NCBI GenBank assembly: GCA_017451485.1 | Contig: JAFTOG010000050.1 | Coordinates: 1,380-65,379, forward strand | Direction: 5' to 3' | Length of the DNA stretch: 64,000 nucleotides | Source: Clostridia bacterium | GTDB lineage: Bacteria; Bacillota; Clostridia; Oscillospirales; CAG-272 | Shown here: piece after piece, positions 1 through 64,000 of the stretch | How the letters are laid out: each line of letters starts with the position of its first letter | Numbering within the stretch: position 1 is the stretch's first letter | Translations under genes and position numbers: made by a program | The notes under the pieces: generated by a model | The model's input: the letters and a program-made list of their open reading frames with translations, nothing else | Databases searched by the model: none | What the model was told of the DNA's origin: nothing

Positions 1-1
1 T

Positions 2-1426
2 ATCGGAAAACGGAAGAAATATCTGCTCACCCTTGCTATTATTATGTGCTATATAGGACTTACAGGCTTTTCCGAATCTGTAATGAGAGCAGGAGTTATG
101 CTGATAATTCTGTATACAATGTTCTTTTTTAAGCAAAGGGCAGATTTCGTTACGGAGATATTTTTGTCTGTTACTCTTATATGCATACTGTCACCCTATT
201 CGGTACTGTCGATAAGCCTGCTTTTGTCCTTCCTTGCCATGCTTGGATGTGTAATAAGCTCCTTTATCCTATCAAGAAAGAGGAAAAACAGGATAGTATC
301 CTATGTAAGGGGAGGGATTATTACCACCTTCTTTGTCAGCTTAACAACTCTGCCGTTAGCCTTTTTGAATTTCGGGTTTGTATCTGTGGTATCACCTTTG
401 GCAAATCTTGTTTTTATACCTCTTTTTAACATACTTTTGTATCTTTCTCCTCTCATGCTTCTATTTGGAGGAGTGCCGTATTTAGGAGATGGAATTGTGT
501 GGCTATGCGAGGGCTTAACTGATATTATCCTGTTCATTACAGGAAGCGTTGCACCTCTTCCAAATATTGTATTTCCCCTTTATACGGATATTCACGGTAT
601 AGGAATTGTAATTGTAGCCTTGGCGATTGTTATGATTATGGTTCTGAACAGGAAAAGGGTGAGGCTCAGCCTATCAATATTAGTTTTGGGGCTGTGTGTT
701 ATAGCAGGTCAGTCCGTGGCAATATCCGTTGACAGGCACACCAATACATATGTTACCACCTACGGTGACGACAGTGGCGACAGAACATATCTGGAATCCG
801 AGGGAGATATATGTGTTATTGACGGACACCCGGTATCAAAATCCTCCCTGTCAAATGCATATTACAATGTTAGTGCAATGGGGTATCTGGAGATAGATAC
901 ATATGTCATCACCGATTATAACTCACGCTGCTACAAGGCTCTTGATATGCTGACGGATAGTACATATGTTCGCAGGGTGGTACTCCCATCCATAACCAAC
1001 GAAAATGAGTTGCTCATATATTTAAGCATATCGGAGATGCTTGGAAAGAAAAATGTCGAGGTAGTAGCCAATACCGGAAATATAGAATTCAAGGGAAAGA
1101 GTATACATTTCCTTGTCGCTGATTTCATACCCAGGTCGGACAAGCGTTTATGTGCATATTCTATTGAGGGAGAGACCTCGAGATACACCTATGTAGGAGC
1201 ATCCGTACACGAGGGCAGACGGGGATATGAGTTTGCCCAAAGCTATATTTCAGGATCCGATGCAGTCTATTTCGGACGGTGTGGACCCGATTACAAATAC
1301 AGCTTCAAATATGATTTGAGAAATGTAAAATACTGTATGTTTTCCACTAAGGCAGTATATTATTGTAACTGTGAGACGGAAAAGGTAAGGATCGTTTTAC
1401 AGGACAGAAGATTTATTCTGAATTAA
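2..1426 (+). CDS. ComEC/Rec2-like membrane protein, C-terminal part (5' end lies left of the window)
   Basis: The frame is open from base 2 with no stop before the first Met at 44. A polytopic hydrophobic N-part (VMLIILYTMFFF, LLLSFLAMLGCV, several more TM segments) is followed by a soluble C-domain. Family assignment is from memory only. Confidence 0.5.
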   Translation: MGKRKKYLLTLAIIMCYIGLTGFSESVMRAGVMLIILYTMFFFKQRADFVTEIFLSVTLICILSPYSVLSISLLLSFLAMLGCVISSFILSRKRKNRIVSYVRGGIITTFFVSLTTLPLAFLNFGFVSVVSPLANLVFIPLFNILLYLSPLMLLFGGVPYLGDGIVWLCEGLTDIILFITGSVAPLPNIVFPLYTDIHGIGIVIVALAIVMIMVLNRKRVRLSLSILVLGLCVIAGQSVAISVDRHTNTYVTTYGDDSGDRTYLESEGDICVIDGHPVSKSSLSNAYYNVSAMGYLEIDTYVITDYNSRCYKALDMLTDSTYVRRVVLPSITNENELLIYLSISEMLGKKNVEVVANTGNIEFKGKSIHFLVADFIPRSDKRLCAYSIEGETSRYTYVGASVHEGRRGYEFAQSYISGSDAVYFGRCGPDYKYSFKYDLRNVKYCMFSTKAVYYCNCETEKVRIVLQDRRFILN

Positions 1427-1486
1427 AAGCCCGACATAGTATGGATAATTTCATGCTTAAGGGCTTTTAATTTTTTTGTAAACATA

Positions 1487-1515
1487 TTGACAAGTATGGT
1501 AAATTGTGCTATTCT
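1487..1515 (+). promoter_or_regulatory. sigma-A type promoter (TTGACA-17-TATTCT with TG extension)
   Basis: TTGACA at 1487-1492, a 17-nt spacer, and TGcTATTCT at 1507-1515. Confidence 0.55.
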
Positions 1516-1560
1516 AAATAGGCAGAAATGCAAAAATAAAATGCCAAAGGAGGCGATGTT

Positions 1561-1617
1561 ATGACAAGCTTATATTTATCGGATGTTATTTCTATCGCCT
1601 GTGGATCATTTTGCTAA
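1561..1617 (+). CDS. 18-codon ORF (MTSLYLSDVISIACGSFC) with a strong SD
   Basis: GGAGG at 1549-1553 lies 7 nt before the ATG. The ORF sits between the promoter at 1487 and the hairpin terminators at 1638 and 1690. Confidence 0.3.
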   Translation: MTSLYLSDVISIACGSFC

Positions 1618-1637
1618 CAGGATCATGTATACGCTAT

Positions 1638-1667
1638 CACATCCGGTTCGGGTGTGTTTTTATTTTT
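1638..1667 (+). terminator. intrinsic terminator
   Basis: Stem CACATCC/GGGTGTG (7 bp, one G-U), loop GGTTC, then a TTTTTATTTTT run. Confidence 0.6.
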
Positions 1668-1689
1668 CAGCGTTTGAAAAGTACTATTC

Positions 1690-1716
1690 GGCACCCGATG
1701 GGTGTCTTTTGTTTTT
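1690..1716 (+). terminator. second intrinsic terminator in tandem
   Basis: Stem GGCACCC/GGGTGTC, loop GAT, then TTTTGTTTTT. Confidence 0.55.
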
Positions 1717-1821
1717 CGTGGGAGCTCTTGGAATATAAGCATAACGAAAAATTCTATAGAGGAGGATTTTTGATTATGAAAGGAAGGCTTATATTGATTA
1801 TTGAAACAGGAGCAATAAGGA

Positions 1822-3885
1822 ATGAAAAGATTAAAAAACAAATTTTTACAAATGGACTTAAATACAACCACATATCAGGAAATGTACAATGCAACTATCA
1901 CAATACTTGACCCGGAAAGAGAATGGGCACCGCCTATTTGCACAGCTGACCCAACATATTACAGGGGGCAAATAGGCTTTACCGTAACCGGGACCCATAA
2001 GCTTGCCCAGGATAAGCCTACTGTGACTGTGGTTATTCCCAACGATTATATTCTTTCAGACAAAAGGAGGAGTGATATAGTGAAGAGATTAAAGCATTAT
2101 TTACGCAATATGGAGGAGGGCACATCCACCTACAAGGATATGTATGAGGGGAAGGCTCTTTGTATAACACCGTCAACTGCATGGGATGGACACGCACCTG
2201 AGCCTGAGGAGACAAACGACCCTACCTACTGGCACGATGACGGGATATCCTCCTTTACAATAGAGGAAACAAATAAGCTGTCAAAGGATATTCCCACAGT
2301 CACATGGCAGATTCCCTGTGAAAAGATAGGAATTTCTAAAATTACAGACACCTGTGCTGACTTTTGTCTGCGTAGATTCAAAAAATATATAGATGAGCTG
2401 AACAGAGAGCTTTATAACAGGAGCCGTCCCGATAATGAAAACGGCAGATATTATCTTTGCGAGCCCAGGGGTGAGGTCCTTACAAGAAATACTGCATACT
2501 TTGCTCTTTGCCCGCAGAAGGACTACGAAAACGGAGGCGGCTCCACGGTATATCTGCTGCGTGACGGTGTGGAAAGGCAGCCCAAGATGTGCCTGTGCAT
2601 ACGGTTACAGGTTCAGCTCCCCAAAAAGAGACTTAAAAAGGCCATGACAATGCTGTGTAAGGATCTGCCCGATGCAGTTGACAGATTTATTACCGATTTT
2701 GACTTTGAGGAGCTTGAGAAGGCATTGGAGCTGTCATATAAGCAAGAAATGATACGGGAGTATCTGAGAAGCAGTGATTATTGTGCTTTTATCGCTAACG
2801 GTAGCATTCTCCCACGAAAAAAAGGAACCGATTTACCTCTTGAGGGTGCTGTTCCGTTTTTATCGGTTAAAGAGGATGAAATTGAAATATGCGGAATCAA
2901 GGGCATGGGAATCAAACGGGGAGTTACCGTAATAACAGGTGGCGGATACTCGGGAAAATCCACGCTTCTTGATGCAATTTCTTCCGGAATATACAATCAT
3001 GTTCTCGGAGACGGGAGAGAGCTGTGTATAACAGATGAGACTGCAGTTACAATTTCTGCTGAGGACGGGAGAAGTGTAAAACGGGTTAATATATCCCCAT
3101 TCATAAAATGGCTACCGTCCGGTGATACGGCAGATTTCTCCACAGAGCATGCCTCAGGCTCAACATCTCAGGCTGCTAACATTATGGAGGCAATAGATTG
3201 TGGCTCCAAGCTTTTGCTGATTGATGAGGACAGAAGTGCAACAAACTTTATGATCAGAGATAAAATGATGAAGGAGCTGATACAAAAGGAGCCAATAACT
3301 CCTTTTACCGATAGAGTGCACGAGCTATATAAGTCCGGGGGAGTGTCTACAATTCTTGTAATTGGAGGAAGTGGAGAATATCTATCCGTAGCCGATAAGA
3401 TATACATGATGGAGGACTATGTTATATATGATGTAACCGACAGGGCAAAATCAATCTGTGTAAATAACAGAGTGGAAAATAAGGATGCTCCCTTTGCGGA
3501 CTGGAATCAGACAAGATTTCTGCTTTCCACCAAATTTACATCTTATCCCACAGGAAGCGGAAGTGAGAAATTAGAGGTGTCGGATATGGGATTCATTATC
3601 ATAGGAGATGAAAGGATAGATGTCCGTGGTCTTCATAATATTGTTAGCAATGAACAGCTTGATGCATTGGGATTTATGCTCCGTTACCTCGAGATATCAA
3701 ACATTGATAGCATAATTAACATAAAGGAAAGGATTAACGAGCTTTACGACAGGATAAAAAGGGAAGGGCTTGATTGTATATACTCATCCTTCTTTACAAG
3801 TGGAAGGCGTTTTCTCGACTTGCCGAGAAAAACAGAGCTTATTGCACTTATAAACAGAATGAGGCATATCTCTTTTGCAAGATAA
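1822..3885 (+). CDS. ABC-ATPase domain protein (COG3044 / 'predicted ATPase of the ABC class') with a duplicated N-terminal module
   Basis: Walker A ITGGGYSGKSTLLDAI, ABC-like HASGSTSQAANIMEA, and Walker B LLLIDEDRSATNFM. Start choice is uncertain (see finding). Confidence 0.8.
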   Translation: MKRLKNKFLQMDLNTTTYQEMYNATITILDPEREWAPPICTADPTYYRGQIGFTVTGTHKLAQDKPTVTVVIPNDYILSDKRRSDIVKRLKHYLRNMEEGTSTYKDMYEGKALCITPSTAWDGHAPEPEETNDPTYWHDDGISSFTIEETNKLSKDIPTVTWQIPCEKIGISKITDTCADFCLRRFKKYIDELNRELYNRSRPDNENGRYYLCEPRGEVLTRNTAYFALCPQKDYENGGGSTVYLLRDGVERQPKMCLCIRLQVQLPKKRLKKAMTMLCKDLPDAVDRFITDFDFEELEKALELSYKQEMIREYLRSSDYCAFIANGSILPRKKGTDLPLEGAVPFLSVKEDEIEICGIKGMGIKRGVTVITGGGYSGKSTLLDAISSGIYNHVLGDGRELCITDETAVTISAEDGRSVKRVNISPFIKWLPSGDTADFSTEHASGSTSQAANIMEAIDCGSKLLLIDEDRSATNFMIRDKMMKELIQKEPITPFTDRVHELYKSGGVSTILVIGGSGEYLSVADKIYMMEDYVIYDVTDRAKSICVNNRVENKDAPFADWNQTRFLLSTKFTSYPTGSGSEKLEVSDMGFIIIGDERIDVRGLHNIVSNEQLDALGFMLRYLEISNIDSIINIKERINELYDRIKREGLDCIYSSFFTSGRRFLDLPRKTELIALINRMRHISFAR

Positions 3886-3978
3886 AATGAAAGATGTCGC
3901 ATTTGTGCAAAATAAAGTGGAATTTTGTTTCATACTGTCATAAGATGATAATGAGCACAATGCTCAAAAGGAGATAAT

Positions 3979-4341
3979 ATGAAATTTGATTCCAATTACA
4001 GAGGCTCACAGCGTGCAGATTATGAGCAGTTTGCTAAATTTTTAAGTGGACGCAGAGCAAATGTTGACAACAACAGCTGCTCTGATAATAATGATTGCGA
4101 CCATAATCACGGCTGCAATCATAATTATGGTTGCGACCATAACAGCGACTGTTCTCATAATCACGGATGTGAGCAGACAATATGCGGCACCCGTCCCATT
4201 GCCATGGTGTACGGTATCAGCCAGGAATGGAAAAACCTTTACGATATTGAATTAGGGCTTTCCTACGGTACTGTTTTTGAGGAGCTGAATCTTCCTCTTG
4301 AAAAGACAGGTTGCTCAGGTGGAAGGGGGTGCAGAGGATGA
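3979..4341 (+). CDS. cotJA: spore coat-associated protein CotJA
   Basis: C-terminal motif PIAMVYGISQEWKNLYDIELGLSYGTVFEELNLP is typical of CotJA. It sits directly upstream of cotJB/cotJC. The central part is a His/Cys/Asn/Asp-rich low-complexity stretch. Confidence 0.75.
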   Translation: MKFDSNYRGSQRADYEQFAKFLSGRRANVDNNSCSDNNDCDHNHGCNHNYGCDHNSDCSHNHGCEQTICGTRPIAMVYGISQEWKNLYDIELGLSYGTVFEELNLPLEKTGCSGGRGCRG

Positions 4342-4601
4342 TGAATGTAAATCGTGAAAAGCTTATGAAACAGATACAGGCATATTCCTTTGCTGCCCAT
4401 GACGCTATGCTTTATCTTGATTGTCACCCCACATCAAAATGTGCTCTTGACTATTACAACAAGCACAAGGCATTGGCTATGAAGGCTACAAGGGAATACG
4501 AGGCACGCTTCGGTCCCTTGACATTGCCGTTTGATGCATGCTCCTGGGAGTGGACAAATGGACCCTGGCCCTGGCAAAATGAATGCAATTATAAGGAGTA
4601 G
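4338..4601 (+). CDS. cotJB: spore coat protein CotJB
   Basis: MMNVNREKLMKQIQAYSFAAHDAMLYLDCHP...ALDYYNKH...YEARFGPLT matches the CotJB signature. The ATGA overlap with the cotJA stop suggests translational coupling. Confidence 0.8.
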   Translation: MMNVNREKLMKQIQAYSFAAHDAMLYLDCHPTSKCALDYYNKHKALAMKATREYEARFGPLTLPFDACSWEWTNGPWPWQNECNYKE

Positions 4602-4604
4602 GCT

Positions 4605-4715
4605 ATGTGGCAGTACGAAAAGAAATTACAGTATCCCGTTAATATAAAAAATCCCAACCCCAAGTATGCACAGATTATAGTTAGTCAGCTTGGTGGAGCA
4701 GACTGTAAATTATGA
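4605..4715 (+). pseudogene. cotJC: cotJC 5' fragment (codons 1-31, then 5 phage-derived codons and a stop), split by prophage insertion
   Basis: MWQYEKKLQYPVNIKNPNPKYAQIIVSQLGG is the canonical CotJC N-terminus. The reading frame leaves host sequence after 4697 and stops at TGA 4713-4715. Confidence 0.9.
4686..4697. repeat. attL core (CAGCTTGGTGGA)
   Basis: An identical 12-mer occurs at 48940-48951, in the same cotJC codon phase at both sites. Confidence 0.85.
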
Positions 4716-4718
4716 TGA

Positions 4719-6194
4719 TTATAAATCGTGAAAATAAATAGCCAAGTTGCCTTTAGCCTTTTCATATATTATCTTTTCTATTATTGTATGGAGAGCTTCG
4801 TTTTTGGCGACGGCGGTGACATCTTCTCTTTGGATGAAGTCCACTATGCCTGAGACCTTTTCTGCAAAGGCATCTATGTCAGTTTCCTTTACGATCTCTT
4901 TATCTCTCCTTGCTATGAGGTCATCGATTCTCTTAGTGATTTCTTCCTTGTTTTGCTTATACTGCTCAATGGTGTCTATCTCTGCAAGGTATGCTTCCTT
5001 TGCTCTTGCAAGTCTGCGTTCCTCTACTGTTATGAGCTTATCAAAGTCAATTAAGGAATGGTCGGTATTTTTAGGCTTTGTCGGTACTAAGGTAAACTGC
5101 TTTGCTCCGACTGCCTGTTTGAGACCTTCAATAAAAGCGGCTTCAATTCTTGGAATGGTAATTCCGTGTGAAGTGTGACAAGAGCCTCTTGAATAATTGC
5201 AACATTGTAAGCAACGAGTCCCTGCTTTACCGCTTTTTCCGTTAACTGCAAGAGTGCCGCCGCAAGAACTACATCTTACAAGTCCTTTTAGCAAGTGGTC
5301 TATAGGTTGAGACTTTCTTGCATACTTGGGATAAACCTTCCTTTGTTCTTCAAGCATTTTTTGTACTTTGTCCCACAACTCCATTGAGATAAGCGGCTCG
5401 TGATGTCCGTCAACGGTCATTATCTTCTCATTCTCAAAGTCATATTTGCTCACGGCTCTCGCTCCGTCAAGACTCCAACGTATCTTTCCGATGTAGCAAG
5501 GATTGTGTAGTACATAGTCTATCCATCTGTTTTCAGGCTTCTTTCCATACCTTGTGCGGATGCCTCTCTCTCCCATCATCATAGCTATCTCTCTTTGCTT
5601 AACACCATTGGCATAAAGAGTGAATATCTCTCTGACGATATTCGCCTTGCCGCTTTCCTCATCGGGATAGTACATCTTGTCCCTCATAATATACCCAAAT
5701 GGGGGAGGGCAGGTAGGCTCTCCTCTTGTTGCTTTCTCTGTCATACCTCTCGTTACCTCCACTCCGAGGTTGACAAGATAGTATTCATCTGTCCATTCAA
5801 TAATTCTTTCTATAAGAGAGCCGAAATGTCCTTCAGGTATAGGCTCTGATACCGATACAACGGTCACACCTCTTTTGCGGAGGAGATTTTTATATACCAT
5901 ACTCTCCTCTTGGTTACGGGCAAATCTTGAGAACTTCCAAACATATATCACGTCAAAGGGATGCGTTTTCTCCTTTGCAAGAGCTATCATACGGTTGAAG
6001 TCATCCCTTTTTTTGACACTCTTTCCCGATATACCGTCATCATAGAATACATACTCATCGGGAATGATGTATCCGTCTTTTGCGGCATATTCTCGTATCT
6101 TCTTTAACTGCGAGTCGGGACTGTATTCATCCTGCCTCTCATCAGATACTCGGATATATGCGGCTCCGATCCTTAATAAATCTTCTTTATCCAA
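4719..6194 (-). CDS. large serine recombinase (phage integrase)
   Basis: N-terminal resolvase domain (AAYIRVSDERQ with catalytic Ser, DGISG, FSRFARN), a recombinase domain, a Cys-rich zinc ribbon (CSSCGG...CLQCCNYSRGSC) and a C-terminal coiled coil. The gene ends about 20 bp from attL. Confidence 0.92.
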   Translation of the reverse strand: MDKEDLLRIGAAYIRVSDERQDEYSPDSQLKKIREYAAKDGYIIPDEYVFYDDGISGKSVKKRDDFNRMIALAKEKTHPFDVIYVWKFSRFARNQEESMVYKNLLRKRGVTVVSVSEPIPEGHFGSLIERIIEWTDEYYLVNLGVEVTRGMTEKATRGEPTCPPPFGYIMRDKMYYPDEESGKANIVREIFTLYANGVKQREIAMMMGERGIRTRYGKKPENRWIDYVLHNPCYIGKIRWSLDGARAVSKYDFENEKIMTVDGHHEPLISMELWDKVQKMLEEQRKVYPKYARKSQPIDHLLKGLVRCSSCGGTLAVNGKSGKAGTRCLQCCNYSRGSCHTSHGITIPRIEAAFIEGLKQAVGAKQFTLVPTKPKNTDHSLIDFDKLITVEERRLARAKEAYLAEIDTIEQYKQNKEEITKRIDDLIARRDKEIVKETDIDAFAEKVSGIVDFIQREDVTAVAKNEALHTIIEKIIYEKAKGNLAIYFHDL

Positions 6195-6207
6195 TGTATA
6201 TCCTCCT

Positions 6208-6687
6208 TTACTTTATTTCTATTAAGTGTTCCCACATAAGATTTCCAAAATTATAACAGATGTCTGCGATTTTTGATATATTTGTTTCGTATTCCTTTAC
6301 AATGTAGTCAGGAAGAGTCATTAAGAAATACTTACCTTTTCTTTCAACGACCTTATTATACAATTCATTTGAGAATTGTTTTTTTAGTTCGTTAATTGAA
6401 TCATTGTGTTTGTGAATAACATCAAAAAGAGCATTTATTTGAAAACTTCTTGCAAAATCGGAACAAACCGAAGAAAGGTTGTCTAAGCGTTTTCTATACT
6501 GCAAAAAACACTCTTTGGTGATTTTTTGACAATGCCTCGAAAATTCGTTTTCAATACTATGCAGGCATTCTCTTAATTCAGAGAGCCACATTTCGTGACT
6601 TTCTCGATTTTCCTTTCCTTTTATCTCTCTAATAATGAAGAACAAAGATGTACCTACCCACAATACTAACAGGAGTGCTTCTGCCAT
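6208..6687 (-). CDS. hypothetical protein with an N-terminal TM anchor (AT-rich moron candidate)
   Basis: One N-terminal hydrophobic helix (LLLVLWVGTSLFFII) followed by a helical soluble part. Lies 13 nt upstream of the integrase gene on the same strand. Confidence 0.5.
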   Translation of the reverse strand: MAEALLLVLWVGTSLFFIIREIKGKENRESHEMWLSELRECLHSIENEFSRHCQKITKECFLQYRKRLDNLSSVCSDFARSFQINALFDVIHKHNDSINELKKQFSNELYNKVVERKGKYFLMTLPDYIVKEYETNISKIADICYNFGNLMWEHLIEIK

Positions 6688-6702
6688 AATATAAGCCTTT
6701 CT

Positions 6703-7149
6703 TTAATATCTAAAATATCCAAAGTGTCCATTGAGAATATCAATGGTGAGTATAATCAGAACGAATGCAACGAAGCCAAAGAAGAAAAATGCTAACCTGT
6801 GCTTTTCTTTACGTTCTCTTTCTTTATCTTCCTTCAAGGATTCGATTAACTTATCTTTCTCTATGAGACGCTCATCCTTCTCCCTTAATAGTTCCGAATA
6901 GGATGTGAGGGTAGCTTCAATCGGAGCAGAGATAGGCTGTGCTTCAGGTTGCTTGAGTCCTGCAATCTCGTCAAGGGACGCACCCAAGGCTATAGCAATT
7001 TGAGAAAAGGTGTCAAATGTGGGATTAGGTGTGCTTCCGTTAAATATTCTCGTGATGGTTGCGAGTGGAATATTAGATAACCTTGCAATTTCTGCATTAG
7101 TCATATGTTTTTCTTCTTTTAGTGCTTTTAATTTCTCTAAATACTGCAT
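6703..7149 (-). CDS. XRE-family HTH protein with a C-terminal TM anchor
   Basis: HTH MTNAEIARLSNIPLATITRIFNG, a coiled segment, and a C-terminal helix FFFFGFVAFVLIILTIDIL. Confidence 0.7.
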   Translation of the reverse strand: MQYLEKLKALKEEKHMTNAEIARLSNIPLATITRIFNGSTPNPTFDTFSQIAIALGASLDEIAGLKQPEAQPISAPIEATLTSYSELLREKDERLIEKDKLIESLKEDKERERKEKHRLAFFFFGFVAFVLIILTIDILNGHFGYFRY

Positions 7150-7337
7150 TTAGTCCTCTTTCTATAATATGGATTTAATCATTTGTGAGTAAGATGCTCA
7201 AATTTGAAAATCAAAGATGAACACCGATAATTTAAGTTGATATTGTATTGCTTAAACTTGCGTATTGAAATGTTTTTTCAATTGAGTTATACTTTTTTCA
7301 GAAACAAAGTTTCGAATATTGGGAATGTCAAAAAAGT

Positions 7338-7366
7338 TTGACAATTTTCATATAATAAGTTACACT
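7338..7366 (+). promoter_or_regulatory. promoter candidate (TTGACA-17-TACACT) for the small ORF at 7417
   Basis: TTGACA at 7338-7343 and TACACT at 7361-7366. A perfect TATAAT also lies at 7351-7356 but is badly spaced. Confidence 0.45.
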
Positions 7367-7373
7367 AAAAATA

Positions 7374-7385
7374 GAACATATGTTC
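7374..7385. promoter_or_regulatory. LexA (DinR) Cheo box GAACATATGTTC
   Basis: aGAACATATGTTCg matches the Gram-positive SOS box consensus CGAACnnnnGTTCG at 13/14 positions. It lies at or just after the predicted transcription start. Confidence 0.7.
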
Positions 7386-7416
7386 GCACAAGTGAAAGCG
7401 AAAGGGGATTATAGTA

Positions 7417-7560
7417 ATGACAGAAAACGAAAAAGAATTGATTAAACTCATTCGTGAAAACGATAAACCTGAACAAGCATTGATGGCAGCCGCTGTCATT
7501 ATTCTTGGCTTCCTAAAGCAACACGAATCATCTGCAAAACAAGTTGCTGTTGTTCATTAG
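7417..7560 (+). CDS. 47-aa protein (MTENEKELIKLIRENDKPEQALMAAAVIILGFLKQHESSAKQVAVVH); candidate SOS-controlled antirepressor
   Basis: SD AAAGGGGA lies 8 nt before the ATG. The ORF is below the ORF-track cutoff. It converges on the repressor gene and overlaps its 3' end by 62 nt. Confidence 0.5.
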   Translation: MTENEKELIKLIRENDKPEQALMAAAVIILGFLKQHESSAKQVAVVH

Positions 7561-7843
7561 GTACACGTCTGAATAAGTCGAGTAACATTTTTTCTCCCTC
7601 GGAAAGCTTCGGCTCTTCGGGGGAATTTTTTTGTCCTGTGTCTTCTATGAGGTCAGATTTTTGAATACCAAAGTAGTTTGCCAACATTTCTACTTTGTCC
7701 ATTCTCGGATATTTCTTTCCATTTACCCAATCTGTTATGGTAAAGTAGCTAATACCCAAAGCATTACTTATGTCGTTTCTGCTCCTGCCATTTAACTCCA
7801 TATACTTTTTTAGATTTGAAGCAAATATGTTTTTATTATCCAT
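7499..7843 (-). CDS. CI-like XRE-family repressor (HTH only, no S24 peptidase domain)
   Basis: HTH RSRNDISNALGISYFTITDWVNGKKYP. The protein is 114 aa and the gene is divergent from the cro-like gene. Confidence 0.8.
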   Translation of the reverse strand: MDNKNIFASNLKKYMELNGRSRNDISNALGISYFTITDWVNGKKYPRMDKVEMLANYFGIQKSDLIEDTGQKNSPEEPKLSEGEKMLLDLFRRVPNEQQQLVLQMIRVALGSQE

Positions 7844-7863
7844 TTTTTCACCTCCCTATATAC

Positions 7864-7892
7864 ATTATAAGGCTAAAAGCACAAAAAATCAA
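7864..7892 (-). promoter_or_regulatory. repressor promoter (minus strand TTGATT-17-TATAAT)
   Basis: The reverse complement of 7887-7892 is TTGATT and that of 7864-7869 is TATAAT. The promoter is overlapped by the AAAAGCACAAAA repeats. Confidence 0.55.
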
Positions 7893-7907
7893 TACAAAAG
7901 CACAAAA
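7875..7907. promoter_or_regulatory. two direct operator half-sites AAAAGCACAAAA, 21 bp apart
   Basis: Copies at 7875-7886 and 7896-7907. Each contains the AAGCACA half of the palindrome TGTGCTTTAAGCACA. Confidence 0.6.
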
Positions 7908-7923
7908 TTTTTCGATTTATGTA

Positions 7924-7952
7924 TTGACAAATCGTGTCGAATATGATAATAT
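7924..7952 (+). promoter_or_regulatory. early lytic (cro) promoter TTGACA-17-TAATAT
   Basis: TTGACA at 7924-7929 and the -10 region TGATAATAT at 7944-7952. Confidence 0.6.
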
Positions 7953-7957
7953 GTAAC

Positions 7958-7972
7958 TGTGCTTTAAGCACA
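7958..7972. promoter_or_regulatory. operator palindrome TGTGCTTTAAGCACA (at +1 of the cro promoter)
   Basis: Perfect 7-1-7 palindrome. The 18-mer ACTGTGCTTTAAGCACAA is repeated at 8193-8210. Confidence 0.7.
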
Positions 7973-7998
7973 ATTCGACAAAAAAGGAGGCAAGCAAA

Positions 7999-8217
7999 AT
8001 GAAAATCACATTGAGAGCTGCACGAGTTAACAGGGGATTAACTCAGGAAGAAGTGGCAAAAGAACTCAAGAAAAGCAAGAACACTATTGTAAATTATGAA
8101 AATGGCAAAAGTGTTCCTGACATTGAAACAGGCAAGGCTCTTGCGACTTTATACGGTTGCACTGTAGATGACCTTATTTTTTTACCTTGCGACTGTGCTT
8201 TAAGCACAAAAGAATGA
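7999..8217 (+). CDS. Cro-like XRE-family HTH regulator
   Basis: RGLTQEEVAKELKKSKNTIVNYENGKSVP, 72 aa, first gene of the rightward early operon. Confidence 0.8.
   Translation: MKITLRAARVNRGLTQEEVAKELKKSKNTIVNYENGKSVPDIETGKALATLYGCTVDDLIFLPCDCALSTKE
8194..8208. promoter_or_regulatory. second copy of the operator palindrome, inside the last codons of the cro-like gene
   Basis: TGTGCTTTAAGCACA is identical to 7958-7972. Confidence 0.6.
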
Positions 8218-8280
8218 GTGTAACAAACAAGATACTGTCTGCATACTATGAAGACAAACACTTTTAAGGAAGGAGATGTT

Positions 8281-8445
8281 ATGAGTAAAGGCACATTGAC
8301 CGTAACACTTCATATCGGAGGACAGCAGGTTGAAAAGCTGACACCCGAACAAAGTGAACGTATAGCACAGAGGCTTTCGGAAACAATGAGCCTCTATTAC
8401 ACATCACATCAGGAAGAATACCGAAAGGTAAAAACAAAAAGATAA
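8281..8445 (+). CDS. hypothetical small protein
   Basis: SD AAGGAAGGAG precedes the ATG at 8281. This start is preferred to the track start at 8248, which lacks an SD. Confidence 0.45.
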   Translation: MSKGTLTVTLHIGGQQVEKLTPEQSERIAQRLSETMSLYYTSHQEEYRKVKTKR

Positions 8446-8472
8446 CGGAAAAATTAAAACAAGGAGTAAAAA

Positions 8473-8730
8473 ATGGAGAACGAAACAAAAACAAGGACGT
8501 ATGACATTCTTAAAGCCGCATTAGCACAGAAGAAATACTGTGACAATCACGGATTCCCTCACTTTGCACCACAGGACGGTTGCTGTAGAAATTGTGGGAA
8601 AAATATCTATGTACAGCACGAAAAATCCTACGGTAAAGACGTAACAATTACCACAGGTATATCAGTTGAGGAAGCAGGCAAATCACTTGTAACAGGCTGT
8701 CCTCATTGTAACATTTCATATTGTGATTAA
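8473..8730 (+). CDS. hypothetical zinc-ribbon protein
   Basis: Two CxxC pairs (CCRNC...CPHC) and a good SD. Confidence 0.5.
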   Translation: MENETKTRTYDILKAALAQKKYCDNHGFPHFAPQDGCCRNCGKNIYVQHEKSYGKDVTITTGISVEEAGKSLVTGCPHCNISYCD

Positions 8731-8744
8731 AAAAGGAGATACAT

Positions 8745-9683
8745 ATGTTAAAAAATCTAATCAAAACATCAACAGTCGGTATGAGCCACGAAGAATGGCT
8801 TGAGCATAGGAGAGATTCTATAGGTGGATCAGATGCGGCAAGCATTATAGGTCTTAACCCTTGGTGCAGTCCCTATACAGTATGGGCAGACAAGCTCGGC
8901 AAATTGCCTCCGCAGGAAGATAACGAGAGAATGAGGCTCGGACGAGACCTTGAGGACTATGTGGCTAAAAGATTCACAGAGAGGACCGGGAAGAAGGTCA
9001 GACGAGAGAATAGCATTATAATTAACCCTCAGTATCCTTTTGCACACGCAAATGTAGATAGAATGGTGGTAGGCGAGGATGCAGGTCTTGAATGTAAGAC
9101 TACATCTGTTCTCAACCTTAAGAAGTTTAAGAACGGTAGTTATCCCGAACAATACTATGTACAGTGCGTACATTACCTTGCAGTCACAGGCTGTAAGAAG
9201 TGGTATTTAGGAGTATTAGTCCTTGGCGAAGGCTTTTATGATTTCACAATCGAGAGGGACGAGGGCGAGATACAGGCTCTTATGGATTCAGAGGAAGCCT
9301 TTTGGAAGTATGTTGAGGACAAGACACCTCCTCCTACCGATGGAGAAAAGTCCACCACGGAAACAATATCTATTCTTTATCCCGAATCCAATGAGGAAAC
9401 AGTAAGCTTATTCGCTTATGATACGGACCTCAAACAGTATATGACTCTCTCGTCTCAAATAAAGGCTTTAGAGGCACAAAAAGACGAAGTAGCAAATAGG
9501 GTCAAGGCATTTATGAACGAAGCAGGAAAGGGCGAAAGTGACACTTTCAAAGTGTCTTGGGTATCTGCTGAAAGAAATTCCTTTGATGCTAAGAGGTTTG
9601 CATCAGACCACAAGCACCTTAATTTATCAGAATATTACAAAAAATCTACAAGTCGTACCTTTAGGGTAACGGAGAAGAAATAA
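8745..9683 (+). CDS. YqaJ-type (lambda-exonuclease-like) recombination exonuclease
   Basis: GGSDAASIIGLNPWCSPYTVWADKLG, with D...ECK-type PD-(D/E)XK motifs (VDRMVVGEDAGLECKT). Adjacent to recT. Confidence 0.85.
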   Translation: MLKNLIKTSTVGMSHEEWLEHRRDSIGGSDAASIIGLNPWCSPYTVWADKLGKLPPQEDNERMRLGRDLEDYVAKRFTERTGKKVRRENSIIINPQYPFAHANVDRMVVGEDAGLECKTTSVLNLKKFKNGSYPEQYYVQCVHYLAVTGCKKWYLGVLVLGEGFYDFTIERDEGEIQALMDSEEAFWKYVEDKTPPPTDGEKSTTETISILYPESNEETVSLFAYDTDLKQYMTLSSQIKALEAQKDEVANRVKAFMNEAGKGESDTFKVSWVSAERNSFDAKRFASDHKHLNLSEYYKKSTSRTFRVTEKK

Positions 9684-9707
9684 TTTTAATTTACGGAGGA
9701 TATAAAA

Positions 9708-10511
9708 ATGGCAAACGTAATTCAGAATCAGGTAGCAACAACCAACGGCAAAGAAAAGAAAACAATGCAGCAGTACATAAAGACTATGGAGGGGGAAATT
9801 AAAAAGGCTCTTCCCTCGGTTATAACTCCCGAAAGATTTACTCGTATGGTACTCTCTGCAATATCTACTAACCCGAAGTTAGCATCTTGCACACCTCAGT
9901 CCTTCCTCGGAGCTATGATGTCTGCGGCTCAGCTTGGTCTTGAGCCTAATACTCCTCTCGGACAGGCTTATCTTATTCCCTATAAAAATAAAGGTGTTGA
10001 CGAAGTTCAGTTTCAGATCGGATACAAGGGTCTTATTGACCTTGCTTACAGAAGTGGCGAGGTTGAGCTTGTACAGGCTCACGTTGTTTATGAGAACGAT
10101 ACCTTTGAGTGCGAATTTGGTCTTGAGCCTAAGCTCGTACATAAGCCTGCTGACAGCGACAGAGGAGACCCTATAAAGGTTTATGCACTTTTCAGAACTA
10201 AATCGGGAGGCTACGGCTTTGATGTAATGTCTATGGATGATGTTCGCAGACACGCAGAGAAGTACAGTCAGGCATATAAATCAGGCTTCTCTCCGTGGAA
10301 AACAAACTTTGAGGAGATGGCTAAGAAGACTGTCCTTAAGAGAGTCCTTAAATATGCTCCTCTTAAATCTGACTTTGTAAAGGCAGTTACACAGGATGAG
10401 ACTATCAAGAGTGAAATCTCTCCCGATATGTATGAGGTTAACAACGAGACCGTCTTTGAAGCTGAATACACAGAGGTCAATACAGATACAGGCGAAGTGA
10501 AGGACGAGTGA
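9708..10511 (+). CDS. recT: RecT-family single-strand annealing protein
   Basis: TPQSFLGAMMSAAQLGLEPNTPLGQAYLIPY...VQFQIGYKGLIDLAYRSGE. Confidence 0.88.
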   Translation: MANVIQNQVATTNGKEKKTMQQYIKTMEGEIKKALPSVITPERFTRMVLSAISTNPKLASCTPQSFLGAMMSAAQLGLEPNTPLGQAYLIPYKNKGVDEVQFQIGYKGLIDLAYRSGEVELVQAHVVYENDTFECEFGLEPKLVHKPADSDRGDPIKVYALFRTKSGGYGFDVMSMDDVRRHAEKYSQAYKSGFSPWKTNFEEMAKKTVLKRVLKYAPLKSDFVKAVTQDETIKSEISPDMYEVNNETVFEAEYTEVNTDTGEVKDE

Positions 10512-10515
10512 AAAT

Positions 10516-11271
10516 ATGCATCAAATAGGAATATTTGATATGGATACAAGCCTACCACCTAAAAAACGAGTTATGAATGTACTTGTTGCCTGTGAGGAAA
10601 GCCAAGCTGTTTGTATAGCTTTTCGGGAGAGAGGACATAACGCATTCAGTTGTGACATACAGGAATGCTCGGGTGGTCATCCTGAATGGCATATACAGGG
10701 GGATGTTTTAAAGATTATAAATCCCTCGATACATTGGGGTGATTTTTCTGAAATATGGAAGGGTATTTCGTTTTTTACAACGGACGGTAAGTACCATTAC
10801 TTCAAAGGTAAATGGGATCTTATTATAGCTCACCCACCGTGTACATATTTATCAAACGCAGGAGCAGCTCGATTATATTCCCGAAAAGGTGAACTCAATA
10901 TGGAGAGGTATCAAAAAGGACTTGAAGCGAAGGAATTTTTTATGTGCTTCTATAATGCAGATTGTCCGAGAATTGCCATTGAGAATCCAATACCAATAAG
11001 GGTATTTGAATTGCCTCCCCGCACTCAAGTAATTCAACCCTACGAACACGGACATCCATATAGCAAGGCAACGTATTTGTGGCTTAAAGGACTGCCAAGG
11101 CTCTATCCGACTAATATAGTAACCGACAAAATTATATCTTGGGTTTCAGGCGGTAGTAAAGATGCCCACGGTAATCCTCGGAAACAAAGCGGTACAAAGT
11201 TCAGAGATGCAAAAATCAGAAGCAAAACCTTCCCCGGCATTGCCAAGGCTATGGCTGAACAATGGGGATGA
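10516..11271 (+). CDS. hypothetical protein with C5-methyltransferase-like PPC and ENP motifs but no glycine-rich SAM loop
   Basis: DLIIAHPPCTYLSNAG (motif-IV-like) and RIAIENPIP (ENV-like). The N-terminal strand reads VLVACEESQ rather than FxGxG. The start (10516 or 10574) is uncertain. Confidence 0.4.
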   Translation: MHQIGIFDMDTSLPPKKRVMNVLVACEESQAVCIAFRERGHNAFSCDIQECSGGHPEWHIQGDVLKIINPSIHWGDFSEIWKGISFFTTDGKYHYFKGKWDLIIAHPPCTYLSNAGAARLYSRKGELNMERYQKGLEAKEFFMCFYNADCPRIAIENPIPIRVFELPPRTQVIQPYEHGHPYSKATYLWLKGLPRLYPTNIVTDKIISWVSGGSKDAHGNPRKQSGTKFRDAKIRSKTFPGIAKAMAEQWG

Positions 11272-11305
11272 CATTATCAAATAGAGAAAAATAGGGAGGT
11301 CTATT

Positions 11306-11550
11306 ATGAAGATTACACAGTGTGACAGAATATTGAGACATCTCAGAGACCACGGCTCTATATCACACTTGAGGCTATCAGCGAGTACGGAATACTCCGT
11401 CTCGCTTCAAGGATAAATGACCTCAAGAGGAGAGGTTACAAGATACATAGTACTACAAGAAAAGGCAATAACAGATATGGCGAGTCTACACATTACAAGG
11501 TGTACAAGCTCGTAGAAGAAAACGGAGGTAAGCGGAAGGAGGCGAAGTAA
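11306..11550 (+). pseudogene. small winged-helix DNA-binding gene disrupted by a 2-nt (TA) insertion
   Basis: Frame A gives MKITQCDRILRHLRDHGSI and stops at 11416. Frame B continues ITLEAISEYGILRLASRINDLKRRGYKIHSTTRKGNNRYGESTHYKVYKL to 11550. Removing one TA from TCTATATCAC (about 11357-11366) fuses them. Confidence 0.6.
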
Positions 11551-12269
11551 TGGCTGAAAGTAAAAAATATTATTGGCTGAAATTGAGGCGAGACTTCTTT
11601 AAGAGGCACGATATCAGAATAGTCGAAGCACTGCCGAATGGCAAGGACTACATACTTTTCTATCTTAAGCTGCTTCTTGAAAGCATAGACCACGAAGGGA
11701 CTCTCCGCTTCAGTGATACCATCCCATATAATGAGCAGATGCTCTCGGTAGTAACCGATACCAACATTGACGTAGTAAGGTCTGCTATGAAGCTCTTTAT
11801 CGAACTCAATATGATGCAGGTCTTTGATGACCAAACTATCTATATGACAGAGGTGGACAAGCTCATCGGTAGCGAATGTTCAAGTGCCAGGAGAGTGAGA
11901 GAACACCGAAAAAACAAGAGGTTGTTACAATGTAACGATGATGTAACAAAAAGTAACACAGAGATAGAGTTAGAGAAAGAAAAAGAGAAAGAAATAGATA
12001 AAGAGACAGAGTCAGAGGTAGATGTAGGGGAGCAGGACTCCCCCATCACTGCCGACAACGGCATTAAATCTCTTAGGGGAACTCTTGGAAGGGGTTTGGT
12101 TATGCTTACAGACGAGCAGTTCGAGGACCTTGCAAATAAGCTCAGTTATGAAGAACTAAACACCTATATTCCTAAGATGGCTGATATGGTTGAAAAAGGC
12201 TATAAATTCAACTGTGGTCACTACAATATGATACTCAGGATGGTTATGGAGGACAGGACTGTAAGATGA
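11550..12269 (+). CDS. phage replisome organizer (N-terminal domain family)
   Basis: YYWLKLRRDFFKRHDIRIVEALPNGKDYILFYLKLLLESIDHEGTLRF, with an acidic and low-complexity middle. Confidence 0.75.
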   Translation: MAESKKYYWLKLRRDFFKRHDIRIVEALPNGKDYILFYLKLLLESIDHEGTLRFSDTIPYNEQMLSVVTDTNIDVVRSAMKLFIELNMMQVFDDQTIYMTEVDKLIGSECSSARRVREHRKNKRLLQCNDDVTKSNTEIELEKEKEKEIDKETESEVDVGEQDSPITADNGIKSLRGTLGRGLVMLTDEQFEDLANKLSYEELNTYIPKMADMVEKGYKFNCGHYNMILRMVMEDRTVR

Positions 12270-12415
12270 AAAGAAAATTTAAGGTTACATACAAATCTCC
12301 GTTGGGTTTTCGCTCAACGGAGATAGAGGCTTACTCTAAATATAATGCTAAAAGGATATTCTATGTGCAGTTTCCTAAGTATGAAATCGTCAAGATCGAG
12401 GAGGTACAGGAATGA
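12266..12415 (+). CDS. hypothetical 49-aa protein
   Basis: ATGA/TGA overlaps with both neighbours suggest translational coupling. Below the track cutoff. Confidence 0.4.
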   Translation: MKRKFKVTYKSPLGFRSTEIEAYSKYNAKRIFYVQFPKYEIVKIEEVQE

Positions 12416-13308
12416 GAGTCGGACTTATAGATGTAGATAGCCATAACTTTCCCAATCTTGCCTTAATGAAGGTATCTGCTTGGCATAAAGCGAAGGGTGA
12501 TGAGGTTGAGTGGTGTATCCCTATAGACCGCTACGATATCGTATATCAAAGCAAGGTGTTCGACAATACTTATTCCCCGGATATTGATTGGTATCCCCAA
12601 GCAGACAAGGTGATTAAGGGAGGTACAGGTTACGGACTTGATAACAAGCTGCCTGATGAGATTGAGCATATGTATCCCGATTACAGTATATATCCCGAAC
12701 TTACAAAGGATACAGCCTACGGATTCCTTACAAGAGGATGCCCGAGAGGGTGTGACTTCTGCATAGTCGCAGGTAAGGAAGGAAGAAGAGCCTACAAAGT
12801 AGCCGACCTTGATGAGTTTTGGGATGGTCAAAAGACCATTAAGTTGCTTGATCCGAACATCCTCGCCTGTAAAGAGCATCTTTCTTTACTACAGCAGTTA
12901 ATTGATAGTAAGGCTTATGTTGACTTTACTCAAGGGTTAGATATTCGCCTCACAAATGAAAGGAATGTTGCTCTACTTAATAAGATTAAGGTTAAAGAGA
13001 TTCACTTCGCTTGGGATAATGCCAAAGACGATTTGAAGCCATATTTTGAGAGGTACAAGAGCCTTGCCAAGCATAAGCCTCACGGCAGATATGGAACGGT
13101 GTACTGCCTAACGAACTTCGGAAGCACTATGGAAGAAAATCTGTACAGGATATACACTCTGCGAGACCTTGGCTTTGACCCTTATGTGATGATATATGAC
13201 AAACCAAATGCTCCAAGAGAGGTAAGACTACTGCAACGATGGTGCAATAACATACAAATTTTTAGGTCTTGTCTGAATTTCGAGGATTATGACCCTACGA
13301 AAGGATGA
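12412..13308 (+). CDS. radical SAM domain protein
   Basis: The CxxxCxxC cluster motif lies in FLTRGCPRGCDFCIV, preceded by a Rossmann-like N-terminal module. Confidence 0.75.
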   Translation: MRVGLIDVDSHNFPNLALMKVSAWHKAKGDEVEWCIPIDRYDIVYQSKVFDNTYSPDIDWYPQADKVIKGGTGYGLDNKLPDEIEHMYPDYSIYPELTKDTAYGFLTRGCPRGCDFCIVAGKEGRRAYKVADLDEFWDGQKTIKLLDPNILACKEHLSLLQQLIDSKAYVDFTQGLDIRLTNERNVALLNKIKVKEIHFAWDNAKDDLKPYFERYKSLAKHKPHGRYGTVYCLTNFGSTMEENLYRIYTLRDLGFDPYVMIYDKPNAPREVRLLQRWCNNIQIFRSCLNFEDYDPTKG

Positions 13309-13341
13309 TGACACGATTAAAGGAGAATAAAGGAGAATAAT

Positions 13342-13578
13342 ATGAAATATAAACAGTTCCTTGAATGGTGTAACGAAAGAGCTTGTGACGGATTTTGGGG
13401 TTTCAATACAATAACAATTTGTATTGAAGTTATAAAAACAGTAAATAAGCACCCTTTTTGGGAAAGAGAAAAGGCTTGGCAAAAAATCAACGAAGAACTT
13501 AAAATTGTAGAAAATATTGTTGAACCTACAAACAAGAAAATCGAAGAATATATAGGAGAAAGCGAGGGAGAGAAATGA
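13342..13578 (+). CDS. hypothetical protein
   Basis: Good SD (AAGGAG) in the early operon. Confidence 0.45.
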   Translation: MKYKQFLEWCNERACDGFWGFNTITICIEVIKTVNKHPFWEREKAWQKINEELKIVENIVEPTNKKIEEYIGESEGEK

Positions 13579-13670
13579 CAAGCGTAAATTGTTGGGCAAG
13601 TGATTGCAGATGGGAGAAACACGGATGGTGTGACAGAGGTGCTATCACCATAAGCGAGGACACGGAATGA
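13575..13670 (+). CDS. 31-aa Cys/Trp-rich mini-protein
   Basis: MTSVNCWASDCRWEKHGWCDRGAITISEDTE, with start/stop overlaps with both neighbours. Confidence 0.35.
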   Translation: MTSVNCWASDCRWEKHGWCDRGAITISEDTE

Positions 13671-13969
13671 GCTATATTGAGAGAGAAGCGTTGCTGAAAA
13701 GTCTTGAAAGCAAAAGGCTTATATTTGAGGAAAGTACACCTGTCGATGAAGCTATTGCTGAACAAGTATCGGTATTCGAGGAAACGATTGAGGAAGCCCC
13801 CACCGCCGATGTGGTTGAGGTTTGCCGTTGCGAAATTTGCAAGCATTTAGAAATCCTTAACAGTCGTAATATATATGCAAAATGCAGAATGACCGATTTG
13901 GAATTTAAGCCTTTTGACATAGACACACGAAAGCATTATTGCAGTTACGGCGAAAGGAGAGAGGAATGA
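13667..13969 (+). CDS. hypothetical protein (CxxC...C...C C-terminal part)
   Basis: Coupled to both neighbours. Confidence 0.45.
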   Translation: MSYIEREALLKSLESKRLIFEESTPVDEAIAEQVSVFEETIEEAPTADVVEVCRCEICKHLEILNSRNIYAKCRMTDLEFKPFDIDTRKHYCSYGERREE

Positions 13970-14556
13970 AAGCAGTTTTAATATCAATTCAGCCTAAATA
14001 TTGCGAGCTTATCGCTTTAGGCAAAAAGACGGTTGAGGTTAGAAAGACCAAGCCGAAAATTGATGTGCCTTTTAAGTGCTATATTTATTGCACAAAGGGC
14101 AAGTTTGAGCCTCACGAGCATTTAAGAAACAATTTGCATTATGACGATAGCACAATAAAGGTTTGCGAGGGGCAAGGCAAAGTAATAGGCGAGTTTGTGT
14201 GCGACAGGATAACCGAAATAAAAAGTGATGCTGTTTATTCAAAAGTATTCGGCGGTTTTGATGTTCGCTTTAATTTTGATATTGGAAAGGCTTGTTTAAC
14301 ACAAGAACAAATTATTGAATATTTGGGCGAAAAAACAGGCTACGCTTGGCACATATCCAACCTTGTACTCTATGACAAGCCGAAAGAGTTGGGAGAGTTT
14401 AAGAGGGACTGCAACGGAAATTGCGACAGTTGTAAGTATGCTATATCGAAAAGTCCAATGAAATGGTATGACGAGCCTAAAATAGTCGGTTGTAAGAATA
14501 TATCCGTTCCGCAGAGTTGGTGTTATGTATGGGAGGTAGAAGATGGCAAATTTTAA
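13966..14556 (+). CDS. ASCH (PUA-like) domain protein
   Basis: MKAVLISIQPKYCELIALGKKTVEVRKTKPK is the typical ASCH N-terminus. The ATG at 13966 overlaps the upstream stop. Confidence 0.65.
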   Translation: MKAVLISIQPKYCELIALGKKTVEVRKTKPKIDVPFKCYIYCTKGKFEPHEHLRNNLHYDDSTIKVCEGQGKVIGEFVCDRITEIKSDAVYSKVFGGFDVRFNFDIGKACLTQEQIIEYLGEKTGYAWHISNLVLYDKPKELGEFKRDCNGNCDSCKYAISKSPMKWYDEPKIVGCKNISVPQSWCYVWEVEDGKF

Positions 14557-14607
14557 TTTGAATAAAGTAATACTCGGTGGCAGAGGAGATTAAGGAGGGC
14601 ATAAATA

Positions 14608-14769
14608 ATGTTTAAGTTCTTATTAAAAATTTGCAGTAAGGTAGCAGGATTTTTTAATAACCCTTGTTGGGACTGCCCTTATGATAACGGTATGGGATGT
14701 TGGGACAATGAGCCGAACTGTCCCCGAAGGAAGAAGAAGGAGGCTGAAAATGAAAAAGAAGAAGTATAA
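14608..14769 (+). CDS. 53-aa Cys-rich mini-protein
   Basis: NPCWDCPYDNGMGCWDNEPNCP. SD AAGGAGGG lies upstream. Below the track cutoff. Confidence 0.35.
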   Translation: MFKFLLKICSKVAGFFNNPCWDCPYDNGMGCWDNEPNCPRRKKKEAENEKEEV

Positions 14770-14965
14770 GATAATAGCTGAAGGTAAGAAAGCTAATGAG
14801 GAGATTATGGCTATTCTTGATGATGACGGACGCATTGATAAAGTGGCGAGTGCCTATTATGACTATAATCGTGATGTGTATAGGCTGTACCCTTGTAGTT
14901 ATGGCTCTTATTCCACGATTATGGATAAGATGACCGTTTCGCTTTATGATGTGCAGTTACGGTGA
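14750..14965 (+). CDS. hypothetical protein
   Basis: SD AGGAGG lies 7 nt before the ATG at 14750, which is in frame with the track ORF 14681..14965. Confidence 0.45.
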   Translation: MKKKKYKIIAEGKKANEEIMAILDDDGRIDKVASAYYDYNRDVYRLYPCSYGSYSTIMDKMTVSLYDVQLR

Positions 14966-14983
14966 ACAATAAACTAAAGAGAG

Positions 14984-15223
14984 GTGAGTGTGGTGGCAAA
15001 CTTCGATTCTGAACTCGTTAAATGTCCCTATTATCGCAGAAGCGAAACCAACAGGATATGTTGCGAGGGACTTAAGAAGAAAACGACTATAAACTTTACC
15101 TTCGAAGACGGTAAAAAGAGGAGAGCATATATGAATATATACTGTAATGATATACATAACTATAATAATTGTATGATATGTAATATGCTTAATAGAAAGT
15201 ATGGTGTTATTAGAGATGGGTAA
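14984..15223 (+). CDS. hypothetical Cys-rich protein
   Basis: GTG start after GAGAGGTGAG. Seven Cys residues (CPYY...CC...C...CMIC). Confidence 0.4.
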   Translation: MSVVANFDSELVKCPYYRRSETNRICCEGLKKKTTINFTFEDGKKRRAYMNIYCNDIHNYNNCMICNMLNRKYGVIRDG

Positions 15224-15629
15224 TAATAAATACCATAATATCAAGACTAAGACCTTTAGTGGCAAGGTCTATGACAGCAGAAAGGAAGCTCGGAGATCTG
15301 CTGAGCTTAATCTCCTTCAAAGAGCAGGTGAGCTTAATCTCCTTCAAAGAGCAGGTGAGATTAAGGACCTCAGAGAGCAGGTCAAGTTCGTTCTTATCCC
15401 GACACAATATGAGACTGTTGAAAGGTACTCTAAGACAGGCAAAAGACTCAAGGACGGTCAGATACTTATTGAGAAGGAATGTAGTTATTATGCAGACTTT
15501 GTGTACATAGATGTGAAGACAGGAAATACAGTTGTTGAAGACACTAAGGGTGTTCGTACCGAGGCATACAAGATTAAGCGTAAATTGATGCTTCAAGTCC
15601 ACGGCATACGCATTAAAGAAATAGACTGA
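15216..15629 (+). CDS. DUF1064-family (PD-(D/E)XK-like) phage protein with an internal 9-aa duplication
   Basis: NKYHNIKT...KVYDSRKEARR..EL.LLQRAGEI.DL..QV.F.L...YYADFVY...VVEDTKG..T..YK.KRKLM. Alternative start at 15201. Confidence 0.7.
   Translation: MGNNKYHNIKTKTFSGKVYDSRKEARRSAELNLLQRAGELNLLQRAGEIKDLREQVKFVLIPTQYETVERYSKTGKRLKDGQILIEKECSYYADFVYIDVKTGNTVVEDTKGVRTEAYKIKRKLMLQVHGIRIKEID
15303..15356. repeat. perfect 27-bp tandem duplication (GAGCTTAATCTCCTTCAAAGAGCAGGT x2)
   Basis: Read directly from the sequence. In frame; duplicates ELNLLQRAG. Confidence 0.95.
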
Positions 15630-15662
15630 GAGGGGAGTCATTAGACTCCTCTTTCTTTTTTC
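15630..15662 (+). terminator. intrinsic terminator closing the early region
   Basis: GAGGGGAGTC/GACTCCTC hairpin followed by a long T run. Confidence 0.6.
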
Positions 15663-15744
15663 TAATTTTTTTGGTGGGGGGTGGGTGTAATTCAGTATTC
15701 TAAATGATTTATCATATAAACAACGATACGAAAGGAGGCTTTCT

Positions 15745-16206
15745 GTGGATTGGAACGAGATAAAAACAGAGTATATCGCAGGCGGTACAAGCTACAGGAA
15801 GCTCTGCGAAAAGTATGAAGTGTCCCTTACTACACTTCAAAGAATTGCGAAAAAAGAAAAATGGACAGCACTTAGACAACAAGCGGATGACAAAGCGAAT
15901 ACAAAAATCGTTGATGCCATCAGTAAGAAACAGGCTAAGACATCAGAGAAAATCATAGCTGTGGCAGATAAGCTCCTTGATAAGATTGACTCGATAATTG
16001 ACACCGTTAATGATACTCAGAGTCTAAAGCAACTTACCTCGGCTATTAAGGACATCAAAGATATTAAAGGCTTTAAGTCTAAAGCAGATATCAGAGAGCA
16101 GGAAGCACGTATTAAGAAGCTTGAGGCAGAAGTAAATAAGGATGACAATGCTGTGAATGAGATAAGTGTTGTATTTACAGCAGGATCGGAGGAGTGGAAT
16201 GAGTAA
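15745..16206 (+). CDS. terS: terminase small subunit
   Basis: N-terminal HTH (GGTSYRKLCEKYEVSLTTLQRIAKKEKW) and a coiled-coil C-part. Lies directly upstream of terL. GTG start with GGAGG. Confidence 0.75.
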   Translation: MDWNEIKTEYIAGGTSYRKLCEKYEVSLTTLQRIAKKEKWTALRQQADDKANTKIVDAISKKQAKTSEKIIAVADKLLDKIDSIIDTVNDTQSLKQLTSAIKDIKDIKGFKSKADIREQEARIKKLEAEVNKDDNAVNEISVVFTAGSEEWNE

Positions 16207-17623
16207 GATTACTATTGCTCTTGGTACTCCTAATGAGAAGCAGATTAAATTCCTTGAGGCTAAAACTAAACACGTTGGCTTTGGCGGTGCGAGAGGCGGC
16301 GGTAAGTCTTGGGTAGTACGAGATAAGGCTAAAAGGCTCAGTCTCAATTATCCCGGTATTAAATGCCTTATAGTAAGACGTACATATCCTGAGCTTGTTA
16401 ATAACCATATAATGCCCTTACAGTCTGAATTACCTCGTGTTGTAGCAAGGTATAACAAGACTGAGAAGATGTTTAACTTCTCTAATGGCAGTATTATCAA
16501 ATTCGGATATTGTAACAATGATAAAGACCTTGACCAATATCAGGGTGCTGAATATGATGTTATCTTCCTTGATGAGGCTACACAGCTTCAAGAAATGTGG
16601 ATAAAGAAGATAATAGCCTGTGTCCGTGGTGTTAATAACTTTCCTAAGAGGGTGTACTACACTTGTAACCCCGGTGGAGCTTCACATGGTTACTTTAAGA
16701 GGCTATTTATTGACAGAAAGTATGAGAACGGAGAAGACCCTAACGATTATACCTTCATTCAGTCCCTTGTTACTGATAATAAGGCTCTTATGGCATCACA
16801 GCCTGACTACATAAAACAGCTTGAGGCACTTCCTCCTAAGCTCCGTGAGGCTTGGCTACACGGACGATGGGATATATTTGAGGGACAATTCTTTGAGGAC
16901 TTCCGAGAGACACCTGATATTGAACTTTGTACTAAAGCAGGTATTACACTTGAAGAAGCATTAGTACAGAGAAGATTTACCCATGTTATAGAGCCTTTCG
17001 ATATTCCGAGAGGGTGGAATATTATGCGATCATATGACTTCGGATACAACAAGCCTTTCTCCCTCGGATATTGGGCGGTTGATTATGACGGTATACTCTA
17101 TCGTATGATGGATGTTTACGGCTGTACACAGACACCTGATGAGGGTGTAAAGTGGACTCCAGATGAACAATTTAAGCATTTTGCAGAGATAGAGAATACA
17201 CATCCTTGGCTAAAGGGCAGAAAGATAGTAGATAGTGTAGCTGACCCTGCTATATGGGACTCATCAAGAGGAGAGAGTATAGCTGAGACTGCTATGAAGT
17301 ACGGTATTTACTTTACACCGGGAGACAATGAGAGAGTGGCCGGGTGGATGCAGGTACATTACAGATTCCAATTTGACCAAAACGGATATCCGAGAATGTA
17401 TTTCTTCAATACCTGCAAGGCGGCTATAAGGACTATACCTCTTATGATGTACTCGGAGACTAAACCCGAAGACCTTGATACAAAGCTTGAAGATCACTGT
17501 CCCGATGAGGTTAGGTATATGTGTATGTCAAGACCTGTTAAGCCTATCGTACCTGCGGAAAGAAAGATTATACTTTCAGACCCATTAAATCAGTTTACAA
17601 ACACTCGCAATAATTACTACTAA
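16199..17623 (+). CDS. terL: terminase large subunit
   Basis: Walker A GFGGARGGGKSW and Walker B DVIFLDEATQL, with a nuclease-half Asp-rich C-part. The ATG at 16199 overlaps the terS end. Confidence 0.88.
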   Translation: MSKITIALGTPNEKQIKFLEAKTKHVGFGGARGGGKSWVVRDKAKRLSLNYPGIKCLIVRRTYPELVNNHIMPLQSELPRVVARYNKTEKMFNFSNGSIIKFGYCNNDKDLDQYQGAEYDVIFLDEATQLQEMWIKKIIACVRGVNNFPKRVYYTCNPGGASHGYFKRLFIDRKYENGEDPNDYTFIQSLVTDNKALMASQPDYIKQLEALPPKLREAWLHGRWDIFEGQFFEDFRETPDIELCTKAGITLEEALVQRRFTHVIEPFDIPRGWNIMRSYDFGYNKPFSLGYWAVDYDGILYRMMDVYGCTQTPDEGVKWTPDEQFKHFAEIENTHPWLKGRKIVDSVADPAIWDSSRGESIAETAMKYGIYFTPGDNERVAGWMQVHYRFQFDQNGYPRMYFFNTCKAAIRTIPLMMYSETKPEDLDTKLEDHCPDEVRYMCMSRPVKPIVPAERKIILSDPLNQFTNTRNNYY

Positions 17624-17641
17624 TAGAGAGGAGTACACACA

Positions 17642-19642
17642 GTGAATCCACTTATAAATAACGGTCCTGTTATAGCTGAGACAAAGGAGCAGGTTAAATC
17701 TCCTGAAGCTATGCCTATGGCAACAGTAACACCGATAGGCTCGGAACAGCTTAAGAAGTTTACAGAGATACTTCAGAAGTACAAATCAGGTAAGACACGT
17801 ACAGAACAGCGTATTGTTGCTTCTGAGAATTGGTGGAAGCTTCGCAACACTATGGAGGAGCAGAAAGAGACCGAGATCGGACAAGATGGAGGTTTTACAA
17901 GCAGGTCAGGTTGGCTTCACAATGTTATTGTCTCCAAACACGCTGATGCAATGGAAGCATATCCTGAGCCTAACATCTTACCAAGAGAGGTAGGAGACAG
18001 AGGAGAGGCACAGAAGCTCTCTGCCATTGTTCCTTGTGTCCTTGAACAGAATAAATTTGAGGAAACATATAGCAAGGCTATGTGGCAGAAGACCAAAACA
18101 GGAACAGGAGCATACAAGGTTGTATGGGACAAGAATAAGCTCAACGGACTTGGAGATATCAACATTGAGTCTGCAAATTTGCTCAATCTCTATTGGGAGC
18201 CGGGCGTTACAAATATCCAAAAGAGCCGCTATTTCTTCCATACAGAGTTATGTGACAAGGACTATCTTGAGCAGAAATATCCCGAACAGTTAAGGGACGG
18301 ACTCAAGGGAGAGGGATTTATAAGTACAAAATTCCTTTATGATGATACCGTAAGTACGGAGAACAAGGCTACTGTTATCGAAGTGTACTATCACAAGTAC
18401 ATAGAGGGCAAGAAAACCCTGCAATACTGTAAGTATGTCAATGACATAGTTCTATATGCGACAGAGAATGATACACAGCCTATCATAAATGAGTTAGAGG
18501 GTACGGTAAAGCCTCCTATGGCTGTTACAGGTCTTTATGACCACGGTAAATTCCCTTATGTATTTGACCCTCTATTCCCCATAGAAGGCTCTCCTTGTGG
18601 ATATGGCTTCGTAGATATATGCCGTAATCCACAGACGGAGATAGATATACTCAAGACAAGCTTCATTAAAAACGCTATGGTGGGTGCTATCCCTCGTTAT
18701 TTCTCAAGTAATGATAGCTCCCTAAATGAAGCGGAGTTTCTTGACCTCTCAAAACCCATAGTTCATGTTAATAACGTAAGGGAAGATACTCTACGCAGGG
18801 TAGAGTACAATTCCCTTGACGGTAACTACATAAACATATTTGACAGATCTATTCAGGAGCTTCGTGAGACAAGCGGCAATACCGAAACAAGCACAGGTAA
18901 TATAAGTTCAGGTGTTACAGCCGCTTCTGCTATAGCTGCCCTTCAGGAAGCAAGCGGAAAGGGAAGCAGAGACAGTACACAGGCTTCATACAGAGCATAT
19001 TCAGAGATAGTTGAGATAACTATTGAGCTTATCAGACAGTTTTATGATATGCCGAGACAGTTCCGCATCCTTGGTGAGTATGGTGCAGAGCAGTATATAA
19101 CATATACAAATGCAGGCTTACAGCCTCAACATCAGGGTAAGGACTTCGGTCAGGATATGGGATATAGACTCCCTATATTCGATATTAAGGTATCTGCTCA
19201 AAAGAAGAATGTATATACCAAGGTTTCACAGAACGAGCTTGCATTACAGTTCTTCCAACTCGGATTCTTTAACCCTCAAATGACAGACCAAGCACTCCTG
19301 TGTCTTGACCTTATGGAATTTGACGGTAAGGACACGGTTATGCAGAAAGTATCAAAGAACGGTACTATATTCCAAAAGCTTTTACAGTATATGCAGTTGG
19401 CTCTTGCATTTGCACAACAAAGCGATCCTATGTTGGCAGAGCAGATAGCACAGGATGTTATGGCTACAATGGGCGGTGGAGGAGGCTCTACAATGGACGG
19501 TATTTCTCCTAAAATGTTTCAGAGTGACAACATAGCAGGTATAGGCAATAAAGAGCCTACAAATGTGGCTAATGCTCGTAGCAGAGCTTCACAAGCCTCA
19601 CAACCTGATAGTGGAAAAGCTACAAAAGGAGGAAAGAAGTAA
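17642..19642 (+). CDS. portal protein
   Basis: A 666-aa ORF immediately after terL. Position, size and a Gly/Ser/Lys-rich C-tail support the call. No motif was recalled independently. Confidence 0.65.
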   Translation: MNPLINNGPVIAETKEQVKSPEAMPMATVTPIGSEQLKKFTEILQKYKSGKTRTEQRIVASENWWKLRNTMEEQKETEIGQDGGFTSRSGWLHNVIVSKHADAMEAYPEPNILPREVGDRGEAQKLSAIVPCVLEQNKFEETYSKAMWQKTKTGTGAYKVVWDKNKLNGLGDINIESANLLNLYWEPGVTNIQKSRYFFHTELCDKDYLEQKYPEQLRDGLKGEGFISTKFLYDDTVSTENKATVIEVYYHKYIEGKKTLQYCKYVNDIVLYATENDTQPIINELEGTVKPPMAVTGLYDHGKFPYVFDPLFPIEGSPCGYGFVDICRNPQTEIDILKTSFIKNAMVGAIPRYFSSNDSSLNEAEFLDLSKPIVHVNNVREDTLRRVEYNSLDGNYINIFDRSIQELRETSGNTETSTGNISSGVTAASAIAALQEASGKGSRDSTQASYRAYSEIVEITIELIRQFYDMPRQFRILGEYGAEQYITYTNAGLQPQHQGKDFGQDMGYRLPIFDIKVSAQKKNVYTKVSQNELALQFFQLGFFNPQMTDQALLCLDLMEFDGKDTVMQKVSKNGTIFQKLLQYMQLALAFAQQSDPMLAEQIAQDVMATMGGGGGSTMDGISPKMFQSDNIAGIGNKEPTNVANARSRASQASQPDSGKATKGGKK

Positions 19643-19968
19643 TGATAAAAGTAACTTACCACAGAGACCTTAACCGTGTTGAGGTCGAGGGACACGCAAA
19701 AAGCGGAGAGATAGGACACGACCTCATATGTGCATCAGCTTCTATCCTTGCATATACACTTGCGGCATTCGTAGAGAATATGAAAAATGCAGGTCAGACA
19801 AGATATCCCAAGGTAGAGCTTAAGGAAGGACACGCAGTAATAGATTGCAGATGTCCAAGCAGATATAAAAACTCGGTGACAATTGCTTTTGACACCGTAT
19901 GCGGAGGCTTTGAGCTTCTTGCACAGAGTTATCCCGACAATATTTCCTATAAGATTATGGAAATGTAA
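19642..19968 (+). CDS. Prp-like (ribosomal-processing cysteine protease / DUF464 family) protease
   Basis: VEGHAKSGEIGHDLICASASIL carries the His...Cys pair and context characteristic of Prp/YsxB proteins. Confidence 0.75.
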   Translation: MIKVTYHRDLNRVEVEGHAKSGEIGHDLICASASILAYTLAAFVENMKNAGQTRYPKVELKEGHAVIDCRCPSRYKNSVTIAFDTVCGGFELLAQSYPDNISYKIMEM

Positions 19969-19990
19969 TAAAAATCAAAGGAGAAACACA

Positions 19991-20248
19991 ATGACAAACG
20001 AAAAATTTATCGAGCAGGCAAAGACTCTTGTGGAAAACTATGCCACAGAACATATTGACAAGACGGACACCGTACCTCCTTTTGATGTGTACGTTGTATG
20101 GAACGCATACATCCTTGGCAATATCAAAGCACTTCTTTCTACCACACTTCACGATGGTATGTATTACGAAGTAACATACAACAAGGCAAAGAACGAGATT
20201 TACTTCGATGCATATAAGAAATTTGAGAACAGAAAGGTAGAACTTTAA
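19991..20248 (+). CDS. hypothetical head-module protein
   Basis: SD AAAGGAGAAA precedes the ATG at 19991. Confidence 0.45.
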   Translation: MTNEKFIEQAKTLVENYATEHIDKTDTVPPFDVYVVWNAYILGNIKALLSTTLHDGMYYEVTYNKAKNEIYFDAYKKFENRKVEL

Positions 20249-20322
20249 TAGTATATAAGCCTTCGGGCAGAATATAGGACTCGCCAACCTAATTGGCAGA
20301 TTATATCGGAGGATTTACTCTT

Positions 20323-21360
20323 ATGAAAAAAATCAAATGGCTTAATCTTCAGTTATTCGCAGGTGAGGGTGCATCGGGCGGTGCAACAGGAACAGGCGAA
20401 GGCACAGGGGGTACAGCCACATCGGGCGAAAATGCGACTGCTGCCGCCGAGCAGAGATTGAGGGAATTGGGTGTTCCCGAAGATAAAATTCGCAAAAGAG
20501 TGAGTAAGGTAGCCTCTAAGATGCCTACAACAACACAGACTGAGACGGTAGAGCAGAATACAGAGGAAACCAATGTGCAGACCACTCCTGCCGAGACTAC
20601 CCCCACGGAAGAAAACAAGGAAACTACTCCTGCTCGTATGAGTTGGGAAGAGATTATGAAAGACCCTGAGTACAATAAGCAGATGCAGATGGTTGTTCAG
20701 TCTCGCTTAAAAGGTGCTAAGACTGCCGAGGACAACCTTGCCAAGCTTACACCTGCTGTGGAATTACTCGCAAGGAAATACAATCTCGATCCTAACAATA
20801 TGGACTATGATGCTCTTGCTAAGGCTATCAGTGATGATGACGGTTACTACGAAGAAAAGGCTCTTGAAATGGGCGTATCTGTAGAAACCGCCAAGAAGAT
20901 TGATAGGCAGGAAAGGGATACTGCGAGAGAGCAGGCACAGGCTCAGAGGACCTTGCAGGAACAGAAGATTCAACAGCATTTTATTAAGCTTGAACAACAG
21001 GCTGAGGCTATGAAGAAGGTATTTCCTAACTTTGACCTCCGTACAGAGCTTAAAAACCCTGCTTTTGCACGTATGACACATCCCAATGTCGGTATAAGCG
21101 TAGAAGATGCGTATTATGCCGTACACCGTAATGAGATACAGACTGCCGCTATGCAGGTAACAGCACAGAAAACGGCACAGAAAATCTCAAATGCCATTCA
21201 GTCAGGTAGCAGAAGACCCGATGAATCGGGTGTATCAGGTCAGGCACCTTCCGTGAGTACATTCAACTATCGTACCGCAAGCAGAGATCAGAGAGAAGCT
21301 TTGAAGAAGCGAATCCGTGATGCGGCGGCACGAGGGGAGAAACTGTATCCCGGACAGTAA
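20323..21360 (+). CDS. scaffolding protein with an N-terminal NLQLFA propeptide
   Basis: MKKIKWLNLQLFAGEG, then Gly/Thr/Glu-rich and coiled-coil Q/E/A-rich sequence. Lies between the portal and capsid genes. Confidence 0.65.
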   Translation: MKKIKWLNLQLFAGEGASGGATGTGEGTGGTATSGENATAAAEQRLRELGVPEDKIRKRVSKVASKMPTTTQTETVEQNTEETNVQTTPAETTPTEENKETTPARMSWEEIMKDPEYNKQMQMVVQSRLKGAKTAEDNLAKLTPAVELLARKYNLDPNNMDYDALAKAISDDDGYYEEKALEMGVSVETAKKIDRQERDTAREQAQAQRTLQEQKIQQHFIKLEQQAEAMKKVFPNFDLRTELKNPAFARMTHPNVGISVEDAYYAVHRNEIQTAAMQVTAQKTAQKISNAIQSGSRRPDESGVSGQAPSVSTFNYRTASRDQREALKKRIRDAAARGEKLYPGQ

Positions 21361-21414
21361 ACCGCATACATTTCTCCTCGAAAAAACTCATATTTTTAAG
21401 AAGGAGAAATTACT

Positions 21415-22515
21415 ATGAAAATCTTTGAAAGATTTATTATCAATCTTCAGCTTTTTGCTGAAGCAGGTACGCTTGTAAATACCCTTACAAACGGCTACGC
21501 TAATGCCTATGACGGCACAAAACAGGATTTTGATGCCTCAAACTCCCTTTCAGGCGAGCTTAAAACATTCTATGATACAGAGCTTCTTGAAAATGCTCGT
21601 GTGGAAATGTTCTATGCTCAGTTTGCTAAGAAGCAGAAACTTCCTGCAAAACATGGTAACACCGTAGAGTGGAGAAAATGGAATACCTTCGCAAAGGCTT
21701 CCAAGCTTCAGGAAGGTGTTATTCCCACAGGTCAGAAGTTCGGTATGAGCTCCAAGACAGGTGCTATCGGTCAGTACGGTACATACACAACCGTTTCTGA
21801 TATCCTTGAACTTCGTGCTTATGATGATACTATCCTCGGTGCAACAGAGGAAATGGGTGCATCCGCAGCTGAAACACAGGAAACTCTCATCAGAGATGCA
21901 CTTCTTGTTAATACCAACGTTCTCTACTGCGATAACAGCACCCTTGCAACAGGTGCTGTAGCAGGTGCAACTCCTACAATGCCTGCTGAGATGGAAGCTT
22001 CCGAAACAGTTATTTGCTTGCTCACTCCTAAGATGGTAGCTAAGGCTGTAACCAAGATGAAGAAGGACAGAGTTCCTACCATAAACGGCAAGTATTACGC
22101 TGTTATCCATCCCTCCGTAGCACACGACCTCCGTAACGATAAGGATTGGATCGAAGTACATAAGTATGCCGCTACATCCGAAATCTTTAACGGTGAAATC
22201 GGTGAGCTTCACGGCTGTCGCTTTATCGAGAATGTATTTGCACCTATTCTCGGTGGTGATGACTATAAGAACAAGGCAGGTACTCTTACTTATGCTACAT
22301 ACTTCTTCGGTAAGGATGCTTTCGGTATCATTGACCCCGAAGAAGGCGGTCTTGAGATGATTGTTAAGGACAAGTCTCAGGTAGGCGGTCCTCTTAATCA
22401 GTTCTCAACTATCGGTTATAAGTTTGAGACAAACGGTGCAACAATCCTTTACACCGAACGTGTACTTCGTGTAATGAGCTGTTCTTCCTACAGTGCAATT
22501 GACGAAGCAAACTAA
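21415..22515 (+). CDS. major capsid protein with an N-terminal NLQLFA propeptide
   Basis: MKIFERFIINLQLFAEAG. A 366-aa protein after the scaffold gene, followed by a hairpin. Confidence 0.75.
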   Translation: MKIFERFIINLQLFAEAGTLVNTLTNGYANAYDGTKQDFDASNSLSGELKTFYDTELLENARVEMFYAQFAKKQKLPAKHGNTVEWRKWNTFAKASKLQEGVIPTGQKFGMSSKTGAIGQYGTYTTVSDILELRAYDDTILGATEEMGASAAETQETLIRDALLVNTNVLYCDNSTLATGAVAGATPTMPAEMEASETVICLLTPKMVAKAVTKMKKDRVPTINGKYYAVIHPSVAHDLRNDKDWIEVHKYAATSEIFNGEIGELHGCRFIENVFAPILGGDDYKNKAGTLTYATYFFGKDAFGIIDPEEGGLEMIVKDKSQVGGPLNQFSTIGYKFETNGATILYTERVLRVMSCSSYSAIDEAN

Positions 22516-22520
22516 TCTAA

Positions 22521-22556
22521 AATAGAGGGCAGAGCTATTTGCCCTGTCCTCTATTT
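22521..22556 (+). terminator. hairpin/terminator after the capsid gene
   Basis: GGGCA/TGCCC core with outer ATAGA/TCTAT pairing, then TTT. Confidence 0.45.
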
Positions 22557-22586
22557 ACTTGAATAATTATTCAGGAGGAATAAATC

Positions 22587-22883
22587 ATGTCTAATGAAAA
22601 AGTAGAAAATGAAAAAGTAGAAGCAGTGGCAGATACCACAAAAGACAAAAAGACAGACGCAGTAAAAGATAAGCGTGTTGACCTTTTTATCCCTAAAGGA
22701 TATGTAAACGATGAGCCTAATTATCTCATCAGCGTAAACGGTAAAAATTATGTTTTGCCTAAGGGTAAAACATCTAAAGTGCCTCCTTGCGTAAAGTACG
22801 AATATGATCGTTCAGTCAGAGCACAGCAGAAGCAGGATGAAAACTCTGAAAAGATGATTGCAGAAGCACAGGCAGGCAAATAA
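22587..22883 (+). CDS. hypothetical head-associated protein (15-bp tandem duplication at 22593-22622)
   Basis: MSNEKVENEKVE. Flanked by hairpins on both sides. Confidence 0.45.
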   Translation: MSNEKVENEKVEAVADTTKDKKTDAVKDKRVDLFIPKGYVNDEPNYLISVNGKNYVLPKGKTSKVPPCVKYEYDRSVRAQQKQDENSEKMIAEAQAGK

Positions 22884-22894
22884 GTGAATAAAAA

Positions 22895-22924
22895 ATGGGG
22901 AGTCATACATTGCTCCCCATTTTT
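22895..22924 (+). terminator. intrinsic terminator/attenuator inside the late operon
   Basis: ATGGGGAG/CTCCCCAT stem and a 10-nt loop, then TTTTT. Confidence 0.55.
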
Positions 22925-22942
22925 AGAAAAGGAGGCGAATTT

Positions 22943-23317
22943 ATGATTATAATGGATGCTCTCTTCCGTATAGATGAGTTAAAACCAAACGGTTACGATC
23001 AGTCTGAGAAAATCAAGTGGCTGAGTACCCTTGACGGAATTATAAAGACGGAAATTATAGACACCCATGAGGGTGGAGAAGATATAGTATTCAACGGATA
23101 TGACGAGAATACAGAACTCGCTACTAATCTGCTTGTCCCTGCTCCATATGATGATGTTTATCTTAGGTGGCTTGAGGCTCAGATAGACTATGCCAACGGA
23201 GAGTACGCAAAGTATAACAACAGCAGTACAGCTTTTAATGATGCATTTGACACATTCAAAAAGTATTACAACAGAACACATATGCCTATATCAAAAGGCA
23301 GTAGATTTAAGTTTTAA
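22943..23317 (+). CDS. hypothetical virion protein (adaptor-size)
   Basis: GGAGG lies 7 nt before the ATG at 22943. The protein is 124 aa. Confidence 0.4.
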   Translation: MIIMDALFRIDELKPNGYDQSEKIKWLSTLDGIIKTEIIDTHEGGEDIVFNGYDENTELATNLLVPAPYDDVYLRWLEAQIDYANGEYAKYNNSSTAFNDAFDTFKKYYNRTHMPISKGSRFKF

Positions 23318-23334
23318 GAGAGGGGAGAGAGTAA

Positions 23335-25083
23335 ATGAAACTATCTATGCTAAGAGAGATACCTTCGACAAGAAGTATGATAGATGTATTCAGGGGATAT
23401 AATCATAACCTTCGTATAGGCGAGGGTGAGTTCTACGATATGAAAAACCTTACATCTGCAGGTTATCCTACCCTCTCTCCTCGACCTAAAAGAGGAATAT
23501 ATAGTTCTCCCAAAAATCCTACAGGACTTATAGCAAAGGACTCCCTGTGCTATGTGGATGGCGAGGACTTTTACATAAATGAATATAAGATTGCTATGGG
23601 ACTCTCTGACGAGCCTAAGACCCTTATATCAATAGGTGCATATGTAATCATTATGCCCGACAAAAAGTATATCAATACTGCCGACTTAACAGATTACGGA
23701 CCTATTGAAGCTTCTGTCGAAACATCCGAAACAACAACCTTTTCACTTTGTAAATTAGATGGAACGGACTATGACTATGAAAAAATAAAAATATCAGATA
23801 CTGCTCCAGAAGATCCTGAAAATCTTGCTCTTTGGATGGATACCTCAAGCACTCCCAATGTTTTGAAGCAGTATTCTGCCTTACATTCGACTTGGACTTC
23901 CGTTGCCACAACATATATAAAGATAAAATCTACGGGTATAGGTAAACCTTTTGCCAAGAATGACGGAGTAACTATATCGGGCATAGATATAGATGAACTT
24001 TCCGATCTCAACAATACCATTGTTGTGTGGGCAAAGGGGGATGATTACATCGTTGTAACAGGAATAATCGAGAGAGTATTATCCACCAATGCAAAGATAA
24101 CTATTACAAGAAGGATGCCTATTATGGACTTTATTATCGAGTCCGGTAACCGATTGTGGGGATGTAAATATGGAATTGCTGTCAACGGACAGGTAGTCAA
24201 TGAGATATACGCATCTAAGCTTGGAGATTTCAAGAATTGGAATTGCTTTATGGGAATCAGCACAGACTCCTATGTGGCTTCTGTAGGTACTGACGGACAG
24301 TTTACAGGAGCTGTTACTCACCTTGGATATCCTCTTTTCTTCAAAGAGAACTGTATGCACAAGGTTTATGGTAATTATCCTGCTAACTTTCAGATACAAA
24401 CCACAGCCTGTAGGGGTGTACAGAAGGGATGCTCAAAGAGTCTTGCCATTGTTAACGAGACTCTATTCTATAAATCAAGGGCCGCTGTATGTGCTTATGA
24501 TGGCTCTCTCCCTGTGGAGATGTCATCTGCTCTCGGAGATGTGGCTTATAGTGATGCAGTAGCAGGCTCTCTTGGTAATAAATATTACATCTCTATGAAA
24601 GATGACAAGGAGGAATACAACCTCTTTGTATATGATACATCAAAAGGTATGTGGCATAGAGAGGATGACACACAGGCAACAGAATTTTGTAATTGTAGAG
24701 GAAATCTATACTATATAGACTACGCAGATAATCAAATAAAGGCTGTCCACGAAATCAAGGGTAACTACAATACAGAAAACATACCGATACAGTGGAGTGC
24801 TACGACAGGCATTATGGGTACAGACTCTCCCGATAAGAAGTACATATCAAGGCTTATTGTAAGGCTTCTCCTTGAGGTTGGAGCAAGTGTATCATTCGCT
24901 ATAGAATATGACTCAAGCGGTGAGTATGAGCATTTATTCACGATGTCGGGTACAAAGCTACAGACATTCTCCATCCCGATAAAGCCAAAACGATGTGACC
25001 ATTTAAGGCTTCGCATTAGAGGAGAGGGAGTAGCAAAGATATTCTCCATAACCAAGACCATAGAGCAAGGAAGTGATGTGTAA
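23335..25083 (+). CDS. hypothetical tail/virion protein (582 aa)
   Basis: Position in the structural operon. Beta-rich sequence. Confidence 0.4.
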   Translation: MKLSMLREIPSTRSMIDVFRGYNHNLRIGEGEFYDMKNLTSAGYPTLSPRPKRGIYSSPKNPTGLIAKDSLCYVDGEDFYINEYKIAMGLSDEPKTLISIGAYVIIMPDKKYINTADLTDYGPIEASVETSETTTFSLCKLDGTDYDYEKIKISDTAPEDPENLALWMDTSSTPNVLKQYSALHSTWTSVATTYIKIKSTGIGKPFAKNDGVTISGIDIDELSDLNNTIVVWAKGDDYIVVTGIIERVLSTNAKITITRRMPIMDFIIESGNRLWGCKYGIAVNGQVVNEIYASKLGDFKNWNCFMGISTDSYVASVGTDGQFTGAVTHLGYPLFFKENCMHKVYGNYPANFQIQTTACRGVQKGCSKSLAIVNETLFYKSRAAVCAYDGSLPVEMSSALGDVAYSDAVAGSLGNKYYISMKDDKEEYNLFVYDTSKGMWHREDDTQATEFCNCRGNLYYIDYADNQIKAVHEIKGNYNTENIPIQWSATTGIMGTDSPDKKYISRLIVRLLLEVGASVSFAIEYDSSGEYEHLFTMSGTKLQTFSIPIKPKRCDHLRLRIRGEGVAKIFSITKTIEQGSDV

Positions 25084-25832
25084 TGGGATTTGACTTTCGC
25101 TTACCAAAAATAACAGGTCATACAGACAGAGAGCAGTTGGTACAAATCAAAAGTTATCTGTATCAAATGGTAGAGCAGCTTAATTTTGCTATGAATAACT
25201 TTGACACGATAACTACATCTGCTGTGGAAAGATATGTTTCTAAAAACTCACTGCTTCGAGAAAATGAAAATGTTACAGTAGATGCTCCTGCTACATTCAA
25301 TGCTATAAAATCTCTCATAATCAAATCTGCCGATATAGTTGAGGCTTACTACGAGGAGATTAACAAGCAATTAGTAGGCGAATATGTGGCTATATCCGAT
25401 TTTGGCATATTTAAGGAATCAACAGAGAGTAATATATCGGCTAATTCAACGAGTATCACAGAGAATTATACTAACATCCAAGAGCTTATAGATGTTATGA
25501 ATAATGACATTGATAGTATTGAGACTACGCTTATAGATGTCAATGCTTACATAAGGACAGGTCTACTTTATACCAACGATGACGGAATTCCTGTATACGG
25601 TCTTGAAATCGGACAACTAAACACCGTTGACGAAGAAGAGGTATTCAATAAATATGCAAGATTTACTTCGGACAGGCTTTCATTCTACGATCAAAACGGC
25701 ACAGAGGTAGCATATATCAGCGATTATAAGCTCTACATAACCCATGTAGAAATAAAAGGCACAGCAATATTCGGAGCATTTGAAATTAATACAACCAAAG
25801 GCTTCAGACTTAAGTATGTAGGAAGGGGGTAA
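25083..25832 (+). CDS. hypothetical tail protein (249 aa, coiled-coil N-part)
   Basis: ATG overlaps the upstream stop (TAATG). Confidence 0.4.
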   Translation: MGFDFRLPKITGHTDREQLVQIKSYLYQMVEQLNFAMNNFDTITTSAVERYVSKNSLLRENENVTVDAPATFNAIKSLIIKSADIVEAYYEEINKQLVGEYVAISDFGIFKESTESNISANSTSITENYTNIQELIDVMNNDIDSIETTLIDVNAYIRTGLLYTNDDGIPVYGLEIGQLNTVDEEEVFNKYARFTSDRLSFYDQNGTEVAYISDYKLYITHVEIKGTAIFGAFEINTTKGFRLKYVGRG

Positions 25833-25835
25833 ATT

Positions 25836-27971
25836 ATGGGTGTAAGTCAAACTCTAACAGTAACAGAGTCAAGTGTTAATAAATCGGATAACACTTCTAA
25901 AGTGCGTATATTATGGAAGTCCACGCAAACAGGAGAAAGCTGGAACGGATATGAAAGAACAGGATATTACTATGTTTCCATAAACGGAGGAGCAGAGACA
26001 AAATATTCGGTAGAGTATTCTTTGCCTCCCGAATCGACTGTGACCATAGTAGACACCACTATCATAGTTCCTCACAAGGACAATGGCACAGGAACTGTAA
26101 AAGTAAGGACTTGGATGAACACTGACATCAGTGCAGGTGTTGTCGAAAATTCAAAAACGCTTACTCTCACTACTATTGCGAGAGCATCCACAATAGACTC
26201 TCTTACTTGTGCAACGAAGTATTTTACAGGTAAGCTGACATACAAGTACACACCTAAAGCCTCAAGTTATTATAACCGTTGCAATATATCCCTTAATCTT
26301 GACGGAGAATACATAGCGGTAAAATCCGTTCTGCTCGGACAAAAATCCGCCTCGCAGAAGACAGCAACCGTCACATTTTCCGAGGATGAGCTTTCAATCA
26401 TATACAATGAGTTACCCAAGACCACCAAGGGAACGCTTCGCTTTACCTTCCGTACATATTCTGATGGGGATTACAGTACACAGATAGGAGATGCAGTATA
26501 TAGGGAGATAACATTATCTATCCCAAACACAACAGCCACACAGCCGACTGCGACTATGACCTTGAGTCCCGTTAGCTCTTTAGACTCTCCCTTTGATACT
26601 CTATACATTAAGGGCAGAAGTAAGGTTGATGCTAATTTTACAAACGGAGCAGGTAAGTACGGAGCTTCCATAGTCTCCTACAAGATGAGAGTAGGCGGTA
26701 AGGACTATGGCTCTCCCTATACATCAGGGTATCTTTCCACCACAGGAGATATAACTGTAACAGGTATCATTACAGACTCAAGAGGCTTTACTAAGGAATA
26801 TGAGCAAACGATTACCGTCATTTCTTACAGTGAGCCGAAAATACTTCCTGCAAGTGACGAGAATGCCATAATATGTGCGAGATGTGATGTTGACGGAAAC
26901 CTCACCGAGTCGGGTACATACTTAAAAATCAAGGCGAGAAGAAGTTACTACAAGGTCACGGCAGATGGTGTACAGAATAACTTCTGTGCTATTCGCTACC
27001 GATATCGTAACGAGGGTACAAACACTTTCTCCTCTTGGAAAACCATCCTTGCCAAGGATGACACATCAACTAACACAATTGACTCCGATCCTATATCTGG
27101 AGTGGTATCTTCGGCTGAGACCTCCTACATCGTGCAGGTCGGTGTTATAGATGACCTCGGAGAGAGTGCGGCGGTGCAGGTCATTATCCCTTCTGATTTT
27201 GTTACTATAGACTGTCCCGAAGAGTTTAAGGGCAGACGAATGGCTTTCTTCCGATATGTTGGTGAAGCAACAGAGGATGGTTTATATATGGGACTCCCCC
27301 TCTTCGGAGGCTCAATTGACTCATTAAAGCTCGGAACGAGGATTACAGCAACATCTACCGCACCTATAAGTCTTAATGACTATAAGACTCCCGGATGCTT
27401 CTATTCGCCAAGTGCTGAAAATAGCCAATACATTACCGAAACTCCATATACAGACGGTGGCTTCGGTCTCATAGTCAGAGAGATGCAGAGTACAAAATAC
27501 ATCCGTCAGGAGATTTATTATGGCAGAACAAATTGGCAGAGGCATTGGGACGGAACTGAATGGAGTGAGTGGCTTCGCTACCTAATGACAAGTCAAGAAA
27601 CATCGACTGCGGCTGATTTTGTTACCGAGATAGACCTTTACGAGACCGACACAGGGTCTTGGCGGTACAAGAAGTGGAAAAGCGGAACTTATGACTTAAG
27701 TGGTGTATTTGACGTAACACCGATATCAGCAGGTACTACTGGTGGAGTTTACTATTCGGAACAGATACAGATTAAATTGCCGTTTTCGGTTGAGACCATT
27801 CAATATACCGGCTCACCTGTTGAACAATATTGCTTGTTCGTCAATGCAGCTCTTGTTTCTAAAGGAGATGCAGATAATAACGGCATAATAGGTTTCCGAC
27901 TTATGCGGTTTATTGATTTCAGTACAGAGGCTGTTTCTGTCCGCATAATAGCACGAGGACGATGGAAATAA
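25836..27971 (+). CDS. phage minor structural / receptor-binding candidate (DUF859-like N-terminus)
   Basis: N-terminus ...SKVRILWKSTQTGESWNGYERTGYYYVSINGG... resembles the DUF859 minor structural family (from memory). Confidence 0.4.
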   Translation: MGVSQTLTVTESSVNKSDNTSKVRILWKSTQTGESWNGYERTGYYYVSINGGAETKYSVEYSLPPESTVTIVDTTIIVPHKDNGTGTVKVRTWMNTDISAGVVENSKTLTLTTIARASTIDSLTCATKYFTGKLTYKYTPKASSYYNRCNISLNLDGEYIAVKSVLLGQKSASQKTATVTFSEDELSIIYNELPKTTKGTLRFTFRTYSDGDYSTQIGDAVYREITLSIPNTTATQPTATMTLSPVSSLDSPFDTLYIKGRSKVDANFTNGAGKYGASIVSYKMRVGGKDYGSPYTSGYLSTTGDITVTGIITDSRGFTKEYEQTITVISYSEPKILPASDENAIICARCDVDGNLTESGTYLKIKARRSYYKVTADGVQNNFCAIRYRYRNEGTNTFSSWKTILAKDDTSTNTIDSDPISGVVSSAETSYIVQVGVIDDLGESAAVQVIIPSDFVTIDCPEEFKGRRMAFFRYVGEATEDGLYMGLPLFGGSIDSLKLGTRITATSTAPISLNDYKTPGCFYSPSAENSQYITETPYTDGGFGLIVREMQSTKYIRQEIYYGRTNWQRHWDGTEWSEWLRYLMTSQETSTAADFVTEIDLYETDTGSWRYKKWKSGTYDLSGVFDVTPISAGTTGGVYYSEQIQIKLPFSVETIQYTGSPVEQYCLFVNAALVSKGDADNNGIIGFRLMRFIDFSTEAVSVRIIARGRWK

Positions 27972-27999
27972 CACATATTATCACAGGAGGAAATAAATA

Positions 28000-29349
28000 A
28001 TGGCAAATAACTATCTAAAACTCGGATCGCAGGGTGACTATGTTAAGCAAGTTCAAAAAAACCTTAACCTTCGAGGTGGATATGGTCTTGCCGAAGATGG
28101 TATTTTGGGAGAGAAAACCCTGTCCGCTATCAAGGACTATCAAGGTAGGCAAGGACTTGATGTTGATGGAATTGTAGGACCTGAAACATGGAGTCTGCTT
28201 GTGGGTGGTGATAATCCCTTTGATATTGAGTCAACTCAGTCTTCACCTTCCAAGCCACCTTCAAGTAATGGCACATCAAGTAACAATACTGCCAATGGAG
28301 GCTCGTACAATAAAGGATTTTCATATAAAGATTTCTCATACAAGGACTATAAAGAGAGTGAATTAGTATTACAGGCGAAAAAAATGCTTGATGCTCAGTT
28401 ATCACAGAAACCGGGTGCATATCAGTCTCAATGGCAAGGACAATTTGATGAGGTTATGAAACAAATTCTGAATCGTGAGGATTTCTCTTACGATTTCAAC
28501 GCTGATGCACTCTATCAACAGTACAAGGATCAGTATATAAAACAGGGCAAAATGGCTATGCAGGACACAATGGGGCAGGCGGTGGCTATGACAGGCGGCT
28601 ACGGAAACTCCTATGCACAGAGTGTAGGTCAGCAGGTATACAATGCACATCTTGAAAATCTCAATGATGTTATCCCCGAACTTTATCAGATGGCTCTCGA
28701 TAAATACAATATGGAGGGAGACGAACTCTATAATCAGTATGCTATGCTCGGAGACCGTGAAAACCTCGACTATAGCAGATACAGAGACTCTGTTTCCGAT
28801 TGGTTGACCGAAAGAGATTACCTTGCAGGTCGATATGACAGCGAGAGGGACTATGACTATAGCAAGTATGTAAATGACCGTGACTTTGCTTACGGGCAGT
28901 ATGGTGATAACAAAGCCTATGCATATCAAGACTACAGAGATAATATTGCAGATCAGCAGTGGCAGGCACAGTTCGACGAGTCGGTAAGACAGTATAACGA
29001 GCAGATGGCTTTCCAAGAGAAGCAGTACAATGACAGCAAGGCTTCAAGTGGTGGCGGTAGTTCATCAGGAGGCTCAAGTGGAGGCTCTTCGGGAGGCTCG
29101 GGTAGTGGTACTACAGGTAGCGGAAATGGTAACAGCGGAGGTGGATATAAGGCTGTTGATTCCCAAGCAACCAAAAATTTCAAAGCAAGCATTCGCACAC
29201 AAAATGAATTCTATGGCAGATCATCAGCCGAGAAAGAAAAATACAAGACTTATGATGCCTATATTGAAGGCAAACTCGATGAGTGGATGCAACAAGGCAA
29301 GCTGACCGAGGACGAAGTAGCAACACTAATAGCATATTACGGTCTCTAA
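28000..29349 (+). CDS. virion protein with an N-terminal peptidoglycan-binding (PG_binding_1) domain
   Basis: LKLGSQGDYVKQVQKNLN...LAEDGILGEKTLSAIKDYQGRQGLDVDGIVGPETWSLL, then Y/D/Q-rich repeats and a Gly/Ser tract. I recognise no catalytic domain. Confidence 0.65.
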   Translation: MANNYLKLGSQGDYVKQVQKNLNLRGGYGLAEDGILGEKTLSAIKDYQGRQGLDVDGIVGPETWSLLVGGDNPFDIESTQSSPSKPPSSNGTSSNNTANGGSYNKGFSYKDFSYKDYKESELVLQAKKMLDAQLSQKPGAYQSQWQGQFDEVMKQILNREDFSYDFNADALYQQYKDQYIKQGKMAMQDTMGQAVAMTGGYGNSYAQSVGQQVYNAHLENLNDVIPELYQMALDKYNMEGDELYNQYAMLGDRENLDYSRYRDSVSDWLTERDYLAGRYDSERDYDYSKYVNDRDFAYGQYGDNKAYAYQDYRDNIADQQWQAQFDESVRQYNEQMAFQEKQYNDSKASSGGGSSSGGSSGGSSGGSGSGTTGSGNGNSGGGYKAVDSQATKNFKASIRTQNEFYGRSSAEKEKYKTYDAYIEGKLDEWMQQGKLTEDEVATLIAYYGL

Positions 29350-29364
29350 AAGGAGGATAACATA

Positions 29365-32300
29365 ATGGCAAGTGTAGCCGAAATTAAAAAGCGACTTAAA
29401 GAGCAAGGCATTACAGGAGAAGTAGGACAGGCAAGCAGACACTATAACAGGAATAGCAATACTTCAAGCGAAAAGAAGAGTAGCGGTTATGTAGGTAGCA
29501 GTCAATACCAAAAGATAAAAGAAAAAGTAAAAAAAGGCGGTATTTCTTTTGATGAGCTTGGTGTAGACCAAGACTACATCAATTCCTACATTAACGATAC
29601 AAATACCTTCTTAAGTACAGCACAGGATGATATTAATGGTGTTGGGTGGGGGAATGCATCATCCACATATGAATCAAAGAATAACACATATATGGACCTC
29701 CACAGAAAGTCGAGTAATATCCGTACTTGGCTGAATGCAAACAAGAGTAACCTTGATGAAGAAACATACAATAACCTTATAGATTCTTTGGAAAAAGCTC
29801 AAAGCAGCTTGTCTTCTGTAAATAAAGCTTTTGAAGAGACTAAAGCCTTTTACTCTCAGTTTGAAACCGAGAATGACTACAATAATTATGTTCAATATGG
29901 GGAATTGAGCCGATATGATGTAAACGCAGGTCAACAGGAACTTGATATTCTTAATGGTCTCGCAAATGAAGTAGATGATTACAACAAAAAAGCCATTTCT
30001 TACGGTTATCTCGCTATCACTCCCGAAGAAAAAAAGAGAATGGAGGAGATAGATAAGGTTCTCAAAGAAAAGGGATATGAAGACGGTGCAGATGGTCTAA
30101 AGGGAGTTATATCAGAGAAATCGGCTTATCATAACCGAGCTAAGCAGATACAGGATGGTATAGCACTCTCCTCTGCAATTAACAATCCCGATTTCGAACA
30201 TTATTCTCAGGCAGGAGCAAATGTAAGTAATCCGTCTTGGGAAGACCACAAAGCTCCTGTAAACATCTTCGGATGGACTCCAATGGGAGAGGGCGAGGAA
30301 ATTGGGAATATGGTAACATTCGCTGAGGCTAATAAAGACACTGTTAATACAGATGCAGTATTAAGTTGGTCGTTGGCAAAAGGTATTGACCCGGAATCTA
30401 CATCTTATCAGTTATCGTTAATTAATAGGTATATGAAAGATGACGAAAAGGCTATATATAACTATTATATCGGTAAGGGTGACAAGGAAAGTGCAGATGC
30501 ATATATGTCATATATGATAGATGTCCTTGTGCAGAGAGAAGCAGGAGAATATGCGAATAAATTTGATGATACATATATGGAATGGGTAGTCTCAGGCACC
30601 GCAGGAGTTCATAATTTTGCATCGGGTATGTCAAACTTCTTTAATGGACTTACTCGTCAAGAAATCGACCCTAAATCGTCCCTTGCGTATTCACACGAAC
30701 TAATGAATAGCAATAACGAAGGAATATGGAAGATAACAAATGACCTTACATTTACTACTACCAATATGTTACCTTCTATACTGTTAAGCTTTGTTCCTGT
30801 AGCCGGTCCTGTACTTGGTACAACATCTATGGGAATATCAGCGGCAGGTAATGGCTATGCAGAAATGAAAAGACTTGGATATAGCGATGACCAAGCAAAA
30901 GCATACGGAACTCTCGTGGGATTATCAGAAGCAGGTCTTCAGACCCTTCTCGGTGGTATCAGTAAGCTTGGAGGCAAGATATCGGGCAAGGCTGTGGGCA
31001 ACTTAGTAAGCAAATTTGACAATGCTATTGCAAGAACTGCCATTAAGATTGGTGGCAATATGGTTGCAGAGGGAGCTGAAGAGGGTATTCAAACAGTGCT
31101 TGAGCCTGCATTTAAGGCTCTTGTTACAGGCGAGGACTACGAAGCTCCTGAGTGGGAAGAAGTCTTTTATTCATCACTCCTCGGTATGTTGTCAGGAGGT
31201 GTGTTTGAAGGAGGTCCTACTGTTGTAGATACTGCTGTTCAATCTCATCAGACAAGCAAGCAATACGGAAATTTCGCATCAGACATCGTAACAGAATTAA
31301 TTGAGCTTGACCCTAATAATTCACTCGCACAGAAAATGAAGGCAAGGCTCGACAGTGGTAAGAAAGTATCGGGATATCAATTAAACCGTCTTATAGATGC
31401 GAATGAGAGTGCTATGTACAAGCAGGATGTCTCTAAGATTAAATCTGCTACAGAGTCAAGACTTGCACAGCTTGGAGAACAGGGTGATGTAAGCAGACTT
31501 GCAGAAGCCATTGCGAAACATATTTCGGGCGAGGAACTTACACGATCCGAAATAAATATTATCAAAAACAGTAAATTCGGTCAGAGAGTTATCAACGAGC
31601 TTACCCCTTCTAATATTAAGTCAGGAGAATACTCAAGTGCTTGGGCAGAAGTAATCGGTACGGATAGGATAAATTCCGAGGAATACAGCAGGCTAATTGC
31701 AGACTTGGATGATGTACAAAATGAAGATTTTGACACAAAGACGGTTGATAATGCCACTGTGAAGACACAGAATGTTAAATCAGCCACAGAAATAATTTCC
31801 GAGACCGAGAATACACCTGTAGAAGAAAGTGCTGAAAATGGCGGTTTACAGGCTTCTAAAACTGCTATAGAAAATGTATCAGAGGAAGAAAAAAGCACAG
31901 TAACACTTGCAGAGGCTTCCCGAAAGTACGGAGCACAGGCACAGGCTATGATACATACTTATATCGAGGGACAGGATGCATACGAATACGACTCGGCTTA
32001 CAAGGTTGCATTTGATATGGGTAAAAGCGGAGTTTCCCTCTCCTATGCTTTAGAGAGTGAGGCTACTTCTTACCTATCGGAGAATCAAAGAAAACTCGCC
32101 TATGAAGCAGGAAAAGCGGCAGCGGATACATTAGCACAAAAGCGTGAAGCGGCGAACAAGAAAGCAGTTAATGGTAAGACAGGACGTAGAAAAGGTACTG
32201 TTAAGGGAGAGGGCGTAACTATTTCCGACCTTAAAAAGAGCTTCAATGATACTCAGAACAGGGCATATAAGATACTTTCCACTATTGCTGAGGTAACAGG

Positions 32301-35300
32301 TATTGATATTGTGCTGTATAAATCTGAGGTGAATGCAGACGGTAAGTTTGAAGGTGCTCAGGGTAGATTCAAATGGTCTGACGATAAAATCTACATTGAC
32401 ATAAATGCAGGTCTAAAGTCAGAAAACAGCGTGAATAATCTTGCAAAATACGCTATGCTTCGCAGTTTTTCCCACGAATTTACACATTTTATTGAAAAAT
32501 GGAATCCAATTTATTATAATGAGTTTAGAAAAGTAGTGTTTGACACACTTACAGATCGTGGCGAAAACGTACACAAGCTGATTATTGAAAAAATGGAGAA
32601 GATGGGTCTCGACTCCGAAGCCGAAGTAGAGGAAAAAAGAAGAAAGTACTATGACAGGGCAAGCCGTGAGGTTGTTGCTGAGGCTATGACCGATATTCTT
32701 CCTGATTCTCACTTCGTGGAAACTCTTGCAACAAAGCATAAGAATATCTTTGAAAAGTTACTTGATATGTTGAAGGAATTTCTTGCTGATATCAAGGCAT
32801 ATTTCAACACTATCACACATAACCCTTCAAGAGAGGCAAATACACTCAAGGAGCAGGTCGGAGAGACTGTGCATTATGTGGAAAACATTGTGAAGCTATT
32901 TGACAATGTTGCAGTAGAGGCTGTGGAAAACTATCAGATGACTGTTGCCATTGATGAAGTTGCAGAAAAACCTGCAAAGATTATCAACACAGTGACAAAA
33001 TCTGCTGAGAAAAGTGCAGATTCCAATAAATCATTGTATGAGAAATACAACGAAATAAAGGAAAGCTATCCCGATAATATCATTCTTTATAGGGTAGGAG
33101 ATTTCTTTGAGGTCCTTGGAGAAGATGCGAAAACTGTAGCAGATATACTTGACGTAACTTTGACAGGAAGAAACGATCCTAAACACGGACGTATTGATAT
33201 GTGCGGATTTCCTTATCATATCATTGAAAAGTATGTTGATAAGCTCCGCAAGAGCCACGATGTGGTGCTTGTAGATGTTGATGCAAAGGGAGAAGTGAAG
33301 GTTTATCCTATGGCTTCTATAAAAAATACTAACGGAGGTATTACAAATGTCCAAGAACGAGGCGAACAAAAAGCCGACAACACACGAGGAAGTAATTCAG
33401 CAGTTGAAGGAACACAAGAAACTGCTGGAGACAGATCCCGAGTACAGGAAACAGTACGAGGAAAGGAAGAAAAGTTTAGAGAAGTTCAACCTCTTCAACG
33501 ACAGCATAGAGGACTAAATGATAATCAATGGCTTTTAGACTCAAATAATTATATTGTTCCTGCACAAGACTCTGATTTGCACAAGGCACAGAAAACTCTT
33601 ACCGAAGATTACGGCATTGAATGTCATATCGTTAATAAATCTGCGTGGAAGAGAAATGCTAAGGCAACAACTTATTATGGAAAAGTCTACATTAGTGAAG
33701 ATATAGACGAACACAATCTTCGTGCTGTTCCTTTTCACGAAGCAACACACGCTATAAAACAGCGTGGCTTTAAGCCGTATTTGGATTTCATTGAGCGTAC
33801 TCCTGAAATGATAAATATGTCATCCCAAGAAGCACGAGATTTGATGGATGTTGTTTTGGAACACCTTGGATATAATAGTCTTGATATGGATGAACAGCAG
33901 AGAATTCGTTTTTATGATGAATTAAATGCATCTGTTTATGGTTTGACAGTTAGCGGAATTATTTTTGATAATGCTGAAATAGAATGGATTACAGATGCTT
34001 TTAACGACTTCACTGCTTATGCAAACGAGTTTACGGACATACACAATCAATTCAAAGCAAACAATAAACAGGAGGTAAAACCTAATGTCGAAAATGTTGA
34101 TAACAGAGACACAGTACAACAGCCTAACACCAATAGGCAGGGAGATACACAAGTATTGGAAGGACTTCAAACCCAAGATGTACAAGGAGATGTACAAAGA
34201 GGGGACACTGTGGGAGACACTGTCGAGCGAGGACAAGAGGTTGGACGAGATGATGCTGTCTCTGTTAACGGAGCAGGGACTCGCAGAGGACCAAGCGAGG
34301 GAGATAGTCAGAGCGGAGATATACGACGAAATGATGAGCTAAGTCCCGAAGCTGCTGAAAAACTCCACGAGGAAGTAACGGTACAGATTTCACAGCAGTC
34401 AACAGAAAAGCCCAAGGGCAGAAACTTTGTAATCGGTGATACTCTTGACCTTCCGAATGGAGAAAAGGCAAGATATAAGGCTAATATCGAAGCCATAAAG
34501 CTCGTAAAAACGCTTGAATCCGAGGGCAGATATGCAACAGAGCAGGAGCAGGCTATTCTCTCAAAATACGTAGGTTGGGGCGGTCTTGCTAATGCCTTTG
34601 ACGAAAGAAAGGCAGATTGGAGCAAGGAATTTAAGGAGCTTAAAGAACTTCTTACCAAGGAAGAGTACGAACTTGCAAGAGGCTCTACGCTTAATGCTCA
34701 CTATACAGAGATTTCCGTTATCAAGGCTATGTATGAGGGTCTTAATAAGCTCGGCTTTAACGGTGGGCGTATGTTAGAGCCTTCTTCGGGTGTTGGTAAC
34801 TTTGTCGGGGCTATGCCTTCTGATATGAGTGCAAAGGTAAAGAGTTGGACTATGGTAGAGCTTGACGGTATCACAGGACTGATCGCAAAATACCTCTATC
34901 CCAATGCCGATGTAAGAATACAAGGTTTTGAAAAAGCAAATATCCCCAATAACTTTATGGATGTAATTATCAGTAATGTTCCTTTTGGTAACTATCCCAT
35001 TACCGACAAGGCATATCCTAAGAAGGTAACGAGTGCTATTCATAACTATTTCTTTGCAAAGTCTCTTGATAAAGTCCGCCCGGGTGGAATCGTGATGTTT
35101 ATCACATCCTCATACACTATGAATAGTAAGGACGAGACCGTAAGAAGATACATTATGCAGAGAGCAGACCTTCTCGGAGCTATCAGACTTCCCGACACAG
35201 CCTTTAAGGGTAATGCGGGAACTGAGGTTGTTACAGATATTCTCATCCTTAAAAAGAGACCTGCAAATACAGCCTATACAGGTGAGGAATTCCTTGAAGC

Positions 35301-38300
35301 CCCTTACAAATATATAAACGGCTACAACGGAGCATATATCAACAGTTATTTCAATACTCATCCCGAAATGGTACTTGGTACTGCTTCTATGGATGGCAGT
35401 ATGTACCGTGGAGCTTCGCTGACATATAAAGCTCTTGAGGGTAAGGGAAGCCTTGCAGACCAAATCCGGGAAGCCTTTAGCCACATTAAAGGTAAAATGG
35501 ATTATCCTGCACGGTTGAGTCCCGAAAAGACCAATTTTGCAGTAGAGAGAGCAGGTAAGAATACCAAACAGGACGGCTACGTAGCAAAGAACGGAAAAAT
35601 ATATCAGAATAAAGACGGAGAACTTGTAGAGCAGACTGTTACTCCCAAGGTTGCAGAACGAATCAAGGGAATGCTTGAAATTCGTGATGCGGCCAAAGCA
35701 CTTACGAATGCTCAGCAACAGGGACTCAAGGATACCGAAATAAAGAAGGCAAGAGCAAATCTTAATAAGCTTTATGATGCTTTCGTAAAGAAAAACGGTT
35801 TCCTCAATGCTCCTGCAAATAGAAGTGCATTTAACGGAGATCCGGACAGATATTCTGTATTCGCTCTTGAAAATTGGGATAACGATAAGAAAACAGCAAC
35901 TAAGTCGGATATATTCTCCAAGAATACAATAGTTCCAAATCGTACTGTTAATTCTGCGAAGAACGTAGCAGAAGGACTTATTGTATCTGTAAACCAAACA
36001 GGCGGTGTAGATGTTTCTCTTATCGCAAGGCTGACAGGCAAGACCGAAGCCGATGTAACAAGAGAACTGCTTGACTCAAGACAGGTTTTCAAAAACAGAA
36101 ACGGTGTGCTTGAGACCGCAGAGACTTATCTTTCGGGTAATGTAAGAGCTAAGCTCCGTGATGCAGAGGCTCTTGTACCTATGGATAGCGACTATCAGAA
36201 GAACATTGAAGCACTTAAGGCAGTAATGCCCGAGGATGTTTCTTATCAAGATATTTTTGTCAACCCGGGTACACCTTGGATTCCTTCAAGTGTATATTCA
36301 GACTTTGCCGCATATATGCTTGGTGGAAGAAATACCGAATACAGACAGGATATAGATGTTACAAGAAATCCCGATACAGGTAATTTTACGGTAGAGCTTA
36401 AGAGTTCTTACTTAAAGTATAATGCCTCAAATACTCAGAAGTGGGGTACTCCTCGCCGTTCATTCATAGACTTGTTTGATGCTATGCTTAACTCTAAGAG
36501 CGTAGTAGTTAAGGACAAGCTTGACGATGGCTCGTTTGTAATAAACAAAGATGCAACTGCAGCCGCTAATGAGAAGATAGAGAATATCACAAAGGAATTT
36601 CAAGAGTGGCTATGGAAAGATGAAGCTCGCAGGACGGAGCTTGCTAAACTCTACAATGAGACATTTAACTCTATTGTAACTCCTAAGTATAACGGAGATA
36701 ATCTTACCGTGAACGGTGCAAATGCTATGAAGCCTTTGAGACCTCATCAGAGGAATGCTGTACAGCGAGTTATTTCTTCAGGCGGTAATACGCTTCTTGC
36801 ACATAAGGTTGGTGCAGGTAAGACCTACGAAATGGCGGCGGCAGCTATGAAGCTCAAGGAACTTGGACTTGTTAAAAAGCCTTTGTTCGCTGTTCCTAAG
36901 TCTCTTGTGGCTCAATGGGGTACAGAATTTATAGACTTCTTCCCAACTGCAAAATTGCTTGTAGCAGAAGCTACCGACTTTAGCACTGCTAACCGTAAGG
37001 TATTTATGAATCGTATTGCCAACGGAGATTATGATGCGGTTATCGTTTCATATGAGCAGTTTGAAAAGCTCCCTGTTTCTGATGATTTCACAAGAGAACT
37101 TTATCAGGAGCAGATAAATAGCGTTATTGCGGCTATCGAGGAAGCCAAAGCGGAGAAAGGAGCTAAGGCTCTTTCCGTTAAGGACCTTGAAAAGAAGCGT
37201 AAATCCTTGCAGGCGAAGATAGACAAACTGACCGACAAGGCAAAGGACGAGGGTAATATAGACTTTGAGGAATTGGGTGTAGACTCTCTCTTTATAGATG
37301 AGGCACATAACTTCAAGAATCTGTTCTATACTACCTCTATGACTAATGTATCAGGTCTTGGAAATAAGGACGGCTCAAAGAGAGCGTTTGACCTTTATAC
37401 AAAGGTACGCTATCTCCAAAAGCTGAATGGCGGTAAGGGAATTGTATTCGCTACGGCTACACCTGTTATGAACTCTATGTCAGAAATGTACATAATGCAG
37501 AAATATCTGCAACCCGACCTTCTTGAACAGCTTGGACTTAATACCTTCGATGCGTGGGCGAAGCAGTTCGGAGAGGTTGTCAACGGTGTAGAAATAAAAC
37601 CGAGTGGACAAGGCTACCGTGTAAAGCAAAGTTTCTCAAGATTCAAAAATATGAGTGAATTGCAACTATTATTCCGCAACTTTGCAGATGTTCTGACCGA
37701 CATCCCCGGACTAAAGATTCCGAAGATGAAGGGTGGAGCAGTAAATGTAGTAGTATGTGAGCCGGGACAGTTCCAACAGGATTATATGAAGGAGCTTGAA
37801 AAGAGAGCCGACAATATAAAGAATGTTGACCCTTCGGTTGATAATATGTTGAAAATCACTTCTGACGGTAGAAAAATATCCTATACTCAGCGTATGATAG
37901 ACCCCACTCTCCCTTATGAGGAAGGATGTAAAATATATCGTTGTGCTGGAAATGTAGTAAAAGCCTACAAAGAAAGCAAGGATATTAAGGGTACACAGCT
38001 TATATTCTGTGATATGGCAACACCAAAAGGCAAGAGTAAGACAGAGACTTCTACCGAAACAGACGATGCTTCAATGGATATGGAGAGTGCAAAGCTCTAT
38101 GATGATATTAAGGCTCGTCTTATACAGGAGGGCATACCTGCAAAAGAAATAGCTTTTATCCACGAAGCAGACACCGACCAAAAGAAAAAGAAGCTTTTTG
38201 CCGATGTAAACGAAGGTAAGGTAAGAGTATTGATAGGCTCTACAGGTAAAATGGGTGTAGGTATGAACGCACAAAAGCGTGTTGTTGCTATACATCACCT

Positions 38301-41300
38301 TGATGCACCTTGGAGACCGGGAGATGTTGAACAAAGAAACGGTAGAGCTTTCAGACAGGGTAATATCAATGAAGAAGTAGAGTGCTTTACATATGTTACC
38401 GAGGGAAGCTTTGACGCACGTCTTTGGGATATTCTTGAGAGAAAGCAGAACTTTATAAATCAAGTAATGAACGGCGAGAGCGTTGGACGTGAGACCGAGG
38501 ACACAGGAGAGGTTACACTTTCTGCCGCCGAGGTTAAGGCTCTTGCATCAGGCAGTCCTCTTATTATGGAGCAGGTACAGCTTGACACCGATATAAAGAA
38601 GCTTGAGTCTCTGTATAGGGCACACCTTTCCGCAGTCAGAGCCGCAAAGGAAAGGCTTGAAAAGGACAAGGGCAATACTGAGCTTCTTGAAAGACTTATC
38701 GAATTGGGTAAATCCGATATACAGTCTACAAAGGACACATACTCCGAGGGTAAATTCTCAATTACCGTTGGTAAGCAGAAGTTTACAGAAAAGAAGGATG
38801 CAGGCGTAGCTCTTATGGCAGAGGCAACAGCTAAAGCCAACACCACCGATTATACCTCTATAGGAAGTTTCGCAGGCTTTGATGTGCGTGTGATAAAAAC
38901 TGCCGAGGGTATTAAGGGTATTATCTCAGGTAAGCAAGGCTATCCTTTCAACACATATCCTAACAATACCACATTTATGATAAATCATATGATTTCGGTT
39001 GTAGAAGGTATAACCGAGAAAGTGAAGATGTGGGAAAGCTCCCTTGCGGAAACAAGGAAGGATATGGCTGAACAGGAGAAGCTTATAAATGCTCCTTTCT
39101 CAAAGCAGGCAGAGCTTGACGAGAAGCGTAAGCGTTACACCGAGGTTATGGAGATACTGAATCCTAAAGAGGAGCAGTCCCTTGACTCCGTGGCTGAGGA
39201 TACAGTACAGGAACAGAGCAGAGCATACTTGGAAGATGAACTTGACGATTTCGATATCAACAGTTATCCAAAAGTCAAGATGAGTGCCACCGAGTATAAT
39301 AAACTTGTATCCGAGGCAATGACTTGGAATGCCAACAAGACTAATAGAATATTGCATCATAGCCTTAATGGATACACTTATGTATATACCATTGATGAAT
39401 CTTATAACATAACAGTTTATAAGAAGTATAAATCAGTAAACATTCACGAAAGGAAGGCAAAAATATATGATATCCGTAGCGGAAAGCAAGTTAATAGAAA
39501 CGATGGTGAGAATCGGGATGGAAGACGAAATGATACATTTAGTCTGCTCGAATCTGACCGAGGAACAGATGATAGAAGCGGAGGACTTTTTGACTCATCG
39601 ACATCAGAAAAATGGTCAAGTGACGGAAGAAGAGGTACTGAAACTCCTATTGATAATGACGAAAGAGGAACACAATACCAACAGCGTTCAGAAGGACTAA
39701 CGGACTATGAAGTGCTTGAATTGGCTTCAAATGAAATCAAGGTAAGCGACCTTACACAGGCTGAAAATGATGCCTTGACTATCTTCCAAGACAGACTTGC
39801 AAGGTTGAAAACCCTTCAGGACGAGAGGACCGAGCAGGGCAGACTGTATAAAGAACAACAGTTTGGAGCAAAGGTCAACAGAGCTGAAGCTGAAAAGACA
39901 CTTAACCGTATGCACGTTCTTGACGATCAGATAAAGAAAGCTACAGCAGATGTACTGACTGTAGAGGAAAAAGAGGTATTAAAGCGAGTGCTTAAAAAGG
40001 CTCGTAAGGTTGTAGAGGTACAGGAGAGAAAGCACGGACAAGAAATTCTTAACCGTTGGAGAGACCGTAGAAATAATGCGGCCGCTATCAAGAAGTACCG
40101 TGACCGCCTCCGTGGAGACGTGGAAGAGCTTACAACTTGGATTACAAGTCCGAATAACAAGGATATTACAAAGCACGTTCCTGATGTACTTAAGAATTCA
40201 GTTATTCCTTTCCTCTCAAGCATTAACTTTATGAGTAAGCGTTCTCTTAAAGGTGGAGATGCAACTGTATCCGATAAAGCATTTATAAAGAACTTAGATG
40301 CATTAAAATCTGCACTTAAGATAAATATGGATGTTTACGGTATGTACTCAGGTTATAACGATTTGCCTCCTGACTTTATGGAGAATTTAGAGAACTTCAT
40401 AAAATCTGCACAGGCACTTGTTGATAAGAGTGCAGGCGAGTTTATCATAAATCAGATGACAAGCTCAGAACTGAAGGAATTATCACAGGTAGTGCGTACT
40501 CTTAAGAAGTACATAACTCAATTTAACCGATTCCACAACAATGCTATGTATCAGCATGTTTACGAGGCAGGAGACAATTCAATGGAATTCCTTAAAGAAC
40601 TCGGAAATGCAGGAGAGCATACAGGAGGATTATCCAACTTTGTATTTTGGCAACAGATAAGACCTGCCTACGCATTTGAGAGATTTGGTAAAGGTGGCGA
40701 GGCTATCTATGACGGACTCAGACAAGGACAGGCGAAGCTTGCCTTCAATACAAAGGAAATTCAGAGATTTACGGAAAAAGCATATACAAGCAAAGAGGTC
40801 AAAGCGTGGGAAAATGAAATTAAGGAATTTAACCTCGGCAGAGATATTGTGAGAATTCCTGTTTCATACCTTATGTCTTTCTATGAGTTGTCAAAAGACC
40901 CCCAAGCAAAAGAGCATATTGTTGGCGAGGGTATCAGAGTAGCAACATATACACACAAGGGCAAAAAGATTTCCGATGTTGGACACATTCTCACAGTTGG
41001 AGAGTTTAACCAGATAGTTAGCTCGCTTACAGACAGACAGAGAGAAGTTGCTGATAGCTTGCAGAAATTTATGGCAGAGCAGGGTGGTAAATGGGGTAAC
41101 TATGTTTCAGTTGCACGTTTCGGAGAGGAACTTTTTACAAATCCAAATTACTTCCCGATTAATTCTGACGGTAGACATTTGTCTTCTACAGTAGAAGAAC
41201 ATCCCTCTGCGGCTTCACTATATGCACTGCTTAATATGAGCTTCACAAAGTCGAGAAAAGAGGGTGCAAATAACCGTATTATCCTTTACAGCATATTTGA

Positions 41301-43488
41301 TGTATTCGCTAATCATATGGCAAGTATGGCTCAGTACAACGCTATGGCACTTCCTATACTTGATGCTCTTAAATGGTTTAACTATCAGCAGGTACTTATA
41401 GATGATGAGGGCAACAAGATAGTTCTCGGTAATTTAAGAGATCAGTTGTCAAGAGTTTACGGCGTACCCGATGAAACAAAACCGGGAAGCGGTAAGCAAG
41501 GATATGCAGAGACCTTTATTGTTAATATCATAAAGGCATTCAATGGTACTGCGGCACAGGGCACTCCATATGACACATTAGGTCTTAAGTCACTACGCAG
41601 ATACAATATGGCACAGGTTGCATATAACCTTCGTGTTGTAATTCAGCAGCCTTTAGCAATTACACGAGCAGGTATGCTTATTAGCTATAAGTCCATTATC
41701 AGAGGAATGAAGCTAAGACCTTCTGCAATCAAGAAGAATATCGAGGAAATGCAGAAGTATAGCGGTATTGCGGCTTGGAAATCTCTCGGCTTCTATGATG
41801 TAAATATCTCAAGAGGACTTACCCACCTTATCAAGCACGATTCAACAGTGTGGGATAAGATAGGTGATATAGGAATGTGGGGAGCTGAAAAGGCTGATAC
41901 TCTGACTTGGGCGGCTATTTGGAGTGCTTGTAAGGAAGAAGTTATAGCAAAGCAGAAGTTAACTCCCGAAAGTGACGGCTTCTATGAGGCTGTAACCAAG
42001 CTCTTTGAGGATGTTATCTATAAGACACAGGTTGTCGATAGTGTACTTACCAAAAACGAGTTTATGAGGGACAAGGGAACATTTGCAAGACTTGTAGGAT
42101 CGTTTATGTCAGAGCCTACAACAAATGCAAGTATGCTGATAGATGCTATTGATAAATATCACCTTGACATTAAGAGAGGTATGTCAAAGCGTGAGGCTTG
42201 GCAGAAGAATGGCAAGATGATAGGTCGCAGACTTTATGTATACGGCGTTGGTGCTGTTCTTCTTGCAGCAGTACAAGCCGTGGCAGATGCCTTCAGAGAT
42301 GATGACGAGTATGAGGAGTGGTACGAGAAATGGCTCGAGGCATTCGGAGGCAATGTTATTGACGAGCTTATGCCCTTTAATAAGCTTCCTATTATGTCTG
42401 ATTTTTATGACCTTGGAAAAGAGATAGCTTCAATCTTGGGAGCTGACACTTACGGTAATCCTCCGCAGTCTGTATTTATGCAGTGGTATGACAGCCTTAT
42501 AAAGGGTACAGAGATTATACACGATAAGATTACAGGCGAGGACACAAATTATACTTGGTGGGGCGGCATTTTCAAATTGGTACAGGCAGCTTCAGGTATG
42601 ACAGGACTGCCTATGGCATCAGCTACAAGAGAGTTTGTTACATTTTGGAATAATGTTATAGTAGCTATGGTACCGAGTTGGAAAATAGAAAGCTATGAGC
42701 CAAGCGAACTTGCACAGATAAGATATGCATACGAGGACGGATATCTGACTTATGAGGAGGCTGTAGAGCTTCTTATCGAGCAAGGTCTTGTCGATAACGA
42801 AAATGAAGCATACTTTATCATTGAAGGATGGGAAGCAGGCGAAGGATATTCAAGGTACGATAAGATTTACGATGCAGTTCTCAAGGGCGAAAGTATTGAC
42901 GAGGCAATGTCGGAATTGACTGCTCACGGATATACCGAAAAGGAAGTGCTGAGACAAGTCAAGAGTAAGATCGGAGAATGGTATCAGAATGGTGAAATCT
43001 CAAAGGCACAGGCTATAAATATGCTCAAAAAGTACAGTGATATGGATGATGACGAGATAACCGCTACAGTTAATAAATGGAGTAGTTATGTTGTTACAGG
43101 CATTAAGTATGATGATATAGACGATGAGTTTATGGAGGGCAACATCACATCTTCAAGAGCCATTGAAATGTATGTACGCTACGGTAGTATGACAAGAGAA
43201 AAAGCCACTGAAAAGGTTACGGTATTGGAATTTGTTAAGGAACATCCCGGAACAGAGGGTATTACTTACTCTGCTGTTAACGGCTACAATACCTATTGTG
43301 AGCCTTATGGTGTACCAGCTGAAATATATTACGAGGCGTGGGTATATAAGAATACGCTTTCGGGCACAGTCAAAGAGCCGATGATGGATTATATCAATTC
43401 CCTTAACCTGAGCACAAGACAAAAAGATAGTTTGTACTTCGCTTTTGGTTGGGCAGAAAGTAAGCTTTACGAAGCACCGTGGCATTAA
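29365..43488 (+). CDS. giant 4707-aa polyvalent virion/ejection-type protein
   Basis: A single uninterrupted ORF with SD AAAGGAGG. Carries the modules listed below as sub-features. Confidence 0.8.
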   Translation: MASVAEIKKRLKEQGITGEVGQASRHYNRNSNTSSEKKSSGYVGSSQYQKIKEKVKKGGISFDELGVDQDYINSYINDTNTFLSTAQDDINGVGWGNASSTYESKNNTYMDLHRKSSNIRTWLNANKSNLDEETYNNLIDSLEKAQSSLSSVNKAFEETKAFYSQFETENDYNNYVQYGELSRYDVNAGQQELDILNGLANEVDDYNKKAISYGYLAITPEEKKRMEEIDKVLKEKGYEDGADGLKGVISEKSAYHNRAKQIQDGIALSSAINNPDFEHYSQAGANVSNPSWEDHKAPVNIFGWTPMGEGEEIGNMVTFAEANKDTVNTDAVLSWSLAKGIDPESTSYQLSLINRYMKDDEKAIYNYYIGKGDKESADAYMSYMIDVLVQREAGEYANKFDDTYMEWVVSGTAGVHNFASGMSNFFNGLTRQEIDPKSSLAYSHELMNSNNEGIWKITNDLTFTTTNMLPSILLSFVPVAGPVLGTTSMGISAAGNGYAEMKRLGYSDDQAKAYGTLVGLSEAGLQTLLGGISKLGGKISGKAVGNLVSKFDNAIARTAIKIGGNMVAEGAEEGIQTVLEPAFKALVTGEDYEAPEWEEVFYSSLLGMLSGGVFEGGPTVVDTAVQSHQTSKQYGNFASDIVTELIELDPNNSLAQKMKARLDSGKKVSGYQLNRLIDANESAMYKQDVSKIKSATESRLAQLGEQGDVSRLAEAIAKHISGEELTRSEINIIKNSKFGQRVINELTPSNIKSGEYSSAWAEVIGTDRINSEEYSRLIADLDDVQNEDFDTKTVDNATVKTQNVKSATEIISETENTPVEESAENGGLQASKTAIENVSEEEKSTVTLAEASRKYGAQAQAMIHTYIEGQDAYEYDSAYKVAFDMGKSGVSLSYALESEATSYLSENQRKLAYEAGKAAADTLAQKREAANKKAVNGKTGRRKGTVKGEGVTISDLKKSFNDTQNRAYKILSTIAEVTGIDIVLYKSEVNADGKFEGAQGRFKWSDDKIYIDINAGLKSENSVNNLAKYAMLRSFSHEFTHFIEKWNPIYYNEFRKVVFDTLTDRGENVHKLIIEKMEKMGLDSEAEVEEKRRKYYDRASREVVAEAMTDILPDSHFVETLATKHKNIFEKLLDMLKEFLADIKAYFNTITHNPSREANTLKEQVGETVHYVENIVKLFDNVAVEAVENYQMTVAIDEVAEKPAKIINTVTKSAEKSADSNKSLYEKYNEIKESYPDNIILYRVGDFFEVLGEDAKTVADILDVTLTGRNDPKHGRIDMCGFPYHIIEKYVDKLRKSHDVVLVDVDAKGEVKVYPMASIKNTNGGITNVQERGEQKADNTRGSNSAVEGTQETAGDRSRVQETVRGKEEKFREVQPLQRQHRGLNDNQWLLDSNNYIVPAQDSDLHKAQKTLTEDYGIECHIVNKSAWKRNAKATTYYGKVYISEDIDEHNLRAVPFHEATHAIKQRGFKPYLDFIERTPEMINMSSQEARDLMDVVLEHLGYNSLDMDEQQRIRFYDELNASVYGLTVSGIIFDNAEIEWITDAFNDFTAYANEFTDIHNQFKANNKQEVKPNVENVDNRDTVQQPNTNRQGDTQVLEGLQTQDVQGDVQRGDTVGDTVERGQEVGRDDAVSVNGAGTRRGPSEGDSQSGDIRRNDELSPEAAEKLHEEVTVQISQQSTEKPKGRNFVIGDTLDLPNGEKARYKANIEAIKLVKTLESEGRYATEQEQAILSKYVGWGGLANAFDERKADWSKEFKELKELLTKEEYELARGSTLNAHYTEISVIKAMYEGLNKLGFNGGRMLEPSSGVGNFVGAMPSDMSAKVKSWTMVELDGITGLIAKYLYPNADVRIQGFEKANIPNNFMDVIISNVPFGNYPITDKAYPKKVTSAIHNYFFAKSLDKVRPGGIVMFITSSYTMNSKDETVRRYIMQRADLLGAIRLPDTAFKGNAGTEVVTDILILKKRPANTAYTGEEFLEAPYKYINGYNGAYINSYFNTHPEMVLGTASMDGSMYRGASLTYKALEGKGSLADQIREAFSHIKGKMDYPARLSPEKTNFAVERAGKNTKQDGYVAKNGKIYQNKDGELVEQTVTPKVAERIKGMLEIRDAAKALTNAQQQGLKDTEIKKARANLNKLYDAFVKKNGFLNAPANRSAFNGDPDRYSVFALENWDNDKKTATKSDIFSKNTIVPNRTVNSAKNVAEGLIVSVNQTGGVDVSLIARLTGKTEADVTRELLDSRQVFKNRNGVLETAETYLSGNVRAKLRDAEALVPMDSDYQKNIEALKAVMPEDVSYQDIFVNPGTPWIPSSVYSDFAAYMLGGRNTEYRQDIDVTRNPDTGNFTVELKSSYLKYNASNTQKWGTPRRSFIDLFDAMLNSKSVVVKDKLDDGSFVINKDATAAANEKIENITKEFQEWLWKDEARRTELAKLYNETFNSIVTPKYNGDNLTVNGANAMKPLRPHQRNAVQRVISSGGNTLLAHKVGAGKTYEMAAAAMKLKELGLVKKPLFAVPKSLVAQWGTEFIDFFPTAKLLVAEATDFSTANRKVFMNRIANGDYDAVIVSYEQFEKLPVSDDFTRELYQEQINSVIAAIEEAKAEKGAKALSVKDLEKKRKSLQAKIDKLTDKAKDEGNIDFEELGVDSLFIDEAHNFKNLFYTTSMTNVSGLGNKDGSKRAFDLYTKVRYLQKLNGGKGIVFATATPVMNSMSEMYIMQKYLQPDLLEQLGLNTFDAWAKQFGEVVNGVEIKPSGQGYRVKQSFSRFKNMSELQLLFRNFADVLTDIPGLKIPKMKGGAVNVVVCEPGQFQQDYMKELEKRADNIKNVDPSVDNMLKITSDGRKISYTQRMIDPTLPYEEGCKIYRCAGNVVKAYKESKDIKGTQLIFCDMATPKGKSKTETSTETDDASMDMESAKLYDDIKARLIQEGIPAKEIAFIHEADTDQKKKKLFADVNEGKVRVLIGSTGKMGVGMNAQKRVVAIHHLDAPWRPGDVEQRNGRAFRQGNINEEVECFTYVTEGSFDARLWDILERKQNFINQVMNGESVGRETEDTGEVTLSAAEVKALASGSPLIMEQVQLDTDIKKLESLYRAHLSAVRAAKERLEKDKGNTELLERLIELGKSDIQSTKDTYSEGKFSITVGKQKFTEKKDAGVALMAEATAKANTTDYTSIGSFAGFDVRVIKTAEGIKGIISGKQGYPFNTYPNNTTFMINHMISVVEGITEKVKMWESSLAETRKDMAEQEKLINAPFSKQAELDEKRKRYTEVMEILNPKEEQSLDSVAEDTVQEQSRAYLEDELDDFDINSYPKVKMSATEYNKLVSEAMTWNANKTNRILHHSLNGYTYVYTIDESYNITVYKKYKSVNIHERKAKIYDIRSGKQVNRNDGENRDGRRNDTFSLLESDRGTDDRSGGLFDSSTSEKWSSDGRRGTETPIDNDERGTQYQQRSEGLTDYEVLELASNEIKVSDLTQAENDALTIFQDRLARLKTLQDERTEQGRLYKEQQFGAKVNRAEAEKTLNRMHVLDDQIKKATADVLTVEEKEVLKRVLKKARKVVEVQERKHGQEILNRWRDRRNNAAAIKKYRDRLRGDVEELTTWITSPNNKDITKHVPDVLKNSVIPFLSSINFMSKRSLKGGDATVSDKAFIKNLDALKSALKINMDVYGMYSGYNDLPPDFMENLENFIKSAQALVDKSAGEFIINQMTSSELKELSQVVRTLKKYITQFNRFHNNAMYQHVYEAGDNSMEFLKELGNAGEHTGGLSNFVFWQQIRPAYAFERFGKGGEAIYDGLRQGQAKLAFNTKEIQRFTEKAYTSKEVKAWENEIKEFNLGRDIVRIPVSYLMSFYELSKDPQAKEHIVGEGIRVATYTHKGKKISDVGHILTVGEFNQIVSSLTDRQREVADSLQKFMAEQGGKWGNYVSVARFGEELFTNPNYFPINSDGRHLSSTVEEHPSAASLYALLNMSFTKSRKEGANNRIILYSIFDVFANHMASMAQYNAMALPILDALKWFNYQQVLIDDEGNKIVLGNLRDQLSRVYGVPDETKPGSGKQGYAETFIVNIIKAFNGTAAQGTPYDTLGLKSLRRYNMAQVAYNLRVVIQQPLAITRAGMLISYKSIIRGMKLRPSAIKKNIEEMQKYSGIAAWKSLGFYDVNISRGLTHLIKHDSTVWDKIGDIGMWGAEKADTLTWAAIWSACKEEVIAKQKLTPESDGFYEAVTKLFEDVIYKTQVVDSVLTKNEFMRDKGTFARLVGSFMSEPTTNASMLIDAIDKYHLDIKRGMSKREAWQKNGKMIGRRLYVYGVGAVLLAAVQAVADAFRDDDEYEEWYEKWLEAFGGNVIDELMPFNKLPIMSDFYDLGKEIASILGADTYGNPPQSVFMQWYDSLIKGTEIIHDKITGEDTNYTWWGGIFKLVQAASGMTGLPMASATREFVTFWNNVIVAMVPSWKIESYEPSELAQIRYAYEDGYLTYEEAVELLIEQGLVDNENEAYFIIEGWEAGEGYSRYDKIYDAVLKGESIDEAMSELTAHGYTEKEVLRQVKSKIGEWYQNGEISKAQAINMLKKYSDMDDDEITATVNKWSSYVVTGIKYDDIDDEFMEGNITSSRAIEMYVRYGSMTREKATEKVTVLEFVKEHPGTEGITYSAVNGYNTYCEPYGVPAEIYYEAWVYKNTLSGTVKEPMMDYINSLNLSTRQKDSLYFAFGWAESKLYEAPWH
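30745..31215 (+). other. Gly/Ala-rich hydrophobic segment of the giant protein (membrane-interacting candidate)
   Basis: MLPSILLSFVPVAGPVLGTTSMGISAAGNG...LLGGISKLGG...IKIGGNMVAEG...LLGMLSGGVF. Confidence 0.5.
32473..32487 (+). other. HExxH motif 1 (HEFTH, aa 1037-1041) in a zincin-like module
   Basis: LRSFSHEFTHFIEKWNP. Confidence 0.55.
33031..33312 (+). other. MutS domain-I-like module (aa ~1223-1316)
   Basis: YPDNIILYRVGDFFEVLGEDAKTVADILDVTLTGR...DMCGFPYHIIEKYVDKLRKSHDVVLVD parallels the E. coli MutS N-terminus ILLFYRMGDFYELFYDDAK..LDISLTKR...PMAGIPYH..ENYLAKLV..G..VAI. Confidence 0.75.
33347..33517 (+). CDS. nested +1-frame ORF n1 (56 aa) with its own SD inside the giant ORF
   Basis: GGAGGT at 33334-33339 lies 7 nt before the ATG. 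Product: MSKNEANKKPTTHEEVIQQLKEHKKLLETDPEYRKQYEERKKSLEKFNLFNDSIED. Confidence 0.35.
   Translation: MSKNEANKKPTTHEEVIQQLKEHKKLLETDPEYRKQYEERKKSLEKFNLFNDSIED
33736..33750 (+). other. HExxH motif 2 (HEATH, aa 1458-1462) in a second zincin-like module
   Basis: LRAVPFHEATHAIKQRGF. Confidence 0.55.
34085..34342 (+). CDS. nested +1-frame ORF n2 (85 aa), TnpV-like, with its own SD inside the giant ORF
   Basis: AGGAGGT at 34070-34076 lies 8 nt before the ATG, with an in-frame TAA at 34076-34078. The product carries a PIG..H.Y.K..P..Y....G.L...L ... AREIVRAEIY signature. Confidence 0.5.
   Translation: MSKMLITETQYNSLTPIGREIHKYWKDFKPKMYKEMYKEGTLWETLSSEDKRLDEMMLSLLTEQGLAEDQAREIVRAEIYDEMMS
34560..35260 (+). 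other. N6-adenine DNA methyltransferase module
   Basis: YVGWGG, motif I MLEPSSGVGNF, and motif IV VIISNVPFGNY. Confidence 0.8.
36736..38470 (+). other. SNF2/DEAD-like helicase module
   Basis: LRPHQRNAV, Walker A HKVGAGKTYE, DEAH box LFIDEAHNF (37297-37308), and motif VI QRNGRAFRQGN. Confidence 0.85.
39467..39700 (+). CDS. nested +1-frame ORF n3 (77 aa) with an SD-like AAAGGAAGG inside the giant ORF
   Basis: MISVAESKLIETMVRIGMEDEMIHLVCSNLTEEQMIEAEDFLTHRHQKNGQVTEEEVLKLLLIMTKEE... The main frame here is D/R/G-rich filler. Confidence 0.4.
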   Translation: MISVAESKLIETMVRIGMEDEMIHLVCSNLTEEQMIEAEDFLTHRHQKNGQVTEEEVLKLLLIMTKEEHNTNSVQKD

Positions 43489-43503
43489 AAGACAAATTTA
43501 GGG

Positions 43504-43530
43504 GGGGTGGGTGTAAAACCCACCCCTTTT
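43504..43530 (+). terminator. strong intrinsic terminator after the giant gene
   Basis: 9-bp GC stem GGGGTGGGT/ACCCACCCC, 5-nt loop, then TTTT. Confidence 0.75.
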
Positions 43531-43570
43531 AATGTTACCATTTATACAAGATTTACAGGAGGAAAAACGA

Positions 43571-45409
43571 ATGAACTATTCAGTATTTAGATTTACATTG
43601 AATATGCATAGCCATCGTTCACAGGTGTCGGTCCCGGTATTCGTAGGGGATATAGGAGTAAGGCTTCTCATCAGCATAACTGACGGTGGAAACCCTTACT
43701 TTATCGAGGACGGATGTACTGCTATGCTGAGAGGCAAAAAGCCTGACGGAAACCCTATCTTTAATCAATGTATCATCCTGAACAACACAACGATTCAGTA
43801 TGATTTTACAAAGCAAACATCGAATGTTGAAGGTATAGTTACCTGTGAGATAGACCTTTACGGAGCAGATGGAACACCGATAACTGCACCGAAGTTTATT
43901 ATTGTAGTAGACTCAAGAGCAGTATCTGATGCAGACATTGACGAAGCTATCTCCGTGGCAGATATAGATATCATCCCGACATTAATGGCTACAAAGGCAT
44001 CAGAGGAAACAAGAACTGAATCGGAGCAAGCAAGAGTTGAAGCTGAGAAAAAAAGAGCCACTGCCGAAACAAACAGAGCTACGGCAGAGGACAAGAGAGA
44101 TGTTAACGAGGCAAGAAGAGTTGAAGCTGAGGAAAAAAGGGTAGCCTCCGAGACAGAAAGGGTAGAAGCGGAGAGGCAAAGAGTAACTGCTGAAGCCGAG
44201 AGGATTTCCCTTGAGGAGGCTTTATCTTTAACCGACAGTATTTATGCGAGTGCTGAAGTCGCAAAGGATGCGGCTAACAGAGTGGGAAACCTTAAGAGTA
44301 GTATTACCAAGAACAGCAAACGCATAACCAATTTGGAACAGGGTATTATCCCGAGTCCTTTTGAAACCGATTCAGATGTAGCTTATATCAAGACTGTCCC
44401 TGAAAATGCCCTTCCTTATGCCGCAATATCCAAAATAGGAGGTATGACCCATAAGGACGGAGAGACATTGAAGGATGCAAAAGTCACAGGCATTAAGAGT
44501 GTTGGTACTAACATTTGGGATGAACAATGGGAAGTTGGCTTTATTCAGCCCTCAAACGGACAGAACGCAAGTAGTGATGTCCGTATAAGGAGCAAGAACT
44601 ACAGCTTTTGTCAGAGTGACACTCAATACTATGTTTTGGGTATTTTAGATGATGAAATAATTGTGTTTGAATATGACGCAAATAAAGCGTTTATTAAAGC
44701 TACTTATTTGTGGCAAAACAAATTTACAACTTCAAACACCACAAGATACATAAGATTTTTGTTAAATGCAAATTACGGTATAGTGTACAAGAATGATATT
44801 TGTATCAATGTTTCCAACGATACCATCAATGGCACATATTATCCATACACAGAAAACACATTCGCAATTCCCGAAGCACTACAGAACCTCGAGGGATATG
44901 GCTTAGGCTTGAGAAACACCCTGTACAATTATATAGACTTTGAGAGTAAAAGCATAATCAAAAGAGTTGCAAGATATATCTGCACAGGAAACGAAAGTTG
45001 GACAGAATGGGGGTCTACGGAAACTGAAAGAAAGGTTTGGATTAATGTGGTAGACGGTTCTTCCAAAGATAATGGAGATATCAAGTCCAATCAAAAATTT
45101 GAACACACATCAGACACTACTAAGCCGTACAGAGTAGATTTGTTATCAGGCAACACAAAGATAGTATATGCTATGCCTGTAAGTGAATACACTCTTGATA
45201 GTTGGAAAGCACAATTACAGGAATGGTATAACGCAGGAGAGCCTTTGTATTTTGACTATGAGCTTAAAACACCTACAACAGAGAGTATAGACATCACAGA
45301 TGATAACCTTATCTATGTTGAGAGTGGTGGAACGCTTACATTCGTTAATGAGTATGAATTGGATGTTCCTTCTGAAGTAACCTATCAGATTAAGGAGGTG
45401 GCAGTATGA
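43571..45409 (+). CDS. BppU-like baseplate/tail-fibre protein
   Basis: The N-terminal domain (FTLNMHSHRSQVSVPVFVGDIGVRLLISITDGG...IVVDSR) resembles BppU_N. It is followed by an E/R/A coiled coil (RVEAEKKRATAETNRATAEDKR...) and a beta-rich C-part. Confidence 0.6.
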   Translation: MNYSVFRFTLNMHSHRSQVSVPVFVGDIGVRLLISITDGGNPYFIEDGCTAMLRGKKPDGNPIFNQCIILNNTTIQYDFTKQTSNVEGIVTCEIDLYGADGTPITAPKFIIVVDSRAVSDADIDEAISVADIDIIPTLMATKASEETRTESEQARVEAEKKRATAETNRATAEDKRDVNEARRVEAEEKRVASETERVEAERQRVTAEAERISLEEALSLTDSIYASAEVAKDAANRVGNLKSSITKNSKRITNLEQGIIPSPFETDSDVAYIKTVPENALPYAAISKIGGMTHKDGETLKDAKVTGIKSVGTNIWDEQWEVGFIQPSNGQNASSDVRIRSKNYSFCQSDTQYYVLGILDDEIIVFEYDANKAFIKATYLWQNKFTTSNTTRYIRFLLNANYGIVYKNDICINVSNDTINGTYYPYTENTFAIPEALQNLEGYGLGLRNTLYNYIDFESKSIIKRVARYICTGNESWTEWGSTETERKVWINVVDGSSKDNGDIKSNQKFEHTSDTTKPYRVDLLSGNTKIVYAMPVSEYTLDSWKAQLQEWYNAGEPLYFDYELKTPTTESIDITDDNLIYVESGGTLTFVNEYELDVPSEVTYQIKEVAV

Positions 45410-45681
45410 CCGAATTAGAGAGAAAGCTCGCATATAAAAACGAGGAAACTGTTCCCGGCTCACTTGGGCAAGCATACAGCAATCGTGTAACTTATTATAT
45501 TCGCCACGGCTGTCCGCAGAGTCCGAAAGGGTATTCGCAGTCCGATGTTGAAGCCATTCAGTTCAACTACACAAAAGATCCACAGAATCCTCAGTATGTG
45601 CAGGAACTCAATAAATTTCAGGAACACCGCATAGTATGTAAGGCAACAGCCAAGGCAGAATTTGGCATCACGGAGGACTAA
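45406..45681 (+). CDS. hypothetical protein
   Basis: Overlaps the fibre gene stop. Confidence 0.4.
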   Translation: MTELERKLAYKNEETVPGSLGQAYSNRVTYYIRHGCPQSPKGYSQSDVEAIQFNYTKDPQNPQYVQELNKFQEHRIVCKATAKAEFGITED

Positions 45682-45683
45682 GT

Positions 45684-54713: not shown

Positions 54714-56108
54714 ATGGATAACGAAAAAACAAGGGAGGAGCTCCTTAAAGAAAAGCTCTTTTATAAGAAAGAAAACACATTTGCAAACGCAGATGAGGAT
54801 TACAGCAAGAAGGTTAGCGATTATGCCGAGGGCTACAAATCATTTCTTGACAACGCCAAGACAGAGAGAGAGGCTGTGTGCGAGAGTATAAAAATGCTCA
54901 AGAACGCAGGATATACCGAGTACAATCTCGGCGATAAGATAGAAAAGGGTGGAGCCTACTATTTTAATAACAGAGGCAAGAGCCTGTATGCCTTCAGAAT
55001 AGGTGAGGAAAATGTTGAAAACGGCATAAGAATATGTGCAGCACACATAGATTCTCCCCGTCTTGATCTGAAGCAGCATCCACTTTATGAAAATGAGGGA
55101 CTTGCTTATTTCAAGACACATTATTACGGTGGTATAAGAAAATATCAGTGGGTAACAATTCCCTTGGCTCTTCACGGTGTTGTGACTCTTATAAACGGAG
55201 AGAATGTTGAAATTACAATAGGCGAAAACGAAAATGACCCTGTATTCTGTATAACAGACCTTCTCCCCCATCTTGCAAGGGAGCAGGTATCCAAGCCTAT
55301 GGGCTCTGTATTTACGGGAGAGGGAATGAATCTTCTTATAGGCTCTCAGCCCTTCGGTAAATGCGATGAGGCAGTAAAGCTTAATGTACTGAGTATCCTT
55401 AATGAAAAATACGGCATTTCCGAAAATGATTTTATGAGTGCCGAGCTTGTGGCTCTCCCTGCCGGAAAGGCAAGAGATATGGGACTTGATAAGTCTATGA
55501 TTCACGCCTACGGACACGATGATAAGGTATGTGCATATCCTGCTCTTACCTCTATTATTGATTGCAAGGACAGCAAGCATACGATTATGTGTATTCTTGC
55601 CGATAAGGAGGAAATAGGCTCCGACGGTGTAAGTGGTATGAAGTCATCGTTGATGGTAGATCTCTTAAATGAAATCGCTGTGGCTACAGGTGCTAACGCA
55701 AGTGTAGTAAGAGCAAATTCCATGTGTCTGTCAGCTGATGTAAACGCAGGCTATGACCCTATGTTCCCCGAGGTTTACGAAAAGAGAAACAGTGCTATTA
55801 TGAACTGTGGTGTTGTAATGTCCAAGTACACAGGCTCGGGTGGAAAGAGCTCCACAAGTGACGCAAGTGCGGAGTATGTGGCATATATCCGTAAAATTTT
55901 CCGGGATGAAGGGGTAATCTGGCAGACTGCAGAGCTCGGTAAGGTAGATGCAGGAGGTGGAGGAACTGTTGCTAAATATATCGCCAACCAGAATATAACC
56001 ACAGTAGACCTCGGTGTTCCTGTTCTTTCTATGCATGCCCCCTATGAGGTTATTGCTAAAAACGATCTTTATGAAACACACAAGGCATTCTGTGCATTTT
56101 GCAAATAA
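54714..56108 (+). CDS. M18-family aminopeptidase
   Basis: ICAAHIDSPRLDLKQ...YFKTHYYGGI...HGVV...AYGHDDKVCAY...DKEEIGS...SMHAP. Confidence 0.8.
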   Translation: MDNEKTREELLKEKLFYKKENTFANADEDYSKKVSDYAEGYKSFLDNAKTEREAVCESIKMLKNAGYTEYNLGDKIEKGGAYYFNNRGKSLYAFRIGEENVENGIRICAAHIDSPRLDLKQHPLYENEGLAYFKTHYYGGIRKYQWVTIPLALHGVVTLINGENVEITIGENENDPVFCITDLLPHLAREQVSKPMGSVFTGEGMNLLIGSQPFGKCDEAVKLNVLSILNEKYGISENDFMSAELVALPAGKARDMGLDKSMIHAYGHDDKVCAYPALTSIIDCKDSKHTIMCILADKEEIGSDGVSGMKSSLMVDLLNEIAVATGANASVVRANSMCLSADVNAGYDPMFPEVYEKRNSAIMNCGVVMSKYTGSGGKSSTSDASAEYVAYIRKIFRDEGVIWQTAELGKVDAGGGGTVAKYIANQNITTVDLGVPVLSMHAPYEVIAKNDLYETHKAFCAFCK

Positions 56109-56119
56109 GGAGTTACATT

Positions 56120-56527
56120 ATGATAGAAAAGGCTAAATTGGAAAATATAACAGCTCTTCCTAAGGAGGAGGCACTCGGGCTTCTCGGCTTTGGACTTGTA
56201 CACATCGGCATAAACTGTGAAAATAAGGAAGAGGCACAGAAGGGTGCTATGCTTGTTTCCACACTCTTCGGACTTGAGTATAAGCCCGGAAACAAATCCA
56301 CCTTTTCAGGAACGGATTTTGAATTTATGCATATGCCCTTTTACGGTAAGAACGGACATATAGCCATTGCCACCAATTCCCCCGATGGAGCAAGAAGGTA
56401 TCTTGAGGCACAGGGCGTTGAGTTTATTGAGGAAACAGCTGCATATGATGATAACGGAAGCCTCAAGGTAATTTATTTTAAGGAAGAGATTTGCGGCTTC
56501 GCAATTCATTTGGTACAGAAGAAATAA
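56120..56527 (+). CDS. VOC/glyoxalase-fold family protein
   Basis: LVHIGINCEN...GHIAIAT pattern. AAGGAG lies 7 nt before the ATG at 56120. Confidence 0.5.
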   Translation: MIEKAKLENITALPKEEALGLLGFGLVHIGINCENKEEAQKGAMLVSTLFGLEYKPGNKSTFSGTDFEFMHMPFYGKNGHIAIATNSPDGARRYLEAQGVEFIEETAAYDDNGSLKVIYFKEEICGFAIHLVQKK

Positions 56528-56528
56528 T

Positions 56529-57590
56529 ATGTTTGACAAGTTAAAGACAGCAGAAGAAAGATTTCTGCAATTAGAGGACAAATTAGCTTCTCCCGATGTG
56601 GCACAAAATCAGGAGGAGTTTACAAAGATAATGAAGGAGTATAAAAATCTTACTCCCATTATAGAAAAATACCGTGAGTATAAAAAGCTGACCGAGGACA
56701 TGGAGGGTGCAAGACTCCTTATGGAGGAGGGCGGTGAGCTATACGAAATGGCACTTGAGGAATATAAGGACTGTAAGGAAAAGATATCCCTGGCAGAGGA
56801 GGAATTGAAAATACTCCTTATTCCAAAGGACCCCAATGATGATAAGAATGTAGTGGTTGAAATCAGAGGTGGTGCAGGCGGTGAGGAGGCAGCCCTCTTT
56901 GCCTATGTGCTTTACAGAATGTACAATATGTATTCCCAGACAGCAGGCTTTAAGACCGAGCTTTTAAGCTGCAATGAAACAGAGCTCGGAGGCTTTAAGG
57001 AGGTCACCTTTATGATATCGGGTGAGGGTGCCTTTTCCAGATTCAAGTTTGAAAGTGGAGTGCACAGAGTACAGAGAGTGCCGGAGACAGAGACCCAGGG
57101 TAGAATACACACATCAACAGCCACAGTAGCCGTATTACCGGAGGCTGAGGAGGTGGAAATAGAGATTGCTCCCACCGATGTAATTATAGAAACCTGTAAG
57201 AGCAGCGGTGCAGGAGGACAGCATGTAAATAAGACAGAATCTGCCATAAGACTTATCCACAAGCCTACCGGTATAGTGGTGGAATGTCAGGATGAGAGAA
57301 GCCAGTTTAAGAACAAGGACAAGGCATTCAAGCTCCTCCGTACCAAGCTTTATGATATGAAGCAACAGGAGATGGACTCAAAAATCGCTTCGGAGAGAAA
57401 GAGCCAGGTCGGTACAGGCGACAGAAGTGAAAGAATAAGGACCTATAATTACCCTCAGGGCAGAGTTACAGACCACAGAATAGGCTTTACCGTATATTCT
57501 CTGGAGGCGTTTTTGAACGGAGATATCGGGCAGATGCTTGATAAATTGGCAACAGCAGATGCAGCAGAAAAATTAAAGGGCGAAGAATAA
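56529..57590 (+). CDS. prfA: peptide chain release factor 1
   Basis: PxT tripeptide context RVQRVPETETQGRIHTS and the GGQ motif SSGAGGQHVNKT. Confidence 0.92.
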   Translation: MFDKLKTAEERFLQLEDKLASPDVAQNQEEFTKIMKEYKNLTPIIEKYREYKKLTEDMEGARLLMEEGGELYEMALEEYKDCKEKISLAEEELKILLIPKDPNDDKNVVVEIRGGAGGEEAALFAYVLYRMYNMYSQTAGFKTELLSCNETELGGFKEVTFMISGEGAFSRFKFESGVHRVQRVPETETQGRIHTSTATVAVLPEAEEVEIEIAPTDVIIETCKSSGAGGQHVNKTESAIRLIHKPTGIVVECQDERSQFKNKDKAFKLLRTKLYDMKQQEMDSKIASERKSQVGTGDRSERIRTYNYPQGRVTDHRIGFTVYSLEAFLNGDIGQMLDKLATADAAEKLKGEE

Positions 57591-58627
57591 TGAAGACAGA
57601 AGTATTCCAGGTAACAGAAAAATCAGATATCATTCTCAGAAGGGCGGCAGAGCTTATATGCAGGGGCTCTCTTGTCGGCATACCCACCGAGACCGTGTAC
57701 GGACTCGGTGCCAATGCATTTGACAAAGATGCCTGCCTCGATATATTTAAGGCAAAGGGTCGTCCTGCCGATAATCCGTTGATTGTACATATAGCTGAGC
57801 CTGAGGATGCAGAAAAAATTGCTTATACCAATTCTTTATACTATAAGCTTGCAGAAAGATTTATGCCGGGACCTCTTACGGTTATAATGCCTAAAAGGGA
57901 GATTATTCCCGATTCCGTAACGGCAGGTCTTGATACAGTAGCTATAAGATGTCCGAAAAATAAGGTGGCAAATCAGCTTATAAGACTGTCGGGAGTGCCT
58001 ATTGCTGCCCCCTCGGCTAACAGATCGGGTATGCCCTCTCCCACAAGTGCATCACATGTGTTCAAGGACATGGACGGTATAATACCAATGATACTTGACG
58101 GTGGAGAATGTGAGGTGGGTGTTGAATCTACTGTAATTTCCATAACCGAGGATTCCATAATTCTCCTTCGACCGGGACAGGTAACCCTCGAGATGCTTAA
58201 GGAGATATGTGATAATGTAACCGTGTCTTCGGCTGTCACAGAGGAGCTGAAGCCGGGGGAAAAGGCACTTTCTCCCGGTATGAAATACAAGCACTATGCT
58301 CCAAGGGCAGATCTGTATCTTGTGGATGACAGATACATAGATTTTGTTTCCTTCACCAAGGAAAAGCACAGGATTGAAAAATGTGCTATTATGTGCTATG
58401 ACGAGGAGATTGAAAAATACACAGATGAGACCCTTTTGCCCGTAGGTGGGGAAATGGATATTAAGGAACAGACAAAACGACTCTTTGATATACTGCGTAG
58501 AGCAGATGATATGGGAGTCTGTACAATATACGCACATCTGCCAAGTAAGGATGGAGAGGCTCTTGCAATATATAACAGGATGATAAGAGCTTGTGCACAT
58601 AGGATATTAGGAGGAAAAAATGGCTAA
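57590..58627 (+). CDS. tsaC: L-threonylcarbamoyladenylate synthase (Sua5/YwlC/TsaC type, with Sua5 C-domain)
   Basis: GIPTETVYGLGANAF, KGRPADNPLIVHI, and APSANRSG. Confidence 0.88.
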   Translation: MKTEVFQVTEKSDIILRRAAELICRGSLVGIPTETVYGLGANAFDKDACLDIFKAKGRPADNPLIVHIAEPEDAEKIAYTNSLYYKLAERFMPGPLTVIMPKREIIPDSVTAGLDTVAIRCPKNKVANQLIRLSGVPIAAPSANRSGMPSPTSASHVFKDMDGIIPMILDGGECEVGVESTVISITEDSIILLRPGQVTLEMLKEICDNVTVSSAVTEELKPGEKALSPGMKYKHYAPRADLYLVDDRYIDFVSFTKEKHRIEKCAIMCYDEEIEKYTDETLLPVGGEMDIKEQTKRLFDILRRADDMGVCTIYAHLPSKDGEALAIYNRMIRACAHRILGGKNG

Positions 58628-60851
58628 GGCAAAAAAAGAAGTAATAAAACAGTATGTGGAGAGGGAGCCAACTCTTCAGCCAATTACCGAAACCATAGAA
58701 ACCAACTATATGCCCTATGTAGTCAGTGTAATGGTATCAAGAGCTATTCCCGAAATAGATGGCTTTAAGCCCTCACACAGAAAGCTCCTTTATACAATGT
58801 ATAAAATGGGACTTATGAACGGACCGAGGAGAAAGAGTGCGAATATCGTGGGAGAAACCATGAAGCTACATCCCCACGGTGATATGTCCATATACGAGAC
58901 TCTTGTAAGGCTTACAAGGGATAACGAAACGCTTTTACATCCGTTTATAGATTCAAAGGGTAGCTTCGGTAAGCAGTACAGCAGTATGGCATTTGCTGCA
59001 CCGAGATATACTGAGGCGAGGCTGGAGCCCTTTTGCTCCGAGATATTCACGGGTATAGACAGGGATTCTGTCGATATGGTGGATAACTATGACGGAACAA
59101 TGAAGGAGCCAAGGCTTCTTCCCACCAGCTTTCCAAATATTCTTGTATCACCGAATCTGGGTATTGCAGTAGGTCTTGCATCGTCGATTTGCTCCTTCAA
59201 CCTGTCGGAGATATGCGACGCTACAATTTCCATACTTAAAAACCCGAAGACTAATACAGAAAAGCTACTCGAAATTGTAAAGGCCCCCGATTTTCCGGGT
59301 GGTGGCTTTGTTATATATGACAGAGACCAGATGACTAAGGTGTATGAAACCGGAAAGGGCTCTGTAAAGCTCCGTGCTAAGTGTGAGTACAATAAAAATG
59401 ATAATTGCATAGACATTCTTGAAATCCCGTATTCCACCTCTATAGAGGCTATAAGAAAGGATATTATGGATAACAAGGATGATAAGCTTAAGGAGATAAC
59501 TGCCTTCAATGACGAAATAGGTAAGGACGGCTTTAAGATTTCTCTTGGACTGAAAAGGGACGCAGAGCCTGATAAGGTTATACAAAAGCTGTATAAATTT
59601 ACCTCCCTGGAGGATTCCTTCTCCTGCAATTTCAACGTAATAGTAGACAGTGTGCCCAAGCAATTGGGAATAAAAGGCATTATTGAGGAATGGATAAGAT
59701 TCCGAGTTGGATGCCTTCGCCGTGAGTTTAACTTCGACCTGAATAAGAAGAGTGAAAAGCTTCATTTGTTATTGGGACTTGGTAAAATACTCCTTGATAT
59801 TGATAAGGCAATCAAGATTGTTAAGGAAACAGAGAGAGATCAGGATGTAGTCCCCAACCTTATGAAGGGATTTGGAATAGACGAGCTACAGGCAGAATAT
59901 ATTGCTGATATCAAGCTTCGTCACCTTAACAGAGAATATATTATCAACCGATTGGCAGATATAGAATCCTTGCAGAAGGATATTGCAACTCTTAAGGAGA
60001 TAATTGCCGACGAGCTTAAGATAAAGGCATATATTGTAAAGCAGCTTCTTGATATAAAGAAGAAGTACGGTCAGCCGAGAAAAACTCAGATAATGTACGC
60101 ATCCGATATAGTAGAGCTTACAAAGGATGATATGATAGAGGATTACGAGGTTAATCTCTTCTATACAAAGGACGGCTACTTAAAGAAGATTACCAATCAG
60201 TCCTTAAGAGGAAATTCCGAGCAGAGGCTCAAGGATGGAGACAGCCTTATTTACACAGGTGAGGTCAATAATAAGGACGAGCTTATGTTCTTTACAAATC
60301 AGGCACAGGTTTACTTTTCCAGAGTATCTGATTTTGAGCTGACAAAGGCATCCGAGCTTGGAGAATATGTAGGAAAGCGTCTTAATTTCGACGAGGGGGA
60401 AAGACCTATTCTTATGATAGTAAATCCCGATTTCAGCGAGAAGCAAAATATCATTTTCGCCTTTGAAAACGGTAAGGCGGTAAGAGTACCAATGAGTGAA
60501 TATGCGACACAGAGCTCAAGAAAAAAGCTAAAGAAGGCTTATTCCTCAGCATCTCCCATTGTGGGTGCTATATATGAGACATCCGATAAGCACATACTTA
60601 TTTTAAATTCAGAGGACAAGGCAATACTTATCCGTCCGTCACTAATCCCCATAAAGACCACAAGGACCTCCATAGGAACTACGGTTTTTGCTATGAATCT
60701 GAAGAAGAATCAGAAGCTTGTGGAAATTATAGATGATTATGAAAAACGCTATCCCGAGGCTTATCAGCAATACCGAAAGACAAAAATTCCTGCAACGGGT
60801 ACGCTTTTAAGCGACAAGGATATAACAAAAAAGCAAATTAAGCTGAAATAA
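58620..60851 (+). CDS. type IIA topoisomerase subunit A (ParC/GyrA-like)
   Basis: YMPYVVSVMVSRAIPEIDGFKPSHRKLLY, HPHGD, and active-site Tyr context AAPRYTEARL. At 743 aa the C-terminal domain is short. No B-subunit gene is adjacent. Confidence 0.8.
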   Translation: MAKAKKEVIKQYVEREPTLQPITETIETNYMPYVVSVMVSRAIPEIDGFKPSHRKLLYTMYKMGLMNGPRRKSANIVGETMKLHPHGDMSIYETLVRLTRDNETLLHPFIDSKGSFGKQYSSMAFAAPRYTEARLEPFCSEIFTGIDRDSVDMVDNYDGTMKEPRLLPTSFPNILVSPNLGIAVGLASSICSFNLSEICDATISILKNPKTNTEKLLEIVKAPDFPGGGFVIYDRDQMTKVYETGKGSVKLRAKCEYNKNDNCIDILEIPYSTSIEAIRKDIMDNKDDKLKEITAFNDEIGKDGFKISLGLKRDAEPDKVIQKLYKFTSLEDSFSCNFNVIVDSVPKQLGIKGIIEEWIRFRVGCLRREFNFDLNKKSEKLHLLLGLGKILLDIDKAIKIVKETERDQDVVPNLMKGFGIDELQAEYIADIKLRHLNREYIINRLADIESLQKDIATLKEIIADELKIKAYIVKQLLDIKKKYGQPRKTQIMYASDIVELTKDDMIEDYEVNLFYTKDGYLKKITNQSLRGNSEQRLKDGDSLIYTGEVNNKDELMFFTNQAQVYFSRVSDFELTKASELGEYVGKRLNFDEGERPILMIVNPDFSEKQNIIFAFENGKAVRVPMSEYATQSSRKKLKKAYSSASPIVGAIYETSDKHILILNSEDKAILIRPSLIPIKTTRTSIGTTVFAMNLKKNQKLVEIIDDYEKRYPEAYQQYRKTKIPATGTLLSDKDITKKQIKLK

Positions 60852-60864
60852 ACGGAGAAGAAAA

Positions 60865-60978
60865 ATGGCAAACAATAATGAAAAAAAGCCCAATAGAGCA
60901 GTACAGATATTGGCAGTCGTGCTCGCTGGCTTAATGGTCAGTGGTGCCGTAATAACAATTGTTACACTTCTTTTGTGA
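60865..60978 (+). CDS. 37-aa single-TM mini-protein
   Basis: MANNNEKKPNRAVQILAVVLAGLMVSGAVITIVTLLL. SD GGAGAAG lies upstream, followed by the hairpin at 60990-61017. Confidence 0.3.
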   Translation: MANNNEKKPNRAVQILAVVLAGLMVSGAVITIVTLLL

Positions 60979-61061
60979 TGATTTTAGGCCCCTATCCGAT
61001 AATAAAATCGGATAGGGACTAAGCTTCACAAAATAAAAATAAAAAAATTTGTAAAAAGGTA

Positions 61062-61090
61062 TTGACAAAGGCTAAAACATTTGCTATAAT
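61062..61090 (+). promoter_or_regulatory. consensus sigma-A promoter TTGACA-17-TATAAT for the tRNA
   Basis: TTGACA at 61062-61067 and TATAAT at 61085-61090. Confidence 0.7.
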
Positions 61091-61121
61091 AACTGAGCAA
61101 GTTCGCAAGAACGATATATAT

Positions 61122-61204
61122 GCGAGAGTGGCGGAATCGGCAGACGCGCACGTTTGAGGGGCGTGTGGGCAACCGTACGGGTTCAAGTCCCGTTTCTCGC
61201 ACCA
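61122..61204 (+). tRNA. tRNA-Leu (anticodon GAG), CCA encoded
   Basis: Acceptor GCGAGAG/TTCTCGC, a D-arm like E. coli tRNA-Leu (GTGGCGGAATCGGCAGACGC), anticodon stem CACGT/GCGTG with loop TTGAGGG, a long variable arm, and T-arm ACGGG-TTCAAGT-CCCGT. Confidence 0.85.
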
Positions 61205-61206
61205 AG

Positions 61207-61238
61207 AAAAACCATCCAAAAGGATGGTTTTTTGTTTT
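61207..61238 (+). terminator. hairpin terminator after the tRNA
   Basis: AAAAACCATCC/GGATGGTTTTT stem, then TGTTTT. Confidence 0.7.
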
Positions 61239-61254
61239 CAAAAATTGAAGTGAA

Positions 61255-61358
61255 GGGACTTGAAGCGGGAGTGGTGTTGAATGACAGTCCGGTGGACTGT
61301 CAGATCCACGGACGGACCGAACTCCGCAGAGTGAGACCAAGTCCCGTTTCTCGCACCA
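61255..61358 (+). ncRNA. structured tRNA-Leu-derived element (pseudo-tRNA / att scar) ending in a 21-nt copy of the tRNA 3' end
   Basis: CAAGTCCCGTTTCTCGCACCA at 61338-61358 is identical to 61184-61204. The 5' part GCGGGAGTGGTGTTGAATG resembles the tRNA 5' end. Nested stems at 61255-62/61338-45, 61265-71/61322-27 and 61282-90/61294-302. Confidence 0.45.
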
Positions 61359-61362
61359 CTTT

Positions 61363-61399
61363 GAGTCTAAGTTGAACCATCGACTTAGACTCTTTTTTT
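61363..61399 (+). terminator. intrinsic terminator after the tRNA-like element
   Basis: Perfect 10-bp stem GAGTCTAAGT/ACTTAGACTC, then TTTTTTT. Confidence 0.75.
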
Positions 61400-61565
61400 G
61401 TTGAAATTTGCATATGTTCGTGCAAAAAGGGTGGGACATCAAATCCCACCCTGATTTTATTTGTATTGGAATTAATTTCAACCCTCCCGATTGAAGAAGG
61501 GGGCTTTTTTTGTGAGTGTGTAAATATTCAAATAACAATCTAAGTAATACAATATCGTTGTTAGT

Positions 61566-63149
61566 TTATGGATTTATATTTCCATCCAAAATGCAGAATA
61601 TACCATCAGTTAATGGCTTTTCATAATGAGGTTTTTTTAGCACTCCTCTTCGTATCAATTCATCTGATACATAACCGATTAATTGATTAAGGTATGATGA
61701 CATCCATTGATTTATTTGACCGTGAAGTCTTTTTGGTACAAACTCTGTAAAACTTTTGTGTATAGATAAAATCCATTTAGAAAGTAATCTATCTATTTCT
61801 CCATTGTCAATATTAAAATGTGAAATAAATTTTTGGAATTGCTCTTGTGAGAAGCATGCAAAGTTAAGCTTATATCCTTGTGAACACTTAGAAATTAAAT
61901 TGTTTTTAATAAGCATTGCAGCATCTTCATCACATAGCAAATTATTAGGAAATACACCATTTTTACTTTGGCTCACAATATTTTTGCTACATAAAAATCG
62001 AGTTCCTATGCCGTGATAAATATCATTTTCAAAATATTTCCCTATCCAATAGTAGTATATGCCTAAAGATTTAGAACTTTCAATGGCTATATTGCATCCA
62101 GATTCGTATTCTGAACTATTTTCTTCGCTATCTGCTGTCTCTTCAACAATAAACCATCCATATCCACCATCTTTTCTTGGAGGAAATGGACCGCTTTTTA
62201 AATTAAGATGATTATTTTTAATATTTTCAATTTTATTGCGAATGAGATAAGGAACTATAAAATAACCAAGGCGTTCTATACCGAATTCTTTGCCGTAAAA
62301 ATCAGAATTTTCAATAATGTATATACATTGGTTAAATATCATTTCAAAATAATCTGAAAAAACTTCAATTATTTCTGATGAAGCACACTCGACTTTTTTT
62401 CTATTATCCAAGCTAAATATTATGAAATCAGTTGCATATTTATTTCCAACCTTACATATTGCATCTCCATATTCAAGACGAGGAAGTTCATCTTCGATAT
62501 ATAATGCGGGTATTCCTGTCTTTATACTTATTTCATCTATTGTCAATGGCTTTTCATAGCATGCAAGGCATATGGCTCGGGCTACTTGAGAAAAAAGGTA
62601 TTTGTTAGAATTCATATTTCCGTTGCAATATGTATTCCAATTTGTTCGTTTGTATATTTTATCCATTTTATTTTCTCCTACTCTGTTTTTGATTTTAATA
62701 CGACCCATGTTTAGTCGCCATTTTATTGTAGTTTCGGGGAGAGAATATTTTTTCGCCAAGGAACGGATAGACATTCCGTCGATATAATAATCAACAAATA
62801 TATTTCTGTATTCTGATGACAAGGTATGAAGATTTTTGAATACCGCTTCGAATTGCTGTTTGGTGGATTCCTCATCAACTTCTGTATAGTCTGCTATATC
62901 AAACAAAGTATCATTGTCAAACAACATTATAGGATTTTTATTTTTATCATTTATAAATCTTGCGTATCTGTTATGCGCTATACGCCATATCCATGAATCA
63001 AGTGATTTTATATCATATTTGTTTAAACCATCTAAAACATATAACATTATTTCACTTGCTAAATCCTCTGCGTCATGTTTGTTACTTATTCTTTTACAAC
63101 AGAATTTAAAAACAGGATCCACATACTTTGTTATATCTTTTTCCTTCAT
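61566..63149 (-). CDS. sigma-70 family (ECF-like) sigma factor with a ~350-aa C-terminal extension
   Basis: Region 2 (DAEDLASEIMLYV...WIWRIAHNRYARFI) and region 4 HTH (MSIRSLAKKYSLPETTIKWRLNMGR), then a long uncharacterised domain. The gene is AT-rich. Confidence 0.7.
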   Translation of the reverse strand: MKEKDITKYVDPVFKFCCKRISNKHDAEDLASEIMLYVLDGLNKYDIKSLDSWIWRIAHNRYARFINDKNKNPIMLFDNDTLFDIADYTEVDEESTKQQFEAVFKNLHTLSSEYRNIFVDYYIDGMSIRSLAKKYSLPETTIKWRLNMGRIKIKNRVGENKMDKIYKRTNWNTYCNGNMNSNKYLFSQVARAICLACYEKPLTIDEISIKTGIPALYIEDELPRLEYGDAICKVGNKYATDFIIFSLDNRKKVECASSEIIEVFSDYFEMIFNQCIYIIENSDFYGKEFGIERLGYFIVPYLIRNKIENIKNNHLNLKSGPFPPRKDGGYGWFIVEETADSEENSSEYESGCNIAIESSKSLGIYYYWIGKYFENDIYHGIGTRFLCSKNIVSQSKNGVFPNNLLCDEDAAMLIKNNLISKCSQGYKLNFACFSQEQFQKFISHFNIDNGEIDRLLSKWILSIHKSFTEFVPKRLHGQINQWMSSYLNQLIGYVSDELIRRGVLKKPHYEKPLTDGIFCILDGNINP

Positions 63150-63332
63150 ATTTCCTCCTTCTTAGGTATAATCGCGATTATAACCTTACAGTGTGCAAAA
63201 AATACTTTGGATAGGTGTTTTTGAAAATATTATATCAAATTTTACAGAAAAATTCAAATTTTAAAAAAAACTCCTATCCATTTTTAATTTTTAACACTAA
63301 AAGGTTAAAGATACATATCTAAGGAGAAAAAT

Positions 63333-64000
63333 ATGAAAAACAAACATATCTTATTTTTTGTAAAGCATATGTGGAAAGCAGGACCTATAGCTACGATTGC
63401 CAATTTTACACAGTATGTAATGAACGGTCTAAGTGCTTCTTTGATATTGCTATTCACAGGAGAGCTTGTAAATACCATAACATATAGTGAAACATTGCCT
63501 TATGAGCAATCAAAACAAAAAATTATAATTTTAGTTTCATTGATTGCCATAATGCTATTTGTACAATTATTCTTTTATAAATTTTCTCAAGTATTAAGAG
63601 AAAGACAAATCTTTTCGGTACAACAGCATTTAGATAAAGAAATATGTAAAAGGCTAATAAATACGCCAAGTGACACATTGGATACAAAAAAGTTTCAAGA
63701 CGATTTTAGAATCGTTAATGAAACAAATACTAAAATTTATCTTTTTATAACTTATTTATCTATTATATTAGGACAAGCAATACAGCTTATTACCCCACTA
63801 ATTCTTTTGGTAAAGCTTTCGTATTGGATTATTATTCCTTGCGTCGCATTTGCTATTTTATGCACTGTATTGATTATGAAAACGCAAGTTGAGTATTGGA
63901 GCGGTTATATCTCAAACACAGGAATAAGAAGAAAAATGGATTACTTCCTAGGCTTGTTTACAAATAAACAGACCTTATCCGTAATAAAGGCGTTTAAGAC
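63333..64000 (+). CDS. ABC exporter, N-terminal transmembrane domain (3' end beyond the window)
   Basis: The frame is open from the ATG at 63333 (SD AAGGAG) to the window edge. Hydrophobic helices with an ABC-TMD-like layout. It is absent from the ORF track because no stop lies inside the window. Confidence 0.5.
   Translation, partial: MKNKHILFFVKHMWKAGPIATIANFTQYVMNGLSASLILLFTGELVNTITYSETLPYEQSKQKIIILVSLIAIMLFVQLFFYKFSQVLRERQIFSVQQHLDKEICKRLINTPSDTLDTKKFQDDFRIVNETNTKIYLFITYLSIILGQAIQLITPLILLVKLSYWIIIPCVAFAILCTVLIMKTQVEYWSGYISNTGIRRKMDYFLGLFTNKQTLSVIKAFK

Follow-up and report, generated by a model that had tools for sequence, protein, structure and literature searches.

Prophages of the dominant gut Clostridia are mostly uncultured and many of them encode short repressors that are unable to self-cleave, and for these reasons it is, to our knowledge, largely unknown how such prophages sense DNA damage. 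The locus analysed here raises that question for a prophage in a 64-kb stretch of DNA from a gut Clostridia bacterium (the whole of which we call the window): how might the SOS response reach a repressor that has no autocleavage domain? The answer that we favour, and hold to be somewhat probable, is that LexA keeps silent a small antirepressor which, once made, binds the oligomerisation tail of the repressor and induces the prophage after DNA damage. An earlier note on this DNA had likewise proposed a LexA-held small antirepressor acting on a non-cleavable repressor, and its proposal agrees with the conservation of the LexA box, purifying selection on the small open reading frame (ORF), the coupling of this ORF to the repressor tail and the lack of an S24 domain.

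A short repressor with a conserved helical tail

The region is best explained as the induction switch of a serine-integrase prophage of ~44 kb in an Oscillospiraceae-like host from the gut Clostridia. The prophage splits cotJC, and an earlier remark that tied the phage to sporulation through this gene was correct. The immunity switch comprises the following features.

7499..7843, minus strand: 114-aa CI-like repressor (Pfam HTH; AF2; Foldseek)
7502..7624, minus strand: conserved C-terminal module of the repressor, SPEEPKLSEGEKMLLDLFRRVPNEQQQLVLQMIRVALGSQE (identity comparison)
7864..7892, minus strand: promoter-like site for the repressor gene, TTGATT-17-TATAAT (promoter scan)
7924..7952, plus strand: promoter-like site for the cro-like gene and early lytic operon, TTGACA-17-TAATAT with extended TG (promoter scan)
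7956..7973, no strand assigned: candidate repressor operator ACTGTGCTTTAAGCACAA (sequence)
7999..8217, plus strand: 72-aa Cro-like HTH protein, divergent from the repressor (Pfam HTH_3, E = 8e-17)

An identical second copy of ACTGTGCTTTAAGCACAA lies at 8192-8209, and half-sites AAAAGCACAAAA occur at 7875-7886 and 7896-7907.

The repressor had been described as 114 residues long, an HTH plus a short tail without an S24 autocleavage domain. Our Pfam scan upheld this description, returning XRE-type HTH domains only and no Peptidase_S24, and neither an S24 nor an ImmA-type protease was found in the immunity region. AF2 modelling (mean pLDDT 86) predicted that residues 3-66 make up the HTH domain and residues 82-109 a two-helix tail (helices 82-93 and 96-109), joined by a disordered linker (67-81), with the C-terminus forming a 33-residue helical hairpin. 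Full-length Foldseek matches of this model included chain 9sf2_A of the phi106 repressor-AimX complex (E = 0.01) and SinR (1b0n_A, aligned over 109 columns). By sequence, 9sf2_A matched the repressor in the HTH only (E = 0.32), and blastn against the phage collection gave only weak HTH-level matches, to repressors of Streptococcus Javan phages. Median pairwise identity was 64% in the tail compared to 27% in the HTH, with a tail-HTH correlation of r = -0.02. Judged by these values, the HTH domains are shuffled independently of the tail, and we propose that the C-terminal module serves as the oligomerisation domain and as the target of the small protein.

A LexA box at a conserved position upstream of a small ORF

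Facing the repressor gene is a small ORF that is preceded by its own regulatory region.

7338..7366, plus strand: promoter P2, TTGACA-17-TACACT (promoter scan and regulatory-region alignment)
7373..7386, no strand assigned: LexA (Cheo/SOS) box AGAACATATGTTCG (sequence, comparison with relatives and motif definition in PMC4234289)
7400..7407, plus strand: Shine-Dalgarno sequence GAAAGGGG, 9 nt before the ATG (sequence)
7417..7560, plus strand: 47-aa protein, proposed antirepressor, predicted helical hairpin with a conserved core at residues 1-39 (homologues, codon entropy, AF2)

The palindrome GAACATATGTTC at 7374-7385, flanked by A and G, is the sole GAAC-N4-GTTC in the window. It had been read earlier as a near-perfect Gram-positive SOS box directly behind a TTGACA-17-TACACT promoter, and both its sequence with the A/G flanks and the two hexamers, at 7338-7343 and 7361-7366 with a 17-nt spacer, bear this out. 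The box starts 7 nt past TACACT, lies 31 nt upstream of the ATG at 7417 and would cover the inferred transcription start of P2. A GAAC-N4-GTT[CT] motif is documented for LexA of Bacillus and clostridia (PMC4234289), and AGAACATATGTTCG has the placement that defines a Firmicute SOS box, a palindrome over or just past a sigma-A promoter. The lexA gene of the host is not within the 64-kb window.

Statistics on the window alone do not make the box significant, with 0.63 occurrences of GAAC-N4-GTTC expected by chance per window and at least one found in 47 of 100 shuffles, and we therefore turned to related loci. The comparison set held 31 of these; boxes were counted over 32 loci, and strict matches were scanned for in 23 non-redundant loci spanning 120 kb. 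In that scan, all ten strict matches fell 36-49 nt upstream of the ATG of the small ORF and none elsewhere. Eighteen of the 32 loci carried a strict GAAC-N4-GTTC, rising to 20 when GTTT was allowed, and the boxes always lay 6-9 nt after a TAnnnT -10 hexamer. Their arms and position were constant and A and G usually flanked them, while the central tetranucleotide took 13 different forms. Over-extended ORF calls of distant relatives of the small protein also translate boxes of this type. One might still suppose that box, promoter and ORF came together fortuitously, one GAAC-N4-GTTC being expected per 64 kb, but this idea is refuted by the conservation of position, arms and ORF in 32 loci with variable cores and synonymous change, and we regard its probability as negligible. 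The comparison shows instead that the features of the locus, the box among them, are under selection, as far as aligned sequences can reveal it.

The palindrome could in principle be the operator of a regulator encoded by the phage rather than of host LexA, and other conserved motifs (TGTCGAAAT and AAGTTGGGTAT) are indeed present in the regulatory region. The GAAC/GTTC arms and the A/G flanks nevertheless do not change among loci in which both HTH proteins of the phage are widely diverged, and the motif is the one experimentally defined as the Firmicute LexA site (PMC4234289). The same palindrome, sometimes in tandem, also precedes other genes in related phages (loci L051 and L041). Recognition by a phage regulator thus seems to us very improbable, and we retain host LexA as the presumed ligand.

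A recognisable box was missing from 12-14 of the 32 relatives (~40%). In L003 it is degenerate (AAAACATTTAGTTG), in a locus whose repressor is 82% identical overall and 92% identical in the HTH. Because so many relatives lack the box, LexA control would seem to be dispensable in some lineages, or else the box-less prophages may be decaying. This loss, together with a second conserved promoter further upstream, suggests that LexA is probably not the sole input.

7265..7293, plus strand: upstream promoter P1, TTGAAA-17-TATACT, aimed at the small ORF (promoter scan and alignment)
7232..7267, plus strand: two direct repeats, TTAAGTTGATATTG and TTAAACTTGCGTATTG, across the -35 of P1 (sequence; conserved alignment block)
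6703..7149, minus strand: 148-aa transcription factor with an XRE HTH, a coiled coil and a C-terminal membrane helix, divergent from the small ORF (Pfam HTH_3)

No block of the intergenic alignment is better conserved than P1, and in L006 and L019 it is the sole promoter that remains. It sits 80 nt upstream of the box and would not be occluded by LexA, although a LexA roadblock is possible. Relatives carry two or three copies of AAGTTGGGTATTGA at the position of the direct repeats, which are a candidate operator, and a conserved TGTCGAAAT motif precedes P2. Homologues of the 148-aa factor, or analogous HTH-coiled-coil genes, occupy the same position in most related loci, while in some, such as L007 and L010, the factor is absent or replaced. 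Beyond it follow a 159-aa ORF and then the integrase.

The small ORF encodes a protein under purifying selection

The ATG at 7417 and the Shine-Dalgarno sequence at 7400-7407 were both confirmed for the 47-codon ORF at 7417-7560, and the latter is conserved among relatives as GAAAGGGG or GAAAGGAG. The small protein forms at least 401 clusters at 50% identity, and there are 369 homologue clusters at 90% identity; the best 150 of 401 profile matches were all small ORFs or over-extended calls of them. Over codons 1-27, which lie outside the repressor gene, entropy was 1.23 at third positions compared to 0.61 and 0.57 at positions 1 and 2. Since third positions vary in this way, homologue clusters exist and the Shine-Dalgarno sequence is conserved, the ORF is by these comparative measures a real gene, under purifying selection as a protein. 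We had also considered that it might be an antisense shadow of the repressor gene, a possibility that the codon-position entropy over these non-overlapping 81 nt excludes.

AF2 predicted two helices, at residues 3-13 and 18-39, arranged as a hairpin. The protein had no match in Pfam, PHROGs, PDB sequences, the INPHARED phage collection or Foldseek, and no detectable homology to AimX, SinI or Tum. Its helix 1 is reminiscent of helix 1 of the repressor tail (MTxNExELIxLIR against LTEGEKxLLDLFR), with hhalign P = 0.0016-0.0022 over 13-24 columns and one of 200 column-shuffled decoys scoring as high. This apparent resemblance is marginal and confined to 13-24 residues, and a HMMER profile search with the small protein placed no repressor tails among the best 150 of 401 matches.

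The small ORF is coupled to the repressor tail

The coordinates confirm that the 47-codon ORF converges on the repressor gene and overlaps its last 62 nt, as had been claimed, and the arrangement is kept in relatives: in every locus the small ORF converges on and overlaps an XRE repressor gene, by 62-74 nt. Every locus that was found through the small ORF and still has its downstream sequence carried the conserved tail (22 distinct in the repressor alignment) and, conversely, the small ORF was present in all 22 usable loci found through the tail. Divergence of residues 1-27 of the small protein correlated with that of the non-overlapping part of the tail (r = 0.43) and not with that of the HTH (r = -0.02). 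Within the loci sampled, these comparisons show an obligate coupling of the small ORF to the repressor tail.

Contact with the 114-aa repressor is a proposal, and the small protein may be SOS-induced and yet act elsewhere: on the HTH-coiled-coil factor, on host LexA or RecA (as do GIL01 gp7 or DinI), or on the membrane. The divergent 148-aa factor has a coiled coil too, and helix 2 of the small protein is hydrophobic in the window copy (ALMAAAVIILGFL), its sole PDB word match being a membrane helix of BioY. In many relatives, however, helix 2 contains D, E, H, S or Y, which makes it amphipathic rather than membrane-spanning, and we rejected the idea of a membrane peptide on this ground. The neighbouring factor is absent or replaced in L007 and L010 while the repressor tail is always present, and it is the tail that the divergence of the small protein tracks. 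We therefore judge a different target unlikely, and continue with the repressor tail as the proposed partner.

A conserved terminator inside the repressor gene would define an antisense segment

7595..7632, plus strand: intrinsic terminator of the small-ORF transcript (fold energy, z-score, covariation)

The transcript of the small ORF is predicted to end within the linker codons of the repressor, at a terminator made of a 12-bp interrupted stem (7595-7624) and a run of seven T (7626-7632). The hairpin was found in 20 of 22 relatives. In the alignment 86% of cells were paired and seven of the twelve pairs changed on both sides; shuffles equalled the alignment in 0-5 of 500 trials on four of five pairing measures and in 27 of 500 on the fifth. 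A transcript ending here would be ~260 nt long and could pair, as an antisense RNA, with 134 nt at the 3' end of the message for the repressor. An Rfam match to SpF22, a Streptococcus sRNA, reached 26 bits against a cut-off of 55 and was driven by the terminator hairpin; we discarded it as evidence. The region was present in four gut-metagenome runs only, all of DNA, and none of the listed runs was of RNA.

The earlier note had left open whether the effector is an antirepressor, an antisense RNA or both. On an RNA-based account, the LexA-controlled ~260-nt RNA would pair with the repressor mRNA over its last 134 nt, or converging polymerases would collide, with the result that less repressor is made and the peptide is secondary; the convergent overlap kept in every locus and a conserved terminator that sets a defined antisense segment speak for it. 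Such action leaves unexplained why codons 1-27, outside the overlap, are under selection at the amino-acid level, and a stable repressor protein would outlive a block in its synthesis. In phages phi106 and phiW23, which have a like architecture, alleles with a stop codon are non-functional and recoded ones still work. The protein half of the earlier alternative is thus the likelier one, on codon evidence and phi106 precedent, and we consider RNA or transcription as the main effector to be distinctly improbable.

A model for induction by a proposed small antirepressor

We favour the small protein as effector and infer a pathway that runs from LexA binding and the start of transcription through a contact between the two proteins to a pro-lytic effect. 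In the lysogen, host LexA would sit on AGAACATATGTTCG, over the inferred start of P2, and silence the ~260-nt transcript. After DNA damage, RecA-stimulated cleavage of LexA would free P2 and the 47-aa protein would be made. Its helical hairpin may then bind the two-helix tail of the repressor, taking the place of a second repressor tail, whereupon repressor oligomers would break, the repressor would leave its operators (probably TGTGCTTTAAGCACA) and the cro-like early operon would fire. Convergent transcription could add a minor effect, as could the pairing of this transcript with the 3' end of the repressor message.

More tentatively, the LexA box and the small ORF, together with the embedded terminator and the tail of the repressor, may make up a single portable, dual-coding induction cassette of ~320 bp, in front of which HTH (immunity) domains are freely swapped. 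Coding on opposite strands of one DNA segment would lock helix 2 of the antirepressor to the last helix of its target, a single small protein made in the SOS response could induce many heteroimmune prophages within one gut bacterium, and P1 with the adjacent membrane-anchored HTH factor would supply a second, SOS-independent input. We regard this extended proposal as possible rather than probable.

Relation to known induction systems

The earlier note took coliphage 186 Tum and the Gifsy antirepressors as the governing logic, a comparison that we replace. Among known systems, AimX-AimC-AimL of Bacillus phage phi106 comes closest, with a mode of action like that of SinI on SinR. In phi106, a 29-aa ORF lies just downstream of a LexA site and overlaps aimC by 30 bp; its product binds AimC, prevents this repressor from oligomerising and from binding DNA, and is required for the response to mitomycin C, and stop-codon and recoded alleles identified the effector as protein, not antisense RNA (Kabel et al. 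2025, bioRxiv 10.1101/2025.11.23.689978).

Like members of the phi106 AimC family, the window has a short XRE repressor (80-140 aa in the family) without an autocleavage domain, built of an HTH, a linker and a helical C-terminal domain with a predicted role in oligomerisation, and a divergent cro-like gene; the repressor model matches phi106 chain 9sf2_A of entry 9SF2 over its full length. It also shares with AimX a very small convergent ORF that follows a LexA site and overlaps the 3' end of the repressor gene, and at 47 aa this ORF falls within the 29-80 aa of arbitrium small ORFs, which converge on the repressor gene, often overlap it and in the phi106 family have the LexA site. The differences are nevertheless considerable. 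The host is a gut Clostridia bacterium and not Bacillus, the small protein has no detectable sequence homology and the repressor is similar at the HTH level only. The overlap is longer (62-74 nt) and dual-coding, with a terminator embedded in the repressor linker, and heteroimmune phages share a strongly conserved tail, in contrast to the high divergence of AimX and of the tails of AimC. Compared to the extended arbitrium system (AimR-AimP-AimX-AimC-AimL), the window lacks aimR and aimP; its upstream gene is the opposite-strand HTH-coiled-coil(-TM) factor, and there is no TPR receptor.

SinR of B. subtilis (PDB 1B0N, PMC3163267) is an XRE repressor of ~111 aa with a two-helix C-terminal oligomerisation domain, as predicted for the window repressor, and SinI is a small helical protein that resembles this domain and forms a heterodimer with SinR (PMC3163267). 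The marginal likeness of helix 1 of the small protein to helix 1 of the repressor tail, over 13-24 columns, recalls SinI. The Pfam SinI domain (PF08671) was absent from both the small protein and the repressor even at E <= 10, and SinI-SinR is a chromosomal biofilm switch under Spo0A whose genes are neither convergent nor overlapping, in contrast to a phage switch behind a LexA box.

Three further systems share parts of the arrangement. Tum of phage 186 and GfoA/GfhA of Gifsy-1/3 are LexA-repressed small proteins that inactivate non-cleavable repressors and act on heteroimmune ones (PMC3121763). The window resembles them in its non-cleavable repressor and in a proposed small antirepressor gene behind a LexA box, but their LexA motif is the Gram-negative CTGT-N8-ACAG, sequence and size are dissimilar and there is no overlap with the repressor gene. 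Tum has 146 aa. The TF-smORF modules of linear plasmid-like phages, those of Vibrio among them, pair a phage transcription factor with an adjacent, divergently placed small ORF that encodes an inactivator of the master repressor (Silpe et al. 2023, PMC10432266). [quoted passage not shown] Finally, the Gram-positive phage GIL01 controls lysogeny through host LexA and GAAC-type boxes (PMC4551915). GIL01 lacks a CI-like repressor and relies on LexA itself, with gp7 as a helper, to repress lytic growth, whereas the window has a CI/Cro switch in which LexA would control the antirepressor only.

Implications for gut prophages

The locus offers a concrete, testable answer to how DNA damage is sensed in a large group of phages (at least 401 clusters at 50% identity). 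If our reading is true, the blocking of repressor oligomerisation in the manner of AimX and SinI extends beyond the arbitrium phages of Bacillus. Since the logic is already known from Bacillus and enterobacterial phages, the value lies in this extension and in the annotation of a small-protein family, not in a new principle. Phages whose DNA-binding domains are unrelated share the conserved tail, which predicts cross-induction between heteroimmune prophages, as seen for Gifsy; such cross-induction would matter for the way in which gut communities are reshaped by antibiotics and genotoxins. Related phages were found in metagenome-assembled genomes (MAGs) of Oscillospiraceae, Acutalibacteraceae, Christensenellaceae and related groups.

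Organization of the switch region

The lysogeny module in the window contains the elements described in an earlier note, namely a TTGACA-17-TACACT promoter, an SOS-type box, a 47-codon ORF preceded by a Shine-Dalgarno sequence and a 62-nt antisense overlap between this small ORF and the 3' end of a 114-aa CI-like repressor gene. The note had also described the repressor as lacking an autocleavage domain, and a Pfam search returned XRE-type HTH families as sole matches, with no S24 peptidase.

Features of the switch region
7265-7293 (+): P1 promoter (promoter scan, intergenic alignment)
7338-7343 and 7361-7366 (+): P2 promoter, TTGACA and TACACT with a 17-nt spacer (promoter scan, sequence)
7373-7386, core 7374-7385: LexA-type box AGAACATATGTTCG (sequence, motif scan)
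7400-7407 (+): Shine-Dalgarno-type sequence GAAAGGGG ahead of the small-ORF ATG (sequence)
7417-7560 (+): 47-codon small ORF, ATG start (ORF call)
7499-7843 (-): 114-codon repressor ORF (ORF call)
7595-7624, then 7626-7632 (+): hairpin followed by a T7 run, terminator-like (fold analysis)
7875-7907: half-sites of ACTGTGCTTTAAGCACAA (repeat scan)
7956-7973 and 8192-8209: two copies of the perfect 18-nt palindromic repeat ACTGTGCTTTAAGCACAA (repeat scan)
7999-8217 (+): 72-aa Cro-like HTH gene, back-to-back with the repressor gene (Pfam)

The promoter scan placed promoter-like sites on both strands of the gap between the repressor and cro genes, and the ACTGTGCTTTAAGCACAA palindromes and half-sites are probably the repressor/Cro operators.

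Conservation of the small ORF

The 47-codon ORF almost certainly encodes a real protein. Homologues of its product form 369 clusters at 90% identity, nearly all of 47-51 aa, and a profile search across 1.84 billion representatives recovered at least 401 clusters at 50% identity. Among the matches listed, longer ones were over-extended ORF calls, whose additional N-terminal residues were translated promoter and, repeatedly, LexA-like box. No match was found in Pfam, PHROGs, PDB sequences or cultured phages. AlphaFold2 (AF2) models the protein as a helical hairpin (helices 3-13 and 18-39).

We aligned 22 related loci at the small-ORF ATG and calculated nucleotide entropy by codon position. Codons 1-27, the part beyond the repressor gene, gave 0.61, 0.57 and 1.23 at positions 1, 2 and 3, a signature of purifying selection on the small-ORF frame. 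Codons 28-39, opposite the last codons of the repressor, show the same constraint at each of the three positions and are therefore dual-coding, while from codon 40 onwards the periodicity matches the frame of the repressor, which makes the small protein's variable tail a free rider.

A LexA-type box upstream of the small ORF

In the window alone, one GAAC-N4-GTTC palindrome per 64 kb is close to chance expectation and the box is not significant. In 23 non-redundant related loci (120 kb), however, all ten strict boxes sit 36-49 nt upstream of the small-ORF ATG and none elsewhere. Including the window and the loci found through the repressor tail, 18 of 32 loci have a strict box, or 20 if GTTT is accepted as the second arm. 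Every box starts 6-9 nt past a TAnnnT hexamer and leaves a gap of 24-37 nt to the ATG; the flanks are usually A and G, and the central tetranucleotide takes 13 distinct forms. Constant arms, a free core and fixed spacing to the -10 element are the pattern expected of selection for a binding site, and the motif is the LexA operator of Bacillus and Clostridium (PMC4234289). We consider the box very likely to be a functional LexA site. The SOS box of the earlier note stands as to its arms and position, but its absence from 12-14 of the 32 loci counts against a universal role. Among related loci, it is visibly degenerate in L003, L011, L015 and L022 and deleted in L004, and in L006 and L019 neither P2 nor the box is left.

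In one further locus, L051, the small ORF lacks a box, and tandem strict boxes, AGAACATTTGTTCG and GGAACAAATGTTCT, lie 60 nt apart (2466-2539) beyond the HTH-TM factor, preceding a 128-aa ORF with no assigned function. L041 has a second strict box (2459-2470) in a comparable place. SOS control has apparently shifted to, or been duplicated at, a different lysogeny-module gene in these loci, and since the L051 boxes front another gene, this arrangement speaks for assigning the motif to a global host regulator.

Mosaic repressors with a conserved tail

Related loci were collected through the small protein (28) and through the C-terminal tail of the repressor (23). Their sources are gut MAGs of Oscillospiraceae, Acutalibacteraceae, Christensenellaceae and other Eubacteriales, together with IMG/VR contigs of 40-46 kb. 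The small ORF is present in all 22 tail-bearing loci with enough sequence, and in every locus retaining downstream sequence it converges on an XRE repressor gene with a 3' overlap of ~62-74 nt. The repressors are mosaics: pairwise identity has a median of 27% in the HTH, of which some relatives have two, whereas the median reaches 64% in the final ~41 residues (SP-EEPKLTEGEKxLLDLFRRVPEDQQQLVLQMIRAALGSQE), with no correlation between HTH and tail divergence (r = -0.02). Divergence of small-protein residues 1-27 correlates with that of the tail portion outside the overlap (r = 0.43) and not with that of the HTH (r = -0.02). Judged from sequence divergence, this shows that small protein and tail form a cassette and is not proof of contact, because physical linkage alone could give r = 0.43. 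In L013 (2977-3130), a cotJ-integrated prophage on a 116-kb MAG contig, the promoter region and first ~8 small-ORF codons are lost and the remainder of the small ORF and the repressor are retained, probably a decaying cassette.

The best solved relative of the repressor HTH is PDB 2KPJ from Eubacterium rectale, a 94-aa XRE HTH protein deposited as 'SOS-response transcriptional repressor, LexA' that is not a LexA; two close homologues (P0131, P0173) are likewise named 'repressor LexA' by JGI. Short phage-type repressors are thus mis-annotated as LexA. Among 50,697 phage records, the sole match was of the HTH-coding part (7641-7733) to Streptococcus Javan prophage and satellite repressor genes (75-78% nucleotide identity over ~90 nt).

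A putative antirepressor

In the AF2 model of the repressor (mean pLDDT 86), residues 3-66 form the HTH, 67-81 a disordered linker, and 82-93 and 96-109 one helix each. Full-length Foldseek matches of this model include 9sf2_A ('Phage Phi106 repressor in complex with AimX') and 1b0n_A (SinR-SinI). Helix 1 of the small protein resembles tail helix 1 (MTxNExELIxLIR versus LTEGEKxLLDLFR; hhalign P = 0.0016-0.0022), a likeness equalled by 1 of 200 column shuffles and suggestive only.

Bacillus arbitrium phages have the same gene arrangement, with a short XRE repressor that has no cleavage domain (AimC), a divergent cro-like gene (AimL) and, in phi106, a 29-aa ORF closely downstream of a LexA site that shares 30 bp with aimC. 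By binding the C-terminal domain of AimC, AimX turns dimers or tetramers into heterodimers; it abolishes binding to the operator and is needed for the mitomycin-C response, and the authors compare the mechanism with SinI-SinR (bioRxiv 10.1101/2025.11.23.689978, source of 9SF2). The window locus lacks aimR and aimP and sequence homology to the arbitrium system, so it does not belong to that module, and without a PF08671 domain it falls outside the SinI family as well. Both the sequence family and the host group are new, and the mode of action most probably resembles that of AimX/SinI.

On the basis of the AimX precedent, the Foldseek matches and the helix 1 likeness, we regard it as reasonably likely that the 47-aa protein is an antirepressor acting on the repressor tail. 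The full mechanism, in which host LexA would hold the antirepressor gene off and its product would target the oligomerization tail, is somewhat favoured. These computational results agree with the LexA-held small antirepressor of the earlier note. Of its two proposed effectors, codon entropy favours the protein, as does the phi106 precedent, where stop-codon and recoded alleles revealed little effect of antisense RNA (bioRxiv 10.1101/2025.11.23.689978); convergent transcription would be auxiliary at most. The note's comparison with 186 Tum and the Gifsy phages holds for the logic, a non-cleavable repressor with a LexA-controlled small antirepressor (PMC3121763), but the exact arrangement is known from phi106 instead; the locus in the window is distinguished by the conserved tail, the dual-coding overlap and a terminator in linker codons. 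Because the tail is strongly conserved across heteroimmune phages, cross-induction is predicted, as seen with GfoA/GfhA.

Transcript end

The plus-strand hairpin and T7 run fall within the repressor linker codons and predict a transcript of ~260 nt, 134 nt of it antisense to the repressor mRNA. An equivalent hairpin occurs in 20 of 22 relatives. The stem pairs in 86% of alignment cells, and in 7 of 12 pairs both partners vary. This number of doubly changed pairs was matched by 27 of 500 shuffles; the other four measures (paired cells, doubly changed cells, additional pair types and the covariation score) were each matched by 0-5 of 500. Slid controls all scored lower. A sub-threshold Rfam match to the Streptococcus sRNA SpF22 (7506-7631, +; 26 bits, gathering score 55) covers the 3' half of the predicted transcript, terminator included, and is probably driven by the hairpin.

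A possible second input

Intergenic conservation is highest at P1. Direct repeats (2-3 copies, AAGTTGGGTATTGA in relatives) overlap this promoter, and a TGTCGAAAT motif adjoins the P2 -35; this architecture of repeats, strong P1 and TGTCGAAAT (7225-7345) is kept upstream in the related loci L001-L028. The divergent neighbour of the small ORF is in most loci an HTH-coiled-coil protein, which in the window (6703-7149) has a C-terminal membrane helix. Between it and the integrase lies a 159-aa ORF (6208-6687, -) that matches no family and starts with a membrane helix, a place typical of superinfection-exclusion or moron genes. This arrangement recalls both the TF-smORF modules (Silpe et al., PMC10432266) and the AimR input of phi106. 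It suggests a second, SOS-independent input to the small ORF, which may act through the neighbouring factor.

Prophage boundaries

The link to sporulation through cotJC, also proposed earlier, is borne out by a ~44.2-kb prophage that splits this gene.

Features of the prophage boundaries
3979-4341: cotJA, left of the serine integrase
4311-4601: cotJB, left of the serine integrase
4606-4698: cotJC codons 1-31, left of the serine integrase
4687-4698 and 48941-48952: common core CAGCTTGGTGGA, candidate att
4719-6194 (-): serine integrase
48941-49455: remainder of cotJC (Mn-catalase family), resuming at 48941

CAGCTTGGTGGA is likely the att crossover. The split resembles those made by SPbeta in spsM and skin in sigK, known sporulation-gene-intervening prophages, and the related loci L007 and L013 likewise adjoin cotJ genes. 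Within the virion/tail gene block, a single 4707-aa ORF (29365-43488, +) combines MutS domain I with an SNF2/ResIII helicase core and may be a giant protein for anti-defence or DNA handling that is packaged or ejected.

Follow-up and report, generated by a model that had tools for sequence, protein, structure and literature searches.

A prophage of an uncultured Clostridia bacterium carries a single giant gene for a 4707-residue polyvalent, DarB-like protein of the Iyer-Aravind class, which is probably packaged in the virion and ejected as an effector carrier by a temperate short-tailed phage of spore-forming gut Clostridia. Among related loci, the front of the protein (a hydrophobic Gly/Ala segment followed by a zincin-like module) and its back (a large C-terminal module) are fixed and the middle is exchangeable, an organisation of chassis and cargo. 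The giant gene itself belongs to an already described polyvalent class, and the novelty lies in the chassis-and-cargo pattern across the family, which is not found in the portion of the polyvalent-protein description by Iyer et al. (2017, PMC5512222) considered here.

Prophage and genomic position of the giant gene

The window, by which we mean the whole 64,000-nucleotide stretch of DNA analysed, contains a podovirus-like prophage of 44,254 bp inserted in the spore-coat gene cotJC, with the att core CAGCTTGGTGGA at 4686 and 48940. The prophage is complete for att sites, integrase, replication, packaging, head, tail and lysis genes, and its late operon runs in the order TerL, P22-like portal, MCP, tail protein, PG-binding protein, giant gene and fibre. 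The features around the giant gene are as follows.

28000 to 29349, + strand: PG-binding partner gene, 449 aa, with an N-terminal PG_binding_1 domain
29350 to 29356, + strand: strong Shine-Dalgarno sequence AAGGAGG, 8 nt ahead of the giant-gene ATG
29365 to 43488, + strand: giant polyvalent gene, 4707 codons plus stop
43504 to 43530, + strand: GC-rich hairpin GGGGTGGG, 7-nt loop, CCCACCCC, then TTTT, between the giant-gene stop and the fibre ATG
43532 to 45409, + strand: downstream fibre or receptor-binding gene (BppU_N), ATG at 43532

A preliminary description of this DNA had claimed one uninterrupted 14.1-kb frame of 4707 codons making up about a third of the prophage. Both claims agree with our analysis, in which the frame runs from ATG at 29365 to TAA at 43486-43488 with 0 internal stops and fills 31.9% of the 44,254 bp measured between the att cores. 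An identical 4707-aa protein is present in NCBI nr, and 84 of 84 related loci, which come from independent assemblies, carry an unbroken ORF that is 1855 to more than 4600 aa long. Two other assemblies, at least 99.9% identical, carry a giant gene that is frameshifted at different places, through the loss of 1 nt near nt 39330 in one and of about 20 nt near nt 40925 in the other; these breaks reflect either ready decay of the gene in lysogens or assembly errors. A megablast search with the giant gene against cultured and deposited phages gave no match.

The placement among virion genes, with a PG-binding protein 5′ and a fibre gene 3′, was also borne out. The junction between the PG-binding gene and the giant gene is tight (15 nt), 61 related loci have the PG-binding gene 5′ of the giant gene, immediately so where the order is visible, and the order MCP to PG-binding protein, giant gene and fibre is kept across related viral contigs. 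The preliminary description had further proposed a tape-measure position in a tail module that has no tape-measure or tube gene. That absence holds, and the giant protein matched no tape-measure profile in Pfam, PHROG or Pfam searches of 400-aa tiles. The proposed position does not hold, as the structural genes are of podovirus type, with a P22-type portal and without families for tube, sheath or tape measure, and thus no tape measure is expected. This slot is the one that internal-virion or ejection proteins take in T7- and P22-type phages, and no other candidate ejection protein of similar size is visible in the structural module. Promoter- and terminator-like sites in and around the giant gene were not more frequent than in shuffled sequence.

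Modular architecture of the giant protein

Every one of the eight motif positions checked in the translation agreed with the preliminary description. The modules, with their motifs as located in the translation, are listed below.

aa 1-390, 29365 to 30534, + strand: coiled or low-complexity N-terminal part, poorly conserved (in only 4 of 84 loci)
aa 400-640, 30562 to 31284, + strand: Gly/Ala-rich hydrophobic segment, conserved (alignment, hydrophobicity)
aa 640-800, 31282 to 31764, + strand: helical part of the N-module, conserved (alignment; AF2 pLDDT 82-94)
aa 850-1200, 31912 to 32964, + strand: zincin-like module 1, part of the chassis, with HEFTH at aa 1037 (nt 32473-32487)
aa 1214-1316, 33004 to 33312, + strand: MutS domain I, a rare accessory cassette (Pfam and PDB matches); the stretch named in the preliminary description is aa 1223-1316
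aa 1317-1389, 33313 to 33531, + strand: low-complexity linker 1, R/G/E/Q-rich (sequence)
aa 1390-1560, 33532 to 34044, + strand: zincin-like module 2, with HEATH at aa 1458 (nt 33736-33750)
aa 1561-1689, 34045 to 34431, + strand: low-complexity linker 2, R/G/D/Q-rich, with a weak repeat shared with linker 3 (sequence)
aa 1690-2020, 34432 to 35424, + strand: helical GWGG domain and gamma-class N6-adenine methylase, with MLEPSSGVGNF at aa 1803 and SNVPFGNY at aa 1880 (motifs, Pfam, PHROG, tblastn)
aa 2021-2440, 35425 to 36684, + strand: inter-domain region of the dyad, co-inherited with it (PHROG 10089 and 11801)
aa 2441-3040, 36685 to 38484, + strand: SNF2-type helicase, with GAGKT at aa 2483, DEAH at aa 2645 and QRNGRAFRQGN at aa 2989 (Pfam, PDB)
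aa 3041-3360, 38485 to 39444, + strand: post-helicase part of the DarB-like cassette (PHROG, loci survey)
aa 3361-3436, 39445 to 39672, + strand: low-complexity linker 3, R/G/D-rich (sequence)
aa 3437-4707, 39673 to 43485, + strand: all-alpha C-module, conserved (alignments, model, family search)

The middle of the protein holds a methylase-helicase dyad in which an LPD36-like GWGG domain, methylase motifs and SNF2 motifs follow one another in DarB order. The GWGG lies at about aa 1738 and fits LPD36 by position and motif (GxGU). The preliminary assignment of an SNF2 helicase is upheld by SNF2-rel_dom, ResIII and Helicase_C, every one above its Pfam cut-off, and by PDB support. For the N6-adenine methylase the motifs and the PHROG DarB-like match agree with the assignment and the Pfam evidence falls short: the sole Pfam methylase match, the Eco57I model, scores 21.0 against a cut-off of 25.3 bits, and motif IV reads NVPF, not NPPY/F. 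The analogy to DarB drawn in the preliminary description is firm, with PHROG 10089 ('DarB-like antirestriction') matching at 1620 bits over aa 1561-3561. By tblastn, the dyad shares about 29% identity with P1 darB over 45% of its length and 33-38% identity with annotated DarB-like genes of Bcep22-type and other podovirus giants, covering 97% of the dyad length for the Bcep22-type.

Immediately after zincin 1 stands a MutS domain I, for which MutS_I (PF01624) matches at E 2.7e-18 and 66.7 bits against a cut-off of 20.6, and PDB MutS chains match at E 4e-14. It aligns to residues 3-90 of E. coli MutS and retains the Phe-x-Glu mismatch motif (GDFFE vs GDFYE), so the preliminary identification of a clear homologue is secure. 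Its supposed lack of precedent in such a protein is not: MutS-I has been published in polyvalent proteins of Firmicutes and Bacteroidetes (section 27 of Iyer et al. 2017, PMC5512222), and a first MutS-I outside MutS is thereby ruled out. About 80% of the MutS-I cases described there also have ArdC-N; a Pfam profile search found no ArdC-N in the giant protein. One of the 84 loci and 2 of 128 long database representatives (1-2%) carry MutS-I, always directly 3′ of zincin 1.

The assignment of both zincin-like modules rests on an invariant HExxH, and that of module 1 also on a predicted zincin topology (AF2: helix, three strands, HExxH helix, helix). All 35 of the 35 homologues of module 1 keep both histidines and the glutamate of the motif, and this zincin looks catalytically intact; for module 2, the 7 relatives whose alignment spans the motif share the HExxH as well as a YDE(L/T/V)N further downstream. 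Module 2 shows weak similarity to module 1 and occurs in 7 of 84 loci, compared with 61 of 84 loci and 101 of 128 representatives for module 1. The preliminary call of two zincin-like modules is thus matched by motif conservation and not by family profiles, as neither module matched any Pfam, NCBIfam or PDB profile. The strongest hydrophobic helix of the N-module spans aa 468-490. Homologues of the N-module were recovered with aa 640-1210 as query; a longer query, aa 1-1220, gave no match, probably owing to crowding of the candidate list by low-complexity words.

The C-terminal region of about 1250 aa that had been left unassigned proves to be conserved more strongly than any other part of the giant protein and defines a very large family. 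This C-module of about 1270 aa starts at a junction motif, YQQR[ST]xxL[TS]D[RY]E; one of its helices, at aa 4292-4310, is hydrophobic, and an invariant RDDD motif comes after it. Its family comprises 3804 clusters at 50% identity and is always C-terminal in proteins of 2000-4860 aa. No Pfam family covers the C-module and PDB searches gave no match for it; tblastn retrieved only one unannotated faecal contig of 4.8 kb. Foldseek searches of the PDB with models of the N-module (pLDDT 76.8) and the C-module (pLDDT 77.7) gave no match below E ~0.2-0.25, and profile searches of PDB sequences with alignments of the two modules returned low-complexity noise only. Pfam on 400-aa tiles, with E up to 10, produced no credible family for the N-module, zincins, linkers or C-module.

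Conserved ends and exchangeable cargo

We compared the giant protein with 84 related loci and 128 long database representatives. The giant ORF ends in the C-module in 84 of 84 loci, and zincin 1 and the C-module lie between about 215 aa and about 2500 aa apart, some relatives having only about 215-230 aa between the two. The methylase-SNF2 dyad is present in 18 of 84 loci and 19 of 128 representatives (about 15-20%). In other phages the middle region carries Sno-type helicases, PBECR3 and PBECR5 RNases, ART-PolyVal or LPD3. Within the giant gene, a search for DNA repeats that could be cassette-exchange sites found none, only a weak 33-nt similarity between linkers 2 and 3.

Comparison with known giant and virion-borne proteins

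The proposal that the protein belongs to the Iyer-Aravind polyvalent class is well founded, given that multiple disparate domains, with at least two disparate activities, lie in one prophage-encoded polypeptide among late virion genes. The polyvalent proteins of Iyer, Burroughs, Anand, de Souza and Aravind (2017, PMC5512222) likewise combine many unrelated domains beside virion late genes and include a module of LPD36, adenine methylase and SWI2/SNF2; they also have zincin-like peptidase hub domains, to which the two HExxH modules may correspond. The giant protein differs in having no ArdC-N, and its N- and C-modules match no LPD or other Pfam family.

A close known counterpart of the dyad is P1 DarB, a virion-borne antirestriction methylase-helicase that shields entering DNA in cis against type I restriction and has the same dyad (PHROG 10089). 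P1 DarB is a 2255-aa protein from a myovirus, and DarA, Hdf and DdrA are needed for its packaging. In contrast, the dyad here is embedded in 4707 aa with N- and C-modules of its own, and no Dar partners of the P1 type (DarA, Hdf, DdrA) were seen with the giant gene. Giants of comparable size are known among the Bcep22-type (Lessievirus) DarB-like proteins, which include BcepIL02 gp70 (4667 aa) and gp69 of Burkholderia podovirus JC1 (4515 aa, 22% of the genome), found in virions by mass spectrometry; virion presence is also known for Bcep22. The Bcep22-type phages, too, are temperate podoviruses; their giant gene stands last in the virion module and accounts for between a fifth and a third of the genome. 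Only the homologous dyad is common to both; the Bcep22-type giants have their own lytic transglycosylase and Gram-negative hosts, and hhalign of the chassis against BcepIL02 gp70 gave a probability below 1%, with single-sequence templates that limit sensitivity.

In layout the giant protein resembles the N4 (Schitoviridae) virion RNA polymerase gp50, a podovirus protein of more than 3000 aa with a structure from 2026. In gp50 a membrane-active N-domain and a large C-domain flank the central enzyme, there are long linkers of low complexity, and about 4 copies leave through the tail as beads on a string. The membrane-spanning stretch of the gp50 N-domain is similar in composition to the Gly/Ala-rich hydrophobic segment here, although the match is not significant. 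The N- and C-modules showed no significant match to the gp50 NTD and CTD by hhalign, again with single-sequence templates of limited sensitivity, or by BLASTP, and the giant protein matched no RNAP family in Pfam or PHROG. With the T7 gp14-16 and P22 gp7-16-20 proteins, the agreement is one of gene position, the Foldseek searches of both modules noted above having returned no match below E ~0.2-0.25.

Discussion

Our analysis suggests how a packaged effector carrier could work, and we infer packaging, ejection, cleavage and antirestriction by the giant protein from its domains and context. The chassis would act like the terminal domains of the N4 vRNAP, being built into the capsid, threading through the tail as beads on a string and attaching to the host membrane. 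The cargo (MutS-I, zincin 2, and the LPD36-like domain with N6-adenine methylase and SNF2 translocase) would enter the host with the DNA. The translocase-methylase may then track along the incoming genome and shield it in cis from restriction, as P1 DarB does, with MutS-I adding affinity for distorted or mismatched DNA and the zincins cutting the polyprotein at the long R/G/D-rich linkers. At the level of sequence, this proposal is supported by the domains, confirmed in Pfam, PHROG, NCBIfam and PDB searches, the late-operon position, the strong Shine-Dalgarno sequence, the conserved gene order and the exchangeable cargo. It is further supported by homologous dyads that are virion-borne in P1 DarB and JC1 gp69, and by N4 gp50 as a precedent for an ejected protein of such size and layout. 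Counting against it, neither chassis module detectably resembles known ejection proteins, N4 gp50, BcepIL02 gp70 or any PDB entry in sequence or fold. Also counted on that side are the zincins unrecognised by Pfam, the NVPF motif, the missing ArdC-N and the frameshifted prophage copies.

The T7 gp14-16 and P22 gp7/16/20 proteins form an internal core and then a channel across wall and membrane. The giant protein could likewise be primarily structural, its N- and C-modules forming a capsid internal core and later a channel through the thick Gram-positive wall and the membrane, with the enzymatic middle optional. A universal chassis with dispensable cargo, down to gaps of about 215-230 aa in some relatives, would suit such a role, as would the position shared with T7 and P22 ejection genes beside a PG-binding protein, the lack of another ejection-protein candidate of comparable size in the module, and hydrophobic helices in both terminal modules. 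Yet there is only one strongly hydrophobic helix in each of these modules, no fold or sequence similarity links them to any solved ejection protein, and frameshifts in two close relatives are hard to square with a gene required for infectivity, unless the prophages concerned are defective. We consider a primarily structural protein unlikely. This explanation overlaps with that of a packaged effector carrier, and the sole difference is which role is essential.

Less plausible still is a protein that is never packaged and serves as a late cytoplasmic methylase-helicase modifying progeny DNA, or as a prophage factor against superinfecting elements. Methylase-SNF2 pairs are indeed known outside virion contexts too, a hairpin separates the giant gene from the fibre gene, and captured polyvalent proteins may act against incoming elements, as proposed by Iyer et al. 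(2017, PMC5512222). What makes this improbable is the tight coupling to virion genes in a conserved slot between structural genes, the virion-borne homologous dyads of P1 and JC1, and a chassis that also carries RNases and ADP-ribosyltransferases, which are sensible only if delivered to a new host. That the intact 14-kb frame is non-functional, as a decaying gene of a defective prophage or as an assembly product, is in our judgement very improbable: the broken copies in two nearly identical assemblies point that way, but the copy in the window is intact with conserved catalytic motifs, 84 independent relatives have intact giant ORFs, and the prophage has its full complement of att sites and genes from integrase to lysis.

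The existence of this giant gene is unsurprising to a specialist, given that the polyvalent class was described in 2017 and has experimentally supported cousins in P1 DarB and the Bcep22 and JC1 giants. What deserves attention is that a whole lineage of gut Clostridia prophages spends one third of its coding capacity on a single protein with conserved ends and an exchanged middle, and that the most conserved part, the C-module, forms thousands of clusters with no Pfam family and no solved relative. We tentatively propose, as a possibility short of probable, that the N-module and C-module are an unnamed and very widespread delivery chassis of Gram-positive gut short-tailed phages, into which almost any effector of 0.2-2.5 kb-equivalents of protein can be inserted between the two fixed ends and from which the zincin releases cargo at the YQQR[ST]xxL[TS]D[RY]E junction and the R/G/D-rich linkers. 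If true, this would be a natural modular system for injecting large proteins via a phage tail into Gram-positive cells. Such proteins offer a handle on how podoviruses package proteins of more than 500 kDa and pass them through the tail into Gram-positive cells, and on the counter-defence activities that gut phages carry.

A culturable relative seems to exist, making the idea testable. C. clostridioforme LM41, a gut Clostridia host, carries two podovirus-like prophages of about 41 kb, phi1 and phi4, with 8-kb ORFs at the 3′ end that take about 20% of the genome and have LPD3-type similarity, and particles are released spontaneously (PMC11318856). These ORFs are smaller than the giant gene, with no methylase-helicase or MutS-I reported (PMC11318856), and they likely share its chassis.

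A fixed chassis around exchangeable cargo

The giant gene is a single reading frame on the + strand, running from an ATG at 29365 to a TAA at 43486-43488 (4707 codons, no internal stop). A junction of 15 nt, with a strong AAGGAGG ribosome-binding site, separates it from the upstream gene, and NCBI nr holds an identical 4707-aa protein. The one continuous frame claimed in the preliminary description is thus borne out, and every motif quoted there for this gene was found in its place. Alignment to relatives divides the protein into three parts: an N-module and a C-module, together termed the chassis, and a variable middle, termed the cargo.

Segments of the giant protein
aa 400-640: N-module part 1, Gly/Ala-rich hydrophobic segment, strongest helix at aa 468-490
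aa 640-800: N-module part 2, conserved, helical
aa 850-1200: N-module part 3, zincin 1 (HEFTH)
aa 1317-1389: linker 1, long, R/G/D/E/Q-rich, separating cassettes
aa 1561-1689: linker 2, of the same kind
aa 3361-3436: linker 3, of the same kind
aa ~3437-4707: C-module

We compared 84 loci encoding relatives and 128 long database representatives, the latter from an exhaustive search. Of these, 61 loci and 101 representatives have a detectable zincin 1. Because the search was built on the C-terminal region, every relative has the C-module; it is invariably C-terminal, in proteins of 2000-4860 aa. At 50% identity its family falls into 3804 clusters with E ≤1e-3; 2724 of them reach E ≤1e-30. The AlphaFold model (pLDDT 77.7, pTM 0.63) is helical nearly throughout. 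Polar residues are invariant at many positions, and an invariant RDDD motif comes after a hydrophobic helix. The C-module has no PDB match and no Pfam family, and Foldseek matches it to C-terminal pieces of many metagenomic phage proteins (E down to 1e-43) that are annotated solely via other domains (for example MuF-C, 'nuclease', PolyVal ART, LPD). An LPD that is absent from Pfam may cover it. The incomplete set of literature that we searched holds no description of a fixed N/C chassis with a huge C-module. The C-module is unnamed and has thousands of members, and chassis-plus-cargo is a family-level pattern that merits a short follow-up. Protein-database homology searches of this family returned hits of at most ~2100 aa (~1000 aa in a second search), many starting at internal methionines, whereas in the exhaustive representative library its members measure 2000-4860 aa; for giant proteins, statistics on length and architecture drawn from such homology searches would mislead.

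The C-module begins at a conserved junction, YQQR[ST]xxL[TS]D[RY]E (39673-39710, aa 3437-3449), found at the same point in the 84 loci. The cargo ahead of it is unrelated from one phage to another, and the junction is a candidate processing or recombination boundary. The variable middle spans ~215 aa to ~2500 aa. The dyad of a DarB-like N6-adenine methylase and an SNF2 helicase occurs in 18/84 loci and 19/128 representatives, and zincin 2 (HEATH) in 7/84 loci. MutS-I is found in one locus and two representatives, always straight after zincin 1. The middle of other phages' proteins is filled instead with Strawberry-notch-type helicases, PBECR3 or PBECR5 RNases, ART-PolyVal, LPD3, RadC or a C5 methylase.

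Large conjugative methylase-helicase proteins often start with a short domain. One related locus (L004, ~3100-3700, corresponding to aa ~1040-1230 in the giant ORF there) has a different small insert at the MutS-I position, '...FGSIEISFDGKPSETVRNALKENKFRWHKQKQVWYG...', which looks like this domain. This insert suggests a cassette slot directly after zincin 1.

Domains of the giant protein

Profile searches upheld the main domain assignments of the preliminary description. Pfam MutS_I matches aa 1225-1296 (E 2.7e-18; 66.7 bits against a cut-off of 20.6), the NCBIfam MutS equivalogs match over their first ~80 residues only, and the alignment to PDB MutS chains spans E. coli residues 3-90 and retains, as GDFFE, the Phe-x-Glu that contacts the mismatch. 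SNF2-rel_dom, ResIII and Helicase_C each score above their Pfam cut-offs, the Eco57I-type methylase falls slightly under its own, and PHROG 10089 ('DarB-like antirestriction') scores 1620 bits across aa 1561-3561. The two zincin modules claimed earlier lack any match in Pfam, NCBIfam or PDB, but their motifs are conserved: the H, E and H of HExxH are invariant in 35/35 homologues of zincin 1, and the 7 relatives whose alignment crosses the zincin 2 motif share HExxH as well as a YDExN downstream of it. The AlphaFold model of zincin 1 (pLDDT 76.8) places a helix and three strands before the HExxH helix and another helix after it, the arrangement that Iyer et al. 2017 (PMC5512222) give for the zincin core.

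The protein belongs to the polyvalent class of Iyer et al. 2017 (PMC5512222). In that paper, the module of LPD36, adenine methylase and SWI2/SNF2 ranks third in frequency among the elements, the zincin peptidase is the hub domain and likely processing enzyme, and MutS-I is listed as a DNA-binding domain of polyvalent proteins in Firmicutes and Bacteroidetes, accompanied by ArdC-N in ~80% of cases. The earlier statement that MutS-I had 'no obvious precedent' in such proteins is therefore wrong; the interpretation was largely right and its novelty overstated. MutS-I without ArdC-N in a phage-type protein is slightly unusual.

Position in the virion module

Gene order and features of the prophage
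4686-4697 and 48940-48951: att cores, 12-bp direct repeat
early region: CI/Cro-type regulators, YqaJ/RecT, replisome organiser
head genes: TerL, P22-type portal, major capsid protein
next: PHROG-511 'internal virion protein', PHROG-372 tail protein
28000-29349: PG-binding gene, 449 aa, N-terminal PG_binding_1 domain and unassigned remainder of ~380 aa
29365-43488 (+): giant gene
43504-43530: GC-rich hairpin, GGGGTGGG, 7-nt loop, CCCACCCC, then TTTT
next: BppU_N fibre gene
last: amidase endolysin

The giant gene makes up 31.9% of the 44,254-bp prophage, in agreement with the 'about a third' first estimated. No tube, sheath or tape-measure family was found in the structural module, which has a P22-type portal and is of the short-tailed-phage type, so that the 'tape-measure position' originally assigned is wrongly named; the counterparts of this slot in T7- and P22-type phages are the internal/ejection-protein genes. 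The positions of the upstream PG-binding gene and downstream fibre gene are kept across relatives, the former lying upstream in 61 related loci, directly adjacent wherever gene order can be seen. The PG-binding protein is a candidate wall-penetration partner, but a search of it for hydrolase domains gave none. The hairpin lies inside the 43-nt gap before the fibre gene, whose ATG directly follows the T run, and may act as an attenuating terminator or stabilise the mRNA.

A putative ejected effector carrier

By analogy with known systems, the giant protein is probably a virion-packaged, ejected effector carrier. This reading is favoured because a whole phage lineage keeps the gene in its virion operon, because the exchangeable cargo (such as RNases, ADP-ribosyltransferases and antirestriction dyads) only makes sense in a newly infected cell, because virions of P1 and, as part of gp69, of JC1 carry the same dyad, and because N4 gp50 shares the overall layout. 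Giant DarB-like proteins occupy a fifth of the genome in the temperate podoviruses Bcep22, BcepIL02, DC1, JC1 and Parlo, and the 4515-aa gp69 of JC1 yielded 51 unique peptides from purified particles. An 8-kb 'polyvalent-like' ORF occurs in podovirus-like, particle-releasing prophages of C. clostridioforme (PMC11318856). N4 gp50, at ~4 copies per capsid, has an N-domain that inserts into the membrane, then a low-complexity linker of 100 aa, an enzyme in the centre and a large C-domain. It has been proposed to thread through the ~35 Å tail channel like beads on a string while remaining membrane-anchored; the chassis shows no detectable similarity to it, nor any to BcepIL02 gp70 or any solved ejection protein. 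On these analogies, the N-module would be inserted in the membrane or associated with it, the C-module would have a part in capsid incorporation or in forming the core, and the zincins might process the chain at its linkers. The methylase-translocase could ride the incoming DNA, protecting it in cis from restriction, with MutS-I adding binding to distorted DNA.

An essentially structural protein with optional cargo is compatible with ejection and differs from it in emphasis; as the main role, we regard this as rather unlikely. That the protein is instead a non-packaged late or lysogenic enzyme is improbable. A decaying gene is highly improbable: relatives of the C-terminal region (5 MAG loci and 79 IMG/VR viral contigs) all have unbroken ORFs, from 1855 to >4600 aa, many of these lengths being lower bounds set by the 10-kb flank retrieved, and since all 84 are uninterrupted the giant frame is the normal state in the lineage. 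Against this, the gene is in two pieces in two ENA assemblies, both with at least 99.9% protein identity to the window prophage, through a 1-nt deletion near nt 39330 in one and a ~20-nt deletion near nt 40925 in the other. These sites differ and are not homopolymers; the copies represent either independent inactivating mutations in resident prophages, as decay of a very large mutational target, or assembly errors.

Integration into cotJC

The giant gene resides in a complete-looking prophage of an uncultured spore-forming Clostridia bacterium. The 12-bp repeat CAGCTTGGTGGA has only two copies, at 4686 and 48940 (two copies reached in 0/100 shuffles), and a large serine recombinase adjoins attL. 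Around its two ends (3979-6194 and 48919-49455) the prophage splits the spore-coat gene cotJC, with cotJA, cotJB and the first ~32 codons of cotJC on its left and the Mn-catalase-type rest on its right. Exact excision at the repeat would regenerate intact cotJC. In this the prophage resembles intervening elements of sporulation genes, such as SPbeta in spsM and skin in sigK, and by analogy its excision could possibly be timed to sporulation. Elsewhere in the prophage, an early-region gene (12412-13308) has a weak, below-cut-off Radical_SAM match (E 8e-4) and another (13939-14556) encodes an ASCH domain; both are possible DNA or RNA modification accessories.

Follow-up and report, generated by a model that had tools for sequence, protein, structure and literature searches.

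The giant gene and the ORF nested in it

The window, i.e. the whole 64,000-nt stretch of DNA that was analysed, carries on its forward strand a giant polyvalent-type ORF (29365..43488, 4707 aa) that belongs to a phage virion module. Terminase, portal, major head, internal virion and tail proteins are encoded in its neighbourhood: genes for internal-virion, tail and lysin-domain proteins precede the giant gene and a tail-fibre-like gene follows it. Matches to Pfam domains MutS_I, Eco57I-like MTase, SNF2-rel_dom/ResIII and Helicase_C were found along the giant ORF, those of the SNF2/Helicase_C module reaching residue 2999, and its translation contains two HExxH (peptidase-like) motifs. Several unrelated conflict or DNA-processing domains are joined in this ORF, as in polyvalent proteins. 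Moreover, one relative of the main frame carries LPD1 (PF18796), and PBECR5 is found in two other giant genes (L017 and L020) that host the second nested subfamily described below.

This giant gene houses a small ORF (39467..39700, + strand) of 77 codons in its +1 frame, starting at ATG 39467 and ending with a TAA at 39698-39700. A Shine-Dalgarno (SD) sequence, AAAGGAAGG (39449..39457, + strand), read as ..H-E-R-K-A.. in the main frame, is separated from this ATG by a 9-nt spacer. Over the same DNA (39469..39696, + strand), the giant ORF reads the small gene out of frame as a D/R/G/S-rich linker (residues 3369-3444). When the sequence was re-read, the coordinates that the original prediction gave for the SD, the ATG and the stop, as well as both translations, proved to be exact. 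The prediction was also right in placing the site at a border, between the SNF2/Helicase_C module and the C-terminal ~1250 aa, and in assigning two other +1 ORFs, at 34085 and 42236, to the same frame as the ORF at 39467. The ORF at 34085-34342, which lies under a second linker, matches TnpV (PF14198, E = 2.5e-5) and on sequence grounds looks real. The ORF at 42236 is probably not a real gene.

The product of the nested ORF is acidic (pI 4.75). It had been taken for a folded helical mini-protein, with structure prediction proposed as a check, and the AlphaFold2 model agrees with this view: a confident four-helix fold is predicted (pLDDT 89, pTM 0.75), with helices at residues 4-15, 20-29, 32-49 and 54-70, and residues 71-77 disordered. 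A search for an internal promoter near the nested ORF gave nothing above chance. AGGAGG-type SDs are used by the phage's own genes.

Homologues of the nested product

The search for homologues that had also been proposed retrieved P0002, P0003, P0026 and P0027-P0031, the last six proteins (P0026-P0031) being further small homologues. The E-values for P0002, P0003 and P0026 range from 1e-26 to 9e-18, and the homologues are separate proteins with the same MIS... start. P0002 (L008, 77% identity) is encoded by a free-standing gene with its own terminator on a bacterial chromosome, and P0003 (L009, 81% identity) by a free-standing gene located directly upstream of the terminase large subunit gene of another phage. 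The DNA homology to both loci begins at the ATG and stops near codon 68. Among the loci whose context was read, the independent free-standing evidence consists of these two. P0026 corresponds to a second nested copy (L035, 59-61% identity) in a diverged giant gene.

A profile search gathered 366 small proteins (database clusters), none of which is named or has a Pfam domain. A second subfamily (71-80 aa) has the same predicted four-helix topology (pLDDT 92). Alignment of the two subfamilies by hhalign gave an E-value of 0.017 over 53 columns; together with the models, this is suggestive, and the second subfamily is probably related to that of the window peptide. It is nested, with the same +1 relation, in at least 12 loci (L010, L011, L013, L014, L015 and L017-L023), in polyvalent-type giant genes, and its substitutions also track the nested frame (synonymous/non-synonymous changes of, for instance, 24/22 in the nested frame vs 5/41 in the main frame). 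Many chromosomal proteins of 70-86 aa had been called as free-standing genes, a status that we rejected after blastn searches: they lie in fragments of 580-840 bp that are 94-95% identical to giant genes. Many of the 'free-standing' calls of the second subfamily are therefore orphan giant-gene fragments, i.e. relics and not independent evidence.

The nested gene appears to have its own initiation signals, AAAGGAAGG and the ATG, since GAAAGG is kept before the nested ATG in relatives. For the second subfamily, this SD was read in four loci only (L010, L011, L014 and L015), where GAAAGG(A) stands ~9 nt before the nested ATG and corresponds to the main-frame '(Y)NER' codons. In L035, GAAAGG is located ~13 nt upstream of the nested ATG.

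Neither Pfam nor NCBIfam provided a credible family for either subfamily; in particular, the 77-aa product had no Pfam match at E <= 0.01 and did not match the TnpV model (PF14198). Only weak matches were obtained in PHROGs, to families without assigned function. Fold searches of the PDB with models of both subfamilies gave no significant match (best E 0.7-1.9), and the best match of the window peptide model in BFVD is one uncharacterised phage protein of 64 aa (TM 0.65/0.77). Nothing was found in INPHARED (phage) or PLSDB (plasmid), either by DNA search with the region or in protein mode with both peptides, and the subfamily of the window peptide was absent from scans of IMG/VR and JGI metagenome contigs. 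Taken together, sequence similarities show the predicted nested product to be a member of an unnamed family of acidic proteins of ~70-77 aa, with a predicted four-helix fold, that are also encoded by free-standing genes.

Selection on the two frames

Codon changes are distributed very differently in the two frames. Between the window and L008, synonymous/non-synonymous changes amount to 26/15 in the nested frame vs 3/35 in the main frame; the corresponding figures are 22/13 vs 1/32 for L009 and 21/28 vs 5/43 for L035. By nested codon position, 33 differences fall on position 3, vs 12 and 6 on the other two. The dN/dS of the nested frame is 0.079 between the window and L009 and 0.135 for the window and L035, a pair of nested copies (with dS saturated, at 2.3), whereas the apparent value for the main frame is ~2 (Fisher p = 4.5e-4). 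Nested-frame identity is 61% between the window and L035, of which 579 nt only are available, and main-frame identity is 39%. The main-frame residues, which the original prediction regarded as filler, are thus indeed the poorly conserved ones. The alternative frame is intact and not interrupted in the relatives that carry the segment (L005-L007 and L035). None of the three observations that were said to refute the prediction was made.

The giant-frame equivalent contains three stops in L008 and two in L009. The window, L035 and the 12 loci that house the second subfamily all have a main frame open over the nested ORF, and L035 has the same flanks as the window (..KY..NIHER and Q.QQR..LTDREVL). 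Given the nested peptide, 6.3 stops would be expected in the main frame, and the probability that it is open is ~0.0005. These data show purifying selection on the nested frame and a giant frame that, over the nested gene, is kept only open, otherwise evolving freely as a D/R/G/S linker.

A cassette at a module-swap junction

The nested gene lies largely within a lineage-specific insert or module (39238..39672, + strand), flanked by VQEQSRAYLED (39205-39237) and QYQQRSEG (39673-39696). This insert comprises a small domain, 'W' (ELDDFDINSYPK...VYKKYKSVNIHER), and the linker overlying the nested gene. The right junction motif, QYQQRSEG-LTDYEVLELASNE (39673..39735, + strand), within which the nested ORF ends, is conserved in all relatives, and the pattern QYQQR..LTDREVL was seen in L001-L003 and P0004-P0025. 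In L002 and L003, both junction motifs are joined directly, with no insert, and L001 has an unrelated insert of ~330 aa at the same junction. The insert is likewise absent from P0004 (79% identity), and different modules occupy this place in other relatives. In L024 and L025, loss of the upstream domain was accompanied by loss of the first two-thirds of the nested ORF. Furthermore, metagenome assemblies display a depth spike at 39679-39724, which indicates that this sequence is common to several elements. The comparison of relatives shows that the segment and the small upstream domain behave as a cassette at a module-swap junction, occupied elsewhere by other modules or by none.

Since free-standing homologues exist (L008 and L009) and close relatives of the giant gene lack the segment, the small gene would be the older frame and the D/R/G linker the overprint of it by the giant ORF. 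The nested frame has homologues outside the overlap, which is not what is expected of a nested gene that arose de novo. The domain preceding nested genes of the other subfamily ('W.NGS...YYEKT..GCVEI..QYNER') was compared with the upstream domain of the window; as hhalign aligned 10 residues only (E = 0.057), homology of the two domains is not established.

Fused and split alleles

The giant gene exists as two alleles. A T at 39357 (+ strand) is absent in L005, L006, L007 and X3. Its loss, a common natural variant, brings the preceding part of the giant ORF into the +1 frame, so that the giant gene is split and the small gene becomes free-standing. In this deletion allele, the upstream gene (3348 aa) ends at a TAA located at 39410..39412 (+ strand), 54 nt (39413-39466) before the nested ATG. 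An in-frame GTG at 39712..39714 (+ strand), 11 nt past the nested stop, is called as the start of the C-terminal gene of 1258 aa (L005 6246). Gene calls in L005 are accordingly 3348 aa, 77 aa and 1258 aa. The upstream domain is cut in the deletion allele and ends in 19 junk residues. The window allele was found in runs X1 and X2 and the deletion allele, with linked SNPs, in X3.

All eight differences between the window and L005 (seven substitutions and one indel) in 12,235 aligned bases fall within a patch at 39292..39635 (+ strand), which is probably a recombination tract that covers the end of domain W as well as the nested gene. Hypermutation of the DGR type was considered for this cluster and rejected, the changes not being adenine-specific. 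Four of the substitutions lie in the nested ORF, where three of the four are synonymous; all four alter a main-frame residue.

Interpretation and alternative explanations

We conclude, with a probability of about 0.85, that 39467-39700 is a genuine protein-coding gene lying wholly inside a giant phage gene for a polyvalent protein, in its +1 frame, as supported by sequence comparison and modelling. The giant ORF would have come to read through an older small gene out of frame, joining its helicase part to its C-terminal part. The small protein would be made by internal initiation at its own SD and ATG on the late mRNA of the giant gene. In the 1-nt-deletion allele, the same DNA would carry three cistrons, of 3348, 77 and 1258 aa, with coupled translation. 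This nested-gene construction would be a so far unreported building mode of giant, putatively injected 'polyvalent' proteins.

The length of the ORF is not significant in itself: when the codons of the giant gene are shuffled synonymously, 84% of the shuffles yield at least one ATG ORF of at least 77 codons in the +1 frame. The nested stretch is purine-rich and T-poor, and its +1 frame is open in 20% of resamplings with the main-frame peptide held fixed. In addition, 15 of the 21 sites in the giant gene that combine an SD-like sequence with an ATG are in the +1 frame, which reveals a compositional bias. All this would suit a chance open frame, in which a T-poor, purine-rich linker simply lacks +1 stops and the ATG follows an A/G-rich sequence by coincidence. 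The reality of the nested gene is carried only by the comparative evidence, i.e. homologues, dN/dS, conserved SD and ATG, and the predicted fold. However, free-standing as well as nested homologues, with a nested-frame dN/dS of 0.08-0.14, already refute the chance reading, and the confident fold prediction and the conserved initiation signals also speak against it; we consider it extremely improbable. The same holds for a programmed +1 frameshift at GCA-AAA-A (39457-39463), which would append a helical domain to a truncated giant protein. An A5 run does lie in the 27 nt that separate the ATG from the upstream +1-frame stop (39437-39439), but it is missing in the other nested copies, in which the SD and ATG are what is conserved, and the homologues are independent proteins beginning with MIS... 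Since the A5 run is not conserved, we reject this reading as scarcely credible.

A real small gene could also have been swallowed by the giant ORF only recently and persist as an untranslated relic, intact for lack of time. The lineage specificity of the insert fits this idea, as does the fact that the subfamily of the window peptide was found nested in two giant genes only (the window lineage and L035). However, the window and L035 share the nested context and yet have diverged to 61% amino-acid identity, with saturated dS (2.3) and a dN/dS of 0.135; because this divergence brought no stop and no loss of the SD or ATG, selection is needed to explain it. Moreover, the second subfamily has stayed whole in 12 nested loci and is disrupted only in cases of module deletion, and, of the four changes between alleles of the window lineage, three are silent in the nested frame and none in the main frame. 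A relic is therefore unlikely. Slightly less probable still is that the three separate genes (3348, 77 and 1258 aa) are the true layout, the 4707-codon ORF being a mutant or an assembly artefact. The 1-nt deletion occurs in four independent assemblies (L005, L006, L007 and X3), and the 77-aa ORF is called by gene callers in assemblies with this allele. However, the window allele was reproduced exactly by two independent runs, and the deletion leaves a cut upstream domain with its junk end. The main frame also runs without a break across the junction in L001-L003, as it does over the nested ORF of L035 and of the 12 second-subfamily loci, and its openness over the small gene is hardly due to chance (P ~0.0005). 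For these reasons, the split form is regarded as derived, although it may be viable.

If the nested gene is genuine, as we favour, its product might be a partner of the polyvalent protein in the producing cell, either serving as a chaperone in assembly or packaging or inhibiting the adjacent domain. We make this guess because the small gene and the domain just upstream of it are passed on, and disappear, together, a link suggested by adjacency and co-deletion in the sequences compared. More generally, and only tentatively, giant polyvalent genes might grow by fusion of neighbouring genes or cassette swap over small genes, which would persist in nested form in the +1 frame. Many 'low-complexity linkers' would then be out-of-frame readings of such genes, and each nested protein (four-helix or TnpV-like) would be the dedicated partner (chaperone, packaging adaptor or inhibitor) of the domain with which it travels. 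We hold this generalisation to be somewhat doubtful.

Such an organisation would provide a concrete route for multi-kilobase polyvalent genes to grow and swap modules. It would also imply that phages and conjugative elements contain a further set of genes hidden from gene callers. Long same-strand overlaps are forbidden by gene callers, so nested genes go unannotated wherever the giant ORF is intact and surface only in broken or fragmentary contigs. In addition, the case points to small proteins that probably cooperate with the putatively virion-delivered anti-defence polyproteins of phages from gut Clostridia. The fused and split natural alleles differ by one base and constitute a ready-made experiment on whether fusion matters.

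Comparison with known systems

TnpV is a small helical mobile-element protein of Firmicutes transposons. The 77-aa product resembles it in being small and helical, and the TnpV-like ORF (34085-34342) likewise occupies the +1 frame of this giant gene; however, the 77-aa product lacks a TnpV match and belongs to an unnamed family.

Nested same-strand genes with their own ribosome-binding sites in another frame are known in phages: Rz1 in Rz (the lambda spanins), and B in A and E in D of phiX174. Rz1 lies in the +1 frame of Rz, and nested and host products come from one late transcript. For Rz1 and phiX174 B and E, the nested gene is taken as the newcomer, and both proteins are equally essential. 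As in these pairs, a complete gene with its own SD lies here inside a larger phage gene. In contrast with them, the nested gene of the window would be the older one, given its free-standing homologues. Over it, the host frame encodes a weakly conserved linker within a multidomain protein of 4707 aa, and membrane or lysis features are absent from the small product.

The host ORF itself resembles the polyvalent proteins described by Iyer, Burroughs, Anand, de Souza and Aravind (2017, PMC5512222; e.g. P1 DarB): it is giant and multidomain, combines an MTase with an SNF2 helicase and has HExxH motifs, lies among virion genes and shuffles modules between relatives. Nested small genes are an extra layer here: a term search of the text of PMC5512222 found neither 'linker' nor 'overlapping', and no mention of genes within polyvalent genes.

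In cases of overprinting or of genes remodelled out of frame (PMC8227390, PMC3494269; PMC8788219 for the E. coli pangenome), one stretch of DNA is read in two frames. The young frame is of low complexity, probably disordered and of odd composition, and the ancestral frame is known by its wider distribution. The two-frame reading, the low-complexity young frame and the wider-spread old frame are all found here. The usual direction of overprinting would be reversed, the structured and conserved small gene being old and the other frame, that of the giant ORF, a flexible linker. Two features set our case apart from those published (PMC8227390, PMC3494269, PMC8788219): the overprint is not a new gene but an inter-domain linker fusing two large parts of an existing giant ORF, and many giant genes share the arrangement as a recurrent, portable cassette.

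Results

The giant ORF (29365-43488, + strand, 4707 codons) is adjoined by terminase, portal, major head, internal virion protein and tail protein genes, and the window therefore belongs to a phage. Its product is of the polyvalent type defined by Iyer et al. 2017 (PMC5512222), with Pfam matches to MutS_I, an Eco57I-like methylase and a SNF2/Helicase_C helicase, the last of which ends at residue 2999. Residues 3368-3445 are covered by a nested ORF (39467-39700, + strand, 77 codons in the +1 frame) that marks the border with the unannotated C-terminal part of about 1250 aa. Directly 5' of the giant ORF, inside the virion module, the gene located at 28000-29349 (+) encodes a protein whose N-terminal ~70 aa match endolysin families; they probably form a cell-wall-binding or lytic domain, and the product may be a virion-associated lysin.

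The original prediction viewed the nested ORF as a real gene encoding a folded helical mini-protein. Its SD (AAAGGAAGG, 39449-57, + strand, with a 9-nt spacer before the ATG) and the translations of both frames were reproduced as written. Nested ORF length by itself is not beyond chance: 84% of shuffles keeping the giant protein and codon usage contain a +1 ATG ORF of at least 77 codons, no +1 stop occurs in 20% of resamplings keeping the local main-frame peptide, and T content of the stretch is only 20%. Therefore, coding status had to be decided by sequence comparison.

Three matches to the nested peptide were found among 5.8 billion clustered proteins: P0001 (99% identity), from close relatives of the phage; P0002 (77%), encoded on a bacterial chromosome, where metA and the cotJ operon flank the gene and an intrinsic terminator lies 3' of it; and P0003 (81%), from another phage, encoded immediately 5' of the terminase large subunit gene. 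Six further homologues of 57-87 aa came from an exhaustive HMMER search against 1.8 billion representatives. DNA similarity to the free-standing genes encoding P0002 and P0003 (loci L008 and L009) starts at the ATG and fades past codon ~68, the flanks being unrelated. The nested protein is acidic (pI 4.75) and helical, and family-profile and structure searches gave no significant family or fold match. With these homologues and an AlphaFold2 model from the family alignment that confidently predicts four helices (pLDDT 89, pTM 0.75; last seven residues disordered), the proposed mini-protein appears well founded.

Substitutions follow the nested frame. Differences from L008 and L009 fall at nested codon positions 1/2/3 in the ratios 12/6/33 and 13/6/25, respectively; synonymous/non-synonymous changed codons number 26/15 and 22/13 in the nested frame versus 3/35 and 1/32 in the giant frame, whose equivalent in the free-standing genes contains three (L008) and two (L009) stop codons. 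P0026 (59% identity), from the HMMER search, is also a nested copy: on its 579-nt contig (L035), the other frame reads ..IFRKYTATNIHER...GEQHQQRIEPLTDREVLAMAASEL.., that is, the flanks and C-terminal module as in the window, without a stop. Between the window and L035, the nested frame shows 61% identity, 21 synonymous and 28 non-synonymous changes and a dN/dS of 0.135, whereas the giant frame shows 39% identity, 5/43 changes and an apparent dN/dS of ~2 (Fisher p = 4.5e-4). Conservation is thus frame-specific in the direction predicted. Since, given the nested peptide, chance openness of the giant frame has P ~0.0005 (6.3 stops expected), its openness is selected as well. These comparisons argue that the region is truly dual-coding, the nested frame being constrained as a protein and the giant frame only to stay open.

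The slot containing the nested ORF is flanked by two conserved junction motifs (+), VQEQSR.YL (39205-39237) and QYQQR..LTD.EVL (39673-39735), the end of the nested ORF falling within the latter. Depending on the relative, the slot holds nothing, a ~330-aa domain, HExxH domains or others. For instance, VQEQSR.YL is joined straight to QYQQR..LTDREVL in two relatives of the giant gene (L002 and L003) and in P0004 (79% identical), while an unrelated ~330-aa insert separates them in L001. Since relatives lack the segment or carry other modules at this junction, the 39238-39672 segment is a cassette specific to this lineage, set in a hot spot of module swapping. A ~70-aa domain with ...NIHER at its end comes first, and the small gene comes second. 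Metagenome assembly depth rises 3-5 fold at 39679-39724, in the right motif. The junction motifs could be sites of recombination, of protease cleavage, or of both.

The T at 39357 is absent from three contigs of different samples (L005-L007) and from metagenome run X3, while the window allele was found exactly in runs X1 and X2. In the deletion allele, the upstream part moves to the +1 frame and ends at TAA 39410-12, the small gene is free-standing, and the start called for the C-terminal 1258 aa is GTG 39712, 11 nt past the nested stop. Seven substitutions and one indel separate the window from L005 across 12,235 aligned bases, all located in a 344-bp patch (39292-39635), the remaining 11.9 kb being identical; this pattern points to a tract of local recombination covering the cassette. 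Of the four substitutions inside the small gene, three leave its product unchanged, and every one of the four alters a linker residue. DGR-like mutation was weighed and rejected. We took the split allele as derived because the upstream domain is truncated in it; given how widely it occurs, this allele seems to be viable, with translational coupling as the probable means.

In several of the giant gene's more distant relatives (P0007, P0009, P0014, P0016 and P0020), another small domain (W.NGS..G..K.F.R.G...YYEKT..GCVEI...QYNER) occupies the same junction and precedes an R/D/G/S linker whose +1 frame is open for 74-86 codons in each. The peptides are helical and mutually conserved (...LLILM..PKE..LE.LTAIET.EEL.LFLDKLSEKNYEMTPEEVYQ...). 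In four loci (L010, L011, L014 and L015), GAAAGG(A) lies ~9 nt 5' of each ATG, this SD corresponding to the conserved main-frame 'NER'. Substitutions track the nested frame here too (e.g. 24/22 versus 5/41, Fisher p = 3e-5). An IMG/VR scan placed the peptide at seven further loci (L017-L023), each time nested in that frame relation within an ORF of >2000 codons, and a joint deletion in L024 and L025 has removed the small domain along with the first two-thirds of the nested ORF. The predicted topology is four-helix as in the first subfamily (pLDDT 92), and hhalign aligns both across 53 columns (E = 0.017); they are probably, although not provably, homologous. The 3.5-kb contig L011 carries two such ORFs, one nested (1419-1631) and one called as a separate 71-aa gene past the main-frame break (2520-2732), which may reflect a contig chimera or tandem modules.

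A joint profile of both subfamilies retrieved 366 database clusters (70-94 aa), all of them unnamed and free of Pfam domains. The chromosomal members checked are not independent genes but relics, sitting in orphan fragments of 580-840 bp with 94-95% identity to giant genes from IMG/VR. Such fragments, with small domain and nested ORF, occur in L026-L031 (~7700-8400 in L026) and L032-L034 (7667-8504 in L032). One lies inside a skin-like element that carries a large serine recombinase and interrupts the cotJC (Mn-catalase) gene, another in the birA-greA spacer.

Other linkers of the giant gene also carry +1 ORFs (+ strand). In a D/R/G/Q linker, 34085-34342 (85 aa, SD AGGAGG 8 nt upstream) encodes a product matching TnpV (PF14198; E = 2.5e-5, 24.6 bits, just below the gathering score of 27). 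This ORF, which is identical in L005, probably represents a second genuine nested gene and hints that nested genes in giant-gene linkers are a general phenomenon. In a third linker, the product of 33347-33517 (56 aa, SD GGAGG) has a sole weak match, DUF7863 (E = 0.005). By contrast, the 63-codon ORF at 42236-42427, grouped with the 39467 ORF in the original prediction, is probably due to chance: its peptide is hydrophobic and Cys/Leu-rich, it lacks an SD and a family match, and the main frame there looks structured.

Discussion

Since no promoter-like site above chance was found 5' of the nested ORF, the small protein would be translated by internal initiation on late giant-gene mRNA; programmed frameshifting was weighed as another route and rejected. 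The small gene and the domain just upstream are gained together and lost together. Given this and the need of polyvalent proteins to stay packaging-competent, our working guess, made with low confidence, is that the small protein partners the polyprotein, whether as chaperone, as packaging adaptor or by inhibiting the adjacent domain.

Because free-standing homologues are known for the nested frame and none for the giant-frame segment, the small gene can be viewed as the ancestral frame and the D/R/G linker as its overprint. The main-frame 'filler' of the original prediction is a poorly conserved linker.

Phages offer classic examples of nested +1 genes, namely Rz1 in Rz and B and E of phiX174. 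Three aspects are new here: the overprint runs from an old small gene to a new linker frame, it is set within polyvalent proteins, and the small gene recurs as a cassette. A term search of the paper defining polyvalent proteins (PMC5512222) turned up neither linkers nor overlapping genes. Overprinted frames tend to be disordered (PMC8227390, PMC3494269), and the D/R/G linker fits this tendency as well as the idea of out-of-frame remodelling of genes (PMC8788219). However, the overprint in the giant gene is a polyprotein linker and not a new gene.
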